The notes: generated by a model from the sequence alone, not told the origin. A DNA stretch of 64,000 bases from an uncultured bacterium (GCA_963732385.1 CAVSZB010000007.1:64001-128000), one strand, 5' to 3'; positions 1-64,000 are shown, counted from the stretch's first letter. A program made the numbers and translations.

Positions 1-1043
1 TGGATCGTCTCGTGGTGGAGCAGGTCGCCCTGGCGGTCGAGGCAGACCAGCTTGCAGCCGGTGCGGAAGCCGGGATCGAGCGCGAGCACCCGCTTGCGGC
101 CGAGCGGCGGCGACAGCAGCAGTTCGCGCAGGTTGGCGGCAAAGACCGCGATCGCCTCCGCGTCGGCGCGTACTTTCAACTCGAGGCGCAGCTCGGTCTC
201 GAGCGAAAGGCTGAGCAGGCGTCGGTAGCCGTCGGTGACGGCGGCGGCGACCTCGCGGGCGGCCGGCGAGGCGCCCTTCACGAACAGGCGCTCCAGGATC
301 CGCAATGCCTCCTCCTCCGGCGGCAGCACGTGCATGACCAGGCAGCCCTCCTGCTCGCCGCGCCGGATCGCCAGGATGCGGTGTGACGGCGCGCGCAGGG
401 CCGGTTCCTCCCAGGCGAACCAGTCGCGGAATTTCGCGCCGGCCTCCTCCTTGCCGCGCGCCAGGCGGGAGCTGAGCACTCCCCTGGCGCGGAAGAGGCG
501 GCGCAGGGCGGTGCGTGCGTCGGCGTTTTCGTTCACCTGTTCGGCGAGGATGTCGCGCGCTCCCTGCAGCGCTTCTTCAGCGGTCGTCACGCCGAGTTCC
601 GGATCGACGAAGGCTGTCGCTGAGCGCGCCGGATCGCAACGCGGGTCCTGGATCAGGAGCAGGTCCGCCAGCGGCGCGAGACCCCGCTCGCGCGCGATCG
701 TGGCGCGGGTGCGCCGCTTCGGACGATGGGGGAGGTAGATGTCCTCGAGGTTGGCGAGCGTCACGGCGCCGAGCACCGCGGCCTTGAGTTTGTCGTCGAG
801 CAGGCCGCGTTCGGTCAACGAGGCGAGGATCGCCTCGCGGCGCCGGTCGAGCTCGCCGAGCTGCTCCAGACGATCGCGCACCGCGGTGATCTGCACCTCG
901 TCGAGGCTGTCGGTCGCCTCCTTGCGGTAGCGCGCGATGAACGGGATGGTGCCGCCCGCCGCGAGCAGTTCGGCGGCGGCCCGGACCCGGACCGGAGCGA
1001 TCTGCAACTCCCCGGCGATGGTGGCAAGGTGTGATTCGTGCAT
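1..1043 (-). CDS. tex: Tex family RNA-binding transcriptional accessory protein (5' part; runs off window start)
   Basis: Manual translation from ATG at 1043: MHESHLATIAGELQIAPVRVRAAAELLAAGGTIPFIARYRKEATDSLDEVQI, containing the Tex N-terminal TIPFIARYRKE motif; later LEDIYLPHRPKRRTRA. GAGG SD upstream. Absent from the ORF track because it has no stop in the window. Confidence 0.95.
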   Translation of the reverse strand, partial: MHESHLATIAGELQIAPVRVRAAAELLAAGGTIPFIARYRKEATDSLDEVQITAVRDRLEQLGELDRRREAILASLTERGLLDDKLKAAVLGAVTLANLEDIYLPHRPKRRTRATIARERGLAPLADLLLIQDPRCDPARSATAFVDPELGVTTAEEALQGARDILAEQVNENADARTALRRLFRARGVLSSRLARGKEEAGAKFRDWFAWEEPALRAPSHRILAIRRGEQEGCLVMHVLPPEEEALRILERLFVKGASPAAREVAAAVTDGYRRLLSLSLETELRLELKVRADAEAIAVFAANLRELLLSPPLGRKRVLALDPGFRTGCKLVCLDRQGDLLHHETI

Positions 1044-1080
1044 GGGATTCCTCGGGGTGAAGCTTGGACAAGGCCGGGCG

Positions 1081-3441
1081 CTACGGCCGGGCGGCGTGGA
1101 ACTTGCGCTGCATCTTGAGCGGTTGGTTGTCGGGATCGAGGCCGATGGCCTGGTCGAGGGCCGTCAACCCCTCCTCGTTCAGTCCGGCGTCGAAGCAGAT
1201 GAAAGCCACCAGCGACCAGATGTAGGGATCGGCGATCCCGGACGGCTCCTCCCGCAGCTGGTGCACGATGTCGCGCGCGCGCCCGACGTCGCCCAGGGCC
1301 CGATCCGCTTCCAGCACCACGCACATCTCGCCCCGGTCGATGTCGGTCGTCCAGCGGTGCAGCAGCAGCTGGCGGCCTTTGGCCGGTTCGCCGGAACGCA
1401 CGTAGGCGAGGGCCAGATCACGGGCGTTGGATCGCGTAGGATCGTCCGCGCAGGCCTGTTCCAAGGCGCGGACGACGTCGCGCAGATCGCGCGGCGAGAC
1501 CATGGCCTCACCAGGTTCGCGCGATCCACCGGGCGAAACGAGTCTTTCAAACCCCTGGCCCGGGTACATCCGCGCGACCGGATCGGGAGATGCCTTGTCG
1601 TCGAACGCGCCGTTCACCGGCGTCAGCGGGGACCAGGCCGGGGGCTCGACGTCCGGCTCGGGATCCTCATCGGCGGCGGTGGCGGTGGCGCCGGCCCTGC
1701 GCGCGCGGTCCAGAATGGCCCCGATTCCCGCGCGGTCAGGTGCGAGGCGGACGGCGACCTCGAGGTCTGCGCAGGCCGCCGCCCAGCTATGCTCGTGGAA
1801 GTTGAGCAGCCCCCGATTGTACCAGCCGGCCACGTCGCCGGGCGCGATCCCGATGACGGTTCCGAAGGCCTCCCGCGCTGCCTCCGCCTGGCCGGCATGG
1901 CTCGCGGCCACGCCCAGGGCGTTCCAGCCGGCCGCGTCGCCGGGGTGCGCGGTGAGGTGGCGCGCGAGGCGAGGCAGCGCCCGCTCGTAGCCGCCGCGCG
2001 ACATTTCCAGGACGGAGGCCAGCGAACAGACGTCGGGCGCGTCCTGCCCCTGCGCGGTCAGCAGGTCGCAGGCGAGCGCGAGGTCGTCGGCCGCGCGCGC
2101 CGGATCACCCAGGTGATGGAAGGCGCGACCGCGCAGCGCCAGCGCCTCCGCAGGCCGGATGCCGCGACGGTGGCAGGTGGTGAGCTCCGCGATCGCGGTT
2201 TCGCCGAGCTGACGGCGCCGTTGGGGATCGGTCTCGCGGTCGCACGCCATGACCAGCTGCGCCGCGTGGGCCAGCCGGCTGCCGGCCACGTGCAGCTCGC
2301 CGTACGCCACGGCGAAGGGATAATTCAGATCGCCGAGGCCGAAAACCCGCGCCGGACCGACCAGTGTCTCGACCGGAAAGTAGGTCATCAGGGGGCGCAG
2401 CAGCGTGGCCAGGCCGTAGTACTCGCGGGCGAGATCCGGCTGGCGGTTCAGCTCGCACAGCAGACCGACATCGCCGAAGAACCGGTGCGCGTGGGGATAG
2501 CTGAAATATCCGTAGACCCGGCCCATGACGAAGGAGGCCAGGCGCAGCTCGCCCCGCGCCCGGTAGGCGGTACTCTTGATCCAGCGCTCGGCGAAGTCCG
2601 AGTCGAGCCAGCCCCATCCCGGGACATGCACCCGGATGGCGCGCAACTCCGCGGCGAGGCGGCAGGCCTCGGAGAACTGTCCGGACTCGGCCAGCAGCAG
2701 CCCCTCGACCAGCATCGACTCGACCTTGTCGGACGTGGCGATCTCGCCAGCCGCAGCGATCCGCTCGATCCCCTCGGCGTACAGACCGCGCTCCCGGCAG
2801 AGCCAGGCCTGGTCGAGCAGCACGCGCCGTCGCAACCCGGCGTACCGACGTGCCGGCAGCGGCGCCATGGCCGCGAGCGCGGCGTTCAGGGAGCGTTCGT
2901 GGGCGACGAGATCACCAACGGTCCCCTGGGCGAAGGCCAGGTCGTACCAGATCATGGGGTCGGACGGATCGAGTCCCGTCGCGTTGACGAGTGCGTCGAT
3001 GAAACGAGTCAGGCCCTCCGCCACGCCAGACGGATTGACGAGGGCGGAGCCTTTGCGGCAATGCTCCGCGGTCTGGCGCAACACCACCTCGAACCGTTGC
3101 GCCTTTTCGCGGTACGGTTCGGCCAGATCCCGGCGCTGCCGCCGCGCCTCGGCCGGCAGGGCCAGGAAGGCGGCGAGGTCGATCGGCGGCGCCGCGGCCG
3201 CGTAGCGGGCCTGTTCGCGGTACGGGCGGGTCTTGTCCTTCAGAAACCCCATCCGCGCGCGGTACTGGGACAGCGCCGCGCCGGCGAGGTCCCGGGACAG
3301 GCCCACCCAATCCTTCACGGCGAGCGGTTCGTCGTCCGCGGCGGCCGCGGCGACCGGTGGCGGGAAGGCGTGGAGCGGTGCAGGACAGGCGAGCCGTGTC
3401 GCGACCACCAGCAGGATCGACAGCGTGAACCTGCGACGCAT
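1081..3441 (-). CDS. Exported tetratricopeptide-repeat protein (786 aa)
   Basis: N-terminal signal-peptide-like segment; many TPR-like helices (AAGWNALGVAASHAGQAEAAREAF, GWYNRGLLNF, ALDQAIGLDPDN); GGAG SD upstream. Confidence 0.8.
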   Translation of the reverse strand: MRRRFTLSILLVVATRLACPAPLHAFPPPVAAAAADDEPLAVKDWVGLSRDLAGAALSQYRARMGFLKDKTRPYREQARYAAAAPPIDLAAFLALPAEARRQRRDLAEPYREKAQRFEVVLRQTAEHCRKGSALVNPSGVAEGLTRFIDALVNATGLDPSDPMIWYDLAFAQGTVGDLVAHERSLNAALAAMAPLPARRYAGLRRRVLLDQAWLCRERGLYAEGIERIAAAGEIATSDKVESMLVEGLLLAESGQFSEACRLAAELRAIRVHVPGWGWLDSDFAERWIKSTAYRARGELRLASFVMGRVYGYFSYPHAHRFFGDVGLLCELNRQPDLAREYYGLATLLRPLMTYFPVETLVGPARVFGLGDLNYPFAVAYGELHVAGSRLAHAAQLVMACDRETDPQRRRQLGETAIAELTTCHRRGIRPAEALALRGRAFHHLGDPARAADDLALACDLLTAQGQDAPDVCSLASVLEMSRGGYERALPRLARHLTAHPGDAAGWNALGVAASHAGQAEAAREAFGTVIGIAPGDVAGWYNRGLLNFHEHSWAAACADLEVAVRLAPDRAGIGAILDRARRAGATATAADEDPEPDVEPPAWSPLTPVNGAFDDKASPDPVARMYPGQGFERLVSPGGSREPGEAMVSPRDLRDVVRALEQACADDPTRSNARDLALAYVRSGEPAKGRQLLLHRWTTDIDRGEMCVVLEADRALGDVGRARDIVHQLREEPSGIADPYIWSLVAFICFDAGLNEEGLTALDQAIGLDPDNQPLKMQRKFHAARP

Positions 3442-3485
3442 GTGTTCTCCCCGGCCGGTGCAAAGATCGCCAGAGCCTCCTCCCG

Positions 3486-3514
3486 ATAGTACAAGCCGGC
3501 GAATTCCTGAGCAA
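3486..3514 (-). promoter_or_regulatory. Putative sigma70 promoter for the TPR gene and tex
   Basis: Minus strand TTGCTC-17 nt-TACTAT, about 45 nt upstream of the ATG at 3441. Confidence 0.5.
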
Positions 3515-3633
3515 GCGTCCGGGATGCGCAGAGACCAGGACAGATCCGTGACAGGTCCGGGGTTTTCACTACGGGAGCGCTGTGCGATGCTGATCGCCCG
3601 CGGTCGTCACCGCCACCCCGGAGCGAAGTTGCC

Positions 3634-4212
3634 GTGAGACTCTTCATCGCCGTCGATCCCGGTGAACGGTTCCGCGCCGAACTGTCCACGCGGCTTGACG
3701 TCTGGCGGGCGCGGCTGCCGGTCGCCTGGGTGCGCGCGGAGAACCTGCACGTGACGCTCCGGTTCCTGGGGGAGTTGCCGGCGGCGGCGTTGCCGGCGCT
3801 GGAGATGGCGCTGCGCGGGGCCGTGGCTGGCCACGCGCCGCTCGTCCTGCGGCCCGGCGGCGTGGGGGCCTTCCCGCACGTGCGTGCGCCGCGGGTTCTC
3901 TTCTTGCAGATGGCCTCGCCCGGGGGGGCGCTGGAGCGACTCGCGGAATCGGTGCGGGCGGCCGTGGACCCGCTGCTGCCGCCTGGTGAAGGCGACGACC
4001 GTCCGCTGCGCGCCCACCTCACCCTGGCCCGCGTGAAGCAGCCGCTGACGTCGGCGCAGGCGCGTGAACTCGCGGCGATCGATCCTGGCGCGTGGGACCC
4101 GCTCACGGTCGGCGAGGTCTGCCTCATGCGCAGCGTGCCGGGTCGCGCCGGCCCGGTGTACACCTGCCTGCTCGCCGCCGCCCTCTCCGGCGGCGGGCCA
4201 GTCGTCGGGTAG
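3634..4212 (+). CDS. thpR: RNA 2',3'-cyclic phosphodiesterase (2H phosphoesterase)
   Basis: MRLFIAV start, two HxT motifs ([18 protein letters not shown]); usual position upstream of recA. Confidence 0.92.
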
Positions 4213-4241
4213 TTGCGCGGCGTCGCGGCGCGTGCTACCGT
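4213..4241 (+). promoter_or_regulatory. Putative recA promoter
   Basis: TTGCGC-17 nt-TACCGT with extended -10 TG at 4233-4234. Confidence 0.4.
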
Positions 4242-4346
4242 GCTCCCGCCTTCGGGTTGGCGCACGGTCGGCGGCCACCCGTCGCGCGACCGGCACCGTT
4301 TCCCGCAGCCTCCCGGAGCAACCCGCCTTCCGAAGGAGACCACGTC

Positions 4347-5456
4347 ATGGCGATCGAACGGCAGGAAGACAAGGCGAAGGCTCTCGAACTGACCCGGACC
4401 CAGATCGAAAAGCAGTTCGGCAAGGGAGCGATCATGCTGCTCGGGGACACCCATATCCTCGAAGATGTCGACGCGATCTCGACCGGCAGTCTCGCGCTCG
4501 ACATCGCGCTTGGCGTGGGGGGGTTGCCCACCGGCCGGGTCACCGAGGTCTACGGCCCCGAGGGGAGCGGCAAGACCACCATCGCGCTCTCGGTGATCGC
4601 CAACTCGCAGCGGCGGGGCGGCACGGCGGCGTTCATCGACGCGGAGCACGCGCTCGACCCCGCCTACGCGCGCAAGCTCGGCGTGGACATCGACAACCTG
4701 CTCGTCTCGCAGCCCGACACCGGCGAACAGGCGCTCGAGATCACCGAAATGCTGGTGCGCTCGGGGGCCATCGACTGCATCGTGATCGACTCGGTGGCGG
4801 CGCTGGTGCCGCGCGCGGAGATCGAGGGGGAGATGGGGGACCAGCATGTCGGCCTGCAGGCGCGGCTCATGTCGCAGGCGCTGCGCAAGCTGACCGGCGC
4901 CATCGCCAAGACCCATACGCTGGTGCTTTTCACCAACCAGATCCGGATGAAGATCGGGGTCATGTTCGGCAACCCGGAAACTACCAGTGGCGGCAATGCG
5001 CTGAAGTTCTACAGCTCGGTGCGCCTCGACGTGCGGCGCATCGGCGCCATCACGCAGGGCGAGGAGGTCACCGGCAGCGCGGTGCGCGTGAAGGTGGTCA
5101 AGAACAAGGTGGCGCCGCCGTTCAAGAAGGCGGAGTTCGACATCCTTTATGGAGAGGGGATCTCCAAGGAGGGTGACCTGCTCGAACTGGGGGTCCAGGC
5201 GGGCGCGGTGCAGAAGACCGGCGCCTGGTACAGTTTCGGCGACGAGCGCCTCGGGCAGGGCAAGGAGAATGCCCGCGTTTTCCTGAAGGAGAACCCCGAC
5301 GTTTACGCGCGGATCAAGCCGCTCGTCTTCACGCACTTCGGCGTCCGGGGCGCCGCGGTCGCGCCGCCAACGGTGGCGGCGAAACCGGAAGCCAGCAGAG
5401 ACGAAGCCACTCCCCGCGCGGGCGGCCGCGCCCGCGGCCGCGCCGCGGCCGAATGA
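4347..5456 (+). CDS. recA: Recombinase RecA
   Basis: [11 protein letters not shown], Walker [35 protein letters not shown]; start chosen at the ATG after the AAGGAG SD. Confidence 0.99.
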
Positions 5457-5459
5457 GCC

Positions 5460-6149
5460 ATGAGCGCGGCCGGCGAGCCGATCCTGGTCGAATGCCGGCG
5501 GCAGGAGAGCGTGGTGACGCTCATCCTCGACGATGGCGAGACCCTGGAACTTGCGCCTGACGCGCTGCCTTCCGACCTGCCTGCGGCGGGGACCCCGGTC
5601 CCCGCCGCGCTGCTTGAGAAGCTGCGTGAAGCCGCGACCCGCAAGCGGTTGGCCCGCCGTATTTTCGCCCTGCTCGACCGCCGTCCCTGGACCGTGGCGC
5701 GGCTGCGGCGTAAATTGGCCGGGGAGGGCTTCGTTCCGGTGGTCATCGACGTGGTCCTGGCCCGCTTCATCGCCGAGGAGCTCGTCAGCGACCGTCGTTT
5801 TGCCGAGGCGTTCTGCCGCGACGCCCTGCGGGCCAAACCGGTCGGAACGCGCTGGCTGCGCGCCCGCCTCGCCGCGCAGGGGGTGCCGGCCGACACGGCC
5901 GCGGTCGTGGCGGGTGAAGCCCTGCCTCCCGAGGCGGAGCGCGAACTGGCGCGGACGGCGGCGGGGGCCCGCTGGCGCCGGGGCGATGTGGGGCGGGGCC
6001 TGGCGGCCACGGCGCGCGTGGCGCGGTTCCTGGCCGCGCGCGGCTTCCCGCCGGCGGTCGCGGGACGGGCCGCGCGGGAGACGGCGCCGGCCGCCGGCGA
6101 CCGGCGGTACGGCGTGGAAGACGCGCCGGGAGAGGACGACGGCGCGTGA
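5460..6149 (+). CDS. recX: Regulatory protein RecX
   Basis: Directly after recA; LLDRRPWTVARLRRKL, SDRRFAEAF, RFLAARGF match the RecX repeats. Confidence 0.85.
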   Translation: MSAAGEPILVECRRQESVVTLILDDGETLELAPDALPSDLPAAGTPVPAALLEKLREAATRKRLARRIFALLDRRPWTVARLRRKLAGEGFVPVVIDVVLARFIAEELVSDRRFAEAFCRDALRAKPVGTRWLRARLAAQGVPADTAAVVAGEALPPEAERELARTAAGARWRRGDVGRGLAATARVARFLAARGFPPAVAGRAARETAPAAGDRRYGVEDAPGEDDGA

Positions 6150-7012
6150 GGATCCTGGTGACCGGAGCGGCCGGCATGCTGGGGCGGGCGGTGGTCCTGG
6201 CCGCCGGCGCCCGGCATGCTGTCGTCGGGGTGGATCTGGCCGACGGCGATCTCACCGATCCGGCGGTCGCCCCGGAGCTGCTGGCGCGTCACCAACCCGA
6301 CTGGGTCACGCACTGCGCCGCCTTCACCGACGTCGACGGCGCGGAGACCGCGCGCGCGCGTGCGCTTGCAGTCAACGGCGACGCGACCGCCCATCTGGCG
6401 CGTGCCTGCGCCGCGGCCGCCGTCGGGCTGCAGTACGTCAGCACCGACTATGTCTTCGACGGCCGCGACCCGCGTGGCTATGACGAGGAGGCATCGCGGG
6501 CGCCGATCAGCTACTACGGTCTGACGAAGGCGCAGGGCGAGGCGGCGGTGGAGGCGCTGCCGGGGCGGTCGCAAATCGTGCGCACGAGCTGGCTGTTCGG
6601 CCCCGGCCCGAAGAATTTCGTGCTCGCGATCCGGGAGCGGCTGGCGGCGTCGGCCGTCCTGCAGGTCGTGAAGGACCAGGTCGGCTGCCCCACCTACGCC
6701 CCCGATCTGGCGACGGTCCTGCTGTTCCTGCTGGAGAACGGGACGCCGGGGCTATACCATGCCACGAATCGCGGCGCCTGCACCTGGTTCGCTTTCGCGC
6801 GGGAGATCGCCCGGCAGCTCGGGTACGACCCGCGGCTGATCGCGCCATGTGCCGCCGCGGATTGGCAGACGCCGGCGCGGCGGCCGGCCTGCTCGATCCT
6901 GCGCAGCGGGCGGCTCGAGGCGCTCGGCTGCCCGGACCGGCCCTCCTGGCCGGACGCGTTGAAACGCTACCTGGCGCTGTTGGCGAGCGATGAGGGAGGT
7001 GCGAAGCCATGA
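6146..7012 (+). CDS. rfbD: dTDP-4-dehydrorhamnose reductase
   Basis: GAAGMLG Rossmann motif, HCAAFTDVDGAE, STDYVFDG, YGLTK, DQVGCPT. Confidence 0.95.
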   Translation: MRILVTGAAGMLGRAVVLAAGARHAVVGVDLADGDLTDPAVAPELLARHQPDWVTHCAAFTDVDGAETARARALAVNGDATAHLARACAAAAVGLQYVSTDYVFDGRDPRGYDEEASRAPISYYGLTKAQGEAAVEALPGRSQIVRTSWLFGPGPKNFVLAIRERLAASAVLQVVKDQVGCPTYAPDLATVLLFLLENGTPGLYHATNRGACTWFAFAREIARQLGYDPRLIAPCAAADWQTPARRPACSILRSGRLEALGCPDRPSWPDALKRYLALLASDEGGAKP

Positions 7013-7626
7013 ACCCGGCGAACCGCGCCGCGCCCGATGCGGACGACGCCCGCCGTTTCACCGCGTCCGTGGGCGAGTTGCGCGCGGCGCTCGACCGCCT
7101 CGGCCCGGAGCATCTGCGCGCCGTGCGGCGGCTGGCCGACGCGGTGCTCGCCGCCTGGCGCGGCGGTGGCAAGCTGCTGCTGTGCGGCAACGGCGGCAGC
7201 GCGGCCGACGCGCAGCACCTCGCGGCGGAACTGGTGGGACGCTATCTGCGCGAGCGGCCCGGCTGGGCGGCGATCGCGCTGACAGTGAACACCTCGGCGC
7301 TGACGGCGATCGCCAACGATTACGGCTTCGAGGCGGTGTTCGCCCGCCAGGTGGAGGCGCTCGGCCGTCCAGGCGACGTGCTGCTGGTCATCAGCACCTC
7401 CGGCAACTCGGCGAACTGCGTGGCGGCCGTGGTCGCCGCCCGCGCCGGGGGGCTGGCGGTGCACGGCTTCCTCGGCGGTGACGGCGGGCGCCTGCTGAGC
7501 CTGGTCGATGCGGCCTTCGTGGCCCCCTCATTCGTCACGCCGCGCGTGCAGGAGTTGCACATCCACATGGGGCACCTGCTCTGCCATCTGCTCGAGGAGG
7601 CGCTGGCGCCGGGAGGGCCGGCATGA
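7009..7626 (+). CDS. gmhA: D-sedoheptulose-7-phosphate isomerase (SIS domain)
   Basis: CGNGGSAADAQHLAAELVGR, TAIANDYG, ISTSGNSAN, VQELHI. Confidence 0.93.
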   Translation: MNPANRAAPDADDARRFTASVGELRAALDRLGPEHLRAVRRLADAVLAAWRGGGKLLLCGNGGSAADAQHLAAELVGRYLRERPGWAAIALTVNTSALTAIANDYGFEAVFARQVEALGRPGDVLLVISTSGNSANCVAAVVAARAGGLAVHGFLGGDGGRLLSLVDAAFVAPSFVTPRVQELHIHMGHLLCHLLEEALAPGGPA

Positions 7627-8807
7627 CCGGGGAGCCGTTGTTGCCCGGCGCGCGGGTCGCGCTGGTGCACGACTGGCTGACCGGCATGCGCGGTGGCGAG
7701 AAGGTGCTCGAGATCTTCGCCGAGCTTTTTCCCGAGGCCGACCTGTTCACGCTGCTGCACGTGCGCGGCAGTGTCAGTCCGGCCATCTCCGGGCGCCGGA
7801 TCCGAACCTCGTTCGTGCAGTTGCTGCCGGGAGTCGAACGCCATTATCGCTGGGCGTTGCCGCTGTTCCCGACCGCGATCGAGGCGTTCGATCTGGCCGA
7901 ATACGACCTCGTCCTCTCGAGCAGCCACTGCGTGGCGAAGTCGGCGCGTCCGGCGCCGGGCGCCCTTTCGATCTGCTACTGCCATACGCCGATGCGCTAC
8001 ATCTGGTCCTCCTTCGAAGAGTACTTCGGCCACCGGCCCGGTCCGCTGCGCTGGCTGATCGCGCGCGAAGCGGAGCACCTGCGTCGCTGGGACCGCCGCA
8101 CCGCGTCGCGTGTCCGCCTCTGGCTCGCCAACTCCACGACGGTCCGGCGGCGTATCCTCGACTGCTACGATGTGCCGTCGCGTGCGGTCGATGTCATCCA
8201 CCCGCCGGTGGACACCGGGCTGTTCCGGCCCGATCCCGCGGGGGCGCCGCCGTCCGGTCTCGTCTCGCGCGGCTACGATCTGGCGGTGTCGGCCTTCGTG
8301 CCGTACAAGCGGCTCGACCTGGCCGTGGTCGCCGCGCGGGGCGCCGGGCGTCGGCTCGTTTTGGTCGGCCGGGGTCCGGACGAGGCGCGCCTGCGTCGCC
8401 TGGCGGCGGAAACGCCGGGGCGCGGGGAGATCGTGTTCGCCGGCGCCGTGCCGACCAGCGCTCTGCCGGCGCTCTACGCGCACTGCCGGGCGTTCGTCTT
8501 CCCCGGCCTGGAGGATTTCGGGATCGCCCCGCTCGAGGCGACCGCCTGCGGTCGGCCCGTAGTGGCCTATCGCGACGGTGGAGCGCTCGACACGGTGCTC
8601 GAGGGGCTCAACGGCGTCTTCTTCACCGAACAGACGGTCGAGGCGCTTACCATCGCCCTGTCCGATCCCCGTCTCGACGCCGGTTGGGATGCCGCCGCGA
8701 TGGCGCAGCATGCGTCGCGTTTCGGCCGGGACCGCTTCCGTCGGCAGGTCGCCGCGCGGCTGGCCGAGGCGTGGACGCGGCACCGGCAGGGAGAGACGCA
8801 TGTCTGA
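7623..8807 (+). CDS. Glycosyltransferase family 4
   Basis: VALVHDWLTGMRGGEKVL, YCHTPMRYIW, EDFGIAPLEA (ExF...E GT-B motif). Confidence 0.92.
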   Translation: MTGEPLLPGARVALVHDWLTGMRGGEKVLEIFAELFPEADLFTLLHVRGSVSPAISGRRIRTSFVQLLPGVERHYRWALPLFPTAIEAFDLAEYDLVLSSSHCVAKSARPAPGALSICYCHTPMRYIWSSFEEYFGHRPGPLRWLIAREAEHLRRWDRRTASRVRLWLANSTTVRRRILDCYDVPSRAVDVIHPPVDTGLFRPDPAGAPPSGLVSRGYDLAVSAFVPYKRLDLAVVAARGAGRRLVLVGRGPDEARLRRLAAETPGRGEIVFAGAVPTSALPALYAHCRAFVFPGLEDFGIAPLEATACGRPVVAYRDGGALDTVLEGLNGVFFTEQTVEALTIALSDPRLDAGWDAAAMAQHASRFGRDRFRRQVAARLAEAWTRHRQGETHV

Positions 8808-10248
8808 GCCGGCCCGTCGTCCCGGCGGACTGAAGCAGCCGGCCCTGCTGATCGCTGCCGACCTTTTCGCGCTCGAGGCGGCGTTCCTCGTCACCTACTG
8901 GTTCCGCTTTCACGCGGGGATCTGGCCGGCGCCCCTGGGCGTGCCGCCTTTGCCGCTCTATCTGCTGACCAGCGCCGTGATCCTGCTGGTCTTCTTCGGT
9001 CTCTTCTACGCGCGGGGGCTGTACGGTCGCCTGGCGCTTGCGTTCGAGGAGGAGCTGACCTCGCTGCTGCACGGCGTCGTGCAGGGCGGTCTGCTGGTGC
9101 TGGCGCTGACGTTCTTCTTCCGGCGCGCCACCTACAGCCGCTCGTTCTTCGGGCTGTTCTTCCTCTCGTGCCTGGCTTTCCTGGCGACGGGACGGCTGGT
9201 CGCCCGGCGCGTCTTACGGCGCTGGCGGCGGCGGGGCGTGGGGGTGCGGCGCGTCCTGCTGGTGGGCGACAGCCCGATGCGGGAACGGGTCGTGCGGGCC
9301 GCGCGCGCGCGGCCGGAATTGGGCCTGGCGCCGGTCGGCTGGCTCGCCGTGGACGAAGACGTACCGGCGGCCGCCGATCCCGCGCCGCCGGGCAGCGGCG
9401 CGGCGCCGACAGTCGGCGTCCTGCCGCGTCTGGGCGGTTTCGGCGATCTGCGGCGCGTCGTGGCCGAACTTGGCATCGATCTGGTCGTGCTGACGCTGCC
9501 GTTCCCGCAGCTCGGCCTGGTGGCGAGTGCCACGGAGGAATTGGCCAGCCTGCCGGTCGACGTGCAACTGGTGCCCGACCTGCTCGCGCTGCGCACCAGC
9601 CGCATGCGTCTGACCGAGGCGGGTGACATTCCGTTTTTCGGCGTACGCGAAACGGCGCTCAGCGGCGCGGACCGCATCGTCAAGCGCATCTTCGACCTGG
9701 TCTGCACGATCTTAGGCCTGCTCCTGCTGCTGCCATGCCTGCTGCTGCTGATGGCGCTGGTGCGGTTCACGTCGCCCGGCCCGGTCTTCTACCGGCAGGC
9801 GCGTGTGGGGCGCGACGGACGCGAATTCGCCATGCTGAAGTTCCGCACCATGCGCGTCGACGCTGAGTCGCGCAGCGGCCCGGTCTGGACCGTCGCCGCC
9901 GACCCGCGGGTGACGCCGGCGGGACGCTGGTTGCGTCGGCTGAGCCTCGACGAACTGCCGCAGTTGTGGAACGTGCTGCGCGGGGACATGAGCCTCGTCG
10001 GTCCCCGGCCGGAGCGGCAGGTGTTCGTGGAGCAGTTCAGCCGCGAGTTGCCGCGTTACTTCGAGCGCCACCAGGTGCGGTCCGGTCTGACCGGCTGGGC
10101 GCAGGTCAACGGGTTGCGGGGCAACACCAGCATCGGGGAACGCACGCTCTACGACCTCTACTATGTGGAGAACTGGTCGCTCGGATTCGATATCAGGATC
10201 CTGCTGATGACGATTCACCATGTCCTGCGGGGCGAGAACGCGTACTGA
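8800..10248 (+). CDS. Undecaprenyl-phosphate glycosyl-1-phosphate transferase (WcaJ/CpsE-like priming transferase)
   Basis: 4 N-terminal TM helices, Rossmann-like middle domain, Bac_transf motifs KFRTM, SLDELPQLWNVLRGDMSLVGPRPE, GLTGWAQVNG, DLYYVENWS; ATG overlaps the upstream stop region. Confidence 0.93.
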   Translation: MSEPARRPGGLKQPALLIAADLFALEAAFLVTYWFRFHAGIWPAPLGVPPLPLYLLTSAVILLVFFGLFYARGLYGRLALAFEEELTSLLHGVVQGGLLVLALTFFFRRATYSRSFFGLFFLSCLAFLATGRLVARRVLRRWRRRGVGVRRVLLVGDSPMRERVVRAARARPELGLAPVGWLAVDEDVPAAADPAPPGSGAAPTVGVLPRLGGFGDLRRVVAELGIDLVVLTLPFPQLGLVASATEELASLPVDVQLVPDLLALRTSRMRLTEAGDIPFFGVRETALSGADRIVKRIFDLVCTILGLLLLLPCLLLLMALVRFTSPGPVFYRQARVGRDGREFAMLKFRTMRVDAESRSGPVWTVAADPRVTPAGRWLRRLSLDELPQLWNVLRGDMSLVGPRPERQVFVEQFSRELPRYFERHQVRSGLTGWAQVNGLRGNTSIGERTLYDLYYVENWSLGFDIRILLMTIHHVLRGENAY

Positions 10249-10286
10249 GGCGGCGCGGCGACGGCCGGGCGGAGGGACAACCGACC

Positions 10287-11183
10287 ATGCGGACATTGCT
10301 GGCCTTCCTGGAGAACCTGCGACCCCGGCAGTGGACCAAGAACCTCATCCTGTTCGCGGGCGTGATCTTCTCGCAGACGGTCGGTCATCACGAGGCCGTG
10401 CTGCGCGCGCTGGCCGGCTGCCTGATCTTCTGCCTCGCCTCCGGCGCGATCTACGTCCTCAACGATCTGGCGGACGCCGCCCTCGACCGCCAGCACCCGT
10501 ACAAGAAGAGCCGTCCCATCCCGTCGGGCCGGCTGCCGGCCGTCGCCGCCGGGCGGCTGGCTCTGGCGCTGACCGCGGCCTGCCTCGGGGCGGCCTGTCT
10601 GCTGGGACCGACTTTCGCCTTCGCCACGGGGGCCTTCTTCCTGCTGAACATCCTCTACACGCACCTGCTCAAGAAGGTCGCGATTCTCGACGTGACCGGC
10701 ATCGCGCTCAGCTTCGTGATCCGGGCGGTGGCGAGCGTGGAGGTGCTGCGGCCGGTTTCGCCCGGCATCCAGCTGTCGAACTGGCTGATCCTGTGCACCT
10801 TCTTCCTGTCGCTGTTCCTCGGCTTCGCCAAGCGCCGCAGCGAGTTTATGAAGGTGCGGCCGGATTCCGGAGGCACCCGGCCCGCGCTGGCCGATTACAC
10901 CGAGACCTTGCTCAATACCCTCATCGGCATCACCTTCACCCTGACCCTGATGGCGTATTCGCTGTACACGGTCTGGCCGGGGACGGTGGCGCATTTCGGC
11001 ACGAGCCGTCTTGTGTTCACGCTGCCGTTCGTCTTTTTCGGCATGGGACGCTATCTCTTCCTCGTCTACCGCGGTGGGCGGGGGGGGCGGCCGCACGAGA
11101 TCCTGCTCAACGATCCGTCCATCCAGATCGCGGTTCTCGGGTGGGTGGCGGTTGTTTTCCTGCTGATCGATCTGCGCCGCTAG
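10287..11183 (+). CDS. UbiA-family polyprenyl-phosphate phosphoribosyltransferase (Rv3806c/DPPR synthase-like)
   Basis: RPRQWTKN, YVLNDLAD..LDRQHPYKKSRPIPSG, FAKRRSE, multiple TM helices; GGAGG SD. Confidence 0.88.
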   Translation: MRTLLAFLENLRPRQWTKNLILFAGVIFSQTVGHHEAVLRALAGCLIFCLASGAIYVLNDLADAALDRQHPYKKSRPIPSGRLPAVAAGRLALALTAACLGAACLLGPTFAFATGAFFLLNILYTHLLKKVAILDVTGIALSFVIRAVASVEVLRPVSPGIQLSNWLILCTFFLSLFLGFAKRRSEFMKVRPDSGGTRPALADYTETLLNTLIGITFTLTLMAYSLYTVWPGTVAHFGTSRLVFTLPFVFFGMGRYLFLVYRGGRGGRPHEILLNDPSIQIAVLGWVAVVFLLIDLRR

Positions 11184-11205
11184 GCCGCGCGGGAAAGGAC
11201 ACTGC

Positions 11206-12315
11206 ATGGATGCGCGGGTCGCTCTCATCGGCGCCACACCCGAGACCGTGCTCGACGACTACCGGCGGGTCATGGAGCTGGGCGGCTGGCGCGCCCAACT
11301 CTCCCCGGACCGCGATCTCATCCTCAAGCTCAACCTCTCGTGGACCCGGTATTTTCCGGCCTGCAGCTCGCAGCCGTGGCAGGTCGAGGGAGTCGTGCGG
11401 ACGCTGCGCGAGGGGGGTTTCTCCGCTGACCGGCTGATCCCGCTCGAGAACAGGACCGTGGTGACGAATCCCCGTCAGGGGTGCCGCAACAACCTCTGGG
11501 AGCCGGTGCTGAAGGCGTACGGCCTCACCTTCCGCGCGCTGCCGGAGGAGGAGTGGGTGGTCCACCGCTTCCGCGAGCCGCTGCTGAAGCTGAACCACAT
11601 CTTTCCCGAGGGGATCGAGATACCGCGGCTTTACCTCGGACGCGACATCCTCCACCTGCCGACGGTCAAGACGCACGGCCACTCCACCACCACCGGCGCG
11701 GTGAAGAACGCCTTCGGCGGCCTGCTGAAGGAGGTTCGCCACTACGCGCACAAGTACATGCACGAGGTGCTGGTGGACCTGCTCATCATGCAGCGCGAGA
11801 TCCATCCGCATATCTTCGCGGTGATGGACGGCACGGTCTGCGGCGACGGCGCCGGACCGCGCACCATGCGCCCGGTGAACCGGAACATCCTGCTCGCCGG
11901 CGCGGACTCGGTGGCGCTCGACGCGACCGCGGCGCGGCTGATGGGGTTCGACCCGCTGAGCATCCCTTATCTGCGCATGGCGCACGAGCGGGGTCTGGGC
12001 GTGGCCGATCCCCGCCACATCGAGCTGGTGGGGGAGCCGGCGTTGTTCGACCAGAACTTCGGTTTCCACACTGTGCGCAGTCCGGTCATCTGGGGCGACC
12101 AGATGCTGCGGCGCGGACCGCTGCGCTTCCTGGAGCGGGCCCTGCTGCACTCGCCGCTCGTGGTGTGGGCGCCGTTCGCCTCGAACGTCTATCACGACTG
12201 GCTCTGGTATCCGACCGTGGGACGGTCGATCATCCGTCGCCACGCCGGCACGCCGTGGGGGCGCCTGTTCCGCCACTACGCGGAGGCCGGCACGCTCGGC
12301 GGGGGTGTGTCGTGA
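11206..12315 (+). CDS. DUF362 domain protein
   Basis: LKLNLSW, LPTVKTHGHSTTTGAVKNAFG, VMDGTVCGDGAGP, DSVALDATAARLMGFDPLSIPYL. Confidence 0.82.
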   Translation: MDARVALIGATPETVLDDYRRVMELGGWRAQLSPDRDLILKLNLSWTRYFPACSSQPWQVEGVVRTLREGGFSADRLIPLENRTVVTNPRQGCRNNLWEPVLKAYGLTFRALPEEEWVVHRFREPLLKLNHIFPEGIEIPRLYLGRDILHLPTVKTHGHSTTTGAVKNAFGGLLKEVRHYAHKYMHEVLVDLLIMQREIHPHIFAVMDGTVCGDGAGPRTMRPVNRNILLAGADSVALDATAARLMGFDPLSIPYLRMAHERGLGVADPRHIELVGEPALFDQNFGFHTVRSPVIWGDQMLRRGPLRFLERALLHSPLVVWAPFASNVYHDWLWYPTVGRSIIRRHAGTPWGRLFRHYAEAGTLGGGVS

Positions 12316-13238
12316 GCGGGAACGACGCGCAGCGCCCGGCGCGCCGGGTCGTCGTCCGCGCACCGGCCAAGGTGAATCTGCATCTCGAGGTGCTCCGGCA
12401 GCGGCCCGACGGTTACCACGAGATCGAAACGGTCTTCCAGGCGGTCTCCCTGTTCGATACGGTGACGGTGACCCTGCGCGCGACGGGTGACAGCGCCGCG
12501 GCGCAGCGGCTCCGGCTGCGGGTGGATCCGGGCGATGCGGCTCCGGACGGCGTGGACAACATCTGCTGGCAGGCGGTGCAGCTGTTCGGCCACGCCACGG
12601 GACGACACGGCGAGCTGGAGATCGACCTGCACAAGGAGATCCCGGCCGGTGCCGGCCTGGGTGGGGGCAGCGCCGACGCTGCCGCAGTGCTGGTGGCGCT
12701 CAACCGGCTGCACGACACCCGCCTCGACGTGAAGGAACTGGAGCAGCTCGGCGAACAGCTCGGCTCCGATGTACCGTTCTTCATCCGCGGCGGAACGCAG
12801 GTCGGCAGAGGGCGGGGCACCCGGCTGACTCCGGTCACCGGGATCCGGTCCGGGGTGTTCCTGATCGTCAAGCCGCCGCTCAGTATTGAAACCGCAAGAA
12901 TCTATGGGCAGTTGAAAATCGGATTGACAGTGCGTGGGCCCAAATGTAGCCTCCGGCACGTCAAGGCCTTGATCGCTCGGTTCCCAAGTGGTTCCTGGTT
13001 CGGTTTCAACCGATTGGAAGAGGTGGTGTTGCCGGCGCATCCCGTGCTCCAGCGGCTGGTGTTCCGCCTCAGGGAACTGGCCCCGATCGCGATGCTGACC
13101 GGCAGCGGGTCTGCGGTGTTTGGGGTGTTTGACGAACAGACCTGGACGGCGCAAATCCGGGATGAATTCGAGGCCCCGGGCTGGTTCATCCGGGTCGTCG
13201 AACCCCATCCGGCAGGAGTGGAGATCACGGAAGAGTAA
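12312..13238 (+). CDS. ispE: 4-(CDP)-2-C-methyl-D-erythritol kinase
   Basis: APAKVNLHL, DGYHEIETVFQ, KEIPAGAGLGGGSADAA, GSDVPFF, LTGSGSAVF; GTG start overlaps the DUF362 stop (GTGA). Confidence 0.96.
   Translation: MSGNDAQRPARRVVVRAPAKVNLHLEVLRQRPDGYHEIETVFQAVSLFDTVTVTLRATGDSAAAQRLRLRVDPGDAAPDGVDNICWQAVQLFGHATGRHGELEIDLHKEIPAGAGLGGGSADAAAVLVALNRLHDTRLDVKELEQLGEQLGSDVPFFIRGGTQVGRGRGTRLTPVTGIRSGVFLIVKPPLSIETARIYGQLKIGLTVRGPKCSLRHVKALIARFPSGSWFGFNRLEEVVLPAHPVLQRLVFRLRELAPIAMLTGSGSAVFGVFDEQTWTAQIRDEFEAPGWFIRVVEPHPAGVEITEE
12924..12952 (+). promoter_or_regulatory. Putative internal sigma70 promoter within ispE
   Basis: TTGACA-17 nt-TAGCCT, preceded by a locally AT-rich tract. Confidence 0.55.
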
Positions 13239-13298
13239 GCCTCCTGTCGCCCTGGAGACGTCCCCCCGGTCCAAGGCCCACTTCGGAGAGGTGTAAAC

Positions 13299-13634
13299 TT
13301 GGAAATCACGGAAATCCGCATCACCCTGAGGGATGACGACAAACTCCGAGGATTCGCCAGCATCACGCTCGACAACTGCTTTGTCATCCGGGGGCTGAAG
13401 GTCATCGCGGGCGCCAACGGCATTTTCGTGGCGATGCCGAGTCGCAAGCGCAAGGATGGGACCTATCAGGACATTGCCCACCCGATCAATATGCCGACCC
13501 GCCAGTGGATGGAGAGCCAGGTCGTGACGGCCTACAAGCAGGAAATGCAGCGCGTCGAGTCGGGCGAGATCCCGCCGCCGCAGCCGGGAGCGAACTTCGA
13601 CGACGAAAACCCGGCCCTGGAAGAGAGCTATTGA
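13299..13634 (+). CDS. spoVG: SpoVG family nucleic-acid-binding protein
   Basis: MEITEIRI..KLRGFASITLDNCFVIRGLKVI..GIFVAMPSRK..GTYQDIAHPIN; TTG start with GAGGTG SD. Confidence 0.95.
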   Translation: MEITEIRITLRDDDKLRGFASITLDNCFVIRGLKVIAGANGIFVAMPSRKRKDGTYQDIAHPINMPTRQWMESQVVTAYKQEMQRVESGEIPPPQPGANFDDENPALEESY

Positions 13635-13651
13635 CGCGACCCGCGTAAGGC

Positions 13652-13726
13652 TGGGGCGTCGTCAAGTGGTAAGACACGAGGTTTTGGTCCTCGCATTCGG
13701 AGGTTCGAATCCTCCCGCCCCAGCCA
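13652..13726 (+). tRNA. tRNA-Gln (anticodon TTG)
   Basis: Acceptor stem TGGGGCG/CGCCCCA, D arm with TGG, anticodon stem CGAGG/CCTCG around loop TTTTGGT, T loop GGTTCGAATCC, encoded CCA; usual ispE-tRNAGln-prs context. Confidence 0.97.
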
Positions 13727-13760
13727 TTTCAGGCCTGCCCTGGCGCCAGCCGAAAGCGGC

Positions 13761-13790
13761 TTGATCCTCCGGTTACCCATGCGCTATCCT
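13761..13790 (+). promoter_or_regulatory. Possible prs promoter
   Basis: TTGATC-18 nt-TATCCT upstream of the prs SD. Confidence 0.35.
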
Positions 13791-13851
13791 GCGCCGATTC
13801 TCTCCACGCGGGAGGGGACGTCGTGTTGTCGTGCCCGGAGGTGGGGCCGTA

Positions 13852-14790
13852 GTGTACAACGAGCTCGTGATCATCAGCGGCAACGCCCACCGGGAGTTGA
13901 GCGCCCGCATTGCCGAGAATCTCCACGTGAACCTGCTCGACGTCGAGGTCGGCCGTTTCTCCGACGGCGAGATCAGGGTGAAGATCAAGGAGAACATCCG
14001 CGGCACGGACGTCTTCATCATCCAGCCGACGCCGCCGCCCGGTGAGAACATCCTCGAGCTGCTGCTGCTGCTCGACGCCGTGCGGCGCGCCTCCTGCCGC
14101 CGCGTAACCGCGGTGATCCCGTATTTCGGGTACGCGCGACAGGATCGCAAGGACCAGCCGCGGGTGCCGATCGCCGCCCGCGTGATGGCGAACCTCATCA
14201 CCACGGCCGGCGCGCAGCGCGTGCTGACCATCGACCTGCACGCGCCGCAGATCCAGGGCTTCTTCGATATCCCTCTCGATCACCTCTACTCCGCGCCGAT
14301 CCTGCTCAAGCATTTCGCGGACTGGCCGCGTGACAATCTCGCGGTGGTGGCGCCCGATGTCGGCAGCATCAAGATCGCGCGGGCCTTCGCGAAACGGCTG
14401 TCGGCCACCCTGGCGATCGTGGACAAGCGCCGGCCGGCTCCGAACGAGGCCGTGGTGATGAACTTCATCGGTGACGTGCGCGGCAAGGATGTCATCATCT
14501 TCGACGACATGATCGACACCGCCGGCACGGTCGCCGACGCCACCCGGGTGATCATGGAGCAGCAGGGGGCGCTGTCGGTCACCGCCTGCTGCACGCATCC
14601 CCTGTTGTCGGGAAGCGCCCTGGCGCGGATCAACGCCGCGCCGTTGCGGGAGGTCGTGGTGAGCAACACCGTGCCGTTTCACCGGCACGCGGAATGCGCG
14701 AAGATCCGGGTTCTCGACATGTCGCCCCTGCTGGCCGACGCGATCGAGCGCATCCATCTCGAAAAGACGGTCAGCTCGCTGTTCGTGTGA
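13852..14790 (+). CDS. prs: Ribose-phosphate pyrophosphokinase
   Basis: FSDGEIRV, PYFGYARQDRK, DLHAPQIQGFF, VAPDVG, DDMIDTAGT; GTG start after the GGAGGT SD. Confidence 0.98.
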   Translation: MYNELVIISGNAHRELSARIAENLHVNLLDVEVGRFSDGEIRVKIKENIRGTDVFIIQPTPPPGENILELLLLLDAVRRASCRRVTAVIPYFGYARQDRKDQPRVPIAARVMANLITTAGAQRVLTIDLHAPQIQGFFDIPLDHLYSAPILLKHFADWPRDNLAVVAPDVGSIKIARAFAKRLSATLAIVDKRRPAPNEAVVMNFIGDVRGKDVIIFDDMIDTAGTVADATRVIMEQQGALSVTACCTHPLLSGSALARINAAPLREVVVSNTVPFHRHAECAKIRVLDMSPLLADAIERIHLEKTVSSLFV

Positions 14791-14816
14791 CGCCCGGGGC
14801 CCCCTGCAGCCGCGTC

Positions 14817-14845
14817 TTGACAGGGCGGTCTGGCCGTGCTTTATT
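14817..14845 (+). promoter_or_regulatory. Putative rplY promoter
   Basis: TTGACA-17 nt-TTTATT with extended -10 TG. Confidence 0.5.
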
Positions 14846-14921
14846 AAGCGGTCCTTTTGTGCGCAATTACGCTCACCGGTTCGCGCCACGCGCCGGAGGG
14901 CTGTTCGGGAGGCAAACACGC

Positions 14922-15584
14922 ATGGGTCTGATCCAGCTGACCGTCTATAATCGCGAGACCACCGGCAAGAACGCCAATCGTCGCACCCGTTCGCGCGGGC
15001 GCATCCCGGCCGTCGTCTACGGGGCGCGGGATAAGGCGACGAACGTCGAACTGGACCTCGCTGAGTTCAATCGTCTGATCGGCCTGGGCCGGGGCGCGGG
15101 TCATGTGCTTTCGCTTACCGAGTCCGGCTCGAGCAATTCGGTCATGGCGCTGTTGCGCGAGGTGCAGCGGCACCCGGTGCGTGACTTCGTCTACCATGTC
15201 GACCTGTTCAAGATCCCGGCCGACCAGCCGATCAGCGTCCAGGTTCCGCTGGAGGTCACCGGCGATTCGCTGGACATCAAGCGCGGCGATGCCACGCTGA
15301 TGCGCGTGCGCCATGTGGTTTCGGTGCGCTGCCTCCCGTCGGAACTGCCGGAATCGATCACGATTGACATCTCCGGCTACAAGACCGGCCAGAAGGTGCA
15401 CGCCTCCGATCTGAAGGTCGAGGGAGTGGAATTGGACGAGGACCCGGAAGAGGTCCTGCTGCTGCTGCAGTCGACCGCCTCGTTCGCGGCAGCGGAGGCG
15501 CCGGTCGTGGTCGCCGAGCCGGTGGAGGGCGAAGAGGCCGTCGCAGGAGACGAGCCGGGCGCGAAGAAGGACGAGAAGGACTGA
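14922..15584 (+). CDS. rplY: 50S ribosomal protein L25 (long Ctc/TL5 form)
   Basis: RETTGKNANRR..GRIPAVVYG, REVQRHPV..HVDL, CLPSELPESITIDIS, acidic tail; GGAGG SD. Confidence 0.95.
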   Translation: MGLIQLTVYNRETTGKNANRRTRSRGRIPAVVYGARDKATNVELDLAEFNRLIGLGRGAGHVLSLTESGSSNSVMALLREVQRHPVRDFVYHVDLFKIPADQPISVQVPLEVTGDSLDIKRGDATLMRVRHVVSVRCLPSELPESITIDISGYKTGQKVHASDLKVEGVELDEDPEEVLLLLQSTASFAAAEAPVVVAEPVEGEEAVAGDEPGAKKDEKD

Positions 15585-15678
15585 GCCCGGCCCGCTGCGC
15601 GGCGTCCGCCGCCGCGGGGAGTTGATCGACGCGAGGTGGGGCCGCGGCTCCGCCTCGCGCTGCTTTGGGGGCATTGCG

Positions 15679-16362
15679 ATGCAGTTGATCGTGGGGCTTG
15701 GCAATCCGGGCGAGCACTACTCGGCCACCCGCCACAACCTCGGGGCGCGCGCCGTCGAACTGCTGGCGCGCCGCCACGGGCTGACGCTGCGCAACGCGGA
15801 TCCGGCCTATCGTCTGGCGGAAGGGGAACTGCCGGGGGGCCCGGTCGCGCTGCTCGTTCCTCTCACCTGGATGAACCGCAGCGCGGAGGCGCTGGCCCTC
15901 TGGGCCGGGCGCCACGGGATCCGGCTCGGGGTGGCGGACGAGCCGGACGATGCCGGTCGGGACGCGGCGGACGGCTCATCGCTTCTTCTGCCGACCGAAC
16001 GGGCGGCACCGCCGCCGACTGTGGTGCCGCTCGTCGTCTGCGACGACCTCGCCCTGCCGCTGGGGGCGCTGCGCCTGCGTGGGCGGGGCGGGGCGGGCGG
16101 GCACCGCGGGCTCGAGTCGATCATCGCCCTGCTGGGGGGGGAGGCGTTTCCCCGGCTGCGTCTCGGGGTTGCCGGGTCGTCCGGTCCGCCTGAACCGGCC
16201 GGCTGGGCCGACTATGTGCTGGCGCCGTTCGCTCCGGAGGAGGAGCCGGCCGTCGAGGCGCTGATTGTGGATGCGGCCGTCGCCCTGGAGGGGGTCGTGG
16301 CCGGTGGGCTGAAGGCCGCCGCTGCCCGGTTCAATCGCGGCGCGGGCGGGGTTGCCGGATGA
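15679..16362 (+). CDS. pth: Peptidyl-tRNA hydrolase (with an internal insertion)
   Basis: LIVGLGNPG..Y..TRHNLG, PLTWMNRS, VVCDDLALPLG, GGAGGHRGL, RLRLGV, DYVL. Confidence 0.95.
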   Translation: MQLIVGLGNPGEHYSATRHNLGARAVELLARRHGLTLRNADPAYRLAEGELPGGPVALLVPLTWMNRSAEALALWAGRHGIRLGVADEPDDAGRDAADGSSLLLPTERAAPPPTVVPLVVCDDLALPLGALRLRGRGGAGGHRGLESIIALLGGEAFPRLRLGVAGSSGPPEPAGWADYVLAPFAPEEEPAVEALIVDAAVALEGVVAGGLKAAAARFNRGAGGVAG

Positions 16363-16381
16363 GCGGGCCGGCCGCGCCGCC

Positions 16382-16410
16382 TTGCCACGGGGTCGCCTGT
16401 GGCGTATATT
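16382..16410 (+). promoter_or_regulatory. Putative rpsF operon promoter
   Basis: TTGCCA-17 nt-TATATT. Confidence 0.6.
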
Positions 16411-16479
16411 CCCCGGTCCCCGCCGCTTCAGGCGCCGGGGGAACCGACATCGCAAGATAATCTGCGTTGCTCGTTCGCA

Positions 16480-16558
16480 TCCCTGCCCGGGACGACCGTG
16501 GCCGGTGCCCAGCCGCTGCGGGAAAATGGATCCTGGGCCTTTCGTCCGAGGGGGGGTG
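16480..16558 (+). promoter_or_regulatory. Probable S6:S18 ribosomal protein leader RNA
   Basis: UCCCU can pair with the AGGGGG SD; inner hairpin GCCCGG-GACGA-CCG(U)GGC followed by CG. This resembles the S6:S18 autoregulatory element upstream of rpsF. Confidence 0.5.
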
Positions 16559-16564
16559 AACTCC

Positions 16565-16978
16565 GTGCAGAAATATGAGCTTGTTTATGCTTTGCGGACC
16601 GATCGGCCAGATGCCGAGTTGCAGGCGCGCGCCGAGAAGGCGGCCTCCATCATCGTCGAGCACAAGGGCGAGATCACTGAGCGCAGCCATTGGGGCGTGC
16701 GCCGGCTGGCCTTCGAGATCGACCACCAGGCCCAGGGCGACTACATGTTCTTCAAGTTCCGCGCCGAGGGGACGGTCGTGGCCGACCTGGATCGTTTCCT
16801 GCGCCAGGACGATGCGTGCCTGCGGCACATGGTCGTGGTGGACGGCGAGTGGCATGAGCGCAACCGCGCCAATCAGGCCCGCGTCCAGGCGACGCTCGCT
16901 GCGAATGCGGCGCGCGCTCCGCGCCCCGGCGGTGACAAGGAAGAAGCAGATAAGGAAGACAAGGAAGGCGCGGAATAG
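16565..16978 (+). CDS. rpsF: 30S ribosomal protein S6
   Basis: KYELVYALR, WGVRRLAFEI, GDYMFFKF, LRHMVV; GTG start. Confidence 0.96.
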   Translation: MQKYELVYALRTDRPDAELQARAEKAASIIVEHKGEITERSHWGVRRLAFEIDHQAQGDYMFFKFRAEGTVVADLDRFLRQDDACLRHMVVVDGEWHERNRANQARVQATLAANAARAPRPGGDKEEADKEDKEGAE

Positions 16979-17032
16979 GCGGGGCCCGCCGGTCGACCGG
17001 CCGGCGGCGCCCTCAGGGAAAGCGAGGGCTGC

Positions 17033-17302
17033 ATGGCCAGGAAGAGTACCAAGGACAAGGACAGCAAGAAGAAGAAAAAAAAGGTGCCCAAAAAGAAGTT
17101 CTGTTACTTCTGCACTGAGCACCTGGTGGCGGTCGATTATAAGGACGAAGACCTGCTGCGGCGGTTCATGACCGAGCGGGGCAAGATCTCGCCGCGACGT
17201 AACACCGGCACCTGCGCCCTGCACCAGCGCCTGCTGGCGGAGGCTGTCAAGCGGGGGCGGGCGGTTGCGATGCTGCCGTACGTGCGGGAGTACTTTCGCT
17301 AG
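17033..17302 (+). CDS. rpsR: 30S ribosomal protein S18 (zinc-binding C+ type)
   Basis: [35 protein letters not shown]. Confidence 0.98.
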
Positions 17303-17322
17303 GGAGCCCCGGGGGACGCGTC

Positions 17323-18288
17323 ATGACACTGCGGGACGCGGGTCCTGAGGCGGCGGCCGCTCTCTTTACGGCCCTTGCCGGTGTGGTCGGCGTCCTCGGG
17401 ACGGTCGCGGCCGGTCCGGTCCTGACCGGCCTGCTGCCGGTTGCGGTGACGGCGGTCTGGGTAGGAGTTTCCCTGATCGCGCCCGGCACGGCGCGCCTGT
17501 TTCTGACGGCGGCGCTCGGGCTTGCCGTGGCGGCGGTTCTCGGTTCTCCGGCCGTCGCCCTGGCCCTCATGGCGTGGGTGGCGGGCGGTCTGGCGGCCGG
17601 CCGCGCCTTGCGGCGAGGCCGGCGTTTCGATGTGGTCCTGGCGCTGGCTGTGTTGCCGGCGGTGTGGCTGACCCTGGCCGCCGGAGGATCAGCCGCCGAG
17701 CTGGCCCTGGACGAATCGGGCCGTCGGACGGCGGCGATGTTCGAACGCTATCTCCCGTCCGACGGGTCGCCGGGCGGACAGGAAAAGGCCCTGGCGGAGG
17801 CGCGGGCAGGGGCGGAGGCGGCGCTGAAGATCATGCGCCGGTTGTGGCCGGCCCTGGTTGCCCTCAGCCTGCTTGGGCATGGGATCGTGGCGGTTTCGGC
17901 AGGACGCTGGCTTGCCTGCCGCGGAGGCCGAGGGGGCGCTGCGCCTGACTGGACCGTGCCTCGGGAATGGCGGCTGCCGTTCTATGTGGTCTGGATCCTG
18001 GTGGCCGGTCTGGCTCTCGTGGCGATCAGCGGCGAGCCGGCCGCCCGCGCCGGAGTGAACCTGATTGTCGTGGCCGCGGCGCTCTGCGCTGTGCAGGGGC
18101 TGGCGGTGATGGCGGGGCTGCTGCACCGCGCGGCGCCGCCCTGGCTGCAGGCGGTGTTGGGCCTGGTGGCTCTGCTGTTGATGGCCCCCCTGCTGGTGCC
18201 GGCCGCGGCCCTGCTGGGGCTGATGGACCAGTGGCTGGACTTCCGTCGCCTGGCCGCGGCCGGCGCCGGACCTGTTCCGCGTCCCTGA
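17323..18288 (+). CDS. DUF2232/YybS family membrane protein
   Basis: Polytopic membrane protein with WRLPFYVVW, VQGLAV and LLGLMDQWLDFRR; usual position between rpsR and rplI. Confidence 0.85.
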   Translation: MTLRDAGPEAAAALFTALAGVVGVLGTVAAGPVLTGLLPVAVTAVWVGVSLIAPGTARLFLTAALGLAVAAVLGSPAVALALMAWVAGGLAAGRALRRGRRFDVVLALAVLPAVWLTLAAGGSAAELALDESGRRTAAMFERYLPSDGSPGGQEKALAEARAGAEAALKIMRRLWPALVALSLLGHGIVAVSAGRWLACRGGRGGAAPDWTVPREWRLPFYVVWILVAGLALVAISGEPAARAGVNLIVVAAALCAVQGLAVMAGLLHRAAPPWLQAVLGLVALLLMAPLLVPAAALLGLMDQWLDFRRLAAAGAGPVPRP

Positions 18289-18334
18289 ACGGCCCGCCCG
18301 GACGGGCTTGGCGGACTTCGAGAGGATGAGTCTG

Positions 18335-18778
18335 ATGGAAGTGATCCTGATCAGGAGTGTGCCGAACGTGGGCAGTGACGGCGAGGTCGTCAACGTGGCC
18401 GCCGGCTACGCCCGCAATTACCTCATCCCGCAGGGGATGGCGGTGCCGGCCGACGGCAGCCACCGCCGCAAGATGGCGGAGGAGACCCGCCTGTCCGGCC
18501 TGCGCGACCGCAAACGCCGCCGCGCGGCGGAAGTTCTCGCCGGGACGTTCCAGGACGTCTCGGTCACGATCGCCATGCAGGCGGGCGAGGACGACAAGCT
18601 GTTCGGTTCCGTGACGAACCGTGACATCGCGGCCGAGCTGGCGAAACAGGGGCGCGAAATCGACCGGCACAGCATCGAGCTGGATGAGCCGCTCAAGCAG
18701 CTCGGTGTCTACTCGGTACCGGTGCGGCTGCACCAGGATGTGCGCGTTTCGGTCAAGGTCTGGGTCGTCAAGGTGTGA
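18335..18778 (+). CDS. rplI: 50S ribosomal protein L9
   Basis: MEVILIRSVPNVG..GEVVNVAAGYARNYLIPQG, KLFGSVT, PLKQLG. Confidence 0.98.
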   Translation: MEVILIRSVPNVGSDGEVVNVAAGYARNYLIPQGMAVPADGSHRRKMAEETRLSGLRDRKRRRAAEVLAGTFQDVSVTIAMQAGEDDKLFGSVTNRDIAAELAKQGREIDRHSIELDEPLKQLGVYSVPVRLHQDVRVSVKVWVVKV

Positions 18779-18811
18779 TCGGCTCCGGCCGGTCCGGCAC
18801 GGGAGCGGCGC

Positions 18812-19903
18812 ATGACGAAGACTGACTCCGGAGTACCCGGGCAGGGTTTCTGCGTGGTGATGGCGGGAGGGCGTGGTACGCGCTTCTGGCCGCTCAGTCG
18901 CGCCGCGCGTCCGAAGCAGCTGCTGCCGCTGGCCGGCGGTCGGACCCTGCTGCGCGAAACCTGTACGCGTCTGTTTCCGCTGGTCGGCCCGGAGCGGATC
19001 CTCGTGGTGACGAACGCGGTCCAGGCGGCCGCCTCAGCCGCCGAACTGCCGGAATTGCCGGCCGGGCACATCGTGGCCGAGCCGGTCGGTCGCAACACCG
19101 CCGTTTGTGCCGCGCTTGGCGTCCTGCTCGCCGAACGGCTCGTCGGACCGGGGCCGGTGGCTCTCCTGCCTGCCGACCATCTCATTCCCGACGGCGAAAT
19201 CCTGCGCGCCCAGCTGGCTGCGGCGTTCAGTCATGCCACCGAGAGCGGCGCCGCGATCACCTTCGGAATTCCCCCGACCCGCCCGGAAACAGGGTTCGGC
19301 TACATCGAGATCGGAGTCGGGGCGGGGGATGGCCCTTTGCCCGGCCTGCGCTTCGTGGAGAAACCGGACGCCGCCACGGCCGCGGTCTGGCTGGCCGGCG
19401 GTCGGCACCTCTGGAACAGCGGAATCTTCGTCTGGAAGAGCGATGCTTTCGTTCGCGCGCTCGACACCCACCTGCCTGGGCTGACGGCGCGGCTGGCGCC
19501 GGCCGTGGCGGCGTACGGCTCCGCCGGTTTCGGCGCCGCCCTGGCCGCGGCCTACGCCGACTGTCCGAGTCTTTCGGTGGATGTCGGCGTCATGGAGAAG
19601 CTACCGGCCTTCGCGGTCTTCCGGGCCGCGTTCCGCTGGTCGGATCTGGGCAGTTGGAACGCCTGGGGCGAACTGGCGCCGGATCTGCCGGGCGGGAACC
19701 GCGGTGAGGCAGAGGTGTATGCGGTCAGCGCTTCCGGGAATATCGTCCACGCTCCCGGCCGGACCGTGGCGCTGGTGGGCGTGGAGGGGTTGGTCGTGGT
19801 GGAGACCCCCGACGCCCTGCTGGTCTGCCGTGCCGATGCCGCACAGCGGCTGAAGGATGTGATCGCGCTGCTGGAGACCGGGCGGCGCGAAGATCTGTTG
19901 TGA
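18812..19903 (+). CDS. manC: Mannose-1-phosphate guanylyltransferase
   Basis: MAGGRGTRFWPLSR..PKQLL, EPVGRNTA, PADH, PETGFGYI, FVEKPD, WNSGIF, WSDLGSW. Confidence 0.93.
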   Translation: MTKTDSGVPGQGFCVVMAGGRGTRFWPLSRAARPKQLLPLAGGRTLLRETCTRLFPLVGPERILVVTNAVQAAASAAELPELPAGHIVAEPVGRNTAVCAALGVLLAERLVGPGPVALLPADHLIPDGEILRAQLAAAFSHATESGAAITFGIPPTRPETGFGYIEIGVGAGDGPLPGLRFVEKPDAATAAVWLAGGRHLWNSGIFVWKSDAFVRALDTHLPGLTARLAPAVAAYGSAGFGAALAAAYADCPSLSVDVGVMEKLPAFAVFRAAFRWSDLGSWNAWGELAPDLPGGNRGEAEVYAVSASGNIVHAPGRTVALVGVEGLVVVETPDALLVCRADAAQRLKDVIALLETGRREDLL

Positions 19904-19948
19904 TCCGTCGTGCCTCGCGGCGCGGCGCGAAAGGAGCGATCGAACACC

Positions 19949-21199
19949 ATGTCCCATCTTCGTCAACTCCGCCCCTGGGGTATCGCCGTCCTGCTGGCGA
20001 TGCTTTCCTGCACCCTCTTCTCCTGCCAGAGGCCGGGCGCCGGCGGCGCCGACCCGGATTTCAGGCGTATCTTCGGCAACGGGTTCAAGGATGTATCGCC
20101 GGTGCTCGCGAAGGTGGGCGATCTCGAGATCAGTCGGAATGACTTCGACCGGCGCCTGGCCGAACTGCCGGAAAAGACCAGGAAACAGTACACCGGCGAA
20201 GGCTGGGAAAAACGCTTCCTGCGCTTCATGACCGACGAAGCGCTGCTCTACCAGGAGGCGCAGAAGCGCAACATCGCCCGGGACCCCGAGATCGGAGGGA
20301 TGCTGATCTCCACTCAGCGCCACATCCTGATCAACGCGCTGCGCGAGCGTTCGCTGGCGAACGAGGCGAAACCGACCGAGCAGGAACTCCGCAGCTACTT
20401 CGAACGCACCCGCGACAGCTTCAAGGTCATGGGCGCACTCCAGGCTCAGCACATCCAGTGCCGGGACCGGCAGACCGCCTGGGAGGCGTACCGGGCGATC
20501 CGGGCGGCGGTCAATCCGGCGGCCGAATTCCCGCGCCAGGTGGCGAAGCATTCGGTCAACATGGTGTCGGCGAAGCAGGCGGGGGAACTCGGCTGGTTCA
20601 ACAAGGGTGGCTTCATCCAGGCCATCCCCTCCGCGGCGCGCTTCACGGAGGTCATCTGGGACTGGCCGATGGGCTTGCACGAGCCGGTCGAGATCAATGG
20701 CGACTGGCATGTCGTGGAGCTCACGCGTCGCACTGCCGAGCGCACTCTTACCTTCGAAGAGGCGCGCGACCAGGTGCTCAATGCGCTGATGCCGATCGCC
20801 AAGGAAAAGCACCTCGAAGGCTTCCTGCGCCAGGCGCGCCGTGCCGCGAACATCGAGTACTTTGGCGAGTACGCCCCGGGCGGCGGCATGAATCCCCGCG
20901 ACCTGGTCCGCCTGGCGCAGCTCGCGCCGACTCCGGAGGAGAAGCTCGATATCCTCAAGCAGGTCATCGAGGAGTATCCCGAGAGCGATTACGTTGATGA
21001 CGCGTTGTTCCTGGCGGCGAATGTCTATCTTGACGCCTGGTCCAACATCCCGTTCGCCGCCAACTACCTCGACGATCTGGTGCGCGAATACCCCGACAGC
21101 GAGTACGTCGAACAGGCGCGTTATCTGCTCGACAACCTGCACAAACCGAACTTCGGCCAGCCCAGCAGCGCCTCGGACCTGCAGCGGTCCGGCGGCTGA
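19949..21199 (+). CDS. PrsA/SurA-like parvulin foldase lipoprotein with a C-terminal TPR (BamD/YfiO-like) domain
   Basis: Lipobox LFSC; VLAKVGDLEIS, parvulin motifs QHIQC, AKHS..SAKQAGELGWF, EPVE..GDWHVV; C-terminal VIEEYPESDYVDDALF and LVREYPDSEYVEQA repeats; AAGGAG SD. Confidence 0.85.
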   Translation: MSHLRQLRPWGIAVLLAMLSCTLFSCQRPGAGGADPDFRRIFGNGFKDVSPVLAKVGDLEISRNDFDRRLAELPEKTRKQYTGEGWEKRFLRFMTDEALLYQEAQKRNIARDPEIGGMLISTQRHILINALRERSLANEAKPTEQELRSYFERTRDSFKVMGALQAQHIQCRDRQTAWEAYRAIRAAVNPAAEFPRQVAKHSVNMVSAKQAGELGWFNKGGFIQAIPSAARFTEVIWDWPMGLHEPVEINGDWHVVELTRRTAERTLTFEEARDQVLNALMPIAKEKHLEGFLRQARRAANIEYFGEYAPGGGMNPRDLVRLAQLAPTPEEKLDILKQVIEEYPESDYVDDALFLAANVYLDAWSNIPFAANYLDDLVREYPDSEYVEQARYLLDNLHKPNFGQPSSASDLQRSGG

Positions 21200-21220
21200 C
21201 GGCGCGGTCATCGCCGGGTG

Positions 21221-21260
21221 GAGCGGGGGGCGTTGACAGCCCCCCGCTCTCGGTTAGACT
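21221..21260 (+). promoter_or_regulatory. Putative promoter whose -35 box lies in the loop of an 11-bp inverted repeat
   Basis: GAGCGGGGGGC-gTTGACA-GCCCCCCGCTC; TTGACA (21233-21238)-16 nt-TAGACT (21255-21260). Confidence 0.5.
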
Positions 21261-21453
21261 GCCCGGGGGGCGCGCCCCGATCCGGTTCCCCATTGCCGGC
21301 ATGATTCCCGACCGGCAGGCGCAGGGGCCGATTCTGCTGCTATCCGGTGGTCGATGGTCTCGCGGGGCGGGTGTCTCGCGTGGTGATCCATGACCGGCGC
21401 GGCAGCACTTTTCCGGCGAAGATCTTCAGCGAACGGGAAGCGGAGGCGGACTC

Positions 21454-23064
21454 ATGACGTACGGTCGCCCTCAGCGGTTTCGCGGGCGCGGCGGGCCGAC
21501 GCGTGGGGCGTTGCTGCTGGTTCTGGCGCTGCTGTGCCTGCCGCACGGAGCTCCGGCCGCCTCGGCGCGTCGCCCGGGGCTGGACCGCGAATCGCGCGCG
21601 ATCGCCGAGCGGCTCTATCAGCAGCTGGAACAGGCGCGCGCGGAGCGGCGCGACCGCGCCCTGCTCGAACTGGCGTTCGAACTGGTGGATCGTTACGCCC
21701 GTTTTCCCGACAACGATCGGGTTTTGCTCCTGGCCGCGCACTCCGCCTGGCGCCTCGGGGATCTGCCGCTGGCGCGTCGGCTGCTGGGCAAACTGCGCGA
21801 CGACTGGCCCGGCTCGCGCCTGCTCACAGAAGCCTTGGCGCTGGCGGACACACTGGACGCGAGCCCGGGAAAGCCATCCGAATTCGCGCCGGCGCCGGCG
21901 CCGGCGGGCGAGCCGGACGCGAGGCCGGGGAAGCTGTCCGAATTCGTGCCGGTGCCGGCGCCGGCACCGGCGCCGCCGGGGGTGCGGGCGGCGGAGTCGG
22001 TGCCGGTCGATCCCGGGCTGATCGGGGTGCTTTGTGCGCTGAACGGCGAGGGAGAGGCGATCGGGAAGGCATTCGCCGCGGGGGCGAATCTGGCCGCCGT
22101 GCAGGTCGGGCGCGGCGGTTGGCGCCCGGTGCGTTTGCGGGTGGTCGACACTGGCGGCGATCCGGCGACCGCCGCGCTCGCCGCGCGACGTCTGGTGGTG
22201 GGCGAGGGGGTTGTCTCCCTGGTGGGCGCTGCCGGCGCGGGGCCGTCGGCGGCGGTGGCCGCTGTGGCCGATGCGTGGGGCGTGCCGTTCGTGGTTTCCG
22301 ACGGCGGCAGTCCCGCCCTGCGCGATTTCGGCCCCGCCGTCATCCCGACCGATCTGATCGAGGCGCACGACGCCCGCCTGCTGGCGCGTCTGGCGGTCGG
22401 TGTGGCGCGGCGATCACGCGTGGCGGTGCTTTATCCGGACACGCCGGAAGGGGCGCGTGCCTGCGCCGCGTTCGTGCTGGCCCTGCGCGAGACGGGCGGG
22501 CGCCTGGTGGGGGCCGTCGCCTGCGCGTCCGATGGCGCGATCGCTGACGAATCGCTGCGGCGCCTCGCGTGGATGTTGCCTGAGGCGCTCTATCTGCCTC
22601 TGACGCCGGCCACTGCGGCCCGGCTCGTTCCTCGGCTCAGGGCGGCCTCGCTCGCCGGCCTGTTGCTGGGACCGTCAGGCTGGGACGTGCCCGCGGCGGG
22701 CGTACTGGCCGACTTGCTGCCTCCGGAAGCGGTCTGCGCGGCGGAGGAAGCGGTCTGGCCGCAGGACTGGGTGGAGGAGTTCGCGGTCGCCTGGCCGGGA
22801 GCGGCGCCGGCCGGCGCGGAAGCCGTGGCGGAGCGGGCCGGTCGTCAAGCCTATCTTGCGGTGCGACTCGTGATGGAGGCGCTTGCCGACTGCGGCCTGA
22901 CGCCGACGCGCGCTGCCCTCGCCGGGATGCTCAGCGCACGCTGGCTGGGTCTGTGCGAGGCTCCGGTGGAGGCAGCGGAGGCGGTGAGCGGCGCGCGGAC
23001 GCCGCGGGAGGGGCGTTTCGTTCCTTACGCAGCGCCGGTGCCGGATCCGGGAGGGCGGGAGTGA
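21454..23064 (+). CDS. LpoA/LppC-like protein: N-terminal TPR plus type-1 periplasmic-binding-fold domain
   Basis: Signal-like hydrophobic segment, TPR (LVDRYARFPDND..LRDDWPGS), Pro-rich linker, IGVLCALNG, LRVVDTGGDP, VAVLYPDTPEG typical of the branched-chain-SBP fold; GGAGG SD. Confidence 0.7.
   Translation: MTYGRPQRFRGRGGPTRGALLLVLALLCLPHGAPAASARRPGLDRESRAIAERLYQQLEQARAERRDRALLELAFELVDRYARFPDNDRVLLLAAHSAWRLGDLPLARRLLGKLRDDWPGSRLLTEALALADTLDASPGKPSEFAPAPAPAGEPDARPGKLSEFVPVPAPAPAPPGVRAAESVPVDPGLIGVLCALNGEGEAIGKAFAAGANLAAVQVGRGGWRPVRLRVVDTGGDPATAALAARRLVVGEGVVSLVGAAGAGPSAAVAAVADAWGVPFVVSDGGSPALRDFGPAVIPTDLIEAHDARLLARLAVGVARRSRVAVLYPDTPEGARACAAFVLALRETGGRLVGAVACASDGAIADESLRRLAWMLPEALYLPLTPATAARLVPRLRAASLAGLLLGPSGWDVPAAGVLADLLPPEAVCAAEEAVWPQDWVEEFAVAWPGAAPAGAEAVAERAGRQAYLAVRLVMEALADCGLTPTRAALAGMLSARWLGLCEAPVEAAEAVSGARTPREGRFVPYAAPVPDPGGRE
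21856..21975 (+). repeat. Imperfect in-frame tandem duplication, 2 x 60 bp
   Basis: Units start at 21856 and 21916 and encode DASPGKPSEFAPAPAPAGEP and DARPGKLSEFVPVPAPAPAP. Confidence 0.85.
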
Positions 23065-23085
23065 GATGCCGTCAGCTCTCCTGCC

Positions 23086-23808
23086 TCACGGAGCTGAGCG
23101 CGGGGCATAGGGACTGTGGAACAGGACCGGCAGCCGGATCCAGAAGCCGAGCGGCGGACAGGTCGGGTCGGCGACCGGACGGAAGACCCAGGCGTTGACC
23201 GCCTTGAGCACCACCGCGTCGAACAGCGGCCCGCCGGTAGACCGGATCACATATGACGCGGTCACCCTCCCCAGCTCATCCACGTAGAAGGCCGCCTCGA
23301 CCGTGACGACCGGCAGGCGGCGCGCCTGTGCGTCGGCGCCGACGGGATATTCCGGGCGCACCATCCGCTCGAGCACGAAACAGCGGCTGGTCTGCTGCGG
23401 CAGCCGCATCTCGACGGCGTTGGCCAGACTCAGGTCGGGATCGGCAACGATTGCCGCGTCCGGTTGCGGCTGCGGCGCGGGGACCGGCTGCGCAGGTGCG
23501 ACCGGCCGGCCGGCCGCATCGTCCGGCACGAACGTCTGCTCGGGGGGTGGACGCCACAGGTTACGGAACTGCTCCGGCTCCTGATGGCGCGTATCGCGGC
23601 CCTGGTCGATGGAGAGTTCCGGCATCAACTTCAACTGACCCGCTGCGCCGGGGATGAACTCGAAGTGGCGCCGCGTCGCGTCGCGGTCGGGGCCGAAGAG
23701 GGCGATCAGGATCAGGAGGACGACCCCGGCCACGGCGCCCACGGCAAGACGCCGCCGTCTGCTGCGCCGGAAGCGGGCGTTGGCGTTGGCCGGCGGGTCA
23801 AATGGCAC
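23086..23808 (-). CDS. TonB family protein (single TM, Pro-rich linker, TonB C-terminal domain)
   Basis: GTG start 8 nt after GAGG; TM LAVGAVAGVVLLILIALF; PEYP..ARRL..FYVDELGRV...STGGPLFDAVVLKAVNAWVFRP. The upstream part of the longer track ORF overlaps the amidase gene and is taken as non-coding. Confidence 0.78.
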   Translation of the reverse strand: MPFDPPANANARFRRSRRRRLAVGAVAGVVLLILIALFGPDRDATRRHFEFIPGAAGQLKLMPELSIDQGRDTRHQEPEQFRNLWRPPPEQTFVPDDAAGRPVAPAQPVPAPQPQPDAAIVADPDLSLANAVEMRLPQQTSRCFVLERMVRPEYPVGADAQARRLPVVTVEAAFYVDELGRVTASYVIRSTGGPLFDAVVLKAVNAWVFRPVADPTCPPLGFWIRLPVLFHSPYAPRSAP

Positions 23809-23933
23809 GGGGGCAGCCTCGATGGTGGTCAGCAGTCGGCGCAGGAATGCGCCCGCATCCGACCATGGTCTCCGTGGCCTGCATTTATGTAATTTGTTTA
23901 TGTTCAATTCATTTCGTTGTTCGGCCAGGTCGA

Positions 23934-26465
23934 TTAATTCTGGTTCGGTGCGGTCCGTCGTTGCCCCCCTGCGCGCAGCAGGCGTCCCGCCCAGCCGGCC
24001 GGCGTCCGGTGCAGCGCCACCAGCGTCCAGCCGTCGGCCGTGTGCACTTCGAGGGTGTGCGCCGGACCGACCCCCGGCAGGCCCGGCTCGGGGCATGAAG
24101 ATAAGGACCGGTCGGCGCCGACGCACCAGCGCGGCGGCAGCCACGGCAGGTTGCCGTCGAGCTGCGCCCAGGTGACGGCCTCGAGAGGGGGCAGCAGGTC
24201 CGGCTGCGCGAGGATCAGCGCCGCCGGATCGAGCGGGGCGGCGAGCAGGGCGTCGTCGGCCAGCAGGGCGGCGATCGCCAGGAACAGCCCCCGCGCCGTG
24301 GCGGCCGCGTGCGACGGATCTTCCAGCCGCTCTTCGTCGCGGCCGTCGCGCGGGGGGGGCAGAGCCGCTTCGAGCGCCGGGCAGGCGGTCTGTCGCAACA
24401 GGTACGACGCGCCCGCCGTCACTGCGATCGAGTCGGGAGCGGCCAGGGAGGCGGCTGCCCGCCTGAGCAGGCGGGCCCAGCGCCGGCCCCGCGCGCTCGT
24501 GACATGGTGCACTGCCGTCCAGTCGGACTCGCCAGGCCGTGCGCGGCGGAGCGTGAGAAACAGCTCGGCCCCCGTTTCGTTCGCTTGCAGCAGTTTCGCC
24601 TCGGGCGCGATCCACCGCTCATCGTCGCGGGTGAAGGCGACCCGCGCCCCCGCGCCCCGCAACAGCGCGGCCAGGGCCCGCGCCACGCCGAGGTTCAGGT
24701 CGGCGCCGCGGGTTCCCGAAGGGCCGGTGCCGTCGTTGTCGGCGCCGCCTCCGGCGGGATCGAGCAGGATCGCGCGGCCGATGAGCGCCGGCAGGAGCGG
24801 CCTCCAGACGAGCGTGTCGCGTGGCGCGGCGCCGGCGGGGTCGCCGTCGACCAGGCCCGGCGCGGTTTCGACGATCGGCCGGGCGCCGTCCGCCTCGATC
24901 CAGAGCAATGAATCGCTTGCGGTCGCCACCACCGGCCAGGCGGGATTCGGCGTGAGCCCGTCCCATTCCGGCAGCGGGGTGCGGGCGCGCCAGGCGATGC
25001 CCGGCACGAGATCGTGGCGCCACTCCCGCGCCGCCGGTCGCAGCACCACGATCCGGCAGGCCGCGGGGAGCTGGCGGCGCCCGACTTGTCCGCCCGGCGG
25101 GCGGTCCGTGCCGGTGCCGTTGTCGGCGAAGCGGATGGCGCCGTCGGCCACCGTGGGGGCGAGGAACTGCCAGCCCCGTCCGTCCGGCCGCGGATGCAAC
25201 GGCACCGCCTCGCCGCCCGTCGTCGCGATCGCCAGGGCGCGTCCCGGGTCGGCGACCAGGCCGGCGCGATCGCGCCATTCCCAGGCCAGGAGCGCCGGCC
25301 GGGCGGAGTCGGGTCGGTCGGGGTCGGGGGCGAACGTCCAGAGACAGGCGCGCAACTCGCCCGGGGTGAACGGCATCCGCAGGATGGTGCGGGAGATCGG
25401 CGTCGACCGGCCGGCGAGGTTGCGGGCCCGCAGTTCGAGCCGGTGGTCGCCGGTCGGCAAGTCCCGGGTCGGTCGCCAGACCGCCAGACCGGAGAGGGCA
25501 TCGATTTCGACCGGCAGCATCGCGCCGTCGATGGTGAGCCGGAGCGACGCAGGATCGAGGCCCGGGCCCGCCGCCTGACCGGCGTCCGGAGCGAAGCGCC
25601 AGCGCAGCACCGGCAGCTGCGCGGGGTCGGCCAGGACCGTGTCGGGATGGGTTGGCGTCCAGCGCGGGCTGCCGCCGGCGAAGAAGTCGAGCAGGCCGAG
25701 GAACCAGGCCTGGGCCTCGAGCGCCTGCTTGTCGTCGCGGGCGAGACGGCGTTCCATGGCGGGGTTGGAGATCATCGCCGCCTCCCCCAGCACGGCGGGG
25801 ACGCGGCTCGCGCGCAGCACGCGGAAATTGCCCGGCAGGATGCGCGCCGGCGTCACCTCCAGATTGCGCGCGAGGTGGCGGTGGATCGCGCGGGCGAGGT
25901 CGAGGTCGGCTCCGTCACGGCCGGCGGGGTACCAGGTTTCGAGTGCGTTGAGCGTCGTGTCGCGGGCGGCGTTGCTGTTGTGGTGAATCGAGACGAATAT
26001 CTCCGGGCGCAGGGAGTCGACGCGTGCGAGACGGCGGCCAAGGTCGCCGGCCAGCGAGGAGTCGGCGGCGGTGAGGTCGTCGCGATCGGCGGCGCGGGTC
26101 AGCAGCGGCACGGCGCCGGACGCCGCCAGCAGGTCGCGCAGATGCCGCGCCACGCCGAGGTTGACGTCCGCTTCGGCCAGGCCGCGCGGGCCGAGCGCGC
26201 CGCGGAAGGCGCCGCCGTGGCCCGGATCGATGACGATCCGCCGGCCGCGCAGCGGGGTGGTGTCGCGTCCCTCCAGCACCTCGCGCAGCGCCGCGAAGCC
26301 GGGGGTGGTCAAAGAGGCGGCCGGTGGCGCGATGGCGGCGCCGTCGGTCGACGCGGCAGACGGCGCCGACGCGGGGGGCGGGCAGGGGGGACAGGCGCAG
26401 CCGGCGCCCAGGAACGCTCCGCCGAGCAGCGCCGCGAGGGCGAACGGGATGCGGCGTCGGGACAT
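23934..26465 (-). CDS. N-acetylmuramoyl-L-alanine amidase lipoprotein with two Amidase_3 domains (second degenerate)
   Basis: Start MSRRRIPFALAALLGGAFLGAGC (lipobox) after GAAGGAG; domain 1 IVIDPGHGG, EADVNL, SIHHNS, AVLGE; domain 2 ILLDPAGGG, GADLNL, TLRRA. Confidence 0.88.
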   Translation of the reverse strand: MSRRRIPFALAALLGGAFLGAGCACPPCPPPASAPSAASTDGAAIAPPAASLTTPGFAALREVLEGRDTTPLRGRRIVIDPGHGGAFRGALGPRGLAEADVNLGVARHLRDLLAASGAVPLLTRAADRDDLTAADSSLAGDLGRRLARVDSLRPEIFVSIHHNSNAARDTTLNALETWYPAGRDGADLDLARAIHRHLARNLEVTPARILPGNFRVLRASRVPAVLGEAAMISNPAMERRLARDDKQALEAQAWFLGLLDFFAGGSPRWTPTHPDTVLADPAQLPVLRWRFAPDAGQAAGPGLDPASLRLTIDGAMLPVEIDALSGLAVWRPTRDLPTGDHRLELRARNLAGRSTPISRTILRMPFTPGELRACLWTFAPDPDRPDSARPALLAWEWRDRAGLVADPGRALAIATTGGEAVPLHPRPDGRGWQFLAPTVADGAIRFADNGTGTDRPPGGQVGRRQLPAACRIVVLRPAAREWRHDLVPGIAWRARTPLPEWDGLTPNPAWPVVATASDSLLWIEADGARPIVETAPGLVDGDPAGAAPRDTLVWRPLLPALIGRAILLDPAGGGADNDGTGPSGTRGADLNLGVARALAALLRGAGARVAFTRDDERWIAPEAKLLQANETGAELFLTLRRARPGESDWTAVHHVTSARGRRWARLLRRAAASLAAPDSIAVTAGASYLLRQTACPALEAALPPPRDGRDEERLEDPSHAAATARGLFLAIAALLADDALLAAPLDPAALILAQPDLLPPLEAVTWAQLDGNLPWLPPRWCVGADRSLSSCPEPGLPGVGPAHTLEVHTADGWTLVALHRTPAGWAGRLLRAGGQRRTAPNQN

Positions 26466-26590
26466 GGCAACGGCTCCTTCCGGCGGGACGACATCCTGCC
26501 GGCGGAGCTTACGGGGGGCGGTGACGGGCTGTCCAGCGCCGCGCGCGGCGGCGCGAAGCGGGGGAATAGCGAGGCTTCGGCGTCGGCGGC

Positions 26591-26619
26591 TGGACTGGCG
26601 GGCACGCATCTGGTACCGT
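26591..26619 (+). promoter_or_regulatory. Possible selA promoter
   Basis: TGGACT-17 nt-TACCGT with extended -10 TG. Confidence 0.35.
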
Positions 26620-26694
26620 AAACAACCGCTGCGTTCGTCCGGCGCGCCGGCGGATCGCGATGATCCAGATCCCGCACCGCGAGGCTGACAGCCC

Positions 26695-28122
26695 ATGTCC
26701 GACTCCTGCCTGCGTCTGCTGCCTCCGGTCGGCGCGCTGATCGAGGATCCGCGCCTCGCCGTGCTCTCCACGGGGCGTCGACGGGCCTGGATGACCCGGC
26801 TCATGCAGCGGGCCGTCGCCGCCGAGCGCGCGGCGCTGGACGGGTGCGGGCCCGACGCAGGCGGCCAGATGGCGGCGCGCGCCGCACTGCACGAGGCGGT
26901 CGTGGCGCGGGTGCTGGCGGAGCGGGCGCGGCTGCTGCGGCCGGCGATGCGCCGGGTGATCAACGCCACCGGCGTTGTCGTCCACACGAATCTCGGCCGG
27001 TCGCCCTATCCCGCGGACTCGGTGGCGCGGGCCGTCGAGGCGGCGCGTTTCCCCTGCGATCTCGAATACCGGCTCGACTCCGGAGCGCGCGGACACCGCG
27101 GGCGCGGAGTGGAGGAGAAGGCCGCCCTGCTGACGGGGGCGGAGGATGCGCTAGTCGTCAACAACAACGCCGCGGCGCTTTGGCTCGCGGTGCGGGCCAC
27201 GGCGGGCAGTGGTCGCGTGCTGCTCTCGCGCGGCGAGATCGTGGCGATCGGCGGCTCGTTCCGCCTCGACAGTCTCCTGCGCGAGACCGGGTGCGAGCTG
27301 GTGGAGGTCGGCACGACCAACCGCACCGTGCCCGACGACTACGCCCGCGCGCTCGCGCCGGGAGCCGTGGTGCTCAAGGTGCACCGCAGCAATTTCGCGC
27401 AGAGCGGTTTCGTCGAGGAGGTCGGGCTGGCGGAGCTGGCGGCGCTCTGCCGCGAGCGCGGTCAGGTTCTGATCTACGACGCGGGCAGCGGTTCGCTCTA
27501 TCCGGCCGCGAAGCTGGGGCTGCCGGAGGAGCCGACGCTGGCCGAGGATCTGGCGGCCGGTCCTGATCTCGTCACCTGCAGCGGCGACAAGCTGCTCGGC
27601 GGCGGCCAGGCGGGGCTGGTGCTCGGACGCGCGGATCTGGTGGAGGCCCTGCGGCGTCACCCGCTGCGGCGCGCGCTGCGCGTCGACAAGCTGACGCTCG
27701 CGGCGCTCGACGCGCTGCTGACGCTCTATCTCGAGGCCGACGGCCTGCCGCGCGTGCCGGTGCTCGAGATGCTCGCGCTTGACCCGGCCACGCTCGAGGC
27801 GCGCGGGCACGACCTGCTCGCCGCGCTGTCACCGGCGGCGCCGGCCGGCTGGCGCGGCGAGGTGGTCGCGGGCGAATCGAGCGTGGGTGGGGGGAGTTTC
27901 AGCGAGGCGGTCGTGCCGACCCGCCTGCTGCGCTGGCGCGGGCCGAAGGCGGAACTGGAGCGTTGCCACGCGGCGCTGCGGCGGCAGGATCCGGCGCTCG
28001 TCACCCGCATCAACCAGGAGGGCCTGGCCATCGACCTGCGCACCGTGGCGCCGGAGGAACTGACCGCGGTCGTGACGGCCCTGCGTCTCTGCTGGCGCGG
28101 TGGCGGGGAGGGCGGGGCGTGA
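26695..28122 (+). CDS. selA: L-seryl-tRNA(Sec) selenium transferase
   Basis: RVINATGVVVHTNLGRS, VNNNAAA, SRGEIVAIGGSFR, EVGTTNRT, KVHRSNF, SGDKLLGGGQAG (PLP lysine), RALRVDK. Confidence 0.95.
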   Translation: MSDSCLRLLPPVGALIEDPRLAVLSTGRRRAWMTRLMQRAVAAERAALDGCGPDAGGQMAARAALHEAVVARVLAERARLLRPAMRRVINATGVVVHTNLGRSPYPADSVARAVEAARFPCDLEYRLDSGARGHRGRGVEEKAALLTGAEDALVVNNNAAALWLAVRATAGSGRVLLSRGEIVAIGGSFRLDSLLRETGCELVEVGTTNRTVPDDYARALAPGAVVLKVHRSNFAQSGFVEEVGLAELAALCRERGQVLIYDAGSGSLYPAAKLGLPEEPTLAEDLAAGPDLVTCSGDKLLGGGQAGLVLGRADLVEALRRHPLRRALRVDKLTLAALDALLTLYLEADGLPRVPVLEMLALDPATLEARGHDLLAALSPAAPAGWRGEVVAGESSVGGGSFSEAVVPTRLLRWRGPKAELERCHAALRRQDPALVTRINQEGLAIDLRTVAPEELTAVVTALRLCWRGGGEGGA

Positions 28123-29612
28123 ACGGGGCGCGGCACGACGACGCGGGGGGCTGGCCCCCTCTGCACGAGACCGGTATTTCCCCGGCCGAACTGGATTTCC
28201 ACGGCGGCGGGTTCTTCTGGGAGGAAGTCCGCGCCTTCACCGATCCCTCGCCGCTCGCATTCCTGGTTCAGACCGCGCTGGACGGACCCGCGGTGCCGCG
28301 GGTCTGGGTCTTCCTCGACGAGCCGGAGGAGACGACCACGCGCGCCGCCGCGGCGCTCGCCGCCGCGCGCGCGCTTGTCGCCCGCCGGCTCAACGTGATC
28401 GTGGTCGACGCGGACGACCGTCATCCCGATCTCACGCGCTGGGCCGGTCGTCACGAGCGCGAGGGGTGGATCGATTTCGTGCGCTACGGCGCCTCGCTGG
28501 CGGCCTGCGCCGTGCCGTTGCCGTGGGCAGGGGAGTGCGGTCGGCTGCTGGGCGTCGGCTCCTTCGCGCCGGTCGAGGCGACCGGCGCCGAAGTGTCGTG
28601 GTTGCTGTCGCTGCTGGGCGGGCAGGCGGATATCGTGCTGGTCACCGCGCCGCTCGGGCCGGCCGGCGCGGTCTGGACGGAGGTCGCGTCGCTGCGCCTG
28701 CTCTGCTGGGACCGCGGCGGACGCGAACCGGCGCAGACCAGGCAACTGCTGACGGGTCTGGCCGCTGCGGGCGTTCCGGCGGACGCGGTCATTGCCTTCG
28801 GCGCGCCGGGGCTTGCCCTGTTGCCTCCCCCGTCGCCGGAAGCGCTCGCGGCGCAGCTCAGCCTGGAGCGCTTCGCCGCCGCGGTGGCGGCGGCGGCCGT
28901 GGGGGATGACGCGGCCGCGCCGGTCGAGACCGGGATCCCGGCGGAGGGCGAAGTCTCGCCTGCCGGAGACGGCGCCACGGCTGCGTCTCCGCCGAAACCG
29001 GTGGCCAACGGCGGCGGACCGCCGTTTCGGCCGCTGCGCGGACGGTGGCTGGCGGTGGCCGGACTGGTGGCGGTCGTGGCGACGGCCGGCTGGCTGGCGA
29101 CCCGGGCGCCACGCGCGCGCGTGCCGCTTGCATCGCCGGTGGCGGGGGAGGATATTAGCGCGCCTGCCGGTGCGGGTGGCGCGCCGGACACGCTGCGCGC
29201 GGCGGCCGCCGTCGAGAGTCTGGCGAGGGCGCCGGTCGTTGCCGACAGCACGATGTTGGCGGTCGTCGACACGCCGCTCCCGGCGCCGACTGCCCCCGTC
29301 GACACGGTTGGCCGGATGGCGCCGTCACCCGCGGACAGCTTCGATCCGGCCCCGTTCCGGCTCCCCGTGGGGCGGGACGGCTGGGCGCTGCACGTGTATT
29401 CGCAGCCCGACAGCCTGCTGGCGCAGCAGCAGGTCGTCACTCTGGCGCGCTCCGGCTATACGTCTGCCTGGCGGGCGGTCGAACTGCCGGGCAGGGGGCG
29501 CTGGTACCGCATCTACATGGGCAGCTTCCCGAGTCGGGCAGCCGCCGCGGCCGCCCTGCCCGCGCTGCTGCGCCGGCTGGGCGAAACCTGGGGCCAGGTG
29601 TCGCGCTACTGA
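28119..29612 (+). CDS. Membrane protein with a degenerate MinD/BY-kinase-like N-terminal domain and a C-terminal SPOR domain
   Basis: GTG overlaps the selA stop; VIVVDADDRHPDL..EGWIDFV, ADIVLVTAP; TM WLAVAGLVAVVATAGWL; SPOR GWALHVYS...WYRIYMGSFPSRAAA. Confidence 0.75.
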   Translation: MNGARHDDAGGWPPLHETGISPAELDFHGGGFFWEEVRAFTDPSPLAFLVQTALDGPAVPRVWVFLDEPEETTTRAAAALAAARALVARRLNVIVVDADDRHPDLTRWAGRHEREGWIDFVRYGASLAACAVPLPWAGECGRLLGVGSFAPVEATGAEVSWLLSLLGGQADIVLVTAPLGPAGAVWTEVASLRLLCWDRGGREPAQTRQLLTGLAAAGVPADAVIAFGAPGLALLPPPSPEALAAQLSLERFAAAVAAAAVGDDAAAPVETGIPAEGEVSPAGDGATAASPPKPVANGGGPPFRPLRGRWLAVAGLVAVVATAGWLATRAPRARVPLASPVAGEDISAPAGAGGAPDTLRAAAAVESLARAPVVADSTMLAVVDTPLPAPTAPVDTVGRMAPSPADSFDPAPFRLPVGRDGWALHVYSQPDSLLAQQQVVTLARSGYTSAWRAVELPGRGRWYRIYMGSFPSRAAAAAALPALLRRLGETWGQVSRY

Positions 29613-29669
29613 CCGCGCGCCGCGCCGGCGGTCCCGGCAGCGAAGGATTCCGCACCGGAAGGTTATGCG

Positions 29670-32600
29670 TTGAAGCTCAAGCGCGTGGAGATCCAGGGAT
29701 TCAAGTCGTTCGCGGATCGCACGGTCCTCGATTTCGACGAGGGTATCACGGCGATTCTCGGCCCGAACGGTTGCGGCAAGACGAACATCGTCGACGCGAT
29801 CCGCTGGGTGCTTGGTGAACAGTCCGCCAAGCAACTGCGCGGCGGTCGCATGGAAGACATCATCTTCAAGGGCACCACCAGACGGAAGCCGGTAACGCTG
29901 GCGGAGGTGGGCCTGACGTTCACGAACGAGGATCGCGGCATCCCGATCGAGTACGACGAGGTCACGATCAAGCGCCGCGTCACGCGCGACGGTGTCAGCC
30001 AGTACCTCGTCAACGGCTCTCCGGTCCGTCTCAAGGACCTGCGCGACCTGTTCTGGGAAAGCGGCGTGAGCAACTCCGCCTACGCCGTGATCGAGCTGCC
30101 GATGATCAACCAGGTCCTCAACGAGCACACGCAGGAGCTGCGCGGTCTCATTGAAGAGGGTTCGGGCATCATCAAGTACAAGTCCCGCCGTCGCGAGGCG
30201 GAGCGCAAGCTGGAGCAGACCGAGGCGGATCTGCTGCGGTTGCGCGACCTGCTCGACGAAATCGGGCGCGAGGTGCGCGCGCTCGCGCGGCAGGTCGGCA
30301 AGGCGCGCCGGCACCAGCGGTTGTTCCAGGAGGTCCGCGGGCTCGATCTGCTGCTGGCCGGTCAGCAGCACCGCGAATTCGGACGCCACGAGACGGAACT
30401 GACCGCGCAGAGCGGCGAGCTCAAGACGCTGGCCGAGGCGGATGCCGGCGAACTGGCCGACCTGCGCGCCCGCATCGAGGCGACGCGTCCCGCCGTGGAC
30501 GAGCGCGAAGCGGAGCGGCACGGGCTGGAGGAGTCGCTGCACGCGTTCGAGGAGGATCTGCAGGAGGCGGAGCGCCGCGTGCTTGTCCTGGAACAGCGGA
30601 TGACGGAGAACGAACGGCGTGGCCACGAAACCCGGGAGGCCATCGGCGCCGCCCAGGTGCGGCGCACGGAGATCCACGGCGAGGCGGCGCTGCTGGTCCG
30701 TCGGCTCGAAAACATCGTCGCGCAGCTCGGTCGCCACGAGGCCGATCTGCGCGAACGCGAGGAACAGTTGAAACTGCTCGAGGCGCGGTTCGCCGCCTCC
30801 CGCCAGGCGGTACAGGACGCGGCGCAGCTGAACCTCGAGTTCATCGAGCACGACGCCGCGGCCCGCACCCTGCAGCGCGAACTGCATGTCCGGCAGGAGA
30901 ACCGTAACGAACGGCTGCAGCGACTGGCCGAGGAGGAGACGGCCCTGCTCGAGACCGCCGGCCGCGACGGCGCGCGGGCCGCCGAACTGGAGGAGTCGCG
31001 TCAGCGACTGCTCGACAAGCGGCGCGAACTGCTCGAGATGCTCGCCGGTCTCGAGCGTGAGCGCGCCGAGGGGCAGGCGGGAGCCGAGACGCTGCGACAG
31101 GAGTTGTCGTCGCGCGAGGCGCGGCGGGAGGCGCTGCGCTCGCGGCACGATCTGCTGCGCCGCATCAAGGACGAGTACCGCGGTTATCGGCAGGGCGCGC
31201 GTCATGTGTTGCAGTCGCGCGCGGACGACGGCCGGGTGCGCGGCAGCCTGGCCGACCATCTGCGCGTGGCCGACGGCTGGGGCGAGGCGTTCGAGAATCT
31301 GTTCGCCGAGCTGGTGGACGCGGTCGTGGTCGACGAGGCCGGCACGGCGGTGGGGCTGGTGGACGAGTTGCGCGCCGGCGACACCGGGCGCGCCAGCTTC
31401 CTCAGCGGCGCCGGCGCCGCACCGGCTGTGCCGGACGGCGCGGCCCCGGTGGCCGGGCGTCCGGCGCACGAGCTCGTTTCGGGCGAGGCGGCGACGGCTC
31501 CCCATCTGCGGCGGCTGCTGGCCGCCTGCTGGACCTTCGCGGACGATGCGGCCGCCGTGGCGGCCGCGGGGGCGCACCGCGGCGACCACGTCCTCGTCTG
31601 CCTGGCGCGCAGCGGACTGCTCGTGACCAGCGACGGGGTCGTGCGCGGCGGCAGCCGGCGCGAGGAGGAGGCGAGCCTGCTCGGTCGTGGCGAGAAGCTG
31701 GAGCGGATCGAGGAGGAGATCGTCGCCGCGGTGGCGCAGGTCGAGACCTGGGCCACCCGGCTGGACGAGAACGGCGCTCGCCAGCGCGAACTGCAGGAGT
31801 ACCTCCTGCGCGGCCGGGGCGAGCTGGAGGTCCTGGAGGAGGACCTGCGCCGGTTGCACGCCGAGGGGGCCGACGCACGCAGCCGCGAAGCGGCGGCGGT
31901 CGGGCGGCTAGAGGTTATCGGCCGGGAGCGCGCAACGGTCACGGCCGAACAGGCGGCGCTGGCCGTCGAAGAGGCGGGGCTGCGCGGGCGTCTCGACGAA
32001 GCCGACCGGCAGCGGGCCGACAGCGCCACTCGCGCCGCCGACCTGCGCGGGGAGGCGGCCGAGCTGGAGCGCGAACGCGACGCCGCGCGGGCAGCGGTGG
32101 CTGAACTGCGGCTGGTGCGTTCCCGGGCGGAGGGGGAGCGGCGCGAAATCGAGACCGCGACCACGCATCTGCGCGAGAGTGGCGCCGAGTTGTCGGCCCG
32201 TGAGGAGCGTCTCGGGCAGGAGACGCAGATCCTGTCCGAACAGGCCGCCGCCATGTCCGCGGAACTCGGGGAGCGGCGCGAGCAATTGGCCGGGGGTTTC
32301 CAGGAGAGGGAGCGGCGCCGGCAGCTCGTGCAGGCGGCGGCGGAGTCGATCCGCGCGCTGCACGCCGAGACGAACGCCTGGCACGACCGCGTCAAAGCGA
32401 TCGAAGACCAGCGCGCCGCCTGTCGCGAGCGTCTGCACGGCTTCGAGACCGAGCTCGCCACGCTCGATGTGCGGCGGCGCAACCTCGTCGACCGGATCGA
32501 GGAGCAGTACAAGGGGGGCTTCCGGGAGCTGGTGCGGTCGGTTGACCCCGCGGTGCTTCCGGATGAGCTGGAACGCGACGGAGAGGTGTTCCAGGCCGAC

Positions 32601-33488
32601 CAGGCCGCGACGTTGCTGGCCGACCGGCGTGAGAAGCTGAATGCGCTCGGCCCGGTCAACCAGCTGGCGATCGAAGAGTACGAGACCAGGAAGGAGCGCC
32701 TGCGCTTCCTGGAAACTCAGCTCAGGGATGTCGAGCAGGCCAAAGCCGATCTGCTCGATGTCATCCAGCAGATCAACCGCACCGCGCGCAAGCTGTTCGG
32801 CGACACCTTCGAGGAGGTGCGCCGCAACTTCATCGCGGTGTTCCAGACCCTCTTCGAGGGGGGGCGCGCGGAGTTGGAGCTCATCCGCACCGATGACCCG
32901 CTCGAGGGCCAGGTGAGGATCGTCGCGCAGCCGCGCGGCAAGCTGGTGGACAACGTCAGCCTGCTGTCGGGCGGCGAGCGCTGCCTGACGGCGCTGTCGC
33001 TGCTGTTCGCCGTCTACCTGGTGAAGCCGTCGCCGTTCTGCCTGCTCGACGAGGTGGACGGCCCGCTCGACGATTCCAACACGAACCGTTTCGTGCGCAT
33101 GCTGCGGGAATTCTCCGGTTCCACGCAGTTCCTGGTGGTGACGCACAACAAGCTGACCATGGAGACCGCCAACCATCTCTTCGGCGTGACAATGATGGAG
33201 GCCGGCGTGAGCTCGATGGTGTCGGTCTCGTTCCAGGATGTCGCCCAGACCCGTTCCGACGACGAACTCGGGCGCGCCATCGCGACGCGCCGGCGCGAGC
33301 TCGATCGCCAGGTCGCCGCGCGCGCGCTGCTCGCACAGGACGACGCTGACGAGTCGCCGGGAGCCCGCTTCACCCTCGATGATGCCGACGGCGACTCCGC
33401 CGAAGAAGCCACCGCCGCCGCCGAAGCAGCCGCGGCGTCCGACGCGCCGGTCGCGGATGCGACCGCGGCGGGGGAGGGCGCCGCGTGA
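29670..33488 (+). CDS. smc: Chromosome segregation protein SMC
   Basis: GFKSFAD, GPNGCGKTN, coiled coils, hinge (GRASFL), LSGGE signature, LLDEVD, VVTHNK; TTG start. Confidence 0.98.
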   Translation: MKLKRVEIQGFKSFADRTVLDFDEGITAILGPNGCGKTNIVDAIRWVLGEQSAKQLRGGRMEDIIFKGTTRRKPVTLAEVGLTFTNEDRGIPIEYDEVTIKRRVTRDGVSQYLVNGSPVRLKDLRDLFWESGVSNSAYAVIELPMINQVLNEHTQELRGLIEEGSGIIKYKSRRREAERKLEQTEADLLRLRDLLDEIGREVRALARQVGKARRHQRLFQEVRGLDLLLAGQQHREFGRHETELTAQSGELKTLAEADAGELADLRARIEATRPAVDEREAERHGLEESLHAFEEDLQEAERRVLVLEQRMTENERRGHETREAIGAAQVRRTEIHGEAALLVRRLENIVAQLGRHEADLREREEQLKLLEARFAASRQAVQDAAQLNLEFIEHDAAARTLQRELHVRQENRNERLQRLAEEETALLETAGRDGARAAELEESRQRLLDKRRELLEMLAGLERERAEGQAGAETLRQELSSREARREALRSRHDLLRRIKDEYRGYRQGARHVLQSRADDGRVRGSLADHLRVADGWGEAFENLFAELVDAVVVDEAGTAVGLVDELRAGDTGRASFLSGAGAAPAVPDGAAPVAGRPAHELVSGEAATAPHLRRLLAACWTFADDAAAVAAAGAHRGDHVLVCLARSGLLVTSDGVVRGGSRREEEASLLGRGEKLERIEEEIVAAVAQVETWATRLDENGARQRELQEYLLRGRGELEVLEEDLRRLHAEGADARSREAAAVGRLEVIGRERATVTAEQAALAVEEAGLRGRLDEADRQRADSATRAADLRGEAAELERERDAARAAVAELRLVRSRAEGERREIETATTHLRESGAELSAREERLGQETQILSEQAAAMSAELGERREQLAGGFQERERRRQLVQAAAESIRALHAETNAWHDRVKAIEDQRAACRERLHGFETELATLDVRRRNLVDRIEEQYKGGFRELVRSVDPAVLPDELERDGEVFQADQAATLLADRREKLNALGPVNQLAIEEYETRKERLRFLETQLRDVEQAKADLLDVIQQINRTARKLFGDTFEEVRRNFIAVFQTLFEGGRAELELIRTDDPLEGQVRIVAQPRGKLVDNVSLLSGGERCLTALSLLFAVYLVKPSPFCLLDEVDGPLDDSNTNRFVRMLREFSGSTQFLVVTHNKLTMETANHLFGVTMMEAGVSSMVSVSFQDVAQTRSDDELGRAIATRRRELDRQVAARALLAQDDADESPGARFTLDDADGDSAEEATAAAEAAAASDAPVADATAAGEGAA

Positions 33489-34567
33489 TCCGCGGGGCGC
33501 TGGATCGACTGCGGCGTGGTCTGAGCAAGACCCGCGTCGATTTTCTCGGCAGGCTGAGCGCCATCTTCGGCGGGCGCGTCCGTCTCGACGCCGACACGCT
33601 CGATCAGATCGAAGAGCTGCTGCTGCGCGCCGACATGGGCGTGGCAGCCAGCCTGCGCATCACGCGCACCCTCGAGCAGCGGGTCAAGGCGGCCGGCGGC
33701 GAGGCGACTCTGCAGGGGGTGCTCGAGGTGATCCGCGCCGACGCGCGCGACATCCTGATCTCCGCGCGTCCGCGCGTCAGACCCCCCGATTGGGATGCTG
33801 TCGAGGCGGCCGAGACCGGTCGGTCGGCGCCGGGTGGCGGCGGGACCAGGCGGAAGAAAGGGCGCGCGGCCGCTTCGCCGCCGTCGGCGGACGCGCCCGA
33901 AGCCCTGTCCGCGTCGACCGGTCCGGAGGTGCTGCTGATCGTCGGCGTCAACGGCACCGGCAAGACCACCAGCATCGCCAAGCTGGCCGCGCTCCACAAG
34001 GCGCAGGGACGCTCCGTGCTGCTCGCCGCGGCTGACACTTTCCGGGCGGCGGCGGTGGAGCAGTTGTCGGTCTGGGCGGACCGCGTCGGCGTGCCGTGCG
34101 TGCGTCAGGGACAGGGGGCCGACCCGGCGGCCGTCGTCTTCGATGCGCTGTCGGCCGCGGCCGCGCGGGGGCACGACCTGGTCATCGTCGACACCGCCGG
34201 GCGTCTGCACACCAGGACCAACCTCATGGCCGAGATGGCCAAGATCGCGCGGGTGATCGAACGGCGGACCGGCCGTCCTCCCCGCACGCTGCTGGTCGTG
34301 GACGCCAACACGGGGCAGAACGGTCTCGCCCAGGCGCGGGTGTTCGCGGAGACGATCCCGGTGGACGGACTGATCCTGGCCAAGCTTGACGGCACGGCCA
34401 AAGGGGGCATCGTCATCGCGATCGCGGAGGAGATCGGGCTGCCGGTGCTCTACGTCGGCACCGGAGAGACCGCGGCCGACCTGGCGGAGTTCGACGTCGA
34501 CGCTTTTCTGGAGGCCTTTTTCGCCGACTGGCAGGGGGCGGAAGAGGGGGATGCCGGCGCGTCTTGA
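33485..34567 (+). CDS. ftsY: Signal recognition particle receptor FtsY
   Basis: GLSKTR, GVNGTGKTT, ADTFRAAAVEQL, DTAGRLH, DANTGQNG, AKLDGTAKGG. Confidence 0.97.
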   Translation: MIRGALDRLRRGLSKTRVDFLGRLSAIFGGRVRLDADTLDQIEELLLRADMGVAASLRITRTLEQRVKAAGGEATLQGVLEVIRADARDILISARPRVRPPDWDAVEAAETGRSAPGGGGTRRKKGRAAASPPSADAPEALSASTGPEVLLIVGVNGTGKTTSIAKLAALHKAQGRSVLLAAADTFRAAAVEQLSVWADRVGVPCVRQGQGADPAAVVFDALSAAAARGHDLVIVDTAGRLHTRTNLMAEMAKIARVIERRTGRPPRTLLVVDANTGQNGLAQARVFAETIPVDGLILAKLDGTAKGGIVIAIAEEIGLPVLYVGTGETAADLAEFDVDAFLEAFFADWQGAEEGDAGAS

Positions 34568-34592
34568 CGTTTGTCGGCGCATGACTTACGTT
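34564..34592 (+). promoter_or_regulatory. Putative rib operon promoter
   Basis: TTGACG-17 nt-TACGTT overlapping the ftsY stop, upstream of the riboswitch. Confidence 0.5.
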
Positions 34593-34635
34593 TCCTCCTT
34601 CACGCGGCGCCTCAAGGTGTCCGCGAGACGATCCG

Positions 34636-34747
34636 CAACTTCGGGGCGGGGTGCAAGTCCCCACCGGCGGTGACAGCCCGCGAGCCCGCAAGGGCAGATC
34701 CGGTGGAACTCCGGGGCCGACAGTGAAAGTCTGGATGGGAGAAGTTG
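34636..34747 (+). promoter_or_regulatory. FMN riboswitch (RFN element)
   Basis: CTTCGGGGCGGGGTGCAAGTCCCCACCGGCGGT..AGCCCGCGAGC..GCAGATCCGGTGGAACTCCGGGGCCGACAGTGAAAGTCTGGATGGGAGAAG; P1 CAACTTC/GAAGTTG; upstream of ribD. Confidence 0.97.
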
Positions 34748-34825
34748 GGGAAGCTGCGCGGCCGTCCACCGGCAGGGGGGACGCTGCGCCCTACCCGCCT
34801 CTCCCGCCCCGCAACGGGGGCGACA

Positions 34826-36010
34826 ATGCTCACGCCGCCACAGCCTGACGACGCGCGCTGGATGGCCGAAGCGCTGGCGCTGGCCGCGCGTTTGCCGCAC
34901 CGCCCGTGGCCCAATCCACCGGTCGGCGCGGTGGTCGTGCGCGATGGCCGGGTGGTCGGCCGCGGTGCGCACCTGGGCGCGGGGTTGCCGCACGCCGAAC
35001 TGCTCGCGCTCGACGAGGCGGGCGAGGCGGCGCGGGGGGCCACGCTTTTTCTGACGCTCGAGCCGTGCAACCACCAAGGTCGCACGCCACCCTGCGCGCC
35101 GCGCGTGGCGGCGTGCGGTCTGGAGCGCCTGGTGGTCGCCGTGGCCGATCCCAACCCCACCGTGCCGGGGGGCGGCCTGGCGGTGGCGCTCGACGCCGGC
35201 CTCGCGGTCACCGTGGGGGTGGCCGGGGAACGGGCGCTGGACCTGATCTGGCCGTTCGTGACCACGAACGCCTTCGAACGTCCCTACGTCCTGCTGAAGA
35301 CCGCGGTGTCGCTCGACGGTCGTTTCACGCCGGGTCCCGCGCCTGTGGGCGCCGCGCCGCAGCCGGCCTACCTGACCGGGCTCGCCGCGCGGCGCGATGC
35401 GCACATCCTGCGCCGCTGGGCCGACATCGTGCTGGTCGGCGAGCAGACCGCGGCCGTCGATCGCCCGCAACTGAATGGCCGGCTCGTGCCGGATGAAGCC
35501 GAGTGTCCGGCGGCGGAACCGCTGCCGGCCTATGCCGACAGCGATCTCAGTTTCTCCGGCGACTGGGCGCAGGAGCGTTTCCTCGCCTTTGCCGGGGAGC
35601 ACGCCGCTCCGGCGCGGCGGGCGCAGGTGGAGGCGCAGGGCGGAGTCGTGGTGTCGTGCGCCGAACGGGCCGGACGGATCGAACCGGAGTCGCTGCTGGC
35701 GGAGGCGTTCCGGTTCGGCGGACGCTTCGTGATGATCGAGGGGGGGCCGCGCCTGGCCGCCGCGTTCCTGAAGCGCGGCCTGGTCGATCGCTGGGTGCAG
35801 TACATCGCTCCGGTCTTCAGCGGCGCCGGCGTGCAGTGGCCGGAGGTGGCCACGGGCGCCGCGGAGCGGCTCCACTTCACGAGCGCGCGACCGGTCAGAC
35901 ACGATCTGCGGCTGGTCCACGACCGGCTGCCATTCGCACAACTGCTGCAGGAGTTGACCATCGACACGGTGTCCGGCCTGCGTCGCCGCGTCGGCGGCGG
36001 ACAGGCGTAG
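34826..36010 (+). CDS. ribD: Bifunctional riboflavin deaminase/reductase
   Basis: PNPPVGAVVV, HAE, TLEPCNHQGRTPPC, SLDG, IEGGPRLA. Confidence 0.95.
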   Translation: MLTPPQPDDARWMAEALALAARLPHRPWPNPPVGAVVVRDGRVVGRGAHLGAGLPHAELLALDEAGEAARGATLFLTLEPCNHQGRTPPCAPRVAACGLERLVVAVADPNPTVPGGGLAVALDAGLAVTVGVAGERALDLIWPFVTTNAFERPYVLLKTAVSLDGRFTPGPAPVGAAPQPAYLTGLAARRDAHILRRWADIVLVGEQTAAVDRPQLNGRLVPDEAECPAAEPLPAYADSDLSFSGDWAQERFLAFAGEHAAPARRAQVEAQGGVVVSCAERAGRIEPESLLAEAFRFGGRFVMIEGGPRLAAAFLKRGLVDRWVQYIAPVFSGAGVQWPEVATGAAERLHFTSARPVRHDLRLVHDRLPFAQLLQELTIDTVSGLRRRVGGGQA

Positions 36011-36019
36011 GAGGGGCGG

Positions 36020-36697
36020 GTGTTCACCGGCCTGGTGCGCGAGATCGGCACGCTGCGCGCGGCGACGCGCCGGGGCGGGGTCACGCGCCTGATCGTGGCG
36101 GCGCCCGGCTGCGCGCCGCGGCTGGCGCCCGGCGACAGCCTGGCGGTCAACGGGATCTGCCTGACGGTGGCGGCGCGGCGCGGCCCGCTGGTCACCCTCG
36201 AGGCGGTGGCGGAGACGCGTCGGGTCACCACCCTGGGGGAATGGCGCGCCGGCCGCCGGGTCCATCTCGAGCCGGCCCTGCGCGCCGGCGAGGGGCTCGA
36301 CGGGCACTTCGTGCAGGGGCACGTGGACGGGACCGGACGGGTCGTGGCGCACGAGCGACGTTCCGGGGCCTGGCTTCTCACGGTGGCGCTGCCGGTCGTG
36401 CTGGCGCGCGAACTCGTGCCCAAGGGGGCGATCGCCGTGGACGGCGTCAGCCTCACGCTCGACGACCGGCCCCCGGGCGACCGTTTCACGGTGAGTCTCG
36501 TGCCGCGCACGCTGGCCGCCACCTGTCTGGGCGCCCTGCGTCCGGGCGATGCGGTGAACATCGAGCTGGATGCGCTGGCGCGGGCGGCCGCGCGCGCCGG
36601 CGTGGCCGGAGCGGGCGGGGAGCCTGGGCCTTCGCGCGCGGCGCTCACGCTGGCGGATCTGCTGTCGCGCGGTTTCGGCCGCGGAGGAGCGTCATGA
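36020..36697 (+). CDS. ribE: Riboflavin synthase (alpha chain)
   Basis: MFTGLV, SLAVNGICLTV, LDGHFVQGHVDG, KGAIAVDGVSLT, VNIELD. Confidence 0.96.
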   Translation: MFTGLVREIGTLRAATRRGGVTRLIVAAPGCAPRLAPGDSLAVNGICLTVAARRGPLVTLEAVAETRRVTTLGEWRAGRRVHLEPALRAGEGLDGHFVQGHVDGTGRVVAHERRSGAWLLTVALPVVLARELVPKGAIAVDGVSLTLDDRPPGDRFTVSLVPRTLAATCLGALRPGDAVNIELDALARAAARAGVAGAGGEPGPSRAALTLADLLSRGFGRGGAS

Positions 36698-37911
36698 CGG
36701 ACGAACCGGGATTCGACACGATCGAAGACGGCGTTGCGGCGCTGCGTCGGGGCGAAACCGTGATCGTCGTCGACGACCGCGATCGCGAGAACGAGGGCGA
36801 CTTCGTGCTGGCCGCCGAGCACGTGACCGCCGAGGCGGTCAATTTCATCACCAAGCACGGACGCGGGCTGCTCTGTCTCGCCGCCACCCGCGAACGGGTC
36901 GCCGCCCTGGAGCTGCAGCCGATGGTCGCGCGGAACACCGCCCCGCTCGGCACGTCGTTCACGGTGTCTGTGGACGCCGCGCGCGACGTCACGACCGGCA
37001 TTTCCGCGCAGGACCGCGCGCGCACGGTGCGGGTCTTCGTCGATCCGGCCACGCGGCCCGCCGACCTGGTGCGGCCCGGGCATGTCTTCCCGCTGGAGGC
37101 GCAGCCGGGCGGCGTGTTGCAGCGCGCCGGACACACCGAGGCGGTGGTTGACCTCTGCCGCATCGCGGGGCTGGCGCCGGCCGGGGTGCTCTGCGAGATC
37201 ATGGACGAGGACGGCAGCATGGCCCGTCTGCCGCGTCTGCGCGTACTGGCGGACCAGTTCGGCCTGCGGCTCGTCTGTATCGCGGACCTGATCGCGTACC
37301 GCCGCCGTCACGAGATCCTCGTGCGCCGCGAGACCGAAGTCGAACTGCCGACGCGCTGGGGCGATTTCCGCCTCGTCGCCTACAGCACCTCCGTGGACGA
37401 ATCGCTGCACCTGGCTTTGGTGCGCGGCACGCTCGTTCCCGAAACGCCTGCCCTGGTACGGGTGCACTCCGAATGTCTCACCGGCGACCTTTTCCACTCG
37501 CTTCGCTGCGATTGCGGCGAGCAGCTCGAGGCGGCGCTGGCGGCGATCGCGGAGCGCGGGCAGGGGGTGTTCCTGTACATGCGGCAGGAGGGGCGGGGGA
37601 TCGGCCTGCTCAACAAGCTGCGCGCCTACCGGTTGCAGGAAGAGGGGAGTGACACGGTCGAGGCGAACCACCGGCTCGGTTTCCCGGCCGATCTGCGCGA
37701 GTACGGGCTCGGAGCGCAGATCCTGGCCGATCTCGGCGTGCGTCGCATGGAGCTGATGACCAACAATCCGCGGAAGATCGTCGGCCTCGACAGCTACGGC
37801 CTCGAGGTGACGGGGCGCGTGGCGCTCGAGGTCCGTCCGAACGCGCGCAACCTGCGCTACCTGCAGACGAAGAAGGCCAGACTCGGCCATCTGCTCGAGC
37901 ATCTGGAGTGA
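36694..37911 (+). CDS. ribBA: Bifunctional DHBP synthase / GTP cyclohydrolase II
   Basis: DDRDRENEGD, RPGHVFPL, RAGHTEA, RVHSECLTGD..RCDCG, QEGRGIGL, TNNPRK; GGAGG SD. Confidence 0.98.
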   Translation: MTDEPGFDTIEDGVAALRRGETVIVVDDRDRENEGDFVLAAEHVTAEAVNFITKHGRGLLCLAATRERVAALELQPMVARNTAPLGTSFTVSVDAARDVTTGISAQDRARTVRVFVDPATRPADLVRPGHVFPLEAQPGGVLQRAGHTEAVVDLCRIAGLAPAGVLCEIMDEDGSMARLPRLRVLADQFGLRLVCIADLIAYRRRHEILVRRETEVELPTRWGDFRLVAYSTSVDESLHLALVRGTLVPETPALVRVHSECLTGDLFHSLRCDCGEQLEAALAAIAERGQGVFLYMRQEGRGIGLLNKLRAYRLQEEGSDTVEANHRLGFPADLREYGLGAQILADLGVRRMELMTNNPRKIVGLDSYGLEVTGRVALEVRPNARNLRYLQTKKARLGHLLEHLE

Positions 37912-37963
37912 CCGGCGCCGGCTCCGCCCCGGCGGGCGGCGGCGGCGCATTAAGGAGGAAGGG

Positions 37964-38443
37964 ATGGGCCAGACATTTCAGGGGCGTTTCGACGCCCGCG
38001 GTCGGCGGATCGCGCTGGTGGCGAGCCGGTTCAACGAGTTCTTCACGCGCGAGCTCCTCGCGGGGGCGCGCGACTGTCTCGATCGCCACGGGGTGCCCGA
38101 AGCGAATGTCGACAGCGTCTGGGTGCCGGGCAGTTTCGAGCTCCCGCTCGTGGCGCAGCGCCTCGCGCGCGGCGGCCGGTACGGGGCCGTGATCTGTCTC
38201 GGCTGCCTCGTGCAGGGCGACACGCCGCACTTCCAGCTCGTCGCCGCCGAGGTGACCAAGGGGATTGCGCAGATCGGCCTCGAAACCGGCGTGCCGGTGG
38301 TCTTCGGCGTGGTCACCGCCGAGACCCTGGAGCAGGCGATCGAGCGCTCCGGCACGAAAGCCGGCAACCGCGGCTTCGACGCGGCGCTTTCGGCCCTTGA
38401 GCTGATCGATCTGCTGGCGCAGGTCGACGGCGCGGAAGGCTAG
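37964..38443 (+). CDS. ribH: 6,7-dimethyl-8-ribityllumazine synthase
   Basis: SRFN, VPGSFELP, GDTPHF, PVVFGVVT, QAIERSGTKAGNRG. Confidence 0.97.
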   Translation: MGQTFQGRFDARGRRIALVASRFNEFFTRELLAGARDCLDRHGVPEANVDSVWVPGSFELPLVAQRLARGGRYGAVICLGCLVQGDTPHFQLVAAEVTKGIAQIGLETGVPVVFGVVTAETLEQAIERSGTKAGNRGFDAALSALELIDLLAQVDGAEG

Positions 38444-38446
38444 GGG

Positions 38447-38926
38447 ATGGGCCGACGCCGCAAGGGGCGCGAGATCCTCGTGCAGGCCCTCTATGCCTCT
38501 GACGTGGGCGGATTTCCGCTGGCGCACACGCTTGACGATCAGCTGGCGCGGCGGGAGGGAGCCGACGAGACCAACTCCTTCGCCCGCGCCCTTGCTGACC
38601 AGGTCACGGTGCGCCTGCCGGTCGTCGACGCCTGGCTCGCCTCGCTGCTTGAGAACTGGGACCCGGCGCGCGTCGGCCACGTCGAACGCGCCATCCTGCG
38701 ACTCTCGCTGACCGAACTGGGGTGGTGCCCCGAGGTGCCGCAGGCGGTGGCGATCAACGAGGCCTGCGAACTGGCCCGGCTGTTCGCCGACGAGCAGGCG
38801 GTGGCCTTCGTCAACGGCATTCTCGACCGCGCGGCGCGGCAGATCATCGACGGGACGTATCCTCCGCGCGCCGTCGCACCGGATGTCGTCGCGCCGGAGG
38901 CCGGGCCGGAGGAGGCGCCGCGGTGA
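38447..38926 (+). CDS. nusB: Transcription antitermination factor NusB
   Basis: RRKGREILVQALY, VERAILRL, VAINEACELA, FVNGILD; follows ribH. Confidence 0.95.
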   Translation: MGRRRKGREILVQALYASDVGGFPLAHTLDDQLARREGADETNSFARALADQVTVRLPVVDAWLASLLENWDPARVGHVERAILRLSLTELGWCPEVPQAVAINEACELARLFADEQAVAFVNGILDRAARQIIDGTYPPRAVAPDVVAPEAGPEEAPR

Positions 38927-39705
38927 GATCCTCCACCCGTGCGCACTGGCAGACCTTCTGGGAGCAGGCCGACTCCCTCTCCCTCGCCGATGTCTACGAC
39001 AACGACGGCCGGATCGTGCGGGAGATCCTCGCGGCGGGCGATGCGGCGGGCCGCCGCATGCTCGAGGTGGGGGCCGGCAGCGGCCGCGACGCGGTGGCGC
39101 TGGCCCTGGCCGGCGCCGATGTGGTCACGATCGACTACGCCGTCGGTTCGCTCGCGCTCACGGCGGAGGCGGCGGCCCGGGCCGGCGCGCGCGTGGGAGC
39201 GGTGGGCGGTGACGCCCTCGCGCTGCCGTTCGCCGACGGCACCTTCGATGTCGTCTTCCACCAGGGTCTGCTCGAACACTTCCGCGATCCGGGCCCGTTG
39301 CTGGCCGAGAACCGGCGCGTGCTGCGGCCGGGCGGAGTGCTGGTCGTTGACGTGCCGCAGAAATGGCACTACTACACCGCCGGCAAGCAGCTCCTGATCG
39401 CGGCCGGCCGCTGGTTCGCCGGCTGGGAGACGCAGTTCACGCCGCGGGAGCTCGAACAGGTCGTCGCCCGGCAGGGGCTGAGCGTCGAGAGGACCTACGG
39501 GGACTGGATGGTGCCGGGGCTGTGGTACCGCGCGCTGCGCAAGATCCTCTTGACGCGCCTCGGGCTGCGGCTTCCCATGTATCCCGATCCGCTGCCGCCT
39601 TTTTCGCGTCTCGCCGCCGCCGCGCGCCGGCGGTGGCGGGACCGCCGGGTGGCTCTCTATACGATGATGACCATCGGCGTCGTGGCCCGTCGGCCGCGGG
39701 CGTGA
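38923..39705 (+). CDS. Class I SAM-dependent methyltransferase
   Basis: LEVGAGSG, GDALALPFADGTFDVV, LEHF, RVLRPGG; GTG overlaps the nusB stop. Confidence 0.88.
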   Translation: MRSSTRAHWQTFWEQADSLSLADVYDNDGRIVREILAAGDAAGRRMLEVGAGSGRDAVALALAGADVVTIDYAVGSLALTAEAAARAGARVGAVGGDALALPFADGTFDVVFHQGLLEHFRDPGPLLAENRRVLRPGGVLVVDVPQKWHYYTAGKQLLIAAGRWFAGWETQFTPRELEQVVARQGLSVERTYGDWMVPGLWYRALRKILLTRLGLRLPMYPDPLPPFSRLAAAARRRWRDRRVALYTMMTIGVVARRPRA

Positions 39706-39717
39706 CCAGCGCCGGAG

Positions 39718-40884
39718 GTGCTCCCCCTGAGGATCCTGGCCGTCAATTGGCGTGATATCGGCGACCCTCTCGGTGGCGGCGCCGAGATCCACCTGCACGA
39801 GATCCTCCGGCGCGCGGTGGTCGCGGGCCACACGGTCGATCTGGTCGTGTCGGCCTGGCCCGGCGCGGCGGCCGAGGAGACCGTCGATGGCGTGCGCGTG
39901 ATCCGCCGCGGCGACTGGCGGGTCGCCAACTGGATGCTGCCCGGCGTGGTCCGCCGCCTGCTGCGCGAGCGGCGCTATGATCTGCTGGTCGAGGACATCA
40001 ACAAGATCCCTTTCTTCACGCCGCTCTACGCGGGCGGAGTACCGGTCGTGGCGGTCGTGCCGCATCTGTTCGGCGGCACGGTCTTCCGCGAAGCGAATCC
40101 CGCCGTGGCCGTCTACGTCTGGGCCGCCGAGCGGGCCATTCCCGCGGTCTACCGCGGCGTCGATTTCGAGGTCATCAGCCCCTCCACCCGCGACGACCTG
40201 GTGGCGCGTGGGCTCGACGCGGCGCGGGTCACGACGATCTTCTGCGGGCTCGACCACGCCCGCCTGCGACTGGACGCGCCGCCGCCGCGCGACCCCGGTC
40301 CGCTGCTCGTCACCTGGAGCCGTCTGCGGCGCTACAAGAGTGTGGATGTGGCGCTGCGGGCCTTCGCGCTGGTGGCGCGGGAACTGCCGGAGGCGCGTCT
40401 GCTCGTCATCGGGCGCGGACCCGACGAACCCCGGCTGCGGCGGCTCGCCGCCGGCCTCGGCCTGGGCGAGCGGGTCGCCTTCCCCGGGCACCTGGCGCAG
40501 CCGGATCTGGTGCGGACGCTGCACCGCGCGCGCGTCTGCCTCAATCCGAGCCCCAAGGAGGGGTGGGGCCTGACGGTCGTCGAAGCCAACGCCTGCGGGC
40601 TGCCGGTCGTGGCGAGCGCGCGGCCCGGTCTGCGCGATTCGGTGCGTGACGGCGAGACCGGCCTGCTCGCGCCGTACGGCGATGCCGCGGCGTTCGCTGC
40701 CGCGGCCCTGCGGCTGCTGCGCGAGCCGGAGTTGTGGGCGCGCCAGAGCGCCGCGGCGCGCGCCTGGGCGGCTACGTTCAGTTGGGAGCGCTGCGCGCGG
40801 GAGTCGCTCGACCTGTTCGCCCAGGCACGGGAGCGGCAACTCGCCGGGCGTGGCGGGCGGTTGCGGACCGGGGGCGGGGCATGA
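39718..40884 (+). CDS. Glycosyltransferase family 4
   Basis: NWRDI..GGAE, RLRRYK, KEGWGLTVVEANACGLPVV, GLRDSVRDGETG. Confidence 0.92.
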   Translation: MLPLRILAVNWRDIGDPLGGGAEIHLHEILRRAVVAGHTVDLVVSAWPGAAAEETVDGVRVIRRGDWRVANWMLPGVVRRLLRERRYDLLVEDINKIPFFTPLYAGGVPVVAVVPHLFGGTVFREANPAVAVYVWAAERAIPAVYRGVDFEVISPSTRDDLVARGLDAARVTTIFCGLDHARLRLDAPPPRDPGPLLVTWSRLRRYKSVDVALRAFALVARELPEARLLVIGRGPDEPRLRRLAAGLGLGERVAFPGHLAQPDLVRTLHRARVCLNPSPKEGWGLTVVEANACGLPVVASARPGLRDSVRDGETGLLAPYGDAAAFAAAALRLLREPELWARQSAAARAWAATFSWERCARESLDLFAQARERQLAGRGGRLRTGGGA

Positions 40885-41861
40885 GCGCGGCGCGGCGCTG
40901 GTGGGAACTGGCGGCCAAGCTGGCGCTCAGCGCCCTGCTGCTGGCCTGGCTGTTCTCCAGCCACCTCTCGGTCACGGAGATCCGGGGCGCGCTCGCCGCG
41001 CCCCGCTGGTCGTGGCTGCTGGGCGCGCTCGTCGTCTACGGTCTCTCGACGCTGGGCGGCACGCTGCAGTGGCTGTGGATCCTGCGGGCGGCCGGGGTGA
41101 CGGCGTCGGCCGGCGAGTTGCATCGTCTCTACCAGGTGGGGCTTTTCTTCAACAATTTCCTTCCCGCCAACGTTGGCGGAGACGCCGTCAAGATCTTCGA
41201 CCTCGGCCGGCAGGAGGGCCGCCCGCTGAAGATCTTCTGCGCGACCGTTCTCGACCGCCTCATCGGCCTGACCGGTCTGACCCTGCTCGCCCTTGCGGCG
41301 GTCGCGCTGATCGCCGCGCGGACCGCCGCGTTGCCGACGGTCTACCCGCTGCTCCTGGCGCTGCTGGCCTGGCTCGCCCTGCTGGCGCTGATGCTGTCGC
41401 GGCGGGTCTCGTCGCGACTGCCGCGTCTGCTGCGGCGTCTGCGCGCCGCCGCCGCCGCCGCCCGCGTGGAGGAGGCGCTGGGCGAGTTCGCGCTCTACCG
41501 GCCGCGGCTGCGCTGGTTCCTGGGGGTGCTCACCTTCTCGGTGGTCGTGCAGGCCTTGCGCGTGGCCACCCACCTGCTGGCGGCCGCCGGCCTGGGTCTG
41601 GCTCTGACCGGCCTGCAGTCGCTCCAGCTGTTCGTGCTCGTGCCGCTGCTCGGCATCCTGGTCGCGCTGCCGGTCTCGATCAACGGGATCGGCCTGCGCG
41701 AATCGTTTACCGCCCTCCTGTTCACGAGCGCCGGTCTTGGGCGCGCTCCCGCCGTGGCGATGGAATTGATCGCTTTCCTCGTCCAGGTCGCCTGGAGTCT
41801 GGTCGGCGGTGCCCTGTTCCTGCTGGGCCGGCGCCGGGCGCGAGCGATGGACGAGATTTGA
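40881..41861 (+). CDS. Flippase-like (LPG synthase TM / UPF0104) membrane protein
   Basis: GLFFNNFLPANVGGD, LDRLIGL, LPVSINGIGLRE; polytopic. Confidence 0.87.
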   Translation: MSAARRWWELAAKLALSALLLAWLFSSHLSVTEIRGALAAPRWSWLLGALVVYGLSTLGGTLQWLWILRAAGVTASAGELHRLYQVGLFFNNFLPANVGGDAVKIFDLGRQEGRPLKIFCATVLDRLIGLTGLTLLALAAVALIAARTAALPTVYPLLLALLAWLALLALMLSRRVSSRLPRLLRRLRAAAAAARVEEALGEFALYRPRLRWFLGVLTFSVVVQALRVATHLLAAAGLGLALTGLQSLQLFVLVPLLGILVALPVSINGIGLRESFTALLFTSAGLGRAPAVAMELIAFLVQVAWSLVGGALFLLGRRRARAMDEI

Positions 41862-41908
41862 GCGCTCCCAGGACGGGGGACCGTCCGGGAACCGTCCGGG
41901 CGTCGGGG

Positions 41909-41937
41909 TTGTTGGCTATTGGTTGATGTGGTAGATT
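41909..41937 (+). promoter_or_regulatory. Possible promoter of the DUF2723 operon
   Basis: TTGTTG-17 nt-TAGATT with extended -10 TG, in a T-rich intergenic patch. Confidence 0.35.
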
Positions 41938-42030
41938 GCGCCGCGGCGGGCGGGTCCGCCGAAGCGGGGCGCCGGGGCGCCGGGGCCGGGCCCTGGGGCA
42001 TGCGGATCGAGCCGGGCGAAGGGAGCGGGT

Positions 42031-44757
42031 TTGCGCAAGGACTGGATGCGGCAGCCCGGGGCGTGGAGCGCCCTGGGTGTTTTCGTGCTGGCTCTGGTGG
42101 TCTATGTCCGGACCATGGCGCCGAACCTCAGTTTCTGGGACTGCGGCGAATACATCACCTGCTGCCATATCCTGGGCATACCGCACCAGCCCGGCACACC
42201 GCTCTATGTGCTGATGGGGCGCGTCTTCGACATCCTGCTCTTCTTCTTCTCGACGGCGCGGGCCGTGAATTTCATGTCGGCGTTCTTCAGCGCGCTCGGG
42301 GTGATGTTCACCTATCTGGTGATCGCCGACCTGGCGCGTCGCGCCGATCCCGATAGTGGCTGGCTGGCGCAGGCCGGCGGCGTGATCGGCGCCCTCTTCC
42401 TGCTGTTCAGCGACACCTACTGGAACAACGCCGTCGAGGCCGAGGTGTACGGGCTGGCGGCCTTCATGGTGGCCTTGCTCGCCTGGCTCGGCCTGCGCTG
42501 GTACGACGCGCGGCGCGAGGCGCATGGCGACGGCATCCTGTACCTGATCTTCTACCTGCTGGGGCTGGGGGTCGGCTTCCACCTCGGCGCGCTGCTGGTC
42601 TATCCCGCGATCTTCATTCTGGTGGTGCTGTCGCGCGACCGCAGGTTGTCCCTGCCCGACCTGATGATCGCCAGCGCCGGGCTCGCGCTCTTCCTGCTCT
42701 CGACGATGCTCAAGAGCAGCGGCACCCTGCTCCTGCTGCTCGGCGTCTACACCGTTCTGGTGGCCGCGCGCGCACTGGCCGGTCGCCGCTTCGCGCTGAT
42801 CGGATCGGGACTGTTCGTGCTCGGACTGTCGGTGCATCTGTACATGCTGATCCGCGCCGGCCAGCACCCGGCGATCAACCAGTCGCAGCCCGACAATTTC
42901 GGCACGCTGATGTCGGTCCTGCGCCGCGAGCAGTACCCGCCGATCGACCCGTTCCAGCGGCAGGCGCCGCTGTGGAGCTGGCAGTTCCCCTACTACTATG
43001 AGTTCCTGCTGCGGCAGTTCTCGTTTTTGGGAGACGGCCGCGGCGCGCTCGCGCGGATCGGCATCTTCGTCGGTCCGATCTTCCTGGGGCTGCTCGGCAT
43101 TTTCCACGGTCTGCGGCGCGCCCGGCCCTGGATCTGGATGCTGCTCGCCGGCTATCTCATCAACGCCGAAGGCCTGACGCTCTATCTGAATTTCAGCAAC
43201 CACGAGGTCCGCGAGCGCGACTACTTCTATTCGACCGGGTTCATGTTCGCGGCCATGCTGATCGGACTGGGCGCGGCCGCGCTGCTGCGCTATGCGGCCG
43301 GCCCCGAGGGAAAATCGGCGCGGCAACTGGCGGCGGGAAAGCGCGTGGACGCGGTGCGCGCCGGTCTCCTGGCGAAAATCGCCGCCGGGCTGCTGATCGT
43401 CATCGCCGCGCTGCCGCTGCTCGTGCCGGGACATCCGAAGTGGGTCCAGCACGACCGTTCGCGCAACTCGATCCCCCGGGAGTACGCCTGGAACATGCTC
43501 GCCGGCCTCGACCGCAACGCGATCATCTTCACCAACGGGGACAACGACACCTTCCCGATCTGGTACCTGCAGGAGGTCGAGAAGTTTCGCCGGGATGTCA
43601 CGGTGCTGAACCTCAGTCTCGTGAATCTCCCCTGGTACGTTAAGCAGATGCGGCAGCGCGATCCCGACCTGCCGCTCTCCTACACCGATCAGCAGATCGA
43701 CCAGCTCGAGGCCCGCATCTACGAGAATCCCAGCACGGGCGAGCAGCAGATCCTGTATGTCCGCGACTACATCGTGCACGACGTCCTGACCGCGAACCGG
43801 AAGCGCCCCTCGCCGCGGCCCGCCTTCTTCGCGGTGACGATTCCCAAAGAGAACATGGATCTCTACTTCCCCTACCTGAAGATGGAGGGGCTGATGTTTC
43901 GGCTGATGCCCGACAAGCAGCCGGGGGGGGAACCGGGCGTGGACGGCGAGCGCACGCTGCAGAATCTGCTCGGCGTATACGACTACCGGGCGCTGCTGAC
44001 GGGCGACTCCGCGGCGCGCAGACGGCTGTTCGCAGACACGGCCGGCGCGTCGCCCGCTGCGAGCGATGCGGGCGCGCCGGTGCGGCTGGCGGGCGTGGCG
44101 GGAGCGCGGTTGGATTTCGAACCGCTGGTGGCCCTGCTCGGCGAGAAGCGGCGCGATGTCTGGCGCGACCAGAACACGACGAACCTGCTGGGCAACTACC
44201 CGGCGGCGGCCGTGCGCGCCGGGTATGGCTATCTGCTCGAAGCGCAGGCGGAATCGGTCGCCGACACGGTGCTGTACGACCATCTCATCGATCGCTCCCT
44301 GTCCGCCTTCGAACTGGCGCGACGCTTCGACCCGTTCTTCCCCACGGTCGGGGATTTCTATCCGCTGTTGCTGGTGGAGAAGGGCCGCAGCGGGGAGGCG
44401 CTGGCGTTCCTCGATGAGTATCTGGTGTCGGTCGGACCGGGCCGGAGGGTGCGTCCGGAGGAGGCCGAGGAGTTGCTCAACAAGACGATGATAGCGATGG
44501 CCAGCAGCGGGCGGTCGGGGGCGGCCACCACCTACCTCGAAAACCGGATCACGGCCGCGCCGCGCGATCCGATCGCCTACCGCGTGCTGTTCAACGTGCA
44601 GCGGGTGAGCGGCGACATTCCGACGGCGCGGCGGATCCTCGAGCGCTGGCGGGCCGCCAGCGGGCAGGGAGATGCCGAAATGGAGCGGGTCCTGCAACGG
44701 CTCGACGTCACCGGTTCCCCGGCGGCGCCTCCGGATACACAAGGGGATGAGCAATGA
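42031..44757 (+). CDS. DUF2723 (TMEM260-like) GT-C membrane glycosyltransferase with C-terminal TPR-like helices
   Basis: YVRTMAPNLSFWDCGEY, GIPHQPGTPLY, EAEVYG, REQY, RERDYFY, IFTNGDNDTFPIWYLQEVE; start could also be the ATG at 42046. Confidence 0.9.
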   Translation: MRKDWMRQPGAWSALGVFVLALVVYVRTMAPNLSFWDCGEYITCCHILGIPHQPGTPLYVLMGRVFDILLFFFSTARAVNFMSAFFSALGVMFTYLVIADLARRADPDSGWLAQAGGVIGALFLLFSDTYWNNAVEAEVYGLAAFMVALLAWLGLRWYDARREAHGDGILYLIFYLLGLGVGFHLGALLVYPAIFILVVLSRDRRLSLPDLMIASAGLALFLLSTMLKSSGTLLLLLGVYTVLVAARALAGRRFALIGSGLFVLGLSVHLYMLIRAGQHPAINQSQPDNFGTLMSVLRREQYPPIDPFQRQAPLWSWQFPYYYEFLLRQFSFLGDGRGALARIGIFVGPIFLGLLGIFHGLRRARPWIWMLLAGYLINAEGLTLYLNFSNHEVRERDYFYSTGFMFAAMLIGLGAAALLRYAAGPEGKSARQLAAGKRVDAVRAGLLAKIAAGLLIVIAALPLLVPGHPKWVQHDRSRNSIPREYAWNMLAGLDRNAIIFTNGDNDTFPIWYLQEVEKFRRDVTVLNLSLVNLPWYVKQMRQRDPDLPLSYTDQQIDQLEARIYENPSTGEQQILYVRDYIVHDVLTANRKRPSPRPAFFAVTIPKENMDLYFPYLKMEGLMFRLMPDKQPGGEPGVDGERTLQNLLGVYDYRALLTGDSAARRRLFADTAGASPAASDAGAPVRLAGVAGARLDFEPLVALLGEKRRDVWRDQNTTNLLGNYPAAAVRAGYGYLLEAQAESVADTVLYDHLIDRSLSAFELARRFDPFFPTVGDFYPLLLVEKGRSGEALAFLDEYLVSVGPGRRVRPEEAEELLNKTMIAMASSGRSGAATTYLENRITAAPRDPIAYRVLFNVQRVSGDIPTARRILERWRAASGQGDAEMERVLQRLDVTGSPAAPPDTQGDEQ

Positions 44758-45803
44758 CCGGTACGGAGCTTCAGGAGCTGGTCTCATCCCTGCCCGACGG
44801 TGTGCCGCCTGCGGTAGGGCGGGGGCGGCGCGTGGTCGTGACCGGCTGCGCCGGTTTCATCGGCAGCCACCTCACGGAGGCGCTGCTGCACCTCGGATGC
44901 GAGGTCGTCGGCGTCGATGCGCTGACCGACTACTACGACCCGGCCTTCAAGCGGGAGAACCTGGCCGGCGCCCTGGCCCATCCCGGCTTCCGCTTCGTGG
45001 AGGCGGACCTGCTCGCACTCGACGCGGTCGAGTTGTTGTCCGGCGCCGCGGCCTGTTTCCACCTGGCCGCCCAGGCGGGGGTACGCGCGAGCTGGGGGCG
45101 CCACTTCACGGAGTATCTGGCCCGTAACATCCTGGCCACCCAGCATCTGCTCGAGGCGTGCCTCGATCCGGCGGTGCGCAACGGCCTGACGCGCTTCGTC
45201 TACTCGAGCTCGAGTTCAGTCTACGGCGAGCGCGCCGCTCTGCCGGTCACCGAGCAGGCGCTGCCCCAGCCGCACTCGCCGTACGGGGTGACCAAGCTGG
45301 CGGCCGAGCACCTCTGCCTGCTCTACTCCGCGAACGCCGGCGTGCCGACGAGCAGTCTGCGCTATTTCACGGTGTACGGCCCCCGTCAGCGACCCGATAT
45401 GGCGTTCCGCAAGTTCGTCGACGCGGCGCTCGACGACGGATCGTTCGCCATGTACGGCGATGGGCGCCAGACGCGCGATTTCACCTACGTGGCGGACGCC
45501 GTGCGCGCCAACCTGCTGGCCACCGCCGCGCCGGGTGTGGGGGATGTGTTCAATGTCGGCGGCGGCGCCCGCATCTCCCTGGCCGAGGCGCTCGAGCGGT
45601 TGACCGCCCTGCTGATGCCGCTGCCGGACGGGCGGACGCCGCAGATCGAGCGACATCCGGCGGCGCGCGGCGATGTCCGCGATACCTTCGCCGACCGCAC
45701 CCACGTCGAGCGGACGATCGGCTACCGCCCGACCGTGCCGTTCGACGAGGGGCTCGCGCGCCTGGTCGCGTGGGCGCGGGGCAGGAGGACGACTCGTGGC
45801 TGA
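44754..45803 (+). CDS. NAD-dependent nucleotide-sugar epimerase (UDP-glucuronate 4-epimerase-like)
   Basis: TGCAGFIGSH, HLAAQAGVR, SSSSVYG, YGVTK, RYFTVYGPRQRPDMA, RDFTYV. Confidence 0.92.
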   Translation: MTGTELQELVSSLPDGVPPAVGRGRRVVVTGCAGFIGSHLTEALLHLGCEVVGVDALTDYYDPAFKRENLAGALAHPGFRFVEADLLALDAVELLSGAAACFHLAAQAGVRASWGRHFTEYLARNILATQHLLEACLDPAVRNGLTRFVYSSSSSVYGERAALPVTEQALPQPHSPYGVTKLAAEHLCLLYSANAGVPTSSLRYFTVYGPRQRPDMAFRKFVDAALDDGSFAMYGDGRQTRDFTYVADAVRANLLATAAPGVGDVFNVGGGARISLAEALERLTALLMPLPDGRTPQIERHPAARGDVRDTFADRTHVERTIGYRPTVPFDEGLARLVAWARGRRTTRG

Positions 45804-46740
45804 ACGCGCGTCTCCGGTCTGCGACATCTCGGTCATCATCCCGGCCTACAACGAGGCGGAATCGTTGCCCGAGCTGCTCGAACGCATCGACGAGGTCGTG
45901 CGGGGCATGGGGCGCACCTACGAGGTGTGGGTGATCGATGACGGCAGCCGCGACGGCACGTTCGCGGCGGTCGAAGCGGTGGCGCGGCGCCTGCCCCAGG
46001 TCCACGCGCTGGTTTTTACCCGGAACTTCGGCAAGGCCGCGGCCCTTTCGGCCGGCTTTGCGCGGACGCGGGGGCGGATCGTCATCACCATGGACGCCGA
46101 TCTGCAGGACGACCCGGCCGAGATCCCGCGGCTGGCGGCGGCGATCGAGGCTGGCAGCGATCTGGTCTCCGGCTGGAAGCAGGACCGGCAGGACGGATTC
46201 ATCAAGAACCAGTCGTCGCGGGTCTTCAACGGGGTCACCGCGCTGATGATCGGGCTGCGGCTGCACGACTTCAACTGCGGCCTGAAAGCGTATCGCGACG
46301 AGGTGGTCCGCACCGTGCGGGTCTATGGCGAGATGCATCGCTTCATCCCCGCCATGGCCCACCTCGAGGGATTCCGCGTGACGGAACTGCCGGTGCGGCA
46401 CCACCGTCGTCGTCACGGTCGCACGAAGTACGGTGCGAACCGGTTCCTGAACGGCTTTCTTGACCTGTTGACACTGCTGTTCCTCAACTCCCGCGCCACC
46501 TCGCCGCTGCATTTTTTCGGGCGGATCGGACTGCTGATGTTCCTGCTCGGCTCCGGTATCAACGGCTACTTCCTTTTCGAGTGGGCCACCGGGCACGGCC
46601 TGCGGCTGCGGCCGCTGCTGTTGTTGGGAGTGGTCCTGTTCATCATGGCGGTCCAGTTCGTCAGTCTCGGCCTGATGTCCGAGCTGATCGTCGCCGGTCG
46701 CCATCCGGAGCAGGAATACCGTGTCCGGCGCGAATTCTGA
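45796..46740 (+). CDS. GT2 polyprenyl-phosphate glycosyltransferase (ArnC/GtrB/DPM-like, two C-terminal TMs)
   Basis: IPAYNEAESL, DDGSRDGT, RNFGKAAAL, MDADLQDDP, HDFNCGLKAY, GEMHRFIP; GGAGG SD. Confidence 0.92.
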   Translation: MAERASPVCDISVIIPAYNEAESLPELLERIDEVVRGMGRTYEVWVIDDGSRDGTFAAVEAVARRLPQVHALVFTRNFGKAAALSAGFARTRGRIVITMDADLQDDPAEIPRLAAAIEAGSDLVSGWKQDRQDGFIKNQSSRVFNGVTALMIGLRLHDFNCGLKAYRDEVVRTVRVYGEMHRFIPAMAHLEGFRVTELPVRHHRRRHGRTKYGANRFLNGFLDLLTLLFLNSRATSPLHFFGRIGLLMFLLGSGINGYFLFEWATGHGLRLRPLLLLGVVLFIMAVQFVSLGLMSELIVAGRHPEQEYRVRREF

Positions 46741-47665
46741 GCCGCGGTCGGGAGGGGAGGCGGGGCCGCTTCCCTCCTTGACGGTGGTCGTCGTCAACTG
46801 GAACGGCCGCCACCTGCTCGCCGAATGTCTCGGCTCGGTGCTGACCAACGGCTACTCTCCGCTCGAGGTGATCCTGGTCGACAACGGATCGACCGATCAT
46901 TCGGTGGAGTTTGTGCGCAAGGCGTTTCCCACGGTTTCGATCATCGTCTCGCCGGAGAATCTGCGTTGGGCGGGTGGCAACAATCTGGCGCTGCGCCGTC
47001 TGCGCGCGGAGCCGCCCCGCAACCGGCAGATCCTGCTGCTCAACAACGACACGTTCGTGCCTGAGGGCAGTCTGACGCGGCTGGTGCTGGCGCTGCACGG
47101 TGAGCCGCGGGCCTGGGCGGCCACCCCGCGCATCTGCTACTTCGACGATCCCGCCCGGGTCTGGTACGACGGCGGCGAGGCGGGGCCGCGTTCCGGCTGG
47201 ATCAGGCACCACGGCATCCGGCGTCTCGCCGGGCGCCTCTCGTTCCAGCCCCGTTTCGTGGACTGGGGCACCGGCTGTGCCCTGCTGCTCGGCGAAGACG
47301 CCCTGCGCGAGATCGGCGAACTCGACGAGAGTTTCTGGTTCTACGGCGAGGACTCCGACTATTGCCTGCGCATCAAGGCGGCGGGGGGGCGCATCCTGCA
47401 CGTGCCGACCGCCCTCGTGCTGCACCATGTGAGCGATGCGCTCGGCAGTTTCAGCCCACGCAAGGCCTACCTGAAGAGCCGCAGCCACGTCCGGCTGCTG
47501 CGGCGGCACTGGCCGCGGCGCAGTTGGCCGCTGCTCGTGCCGAGCCAGGTCGTCTTCTACGGCGGGCTGACGCTGTGGCACCTCTTTGGCGGTCGGCGCG
47601 AAACAGCCTCTGCCGCCCTGCAAGGCGTGCTCGACGAATTGCGCGGCGCCCCGCCCGGCTGCTGA
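46721..47665 (+). CDS. Glycosyltransferase family 2
   Basis: VVVNWNG, VDNGSTD, ENLRWAGGNN, LLNND, GCALL, FYGEDSDYC. Confidence 0.9.
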   Translation: MSGANSEPRSGGEAGPLPSLTVVVVNWNGRHLLAECLGSVLTNGYSPLEVILVDNGSTDHSVEFVRKAFPTVSIIVSPENLRWAGGNNLALRRLRAEPPRNRQILLLNNDTFVPEGSLTRLVLALHGEPRAWAATPRICYFDDPARVWYDGGEAGPRSGWIRHHGIRRLAGRLSFQPRFVDWGTGCALLLGEDALREIGELDESFWFYGEDSDYCLRIKAAGGRILHVPTALVLHHVSDALGSFSPRKAYLKSRSHVRLLRRHWPRRSWPLLVPSQVVFYGGLTLWHLFGGRRETASAALQGVLDELRGAPPGC

Positions 47666-47681
47666 CGGCCGCCGTCGGCGG

Positions 47682-47711
47682 TGGACACGCGGTCGAGGGC
47701 GATGCTATCCT
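47682..47711 (+). promoter_or_regulatory. Possible promoter upstream of the YfhO gene
   Basis: TGGACA-18 nt-TATCCT with extended -10 TG. Confidence 0.3.
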
Positions 47712-47756
47712 TCCCGATCCGTCCACCGTGCCGCCAGGAGAAGGAAGGAAACGGTC

Positions 47757-50378
47757 TTGTCGTCGCGACGCCCGCGAGCGACCCCGCCACCGATCGCGCC
47801 CGCGGCGGCGAATCGATCCCGTCGGCGTCTGCCGGAGGGGCTCCTGCCGCTGGTGGCGGTGCTCCTGGCGCTGGCCCTGCTCTACCCCGGCCCGTTGTTC
47901 CAGGGACGGATCTTCGTCAGCGGAGACGCGCGTAACCAGGATGCCTTCACGCTCGTCGGTGATGCGGCGCTCGCGCGCGGTATCTACCCGCAGTGGAATC
48001 CCTATCTGTTCGGCGGGATGCCTACCTTCGGCTCGCTCAGCTACACGAAATTTGTCTATCCGCCGTCGGTCGTCCTCAACTTCCTGCACGATCCCCTCGG
48101 CCTGCCGCCCCTGACCTGGCTGTTTGCGCACCTCATCTTCGGTGCATTGGGCATGGCCTGCCTGCTGCGCCGCTGGGGGGTGTCGCCCGCCGGACGGGCG
48201 TTGGGCGGGCTGGTCTGGGTGCTGGCGCCGAACGTGGTCGCGTGGTGCGTGTACGGGCACGGCTCGAAGCTTGGCGCGGCGATGTACCTGCCGTGGATCG
48301 TGGCGGGGGCGTTCGAGGTGCTGGGCGGGGGCGGTCGGCGCGCGGTGGCGCTGACGGCGCTCATGCTGGGGCTGCAACTGCTTCGCGGACACGTGCAGAT
48401 CACCTACTACACCCTGCTGGCGGTGGGGCTGCTGGCGGTGGCGCAGACCTGGCGGCCGTTCCTGCCGGCGGGTGCCACCGGCGCGGCGGCATCGTTGTCG
48501 GAACCTCCGCTCCCGGTGCGCGCCCGCCGTCTGGGGGCGCTGGCCGGGGCGCTGGCGCTCGCCTTCCTCCTCGGTGCGGTGCTGCTGTTGCCGCTGCGCG
48601 GTTACGCCGGCGCCTCGATCCGCGGCCTGTCCGCGAGCGGGGGCGGCGCCTCGTACGACTACGCCACGAACTGGAGTTTCTCGCCAGCCGAGTTGCCGAC
48701 CCTCGTGCTGCCGGCCGCCTCCGGTTTCGGCAAGGGCAGCTACTGCGGGCCGATGCCGTTCACCGACTATCCGAACTACTTCGGCTTCCTCTGGCTCGCG
48801 CTGGTGGTCGCCGCGGCCTGGGCGGCGCGGCCGCGGCTGGCCTGGGCGCTGCTCGTGCTTTCCCTGCTCGCCCTGCTGGTCTCTTTCGGACGCCATGGTT
48901 CGCCTCTGTTCGACCTGTTCTACCGGCATCTGCCCTACTTCAACAAGTTTCGCATCCCGGTGATGATCCTGATCCTGCCCACGTTCGCGCTGGCGCTGCT
49001 GGCGGCGCTCGGCGCGGACGCGCTCGCGCGCGACAGGACCGGTCCCGGCCGCGGCCGGGGGGACCGGTTGCGGGCGGCGCTGCCGGTCGGTCTGGCCCTG
49101 CTCGGCGGCGTGCTTTTGCTGGGCGCCGTCGGTCTGGCGAGAGGTCCCTACCAGGACCAGTTGCGCGCGCTGGCCGCGGGCGCCGGGCGGCCTGGTCCGG
49201 TGGCGGGCCAGCTGGCGGTGGCGTGGAATCTGCAGCGGGCCGATCTCGTGCGCATCGGCGCTCTCCTGCTCGTCGCGGGCGGCGTGCTGGCCTGGGCGGC
49301 GCGTCATCCCGGATTCCGGCGCGCCTGGCTCGGCTGGACGCTGGCTGCGCTCGTGGCGCTGGATCTCGGCGCGGTGGCGACACGCATCGTGCATCCGGAG
49401 CGGGCGCTGATCGAGGTGGGGCAGGATGCCCAGGGGCAGGCGGCGCTCGTGCGGGCGACGCCGCTGCTGGCCGACTTCGTGCCGCCTCGTCGCGATCTGG
49501 GACAGGGGCCGGTCTTCACCTCGCTCGCGCAGCAGGTCGGACACGATCGGGTCTGGCCGCTCGGCGCGCTCGGAGGCAGCGGGGATTTCATGGCGGCCGG
49601 GGTGCGTTCGCTCGGCGGGTACCATCCGGCCAAGCTGGCCGCCTTCGAGCCGATCCGGGAGCGGCTGTTCGGGCGCGAGGAGCCGGCGGCGAGACTGGCA
49701 AACTGGCTTGCCGGCCGCGTGGTGGCCGTGCCGGGCGAACTGCCGCCGCAGGCGCAGCCGTGGTTGCGGGAACTGGGCGCGGACCTCGTCTTTCCGCCGC
49801 TGCTGAGCGGCGGCGGCATGACGTTCTACGCGAACCGCGCGGCGTTGCCGCGCGCGCGGCTGTACGACCGCTGGATCGCGGTCGGTTCGCTGCCGGGCGG
49901 CGGCCAGCTGGACAATTTCCTGGAGCGGCTGCAGTCGGGCGCGTGGGGGCCGGACCGGCCGGTCGCGCTCGATCGGACGCCGGTTCCGGCCCCGCTGCCG
50001 GCCGGCGCGCCGCTGCCGGCCCCGATTTTCGAGCGGGACGACCTCGGCGAGGTGTGCCTGCGCACGACGGCGCCGGTTCCGAGCGTGTTGCTGCTGGCCG
50101 ACATGGCGGCACCCGGCTGGACGGTGTCGATCGACGGGCGTCCGGCCACCGCGTTGCGTGGCGATCTGGTGCTGCGGGCGGTGGCGGTTCCGGCTGGCGA
50201 CCATCTTGTGCGGTGGGTCTATAGCGATCCCTGGCTGCGCCGCGGTCTGGTCTGCAGCGCCGGGGGCAGCGTGATCCTCCTGCTCCTGCTCGCGCCGTGG
50301 CCGACGGTCGCGGCGCATCGCACGCGGGGGGAAGGGTCGGCGCAGCGCGATCTGTCCGGCGAAGAGGGGCGGGGATGA
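47757..50378 (+). CDS. YfhO family GT-C membrane protein
   Basis: YPQWNPYLFGGMP, HVQITYY, YATNWS, Y.GPMPFTDYPNYFG, FNKFR.P, GGYHPAKL, PGWTVSIDG, RAVAVPAGDH; TTG start after AAGGAAGG. Confidence 0.88.
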   Translation: MSSRRPRATPPPIAPAAANRSRRRLPEGLLPLVAVLLALALLYPGPLFQGRIFVSGDARNQDAFTLVGDAALARGIYPQWNPYLFGGMPTFGSLSYTKFVYPPSVVLNFLHDPLGLPPLTWLFAHLIFGALGMACLLRRWGVSPAGRALGGLVWVLAPNVVAWCVYGHGSKLGAAMYLPWIVAGAFEVLGGGGRRAVALTALMLGLQLLRGHVQITYYTLLAVGLLAVAQTWRPFLPAGATGAAASLSEPPLPVRARRLGALAGALALAFLLGAVLLLPLRGYAGASIRGLSASGGGASYDYATNWSFSPAELPTLVLPAASGFGKGSYCGPMPFTDYPNYFGFLWLALVVAAAWAARPRLAWALLVLSLLALLVSFGRHGSPLFDLFYRHLPYFNKFRIPVMILILPTFALALLAALGADALARDRTGPGRGRGDRLRAALPVGLALLGGVLLLGAVGLARGPYQDQLRALAAGAGRPGPVAGQLAVAWNLQRADLVRIGALLLVAGGVLAWAARHPGFRRAWLGWTLAALVALDLGAVATRIVHPERALIEVGQDAQGQAALVRATPLLADFVPPRRDLGQGPVFTSLAQQVGHDRVWPLGALGGSGDFMAAGVRSLGGYHPAKLAAFEPIRERLFGREEPAARLANWLAGRVVAVPGELPPQAQPWLRELGADLVFPPLLSGGGMTFYANRAALPRARLYDRWIAVGSLPGGGQLDNFLERLQSGAWGPDRPVALDRTPVPAPLPAGAPLPAPIFERDDLGEVCLRTTAPVPSVLLLADMAAPGWTVSIDGRPATALRGDLVLRAVAVPAGDHLVRWVYSDPWLRRGLVCSAGGSVILLLLLAPWPTVAAHRTRGEGSAQRDLSGEEGRG

Positions 50379-51082
50379 AAAGCTGCGTGGTCATCCCGAC
50401 CTACAACGAGGCGGAGAACATCGGCGGGCTGGTGCCGCTCGTGCTGGCACGCGACCCGGAGTTGTCGGTGCTCGTGGTCGACGACACCTCGCCCGACGGC
50501 ACGGGGGCGATTGTGCGCGCCCTGCCCGGATTCGGAACACGCGTCCACCTGTTGTCGCGGCCGGTCAAGGCGGGGCTGGGCGCCGCGTACATCGCCGGCT
50601 TCCAGTGGGTGCTCGCCCATACCGACGCCGCAGCGATCTTCGAGATGGACGCCGATTTCAGCCACGATCCCGCCGCGCTCGACCAGTTCCTGCGCGAGAT
50701 CCGCGACGCCGACGTCGTGATCGGCAGTCGCTACCTGCACGGCGTGACGGTGGTCAACTGGCCGCTGCGCCGGTTGGTGTTGAGCGTCGGCGCCAACATC
50801 TACACGCGGATCGTCACCGGGATGCCGCTCAAGGACAGCACCGGCGGCTTCAAGTGCTTCCGCCGCGAGGTGCTGGCGGCGCTGCCGCTCGAGCGCATCA
50901 AGAGTGACGGCTACGGGTTCCAGATCGAGGTCAACCACCTTTGCTGGCGGCGGGGCTACCGCATCAGGGAGATCCCGATCACGTTCACGGACCGGCGGGT
51001 CGGCATCTCCAAGATGTCGAAGCGGATCATCTGGGAAGCGATGTGGATGGTCTGGGCGTTGCGGCTGAAGCGGATCTTCTAG
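50375..51082 (+). CDS. Polyprenol monophosphomannose synthase (DPM1/Ppm1-like GT2)
   Basis: IPTYNEAENI, VDDTSPDGTG, GLGAAYIAGF, MDADFSHDP, DSTGGFKCFRR, GYGFQIE, FTDRRVGISKMS. Confidence 0.94.
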   Translation: MKSCVVIPTYNEAENIGGLVPLVLARDPELSVLVVDDTSPDGTGAIVRALPGFGTRVHLLSRPVKAGLGAAYIAGFQWVLAHTDAAAIFEMDADFSHDPAALDQFLREIRDADVVIGSRYLHGVTVVNWPLRRLVLSVGANIYTRIVTGMPLKDSTGGFKCFRREVLAALPLERIKSDGYGFQIEVNHLCWRRGYRIREIPITFTDRRVGISKMSKRIIWEAMWMVWALRLKRIF

Positions 51083-51105
51083 GGCGCGGCGCGCCGGGGG
51101 CGGAC

Positions 51106-52782
51106 GTGAAGCTTTCGATCATCATCGTCCACTACGATACGCCCGACGATCTGGCGCGCTGTCTCGATTCGCTGGGCGCGCATCCGCCAGCCTGTCCGCA
51201 TGAGATCGTGGTGGTGGACAACGCTTCGCATGCTTCGGGACTGACCGAGCTGCGCGCGCGTCACTCCGGTGTCCGCTGGCTGCTCAACCACGAGAACGTC
51301 GGCTACGCGCGCGGCGTGAATCAGGGTTTCGCCGCGGCGCCGGCCGACTACCATCTCGTGCTCAACCCCGACATCGTGGTCGCGCCGGGCGCGTTGGACG
51401 AGCTGCTTGCCTTCGCCGAGGCCCGACCGCGCGCCGGTATCGTGGGGCCGCAACTGCTCAACGAGGATGGGACGGTCCAGGACTCCTGCCGCCGCTTCTA
51501 CACCTTCCGGGCTCTGCTGCTGCGGCGGACCTTCCTGGGCCGCCTCTGGCCCCGCGCCCGCGCCGTGGAAGCCCACCTGATGCGCGATTTTGACCACGAC
51601 CGGGAGCGGGCGGTGGACTGGGTGCTCGGCGGCTGCATGCTGGTGCGGCGGGCGGCGCTGGAGCGGGTCGGACCGCTCGACCGGCGGTTCTTCCTCTACT
51701 TCGAGGATGTCGACTGGTGTTTCCGGATGTGGCAGGCGGGGTGGGAGGTGCTCTATTTTCCCGGCGCGCGCTTCACCCACCGGCACCGGCGCCAGAGCGC
51801 GAAGGGGGGGGCGCTGCGTCGCGGTTTCTGGCTCCACCTGTCCAGCCTGATCTCGTTCTATGAGAAGTGGGGCCTGCTGGTCTATCTGTTCAAGCGGTGG
51901 CGTGGCCCGGTGGGGGTGGCGCTGCAGTGGGGGATCGACATGGCGGCGCTCGGCGGGGCGCTGCTGGGCGCGTATGCGCTGCGCTCCGCCGTGAACCCGC
52001 TGTTTCCTGAACCGCTGTTCCCCCTGCGCGACTACGGCCCGCTCTTCTTCTTCGGCGCGCTGCTCGCCACGGTGACCTTCCTGCTGCGCGGCCGGTACCG
52101 CGGCCGGCCCGCTCGCGGCCCGGTCGGGATGGCGAGGCGCGCGCGTGAGACCGGCACCGTTGCCCTGCTGTTGCTGGCCAGCACCTACCTGAGCCACCAG
52201 CAGACCTACAGCCGGGCTGTCCTGCTGCTGTTTGCTCCGCTGGCGACGGTGGCGCTCGCGCTCGGTGAAGGGTTGTTCGCCGCCGTGCGGCGGCGCCTCG
52301 AGCGCGGCTGGCTGTCGCTGGAACGGACGCTGCTCGTGGGTTCGCCCGCCGCGGTCGGGGCGTGGCTCGACGGCCATGGCGACGGTCGTGCGCTCGGGCT
52401 CGATCCGGTCGGCTATCTCGCCCCGGCGCCGGCGCACTCCACTCCCGGCCCGTTGGCCGGCGGGGCGGTCCCGTGGCTCGGCGCGCCCGAGTCGCTGCCG
52501 GACCTGGTCGAGCGGTACCGCATCTCGCAGGTGGTGTTCTGGGACTGGCCGCGGGAAGACGCGGGGGCGCGCGATTCCCTGGACGCCTTGCGCCGTCGCC
52601 GCATCCGCCTGCGCTGGCGGGTGGAGGAGGCGTGGCTGCTGGAGGCCGGCGCCCGCTCGGAACCGTTCGGCGGGAGCGGCAGCGTGGTCCTGGATCCGCC
52701 GTCCGTATCCGCACCGTCCGGTCTGCGCCGCGGGTCCGCCCGGAGCGGCGAACCTGGGCAGGCGGGCGGAGATGCCATATAG
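51106..52782 (+). CDS. GT2 (WbbL-like) glycosyltransferase fused to a WcaJ-type 4-TM plus Rossmann-like domain
   Basis: KLSIIIVHY, VVDNAS, NVGYARGVN, LNPD, DWVLGGCMLVRR, FFLYFEDVDWC; then TM helices, YSRAVLLL, RTLLVG, PVGYL, ISQVV. Confidence 0.85.
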   Translation: MKLSIIIVHYDTPDDLARCLDSLGAHPPACPHEIVVVDNASHASGLTELRARHSGVRWLLNHENVGYARGVNQGFAAAPADYHLVLNPDIVVAPGALDELLAFAEARPRAGIVGPQLLNEDGTVQDSCRRFYTFRALLLRRTFLGRLWPRARAVEAHLMRDFDHDRERAVDWVLGGCMLVRRAALERVGPLDRRFFLYFEDVDWCFRMWQAGWEVLYFPGARFTHRHRRQSAKGGALRRGFWLHLSSLISFYEKWGLLVYLFKRWRGPVGVALQWGIDMAALGGALLGAYALRSAVNPLFPEPLFPLRDYGPLFFFGALLATVTFLLRGRYRGRPARGPVGMARRARETGTVALLLLASTYLSHQQTYSRAVLLLFAPLATVALALGEGLFAAVRRRLERGWLSLERTLLVGSPAAVGAWLDGHGDGRALGLDPVGYLAPAPAHSTPGPLAGGAVPWLGAPESLPDLVERYRISQVVFWDWPREDAGARDSLDALRRRRIRLRWRVEEAWLLEAGARSEPFGGSGSVVLDPPSVSAPSGLRRGSARSGEPGQAGGDAI

Positions 52783-52849
52783 TGGAAAGAGTTGTCCGCT
52801 CCGCGGGGCCCCCTGAATGGTCTGGTCGTGTCGGTCGGAGGTTGCCGAA

Positions 52850-55309
52850 GTGATGTTATGCCTGCTTGGCGGGACCGGTCCGCACGCCCGGCGCGCGATC
52901 GCGGCGGTTCTTTTGTGCCTGCCTGCGCTGCCGGCGGTGGCGCAGGAGGTTTCCTTCACCTCGCTGACGGCGGCGCGCGAATGCCGCGTCCTGCTGCCGG
53001 ACGGCGAACAGATCTATGGAGGGCTGAGCGACGGCGGCGTGGTGGTCTGGAATGCCGCCGACCCCGCGCTCTACACCCGCTGGACGGTGGAGGATGGCCT
53101 TTCCGGCCAGCGGGTCAACGCGCTGGCCACGTCCGGATCCCATATCTGGGTAGCTACCTCGGGGGCTGGACTCACGCGGGTGACGCCAGGGGTGGTGCCG
53201 GAGTTCCGGCAGTACGCCAATCTCGGCGGACTCGACATCACCACCGTCATCGCGACGACCCGCGGCACCGCGGAGGTGGTCTACTATGGCCTGCTTGGCG
53301 CCGGCGTGGGGGTTATCAATAGTGGTCTGCCCGGCGCGATCTACACTCAGGTGGAGCACGGGCTGGTCGGCGACGACGTCAGCGCGCTCGCCTTCCTCGG
53401 CAATGACCTGTGGGTCGGCACGGAGGAGGGGGTGTCACGCTTCGCCGCCAACGTGTTCACGACCGAGGTGGCCGGTCTGACCGACCTCCGGATCAACACC
53501 CTGCAGGCCGTGGGAGACACGCTGCTGTTCGCCGGCACTTTCACCGACGGCGTTTACCGCTGGGACGACGGCGCGGCCCGGTGGGAAAGACTTGGGGCGC
53601 TCGACGGCCTGGTGCTCGCGATCGCCGCGCAGGGTGGGGCGGTGTGGGCGCTGATCGAGGGTGTCGGCAGCGAGAACCGGCTCTGGCGCTGGGACGGCGC
53701 CACGTGGACCGCTGCCAGCCTGCCCGAGTCGCGCACGCGCGTGATCGCCCGGAACGACGGTGAACTCTGGTGCGCCGGGCTGCGCATCGATCCGGACTGC
53801 GACCCGGACGGGCGGGCCACGCGGGCCTTCCTGGCCCGGCGTGATGAAGCGGCCTGGTCGTCGTGGGGCATGCACGAACTGCTCTTTCTTGGCGTGGACG
53901 GCGTCTCCTTCGGACCCGACGGCGCGTTCTGGCTCGGATCGCGCGAGGGGGTGGGGGTGGCGCGGCGCACCGTCGACGGCCAATGGGGGCAGGTGGCCGG
54001 TCTTGCCACGGCCGCCAACGACTCCGCCGGGCTGTTCGCTTTCGGGGCCAACATCCTCTCTTTGGCGGCCGCGCCCGACGGGGATGTCTGGGTCTCGCAG
54101 TACGATTTCCGCGTGCCGGGGCAGGGAGGGCTGCTGCGCCTGCGTCCCGGCGCCGCGGTCGATCTGACGGACGCCGCCGGGGTGCTGCTGCCGCCGACGG
54201 AAGCCCCTCCCGGCCACCACCGCACGGTGCGGGTCGTGCGGCATCCCGATGGTCCCCTGATGATGTGCACGGACCAGCTGGGGGTGGATGTGCTGGTCGA
54301 TCCGGCGCGTCCCCGTGATCCGGCGGCCTGGGTGCGTCTGCCGGTCGATACGGAAGGTCTGGGCGGGGGGATCGTGCGCGACGCGGTCGTGGCGCGGCGG
54401 GACGTGGTCTGGTTCACCGTCAACGGGATCGGCCTGATGCGCTGGGACATCAATGGACCGGCCGGCCCGGAGGCCCCGCTGACGTGGTCCGACCTCGCCG
54501 ACGACGTCTGGACCGGACCGATCGCCGCCTTGTCCGGCACGAATTTCAACTTTGCCCAGGCGCGGGCGCTCGCCGCGCCGGCCGACGGCACGCTGTGGGC
54601 CGGCGGCAGTGGCGGCGTGGCGCATCTGCGCCCGCTCGACGGCGGCGGCGCCGTCCTGCTGGCGGCGTATGGCGCGAAAGCGGACGTCTATCTCGCCGGA
54701 CTCCTCACCGGCACGGTTTCCGACCTCGAACTCGACGACAACGGCGACCTGTGGGTCGCGCTCGAGGGGGGGCTCAACCGGATCCGGCAGCGCGGGGACC
54801 AAACCACCATCGACGCCTGGACCAACCTGGAAGCCTATGCTGCCTACAGCCTTGGCAATCTCTACTCGCCGAGCGTGCTCGCCGGTCTGCCGGGCGCCAT
54901 CTTCTACGAACTGGCGTCCGATCCCGGCTCCGGGAGATTGCTCGCCGGCAGCAATTACGGCGCGGTGATGATCGACGTCGCCCCGCTTGGCGCGGTGGAC
55001 GCGGAGGTGCTTGCGGGGCTGTTCCTCTATCCCAACCCGTTCGCGGGCGGCACCGGGGCGGCGGGGCTGAAACTGGACGGCGTGACCGTCGAGGTGACGA
55101 CCACCGGGTCGTCCGTGACCGGAGGGGTCACGGTGGAGGTGTACGACCTGCAGGGGCAGCTCGTGCACCGGGCGAGCCACGTGGGCACCGGCGATCCGTT
55201 CTGGGACGGCCGCAATCTGCAGGGCGATCCGGTCAGCAGCGGACTCTACATGGTAAAGGTGACTCTGGATGGACAGAACGCGGTGCGGACGCTTGCGGTC
55301 GTGCGCTGA
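52850..55309 (+). CDS. PorZ-like beta-propeller protein with a C-terminal T9SS type A / FlgD-Ig domain
   Basis: Signal peptide; Reg_prop-like repeats (DGLSGQRVNALA..IWVAT..GL, GLVGDDVSALA..LWVGTEEGVS, VSDLELDDNGDLWVA..GGL); C-terminus LYPNPF..VEVYDLQGQLV..WDGRNLQGDPVSSGLYMV..RTLAVVR; GGAGGT SD before the GTG. Confidence 0.8.
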   Translation: MMLCLLGGTGPHARRAIAAVLLCLPALPAVAQEVSFTSLTAARECRVLLPDGEQIYGGLSDGGVVVWNAADPALYTRWTVEDGLSGQRVNALATSGSHIWVATSGAGLTRVTPGVVPEFRQYANLGGLDITTVIATTRGTAEVVYYGLLGAGVGVINSGLPGAIYTQVEHGLVGDDVSALAFLGNDLWVGTEEGVSRFAANVFTTEVAGLTDLRINTLQAVGDTLLFAGTFTDGVYRWDDGAARWERLGALDGLVLAIAAQGGAVWALIEGVGSENRLWRWDGATWTAASLPESRTRVIARNDGELWCAGLRIDPDCDPDGRATRAFLARRDEAAWSSWGMHELLFLGVDGVSFGPDGAFWLGSREGVGVARRTVDGQWGQVAGLATAANDSAGLFAFGANILSLAAAPDGDVWVSQYDFRVPGQGGLLRLRPGAAVDLTDAAGVLLPPTEAPPGHHRTVRVVRHPDGPLMMCTDQLGVDVLVDPARPRDPAAWVRLPVDTEGLGGGIVRDAVVARRDVVWFTVNGIGLMRWDINGPAGPEAPLTWSDLADDVWTGPIAALSGTNFNFAQARALAAPADGTLWAGGSGGVAHLRPLDGGGAVLLAAYGAKADVYLAGLLTGTVSDLELDDNGDLWVALEGGLNRIRQRGDQTTIDAWTNLEAYAAYSLGNLYSPSVLAGLPGAIFYELASDPGSGRLLAGSNYGAVMIDVAPLGAVDAEVLAGLFLYPNPFAGGTGAAGLKLDGVTVEVTTTGSSVTGGVTVEVYDLQGQLVHRASHVGTGDPFWDGRNLQGDPVSSGLYMVKVTLDGQNAVRTLAVVR

Positions 55310-55330
55310 ATCTTCCGCGGGAAAGCCGAC

Positions 55331-56806
55331 GTGAGCCGCCCCGCGGGCGACGCGCCGCGGCGTCTGCTGATCATCGGCGCCGGTGAGGCGGGGCAGTCGC
55401 TGGTGCGCGAACTGCAGGCCGGCGGCTGGCCGGTCACGCCGGTAGGTTTCCTCGACGACGATCCGGCGCTGCGGGGAGAGTCGCCGTGCGGCCTGCCGGT
55501 GCTCGGCGCCACGGCCGATCTGCCGGACGCAGCCGTGCGCAGCGGGGCGCAGGAGATCCTCATCGCCATCCCTTCCGCCACTGGCGCGGTCATCCGCCGG
55601 CTGGTGCTGCTGTGCCGGCGCGCGGGGCTGCCGGTACGCATCGTGCCGGGCATCCGCGCCATCATCGAGGGGGACGTCCGCTTCGACCAGGTGCGGCCGG
55701 TCGCGCCCGACGACCTGCTTGGCCGCGAGAGCGTCACCTTCCGCGTCGATGGCGCGCGCGAACTCGTGGCGGGACGGCGCGTGCTGGTGACAGGAGCAGG
55801 TGGTTCCATCGGTGGCGAACTGTGCCGGCAACTGCTGCCGTTCGCGCCCGCGGAGCTGCTGCTGCTCGGTCGCGGCGAGAACAGCCTGTTCGAGATCGCC
55901 GCGGAACTGGAGCCGCGGCGGGGCAAGGTCGCGCTGCGCACGCTGATCTGCGATGTGCGGGATGGTGAACGGCTCGCTGTCCTGGCCGGACGTCACGGCG
56001 TCGATCTCATCCTGCACGCCGCCGCGCACAAGCACGTGCCGCTGATGGAGGAGAATCCCGAGGAGGCGGTGGCGGTCAACGTGCTCGGCACCGCGAACCT
56101 GATCCACTTCGCCCGCCAGGTCGGCGCTGAGCGTCTGGTGCTGGTGTCGACCGACAAGGCGGCCATCCCCGCGAGCATCATGGGCGCCACGAAACGGGTG
56201 GCCGAGGAACTGGTGCGCGCGGCCGGAGTCGCCGGCGGTCCGACACGCTTCCTGACCGTCCGCTTCGGCAACGTGCTCGGCAGCCGTGGTTCCGTGGTGC
56301 CGCTGTTCCAGGACCGGATCCGCCGCGGCCTGCCGCTGCCGGTCACGGACCGGGCCATGACCCGCTACTTCATGACCATCCGGGAGGCGGCGCAGCTCGT
56401 GATCGAGGCGATGGCTCTGGGCGAGAGCGGCGCCACCTACATCCTCGAGATGGGGGAGCCGGTGTCGATCCTGGAACTGGCGCGCAATCTGCTCGCCCTG
56501 TCCGGGTTCGATCCTGACGGCGGCGACGGCGGCCCCGGCATCGTCATCACCGGCGCCCGCCCGGGCGAGAAGCTGACCGAGGAACTCGTCGCCCGCGACG
56601 AAACGCTGGCGCCGGGGGCGAATCCGCTGATCCGGCGCGCGGTCACCGCGCGCCCCGTGCTGGCCGATCCGGAGGCGGTCGTGGCTTCCTTGCTGGGGCC
56701 GGCCCGCGCCGGTGATATGGCGGGGGTGCGGCAGGTCCTGGCGCGCCTGCCGGGCCTGGCGGCGGTGACGGCCGTTTTCCCCGCGCCGGAGGTGACCCGT
56801 CCATGA
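55331..56806 (+). CDS. CapD/PglF-like UDP-GlcNAc 4,6-dehydratase (no N-terminal TM region)
   Basis: LLIIGAGEAG, VGFLDDD, DLLGRE, VTGAGGSIGGELCRQ, HAAAHKHVP, STDKA..MGATKR, VRFGNVLGSRGSV, RPGEKL. Confidence 0.93.
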   Translation: MSRPAGDAPRRLLIIGAGEAGQSLVRELQAGGWPVTPVGFLDDDPALRGESPCGLPVLGATADLPDAAVRSGAQEILIAIPSATGAVIRRLVLLCRRAGLPVRIVPGIRAIIEGDVRFDQVRPVAPDDLLGRESVTFRVDGARELVAGRRVLVTGAGGSIGGELCRQLLPFAPAELLLLGRGENSLFEIAAELEPRRGKVALRTLICDVRDGERLAVLAGRHGVDLILHAAAHKHVPLMEENPEEAVAVNVLGTANLIHFARQVGAERLVLVSTDKAAIPASIMGATKRVAEELVRAAGVAGGPTRFLTVRFGNVLGSRGSVVPLFQDRIRRGLPLPVTDRAMTRYFMTIREAAQLVIEAMALGESGATYILEMGEPVSILELARNLLALSGFDPDGGDGGPGIVITGARPGEKLTEELVARDETLAPGANPLIRRAVTARPVLADPEAVVASLLGPARAGDMAGVRQVLARLPGLAAVTAVFPAPEVTRP

Positions 56807-57981
56807 CTCCCGATTCAGGTGCCGAGCCCGCGTTCCTGCCGTTTTTCCGCCCCAGTCTGGGCGAGGAGGAGATCGCGGCGGTGGCCGACACTCTGCGCTC
56901 CGGGTGGCTCACCTACGGGCCGCGCACGCGCGAGTTCGGCCGCGCCTGCGCCGACTATCTCGGAGCGACGCACGGTGTGCCGGTCGCCTCGTGTTCGGCC
57001 GGACTGTTCCTGGCGCTCAAGGCGCTCGGGGTCGGCCCGGGCGACGAAGTGGTGTTGCCGTCGCTCACTTTCACCGCCACGCTCTCGGCGATCCTGCACT
57101 GCGGCGCGACGCCGATCCTGGCCGATGTGGAAGACGCCACGCTCGGCCTCGATCCGGAGCGGGTCGCCGAGTTGCTGAGTCCGCGCACCCGGGCGATCGT
57201 GCCGGTCCACATGGCGGGACACCCCTGCCGCATCCGGGAACTGCTCGCCCTCGCGCGATCGCGCGGCGTGGCGGTGGTCGAGGATGCGGCGCACGCCTTC
57301 GGCGCGGCGGTGGAGGGCCGCCGCCTTGGGACGTTCGGCGACGCCACGGTCTTCTCGTTCTACGCGACGAAGTGCATCACCACCGGCGACGGCGGCCTGA
57401 TCACCACGGCCGACGACGGTCTCGCGCGCGAGCTGGAGCTGCTCTGCTTCCACGGCATGGACGGCAACGCGTGGCAGCGCTACGGCGACCGCGGGCGGTG
57501 GTACTACGAGATCGTGCGGGTCGGCTGGAAGCTGCACCTGGGCGATCCGGCGGCGGCGCTCGGCCTGGTTCAGCTGCGCCGGGCCGACGCGTTGCAGGCG
57601 CGACGCGCGGCGCTGGCGCGGGGCTTCACCGAGCGGTTGGCCGACCTGCCCGGCGTGACCCTGCCGCTCGAGGCGCCGTGGGCCACGCATGCCTGGCATC
57701 TCTACCTGCTGCGCGTCGATCCGGAGGTCGTGCGCGAGGGGCGCGACGGGGTGATCGCCGATCTCGCCGACGCGCGCATCGGAAGTTCGGTCCACTTCAT
57801 TCCGCTGCACCATCATCCAGCCTACCGCGAACTGCTCGCGCCGCAGGCGGACCGCCTGGCGCGCACCGAACGTTATTTCCGCGAAGCGGTCACTCTGCCG
57901 CTCTTCCCGGCGATGACCGACGCGGAGGCGCAACGGGTCACCGATGCGGTGCGGGCGAGCGTCCGCCGCCGCGTGCGCTGA
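56803..57981 (+). CDS. DegT/DnrJ/EryC1/StrS family sugar aminotransferase
   Basis: SGWLTYGP, GPGDEV, PVHMAG, EDAAHAFGA, FSFYATKCITTGDGG (PLP lysine), TLPLFP. Confidence 0.95.
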   Translation: MTPDSGAEPAFLPFFRPSLGEEEIAAVADTLRSGWLTYGPRTREFGRACADYLGATHGVPVASCSAGLFLALKALGVGPGDEVVLPSLTFTATLSAILHCGATPILADVEDATLGLDPERVAELLSPRTRAIVPVHMAGHPCRIRELLALARSRGVAVVEDAAHAFGAAVEGRRLGTFGDATVFSFYATKCITTGDGGLITTADDGLARELELLCFHGMDGNAWQRYGDRGRWYYEIVRVGWKLHLGDPAAALGLVQLRRADALQARRAALARGFTERLADLPGVTLPLEAPWATHAWHLYLLRVDPEVVREGRDGVIADLADARIGSSVHFIPLHHHPAYRELLAPQADRLARTERYFREAVTLPLFPAMTDAEAQRVTDAVRASVRRRVR

Positions 57982-59069
57982 TGGCGCCGGGGGCCGGTCC
58001 TGCGTCGCCGCCTCTGGTGGTGACGGTCGAGCCGGCGCCGCCGCCCGGCTGGGAGGCGCTGCTTGCGGATGATCCGTACGCTACATTTTTCCACACGTCC
58101 CTCTGGAGCGACGCGCTGCGCCGGCACGCGGGCGGCGTGACGCCAATCTGGTTCGTCGCGCGCGCGCAGGGGCGTTGCGTGGGCGGGCTGTCAGCGGTGG
58201 CGCGACGGCGCGGGCCGCTGCGCCTGCTGCAGAGCCACTTCGACGGCACCGCGGGCGGGCCGCTGATCGCGCCCGACCTCCCTGAGGCGGAGCGTGACGC
58301 GGTCGCGGCGTCGCTGTTGGCGGCATGGGCGCGCGCGGCGAGGCGTCCGGACGTGGCCGCCGCCGCGCTGGTCCTGTCGTCTGACGCCGACACCCGCTGG
58401 GGGGGCGGGCTCGCGCGGTGCGGCTGGCGCCGGCGCGAGTTGCCGTTCGCGACGATTCCGCTCGTCGGCGGACCGGAGGCGGTCGAGTACGGCGTCCTGC
58501 CCAAGAACCGGCGCAACGAGCGCAATCGGGCCCTGCGACGCGGCTGCGATGCCGGAGTGACGACCGATCCGGGCGCGCTCACCGAGTACTATCCGGTCTA
58601 CCTTGCCGCGGCGCGCCGCTGGGGGGTCGCGCCGACGCCGGAGGCGCTTTTGCACGATCTGCTCGCGCGCGGCGCGGGCGCGGCCTTCCTCAGTTGGGTG
58701 CGGCGCGACGGTCGTCTCATCGGCGGACACGTCTGCTTCCGGCACGGCGCCGAAGTCGTCGCCTGGAACGGCGCCACCCTGCCGGAGCACGCCGAGGTCT
58801 TCCCTGCCACGCTGCTGATCTGGACCGATGTCGTCGAAGCGTGTCGGGGCGGCGCGCAGCGGCTCGACCTCGGGGGCAGCGGCGGCATCGCCGGAGTCGC
58901 CCGCTTCAAGGAACTGCTCGGCGCGAGCTTCGCGACGCGGGGCTGCTGGGAGACGGCGGCGCCCCTGTACCGGATCTGGCGGCGGCTGAGCGCGGCCAGG
59001 CGTCGCGTGGCGGGCGCAGCGACCGGCGGCAACGCGGCCGCGGCATCGCACGGGGGAGGCGCTCCGTGA
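57981..59069 (+). CDS. FemAB-like GNAT acyltransferase (Acetyltransf_6 type)
   Basis: WEALL..ATFFHT..W, KNRRNERNRALRRG, GRLIGG, LLIWTDVVEAC..GAQRLDLGGS..GVARFK..GA; ATG overlaps the upstream stop. Confidence 0.8.
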   Translation: MAPGAGPASPPLVVTVEPAPPPGWEALLADDPYATFFHTSLWSDALRRHAGGVTPIWFVARAQGRCVGGLSAVARRRGPLRLLQSHFDGTAGGPLIAPDLPEAERDAVAASLLAAWARAARRPDVAAAALVLSSDADTRWGGGLARCGWRRRELPFATIPLVGGPEAVEYGVLPKNRRNERNRALRRGCDAGVTTDPGALTEYYPVYLAAARRWGVAPTPEALLHDLLARGAGAAFLSWVRRDGRLIGGHVCFRHGAEVVAWNGATLPEHAEVFPATLLIWTDVVEACRGGAQRLDLGGSGGIAGVARFKELLGASFATRGCWETAAPLYRIWRRLSAARRRVAGAATGGNAAAASHGGGAP

Positions 59070-60370
59070 GGCTGCTGCGCACCGGTGGAGAGGTGCTCGC
59101 GGCACGCGCCGCGCAGGTCGTGGCGGGCGCGGCCGTCGGTCTGCTGGTGGCGCGGGCACTCGGCCCCGCGGCGCAGGGACATTACAGCCTGACGATCGCC
59201 GTAATGACCTTCGCGGGCGCTCTCTTCAACGGCGGCGTTGGTCTGTCCGCGGTGCCGCCGCTGCGACGTCACGAACTGTCCCTGCGTCGGGTCGTGCGCG
59301 CGCAGGGGACGTGGCTGGCGTTCGCCGGCGCGGGATTGCTGGCCGTGGGCGTCGTCGCGACCGCCGGGCCCGCGGCCGCCTGGACCGCCACGCACCTCGG
59401 CTGGACCGGAGCCGTGGCGGCCGCGGCAGCCGTCGGTGCAGCCGCTCTGCTCGCCTGCGACGTGCTGTTCTACGATCTGCTCGCACAGGGACGCCCGGTC
59501 GCCGGCGCGGTGGCCGTACTGGCGCGGCCCGGCTCGCATCTGCTGTTGCTCACGGTCGTTCTCGCGCTGACCGGCGGGCTGCGTCCGGGCGCGGCCGTCG
59601 GTCTGTTCGCGGCGGCGCAGGTCGTCGGCGCGGGGGCGCTGTTCGCTCTGCTGCGGCGGCGGGAGCCGACCGGAGAGCAGGTGGGAGAGCCTCCGGTCGC
59701 GACGGGCGAGGACTGGCCACGCGGCGCTCCCGCGCTGGCGCGCGCTCTGCTGCGCTCCGGCTGGCTCGGACAACTTTCCGCCGTCGCTTCGCTGCTGCAC
59801 ATGCGGCTCAATTTCGCGTTGCTGGCGGCATGGCACGGGCCGGCGGCGGTGGGGGTGTTCTCGGTGGCGGTGCTGGTGGGCGAACTGCTCTGGAATCTGC
59901 CGTCTGCGCTCAGCCCGATCCTCGTCTACAGTTCGGCCGCGGCCGGCGACGCCGGCACCCGGGATCGTCTGGCGGCGCGCGCTGTGCGCGTCGGACTGAT
60001 CGCCACGGCGGCGGTGGCGCTGCCGCTCGGGCTGGCCGCCGGCTGGCTGCTCCCGCGTCTGTTCGGCGGCGAGTACGCGGCCGCCGTACCGGCGCTGCGT
60101 GCCCTGCTGCCGGGCATCGTGGCCTTCGCGCCGGGCGCGGTTCTGGCCGGCGACTTCATCGGGCGCGGCCGTCCCGGCTGGAACGCGCAGGCGAGCGGCT
60201 TCACGCTCGCCATCAATCTGGTCGCGGGGGTGGCGCTGGTGCCGCGCTTCGGTCTGACAGGAGCTGCGTGGGCCTCGACCATCGCTTACGCCAGCGGTGC
60301 AGTCTGGATGGTGCTGCGTTTTCGCCGCGCCAGCGGCTTGACGTGGCACGGACTGCTCGGGCTGGCCTGA
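59066..60370 (+). CDS. Wzx-type oligosaccharide flippase
   Basis: VARALGPAAQGHYSL, AAVGVFSVA, LFGGEYAAAV..LR.LLPG, LVPRFGLTGAAWAS; about 12 TM helices. Confidence 0.87.
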   Translation: MRLLRTGGEVLAARAAQVVAGAAVGLLVARALGPAAQGHYSLTIAVMTFAGALFNGGVGLSAVPPLRRHELSLRRVVRAQGTWLAFAGAGLLAVGVVATAGPAAAWTATHLGWTGAVAAAAAVGAAALLACDVLFYDLLAQGRPVAGAVAVLARPGSHLLLLTVVLALTGGLRPGAAVGLFAAAQVVGAGALFALLRRREPTGEQVGEPPVATGEDWPRGAPALARALLRSGWLGQLSAVASLLHMRLNFALLAAWHGPAAVGVFSVAVLVGELLWNLPSALSPILVYSSAAAGDAGTRDRLAARAVRVGLIATAAVALPLGLAAGWLLPRLFGGEYAAAVPALRALLPGIVAFAPGAVLAGDFIGRGRPGWNAQASGFTLAINLVAGVALVPRFGLTGAAWASTIAYASGAVWMVLRFRRASGLTWHGLLGLA

Positions 60371-60593
60371 GCGGTCGCATTGAATCATATGTGATTTAAT
60401 TTCAATGCCTTGCGAGATGGCTGCGCAGATCGCACCCGCCGGGGGGGTTGGTCCCCACGATGGCCGGGCGCAGCGGACCGGGCACCCTCGCGCTGACGAT
60501 ACGATAACCCGAATTCAAACCTTGAGTTACAGCATCGCGCTTCGCGGCGTGGTGGCCGTCGTCACGACCGGGAAAAATAGTGCGAGGAGGCGC

Positions 60594-60622
60594 TTGACTG
60601 CCCAGTGGGGGATGGCTACGAT
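60594..60622 (+). promoter_or_regulatory. Putative dcw (mra) promoter
   Basis: TTGACT-17 nt-TACGAT. Confidence 0.6.
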
Positions 60623-60625
60623 GCC

Positions 60626-60660
60626 GTGGCTTCAGGTGGGGGAAAAAGGGTCAGAGTGGT
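60626..60660 (+). promoter_or_regulatory. MraZ-binding direct repeats
   Basis: GTGGC (60626), GTGGG (60636), AAGGG (60646), GTGGT (60656) at exact 10-bp spacing between the promoter and mraZ. Confidence 0.65.
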
Positions 60661-60684
60661 GAAAACAGGATTCGAGGCTCAGGG

Positions 60685-61191
60685 ATGATCGAGGCCACCC
60701 GTCACGACCTGCCGCAGTTGCCCGAACCGGTGTTTGCCGGCGGCTACGAGCGTGCCGTGGACGGCAAGGGGCGGTTCAACCTCCCCTTCCGTTTCCGGCG
60801 GCGCGGCGGCAAGGCGCGGGACAGGAGCGCGGTGCGGGAGGCCGGCCCGAAGGAGCGGTATACGATCGTCAGGGGTCCCGACGCCGTTCTGCTCGTCTAT
60901 CCCTATGACGTCTGGCTCGAGGTGTTCGATCAGTTGAGTCGCGACGCCCAGACTCCGGAGGAGCGCGACCAGGTGCGACGCCTCAGCCACGGCAGCCACA
61001 CGCTGGAGCTCGATGCCCAGGGGCGGGTCGCGGTTCCGCAGGAGTTCCTCTCCCACGCAGGACTGTCAGGCCGGGTTCTCTGCATCGGGATGCGGCGGCT
61101 GATGGAGCTTTGGGATCCGGAGCGGTACCGGCGCAAGCAGGAGGCGGCGCCGGCTCTCGATCCCCGCACGGAGGCCAGGCTGTACGCGTGA
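60685..61191 (+). CDS. mraZ: Division/cell wall cluster transcriptional repressor MraZ
   Basis: FAGGYERAVDGKGRFNLP and ELDAQGRVAVP (two DxxGR motifs), G...MELWD. Confidence 0.93.
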   Translation: MIEATRHDLPQLPEPVFAGGYERAVDGKGRFNLPFRFRRRGGKARDRSAVREAGPKERYTIVRGPDAVLLVYPYDVWLEVFDQLSRDAQTPEERDQVRRLSHGSHTLELDAQGRVAVPQEFLSHAGLSGRVLCIGMRRLMELWDPERYRRKQEAAPALDPRTEARLYA

Positions 61192-61210
61192 TAGCCCAGG
61201 GAGGGGCGCT

Positions 61211-61645
61211 ATGCCAGGGATGGAGCCCGGTGCGCCGAGAGAGTCGATCCGGCGGCACGTCGCGTTCGAGGTCCTCGACGGTGGTGTGGATTTCGAAATT
61301 CGCGAACGTGGCGCGACCGTCTGGATCACTCTCTCGGGCGTGCTCGACGCGGAGCGTCTCGCCCCGCTGATGCGGCGGGTCGTGCCGCTGCTGCACCGTC
61401 GCGGCCGCCGGGTCGTGCTCGACGGTCGCCGCCTCATGCACCTCGACTATCGGTGCGTGGCTCAGCTCCTGGCCTGGAGCGACGGTCTGCGCGCATTCGA
61501 CCACCAGCTCCTGTTGTACGGCTGGAATGCCTATCTGCGCGCCATCCTCCGCGTGGAGGACTGGGGTGGACGACTCAGCCCCGGCCCCGTGAGTCTGCCG
61601 GCAGGTCATGCCAATGTCGCTGGCGGCCCGGAGTCGGCGCGATGA
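61211..61645 (+). CDS. STAS domain protein
   Basis: VWITLSGVLD, RVVLDGRRLMHLDYRCVAQLL, LRAILRV follow the STAS pattern; GGAGG SD; stop overlaps the rsmH ATG. Confidence 0.72.
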   Translation: MPGMEPGAPRESIRRHVAFEVLDGGVDFEIRERGATVWITLSGVLDAERLAPLMRRVVPLLHRRGRRVVLDGRRLMHLDYRCVAQLLAWSDGLRAFDHQLLLYGWNAYLRAILRVEDWGGRLSPGPVSLPAGHANVAGGPESAR

Positions 61646-62601
61646 CCGCTGCCGCGGTGCACGTGCCGGTCCTGCGGGACGCCGTGCTCGATTTCCTGCG
61701 TCCCGCTTCCGGTCGACGGTTCGTGGATGGCACCTACGGTTGTGGCGGGCATGCCGCCGGGTTGCTTGCCGGCGGCGCGGAGGTGCTCGCGCTCGATCTC
61801 GACCGGGCGGCGATCGATCTCTGCCGCGTGCAGGCCGCCGCGCAGCCCCGTCTGCTCTGCTCCCGGACCTCCTTCCGCAATCTCGCCACCGCCATGACGG
61901 ACGTCGGCTGGCCGGAGTGCAACGGCATCCTGCTCGATCTGGGCGTCAGCTCGCCGCAGTTGGACGATCCGGCGCGCGGTTTTACCTACCGCGCGGAGGC
62001 GGAGCTGGACCTGCGCTTCGACCGCGACGCCGGCGAACCGGCGTGGCGACTCCTGGCGCGACTCGCCGAACGCGAAATCGCCGACCTGATCTGGCGCTAT
62101 GGCGAGGAGCGTCGGTCCCGCCGGATCGCCGCCGCCATCGTGGCGGCGGCGGCGCGCGAGCCGGTGCGATCGACCACCGCCCTGCGCACGGCCGTGGAAT
62201 CCGCCGTGCCCGCGGGGCCGGGACGCACCGCGACCATGAGCCGGGTTTTCCAGGCGCTGCGCATCGCCGTCAACGGTGAACTCGAAGCGCTCACGCAGGC
62301 GTTGGAACAGATGCCCGAGGCGCTGGCCGAGGACGGCATCGTTGTCATCATCGCCTATCATTCGCTGGAAGACCGCCTGGTCAAGCAGTGGCTGGTCCGG
62401 GAGAACCGCGATTGCATCTGTCCTCCCGACGCGCCGGCCTGCCGCTGTAGCCACCGCCGCACCATGAAATCGCTGACCGGTCGGCCCCTCGGGCCCGGGC
62501 CGGAAGAGCTCGCCCTGAATCCGCGTGCGCGCAGCGCCCGTCTGCGCGCCGCCCGCCGACTCGCCGAGCCGGCGTCACCTGCAGGGAGTCGCACATGCTG
62601 A
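61642..62601 (+). CDS. rsmH: 16S rRNA (cytosine1402-N4)-methyltransferase
   Basis: HVPVL, DGTYGCGGHA, LDLGVSSPQLD..RGF, YGEE, FQALRIAVNGEL, YHSLEDRLVK, NPRARSARLR. Confidence 0.98.
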   Translation: MTAAAVHVPVLRDAVLDFLRPASGRRFVDGTYGCGGHAAGLLAGGAEVLALDLDRAAIDLCRVQAAAQPRLLCSRTSFRNLATAMTDVGWPECNGILLDLGVSSPQLDDPARGFTYRAEAELDLRFDRDAGEPAWRLLARLAEREIADLIWRYGEERRSRRIAAAIVAAAAREPVRSTTALRTAVESAVPAGPGRTATMSRVFQALRIAVNGELEALTQALEQMPEALAEDGIVVIIAYHSLEDRLVKQWLVRENRDCICPPDAPACRCSHRRTMKSLTGRPLGPGPEELALNPRARSARLRAARRLAEPASPAGSRTC

Positions 62602-63053
62602 GGTGGCTGCGCCCCATCGCCGACCGTCGTCCGCGGCCGAACGCGCGTTACTGCGGTCCGCTGGCCCGCCCGCGGCGCCTCGGGGGCCAGACGGCGCTGC
62701 TGACCATCGTGCTGGGCGCGGTGGCGACCGCGGCGCTCACCGAGGTCATTACCGTCAACAACCGGATCGTGGTCGCGCGCACCGAGATCGATCGTCTGCG
62801 CAGCGAGCAGGCCTACCTCGAGGCGTCCATCGGCGGGCTCGAGGGGACGTGGGGACGTCTGGCCGCACGCGACTCGGTCGTGGCGCGGGCCGGGCGCGAG
62901 CTTGGCCTCGTCACCGCCGAGGCGCCCGGGGTGGTGGTCGTCGTCATGGGCGACGTCGCCGGAGTCGGCAATCCCGCCTGGCGACGGGCGCTCGACAAGG
63001 TAGGCGGGGCGGAGGGGGTGGCCGCGGCCGCGGCGCAGGAGCGGCGACCGTGA
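62595..63053 (+). CDS. ftsL: Cell division protein FtsL-like
   Basis: Between rsmH and ftsI; single TM then a coiled coil ending ARAGRELGL. Confidence 0.7.
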   Translation: MLRWLRPIADRRPRPNARYCGPLARPRRLGGQTALLTIVLGAVATAALTEVITVNNRIVVARTEIDRLRSEQAYLEASIGGLEGTWGRLAARDSVVARAGRELGLVTAEAPGVVVVVMGDVAGVGNPAWRRALDKVGGAEGVAAAAAQERRP

Positions 63054-64000
63054 AACGGCGCGCCGGCGGACGGCTGTTCAAACTGCAGATCGCGGTGGTG
63101 GGCGCGGGGCTGGTCCTGCTGGCCCGGCTCGTGGCCCTGCAACTGTTCGGACATGCGGACTACCTGGCGCAGGCGCAGGCGCAGTGGCGCCATCGCGAGG
63201 AGCTGGTTCCCGAGCGCGGCAACATCTACGATCGCAACGGCCGACCGCTGGCCCTCTCCGCGACGACCTGGCGGGTCGGTGTGGCGACCTCGCAGGTGCG
63301 CCGGCCCGAGGCGCTGGCCGGTCGGCTCGCCCGCTGCCTGCCGGTCGATTCCGCACGGGTGGTGGCGAGCATCCGCGGCCCCCGCGGCGGGCACTTCGTA
63401 GTGCACAAGGAGGCGGTGCTGCGCCGCGGCGCGCTCGACTCCCTGCGCCAGACGGAAGGGGTCACGCTGGAGCCGCTCTGTGACCGTCTCTACCCGCTCG
63501 ACGGCGCCGGCGCCTCGCTGATCGGTTTCCATCGCGAGGATACGCGCGGCTCGGTCTCGACCGGTCTGGAGCGCAGCCTCGGCGCCACGCTCTCGGGTGA
63601 GCCGGGCGTCGCCTGGCGCATCGATTCCCCGCGGACCGACCGCCCGCTCGGCTCCATCGTCCTGCAGGAACCGGTCCACGGACATCACCTCGTGCTGACG
63701 CTCGACGCCGATGTCCAGCAGCTCTGCGAGGAGGAACTGGCGCGCGCAGTGCAGGAGTGCGGCGCCCGGGGCGGCGCCGTAGTGGTCGTCGAGCCGCAGT
63801 CGGGCGAGGTCGTGGCGATCGCCGCCTGCCCCCTCATCCGCGAGCGTGAGCACGCGGGGGGCGACCTGGCGGTCTGGAACAACTTCGCCCTGACCGGCAT
63901 CTACGAACCGGGTTCGGTCTTCAAGATCTTCTCGTCCGCGGTGTTGCTGCGCCACGGCGCGATCGACTCCAACACGGTCTACGACTGCTCCAACGACAAC
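63050..64000 (+). CDS. ftsI: Penicillin-binding protein FtsI/PBP3 (5' part; runs off window end)
   Basis: Manual translation from GTG 63050: TM ..LLARLVALQL, PERGNIYDRNGRPLA, LTLDADVQ, EPQSGEVVA, YEPGSVFK (SxxK active site). Confidence 0.95.
   Translation, partial: MKRRAGGRLFKLQIAVVGAGLVLLARLVALQLFGHADYLAQAQAQWRHREELVPERGNIYDRNGRPLALSATTWRVGVATSQVRRPEALAGRLARCLPVDSARVVASIRGPRGGHFVVHKEAVLRRGALDSLRQTEGVTLEPLCDRLYPLDGAGASLIGFHREDTRGSVSTGLERSLGATLSGEPGVAWRIDSPRTDRPLGSIVLQEPVHGHHLVLTLDADVQQLCEEELARAVQECGARGGAVVVVEPQSGEVVAIAACPLIREREHAGGDLAVWNNFALTGIYEPGSVFKIFSSAVLLRHGAIDSNTVYDCSNDN

Follow-up and report, generated by a model that had tools for sequence, protein, structure and literature searches.

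A gene that is very probably an orthologue of porZ stands within a glycan cluster in a 64,000-nucleotide stretch of DNA from an uncultured bacterium (the window), and on balance its neighbouring sugar enzymes appear to build an amino-acid-tipped anchor glycan that PorZ would present to PorU. The source genome (G000) is Krumholzibacteriia-like, in agreement with the non-Bacteroidota lineage proposed in a first-pass annotation of this DNA. The conserved core in relatives consists of a GT2-TM-CoA_binding_3 glycosyltransferase (GT2-TM-CoA), porZ, and a Fem-type transferase, rather than of five genes as a block. More tentatively, Krumholzibacteriota might keep throughout the phylum a T9SS anchor operon, devoid of the GldLM motor, that unites porZ with a tRNA-dependent amino-sugar aminoacyltransferase, descends from an ancestral ribH...porZ...mraZ arrangement, and holds the missing route to Prevotella-type N-aminoacyl-deoxyhexose linkers. 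Overall, the system is a variant of known T9SS glycan anchoring, in another phylum.

ORF calling places five open reading frames, all on the + strand, within 52850–60370. The porZ orthologue (52850..55309; 819 aa) has a signal peptide, two predicted β-propellers, and a T9SS type A CTD whose last residue is Arg; its start is the GTG at 52850, with an ATG at 52853. It is followed by a CapD/PglF-type UDP-HexNAc 4,6-dehydratase (55331..56806; 491 aa) that contains CoA_binding_3 and Polysacc_synt_2 (335 bits in the family profile search) without an N-terminal membrane segment, and by a DegT-family PLP aminotransferase (56803..57981; 392 aa; DegT, 384 bits) whose closest solved relative is the C4 aminotransferase ArnB. 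The fourth gene (57981..59069; 362 aa) encodes a Fem-type double-GNAT protein, a predicted aminoacyl-tRNA-dependent N-aminoacyltransferase, and the fifth (59066..60370; 434 aa) a Wzx-like flippase of the MOP superfamily, for which a MurJ role is possible (Polysacc_synt, PF01943, 23.7 bits, below the cut-off of 28.2; TIGR01695, 16.8 bits). The junctions are, in order, a 21-nt gap and ATGA, TGATG, and GTGA overlaps. The five co-oriented, tightly packed genes agree with their earlier description.

The extent of the cluster had been drawn too narrowly: the five genes are present, but the co-oriented run does not begin at 52850 and includes at least 10 further genes, mostly glycan-related, from 38923 onward. 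The upstream part (38923..50378, +) encodes a methyltransferase, GT4, LPG_synthase_TM, TMEM260-like GT-C, epimerase, ArnC-like GT2, GT2, and YfhO-like membrane protein, and is followed by a polyprenol-phosphate sugar synthase-like GT2 (50375..51082, +) and GT2-TM-CoA (51106..52782, +). A sigma-70-like promoter match just upstream of the propeller gene (52755..52783, +; 9/12) is a consensus match only. A longer glycan cluster, bounded by rib genes and by mraZ (60685..61191, +), the start of the dcw cluster, thus has the five genes at its 3′ end. A search of genomes for related loci gave three close and six weak loci. The right boundary is conserved in relatives, 32 of 40 loci having mraZ or rsmH within the sequence retrieved, and GT2-TM-CoA lies immediately 5′ of the propeller gene in 37 of the 38 loci having upstream sequence. 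Metatranscriptome data from three runs of one study hold 4–10% of words, and contigs, mostly 90–99% alike, span all 30 bins and some gene junctions; these are possibly DNA and hence provide no transcript evidence.

The propeller protein has a signal-peptide-like N-terminus (RR-AIAAVLLCLPALP-AVA) and a C-terminus of the form YPNP...WDG...SGLY...AVVR, and family profiles identify Reg_prop and the TIGR04183 CTD (29.4 bits; cut-off 23). Its assignment to PorZ is borne out by several comparisons. In a PDB profile search it matches PorZ (5M11) in a single collinear stretch (residues 104–776 versus 52–743; E 1.4e-30), and hhalign against Bacteroidota PorZ extends end to end over 699 columns, CTD included. 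PorZ tops the Foldseek list for the structure model (pLDDT 92.6), with TM-scores of 0.61/0.64, about twice those of sensor domains (0.27–0.34); the comparison suggested in the first-pass annotation thus separates the protein from the sensor propellers with which it might have grouped. Its Atlas neighbours include PorZ_N clusters. A single-sequence PDB search finds the sensor domain 4A2L only, so a profile is needed to reach 5M11. In a VIA-align search 5M11 is absent from the top 50, which single WD40 propellers lead, a list made uninformative by the size of the model (790 residues). The NCBIfam PorZ model NF052228 gives 38.7 bits, below its cut-off of 260 and confined to the CTD, but matches 38 of 38 propeller orthologues (best E 1.9e-33), and the shortfall is read as divergence from a Bacteroidota-centred model.

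It is very improbable, and largely refuted, that the protein is instead a routine cargo with a CTD or a propeller split off from a two-component sensor. Such an origin would agree with the presence of Reg_prop in 36 of the 38 orthologues and of PorZ_N in one, with the position of sensor propellers above PorZ in summed PDB profile score, and with their tie with PorZ in hhalign score. Midpoint rooting also draws the propeller beside the sensors, in a tree of three separate clades that was built by a quick method from 42 rows (about every third sequence), with no outgroup, with compositional bias, and with sensors chosen by the query's own profile. Against this, besides the Foldseek result, the CTD stands where sensors have Y_Y_Y and kinase parts, about 152 of the 155 genomes of the phylum carry the gene, almost always in single copy, and its chromosomal neighbours are shared with bona fide porZ. 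Two proteins of the source genome outscore it on a PorZ profile, but both end in receiver-like domains and are hybrid kinases. The filing as PorZ therefore rests on structure, collinear profile match, and chromosomal position.

The source genome encodes T9SS attachment machinery, including SprA, PorU, PorV/PorQ barrels, and dozens of CTD proteins. SprA scores 452 bits (cut-off 200) and exceeds the cut-off in 41 of 41 phylum genomes. PorU scores 416 bits (cut-off 420) and is matched in all 101 phylum genomes, in 88 above the cut-off; its NYIGHG and FSCD motifs align with the catalytic His/Cys region of 6ZA2, and we take their His and Cys to be the catalytic residues. Five PorV/PorQ-family genes exceed the cut-off, one directly after porU, and there are 67 CTD matches; LpxC is also present. 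The T9SS core whose absence would have counted against an anchoring system is therefore found, except that the PorL/PorM (GldL/GldM) part of the expected set is not detected. GldM is matched in 0 of 101 phylum genomes (positive control, 4/4 Bacteroidota) and GldL exceeds the cut-off in 0 of 61, in a search without a positive control; divergent homologues may escape both searches. Of the PorK/PorN ring, GldN has no match in the source genome, nor in the controls. The absence of gld genes from Rhodothermus- or Chlorobi-like genomes may already be recorded in older surveys. No description of a motor-less or Krumholzibacteriota T9SS was found in the literature searched, which covers few subscription papers, and no searchable paper contains both "T9SS" and "Krumholzibacter." T9SS outside Bacteroidota is already in print for other FCB phyla (PMC11285876), and the extension to a further lineage is thus modest by itself.

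The GNAT protein matches Acetyltransf_6 (64 bits) and, weakly, TIGR03019/FemX (TIGR03019, 38 bits; cut-off 260). Lys310 is invariant and Phe309 near-invariant, and they align with Lys305 and Phe304 of FemX. Its top structural matches are Sba18/Sbb17 (two entries with bound streptothrisamine), then FemX; Sba18 is a tRNA-dependent amino-sugar aminoacyltransferase. The double-GNAT fold, the conserved Phe-Lys, and these closest structures uphold its annotation as a Fem-type transferase, predicted to be closest to amino-sugar aminoacyltransferases; its fold suggests aminoacyl-tRNA as the donor. In 129 of 138 genomes the GNAT gene is no more than 6 kb 3′ of the propeller gene, so that the linkage of the propeller to the Fem-like gene holds in relatives. 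Of 18 metagenome loci with distant homologues, some of them redundant, 13 have DegT genes nearby. The GNAT profile matches only 6 of 121 Bacteroidota genomes, and the GNAT is thus at most a candidate orthologue of VimA.

The idea of a fixed five-gene unit is not supported by comparison among relatives, as CapD and DegT are often absent from the locus and family f2 lacks the flippase there. Judged by gap size, about 44 of the 129 genomes with linkage have both a CapD- and a DegT-sized gene between porZ and the GNAT gene; 20 have neither, and in these the GNAT gene abuts porZ. The distribution of DegT is complementary, with either a local copy or a paralogue elsewhere: among family-f1 genomes, a paralogue of 300–354 bits is carried by 24 of 33 without a local DegT and by 1 of 25 with one. 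At E ≤ 1e-60, DegT has no match in 5 of 58 family genomes. Of 14 replacement DegTs fetched, 10 stand next to a monotopic sugar-phosphate transferase within O-antigen-like loci of variable content, and the replacement copies hence may serve O-antigen instead.

The neighbourhood is shared with bona fide porZ in deep Bacteroidota. Among 20 extended Bacteroidota loci, 9 have bona fide porZ directly after ribH, and one of these reads ribH-porZ-GT2-mraZ-rsmH-ftsL-ftsI; in 7 of the 20, porZ precedes orthologues of GT2-TM-CoA and the polyprenol-phosphate GT2. In Balneolaceae-labelled loci, GT2-TM-CoA lies downstream of bona fide porZ and the polyprenol-phosphate GT2 orthologue (46–50% identical) is in its neighbourhood. 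Balneolaceae-, Rhodothermus-, and Ignavibacteriales-labelled genomes resemble the present one in that porZ adjoins ribH, mraZ, or the same GT2 genes and GldM is not detected (5/5 tested), but differ in that the 20 extended loci have no match to the Fem-type gene, CapD, DegT, or flippase near porZ.

Another explanation, unlikely but of some weight, is an ancient neighbourhood in which porZ has kept its place between ribH and mraZ from a deep FCB ancestor onward while the genes do separate jobs: the anchor would come from another pathway, and the surrounding genes would produce a surface glycan of general use, either O-antigen-like or attached to proteins through GT-C enzymes, with an N-aminoacyl sugar. 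Consistent with it, porZ follows ribH without a nearby GNAT or flippase match in Rhodothermus- and Ignavibacteriales-labelled loci; DegT and Fem-like pairs occur also in unrelated polysaccharide loci without a porZ match; and further amino-sugar genes occur in the source genome, among them a DegT close to a gene resembling sugar 3-dehydrogenases. In addition, the whole ribH-to-mraZ block is conserved, so that the sugar genes need not be tied more closely to porZ than to mraZ, and the genomes share ancestry, so that their counts are not independent. Whereas O-antigen genes are usually variable, the GNAT gene is kept in 151 of 155 phylum genomes, mostly in single copy, like porU, sprA, and porZ. 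It also abuts porZ where CapD and DegT have been lost, its product is the sole match to its own Fem-type profile in the source genome, and PorU requires an amine acceptor, all of which argue against separate jobs.

A peptidoglycan function, with the Fem-type enzyme as a FemX-like bridge enzyme and the flippase as a non-canonical lipid II flippase just before dcw, is improbable for the pair. Their genes lie directly 5′ of mraZ, and the source genome has no MurJ over the TIGR01695 cut-off; PF03023 matches above 140 bits occur in merely 17 of 61 phylum genomes, and family f2, which lacks the locus flippase (2/2 loci), has a strong canonical MurJ (3/3; 337–425 bits). However, MurE carries the DNPR motif in the source genome and in 16 of the 17 relative matches (the remaining sequence is incomplete); this motif is typical of peptidoglycan with meso-DAP, in which Fem bridges are normally absent. 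The GNAT also resembles Sba18/Sbb17 more than FemX, another conserved MOP flippase occurs in the source genome and in 23 of 23 family genomes, and one genome (G048) has a strong MurJ together with the locus flippase. A peptidoglycan role is likelier for the flippase alone than for the GNAT; that the flippase is a MurJ substitute or lipid II flippase is rather doubtful, but its assignment as the anchor's Wzx is not supported either. A crude transmembrane count does not separate Wzx from MurJ.

If the enzymes do build an anchor glycan, the pathway would serve the encoded T9SS, with its SprA, PorU with His/Cys, PorV/PorQ barrels, and CTD proteins, and the strongly supported PorZ orthologue. An amino sugar would be made, here most simply 4-amino-6-deoxy-HexNAc from CapD and DegT, and in relatives often via a same-subfamily DegT elsewhere in the genome. 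Judging from its fold and catalytic Lys, the Fem-type enzyme would attach the amino acid of an aminoacyl-tRNA to the amine of the sugar, so that a free α-amine remains. Least certain is the next stage, in which GT2, GT4, and GT-C enzymes may assemble the glycan on a polyprenol carrier and the glycan may cross the inner membrane via the locus flippase or another and be joined to LPS or a similar lipid. PorU would then swap each cargo's CTD for the sugar-borne amine, by analogy with Porphyromonas, Tannerella, and Prevotella.

The T9SS linker sugar is known from three Bacteroidota species only, and how the N-alanyl-deoxyhexose type is made is stated to be unknown (PMC11969387). The porZ-linked cluster, kept throughout the phylum, points to specific enzymes that lend themselves to in vitro assay even though the organism is uncultured. 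If the proposal is true, aminoacyl-sugar anchoring would be older than Bacteroidota. Conserved SprA, PorU, PorV, and PorZ without detectable GldL or GldM also raise the question of how the T9SS is energised.

With the P. gingivalis PorU/PorV/PorQ/PorZ and A-LPS system, the present one shares a PorZ fold with CTD, PorU, PorV/Q barrels, SprA, LPS genes, a Fem/VimA-type transferase, and glycosyltransferases (PMC5121618, PMC12398890, PMC13086638). It differs in phylum, in the position of porZ inside a glycan cluster, and in that GldM and GldL are not detected. In P. gingivalis, WbpA/B/D/E(PorR) and VimE/VimA produce 2-N-seryl-3-N-acetyl-glucuronamide as the linker, and its amino acid follows the VimA allele (PMC7468200); it is not a 4-amino-6-deoxy sugar, and the chemical analogy drawn in the first-pass annotation is not supported to that extent. 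Both pathways have a TIGR03019-like GNAT, proposed to add the cargo-receiving amino acid, but PorR/WbpE acts as an aminotransferase at C3 and VimE exposes the amine at C2 (PMC7468200), whereas the 4,6-dehydratase and ArnB-like aminotransferase here point to C4 of a deoxy sugar. The five-gene run contains no Wbp dehydrogenase, acetyltransferase (WbpA/B/D), or VimE deacetylase.

Sba18/Sbb17 (PDB 9WQY, 9WQX), Orf11 of BD-12 biosynthesis, and FemX (4II9) have the same double-GNAT fold and conserved Phe-Lys, but belong to antibiotic or peptidoglycan pathways and show 23–25% structural-alignment identity with the GNAT; Orf11 uses Gly-tRNA to glycylate streptothrisamine (PMC12945691). Each of the three T9SS linkers characterised bears an N-linked amino acid (PMC7468200, PMC11969387), which favours the anchor-glycan reading. 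The linker of Prevotella intermedia, a species described as lacking WbpB, WbpD, VimA, and VimE, is the N-alanyl-deoxyhexose whose alanine-to-deoxyhexose pathway is stated to be unknown (PMC11969387); the present analysis identified no orthologue of the GNAT in Prevotella. This is the product class expected from CapD, DegT, and a Fem-type transferase, and the Prevotella linker is a closer analogue of the present system than that of P. gingivalis.

An ORF check of the window reproduces exactly the five ORFs, junctions and C-terminal motifs described in the first-pass annotation, and family matches bear out its assignments: a propeller protein (52850–55309, forward strand), a CapD dehydratase, a DegT aminotransferase, a Fem-like GNAT (57981–59069, forward strand) and a Wzx-like flippase, the last scoring below its own Pfam cut-off. 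By family matches, the five genes close a longer cluster of the same orientation, extending from 38923 (after ribH–nusB) to before mraZ at 60685, that also encodes a GT4, an LPG_synthase_TM protein, a TMEM260-like GT-C, an epimerase, an ArnC-like GT2, a YfhO-like protein, a polyprenol-phosphate sugar synthase-like GT2 and a GT2-TM-CoA_binding_3 glycosyltransferase (GT2-TM-CoA; 51106–52782). GT2-TM-CoA has 558 residues in the window, 567–577 in two close relatives and about 660–740 in most relatives, in which the additional C-terminal part can match Bac_transf (locus L086); a promoter-like match (52755–52783) lies at the expected place of the lost segment. A STAS-domain gene (61220–61645) is interposed between mraZ and rsmH and is kept in the loci of the window's family. 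The genome containing the window (G000) is 95.8% complete, and a propeller homologue with 84% identity is labelled Candidatus Krumholzibacteriia.

The propeller is very probably a PorZ orthologue, and its earlier description as PorZ-like is upheld by fold, profile and chromosomal position. Compared with the single protein, a PorZ HMM matches the CTD only, and a PDB search with the single sequence finds a sensor domain. A 38-sequence propeller profile matches nearly the whole chain of 5M11 in one collinear stretch, and sensor domains outscore 5M11 only when several stretches are summed. Profile–profile comparison with 28 Bacteroidota PorZ sequences is end-to-end (699 columns); sensors, themselves chosen with the same propeller profile, tie with PorZ in score, over 579 columns and without the CTD. 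PorZ is the first Foldseek match of the AlphaFold model (TM 0.61/0.64; sensor domains 0.27–0.34), which agrees with the accessible text of PMC5121618, where the PorZ domain arrangement is described as unlike that of BT4663. A second structural aligner, VIA-align, puts single WD40 propellers at the head of its list, with 5M11 absent from the top 50, and a quick tree built without an outgroup gives three separate clades. The gene is present, nearly always singly, in 152 of 155 genomes of the phylum (Krumholzibacteriota).

Chromosomal position provides independent support. Twenty porZ loci of Bacteroidota, chosen by hand among the lower-scoring of 86 matches, were extended. In nine of them porZ immediately follows ribH; locus L149 has the order ribH–porZ–GT2–mraZ–rsmH–ftsL–ftsI. 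Orthologues of GT2-TM-CoA and of the polyprenol-phosphate GT2, plus a WcaJ-type transferase, lie downstream of porZ in seven of the 20, a set in which seven loci had been picked for a GT2 neighbour seen or expected; these porZ–GT2 loci are Balneolaceae-labelled where named.

The T9SS components PorU, PorV and SprA, for which the first-pass annotation had proposed a genome search, are found in G000. SprA scores 452 bits (cut-off 200) and a PorU-like protein 416 bits (cut-off 420); the latter retains His and Cys in the segments that correspond by alignment to the active-site region in PorU of P. gingivalis (6ZA2), and a PorV-family gene lies directly downstream. G000 also encodes two further C25 proteins, five PorV/PorQ-family genes above cut-off and LpxC, and contains 67 places matching the type A CTD model. 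SprA occurs in 41 of 41 phylum genomes and PorU matches in 101 of 101 (88 above cut-off). GldM is found in none of 101, by a search positive in all four Bacteroidota controls; GldL is above cut-off in none of 61, in a search without a positive control, and GldN has no match in G000, in a search in which no control was positive. This T9SS is apparently motor-less, conserving SprA, PorU, PorV and PorZ without detectable GldM or GldL; likewise, five deep-branching Bacteroidota genomes with bona fide porZ, tested for GldM only, lack a detectable GldM.

The porU–porV locus (G000:C7:221474–238907; L014:6474–19997 plus L015:25–3907) goes on with genes for a CTD protease of M6-like type, two exported proteins that lack annotation, an NHL protein, a large protein that resembles SprA over a short segment, and an Omp85-family protein; these are candidates for unknown T9SS components. 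PorV/PorQ-family genes at L020:7821–14703, L160:4012–7991 and L021:6033–9755 have as partner either a TonB-dependent receptor plus a CTD-like protein or an M6-like protein, possibly forming dedicated carrier–cargo pairs. In a genome of family f5, a Peptidase_C25 gene (L088:18451–19551) directly follows the glycan cluster.

Across 40 loci from seven families of the class, GT2-TM-CoA precedes the propeller gene in 37 of the 38 with upstream sequence. The Fem-like gene is present in 151 of 155 phylum genomes and, where both positions are listed, lies at most 6 kb downstream of the propeller gene on the same strand in 129 of 138 (eight split over contigs, one unlinked). G019 (L080), the sole genome with the propeller gene moved off the glycan cluster, has two Fem-like copies. 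Judged by gap size, the interval in the 129 genomes holds nothing (20), a CapD-sized gene (50), a DegT-sized gene (14), both (44) or more (1). A DegT orthologue (at least 63% identity) occurs in 25 of 58 genomes of the window's family; among the other 33, 24 have a 300–354-bit paralogue elsewhere, four have weaker or partial matches and five have none. That paralogue occurs in only one of the 25, and adjoins a monotopic sugar-phosphate transferase in 10 of 14 fetched loci, often in variable polysaccharide clusters. In other families, the flippase is followed by an extra GT4, a membrane protein of about 500 residues and a methyltransferase; family f2 has no flippase at the locus, and seven f2-like metagenome loci have the order propeller–DegT–GNAT, with CapD and flippase unmatched. 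Since mraZ or rsmH falls inside the fetched stretch at 32 of 40 loci, conservation extends to the whole block, and linkage by itself is no proof of a common function.

A profile search with the GNAT ranks two aminoacyl-tRNA-dependent peptide synthases first and FemX next. Its model best matches Sba18 and Sbb17, two of these entries having bound streptothrisamine, and K310, which is invariant, and F309, which nearly is, pair in the alignment with FemX K305, described as catalytic in the accessible text of PMC12945691, and F304. The GNAT would thus most likely N-aminoacylate an amino sugar. The DegT + GNAT module is not specific to T9SS, because 13 of 18 metagenome loci with distant GNAT homologues (several of them redundant) have a DegT gene nearby, with no porZ match in any. 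The closest solved relative of DegT is ArnB, consistent with C4 amination. Elsewhere, G000:C7:297592–300714 (L152:7592–10714) carries a DegT, a WbaP-type transferase and a sugar 3-dehydrogenase-like gene, possibly a 3-amino-sugar route and an alternative source of an acceptor amine.

The GNAT and flippase could instead serve peptidoglycan: the genome search of G000 finds no canonical MurJ, which is present in family f2, where the locus has no flippase. However, the GNAT is nearer to amino-sugar enzymes, MurE of G000 has the DNPR motif, and a second MOP flippase is conserved in the window's family; the locus flippase may act in either pathway. This second MOP flippase, with 503 residues and encoded beside an Omp85-family gene, occurs once per genome in 23 of 23 family genomes and is a candidate for flipping lipid II (coordinates for this and the MurJ absence: G000:C5:184782–185090, G000:C3:329718–331229).

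Of the anchor operon proposed in the first-pass annotation, the cluster of porZ and a Fem-type transferase is real and phylum-wide in a T9SS-bearing lineage, but the CapD/DegT/flippase chain is optional or ambiguous at the locus. The best reading, held with slight preference, is that the cluster makes a T9SS anchor, as a variation on known T9SS glycan anchoring. That the specific CapD–DegT–GNAT–Wzx chain makes it is less certain and somewhat doubtful, since of these four genes only the GNAT is neither optional at the locus nor ambiguous.

No searchable paper treats T9SS together with Krumholzibacter, although these genomes may already appear in the supplements of large component surveys. For several other FCB phyla, the accessible text of PMC11285876 mentions a possible T9SS. 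According to the available portions of the sources, the linkers of P. gingivalis and T. forsythia are seryl- or glycyl-diaminouronic products of Wbp/Vim enzymes (PMC7468200), carried on a pentasaccharide attached to O-LPS (PMC13086638). The corresponding text on P. intermedia, which lacks WbpB, WbpD, VimA and VimE, describes an N-alanyl-deoxyhexose linker made by a pathway stated there to be unknown (PMC11969387). As so described, this linker belongs to the same product class as the aminoacylated 4-amino-6-deoxy sugar proposed for the window.
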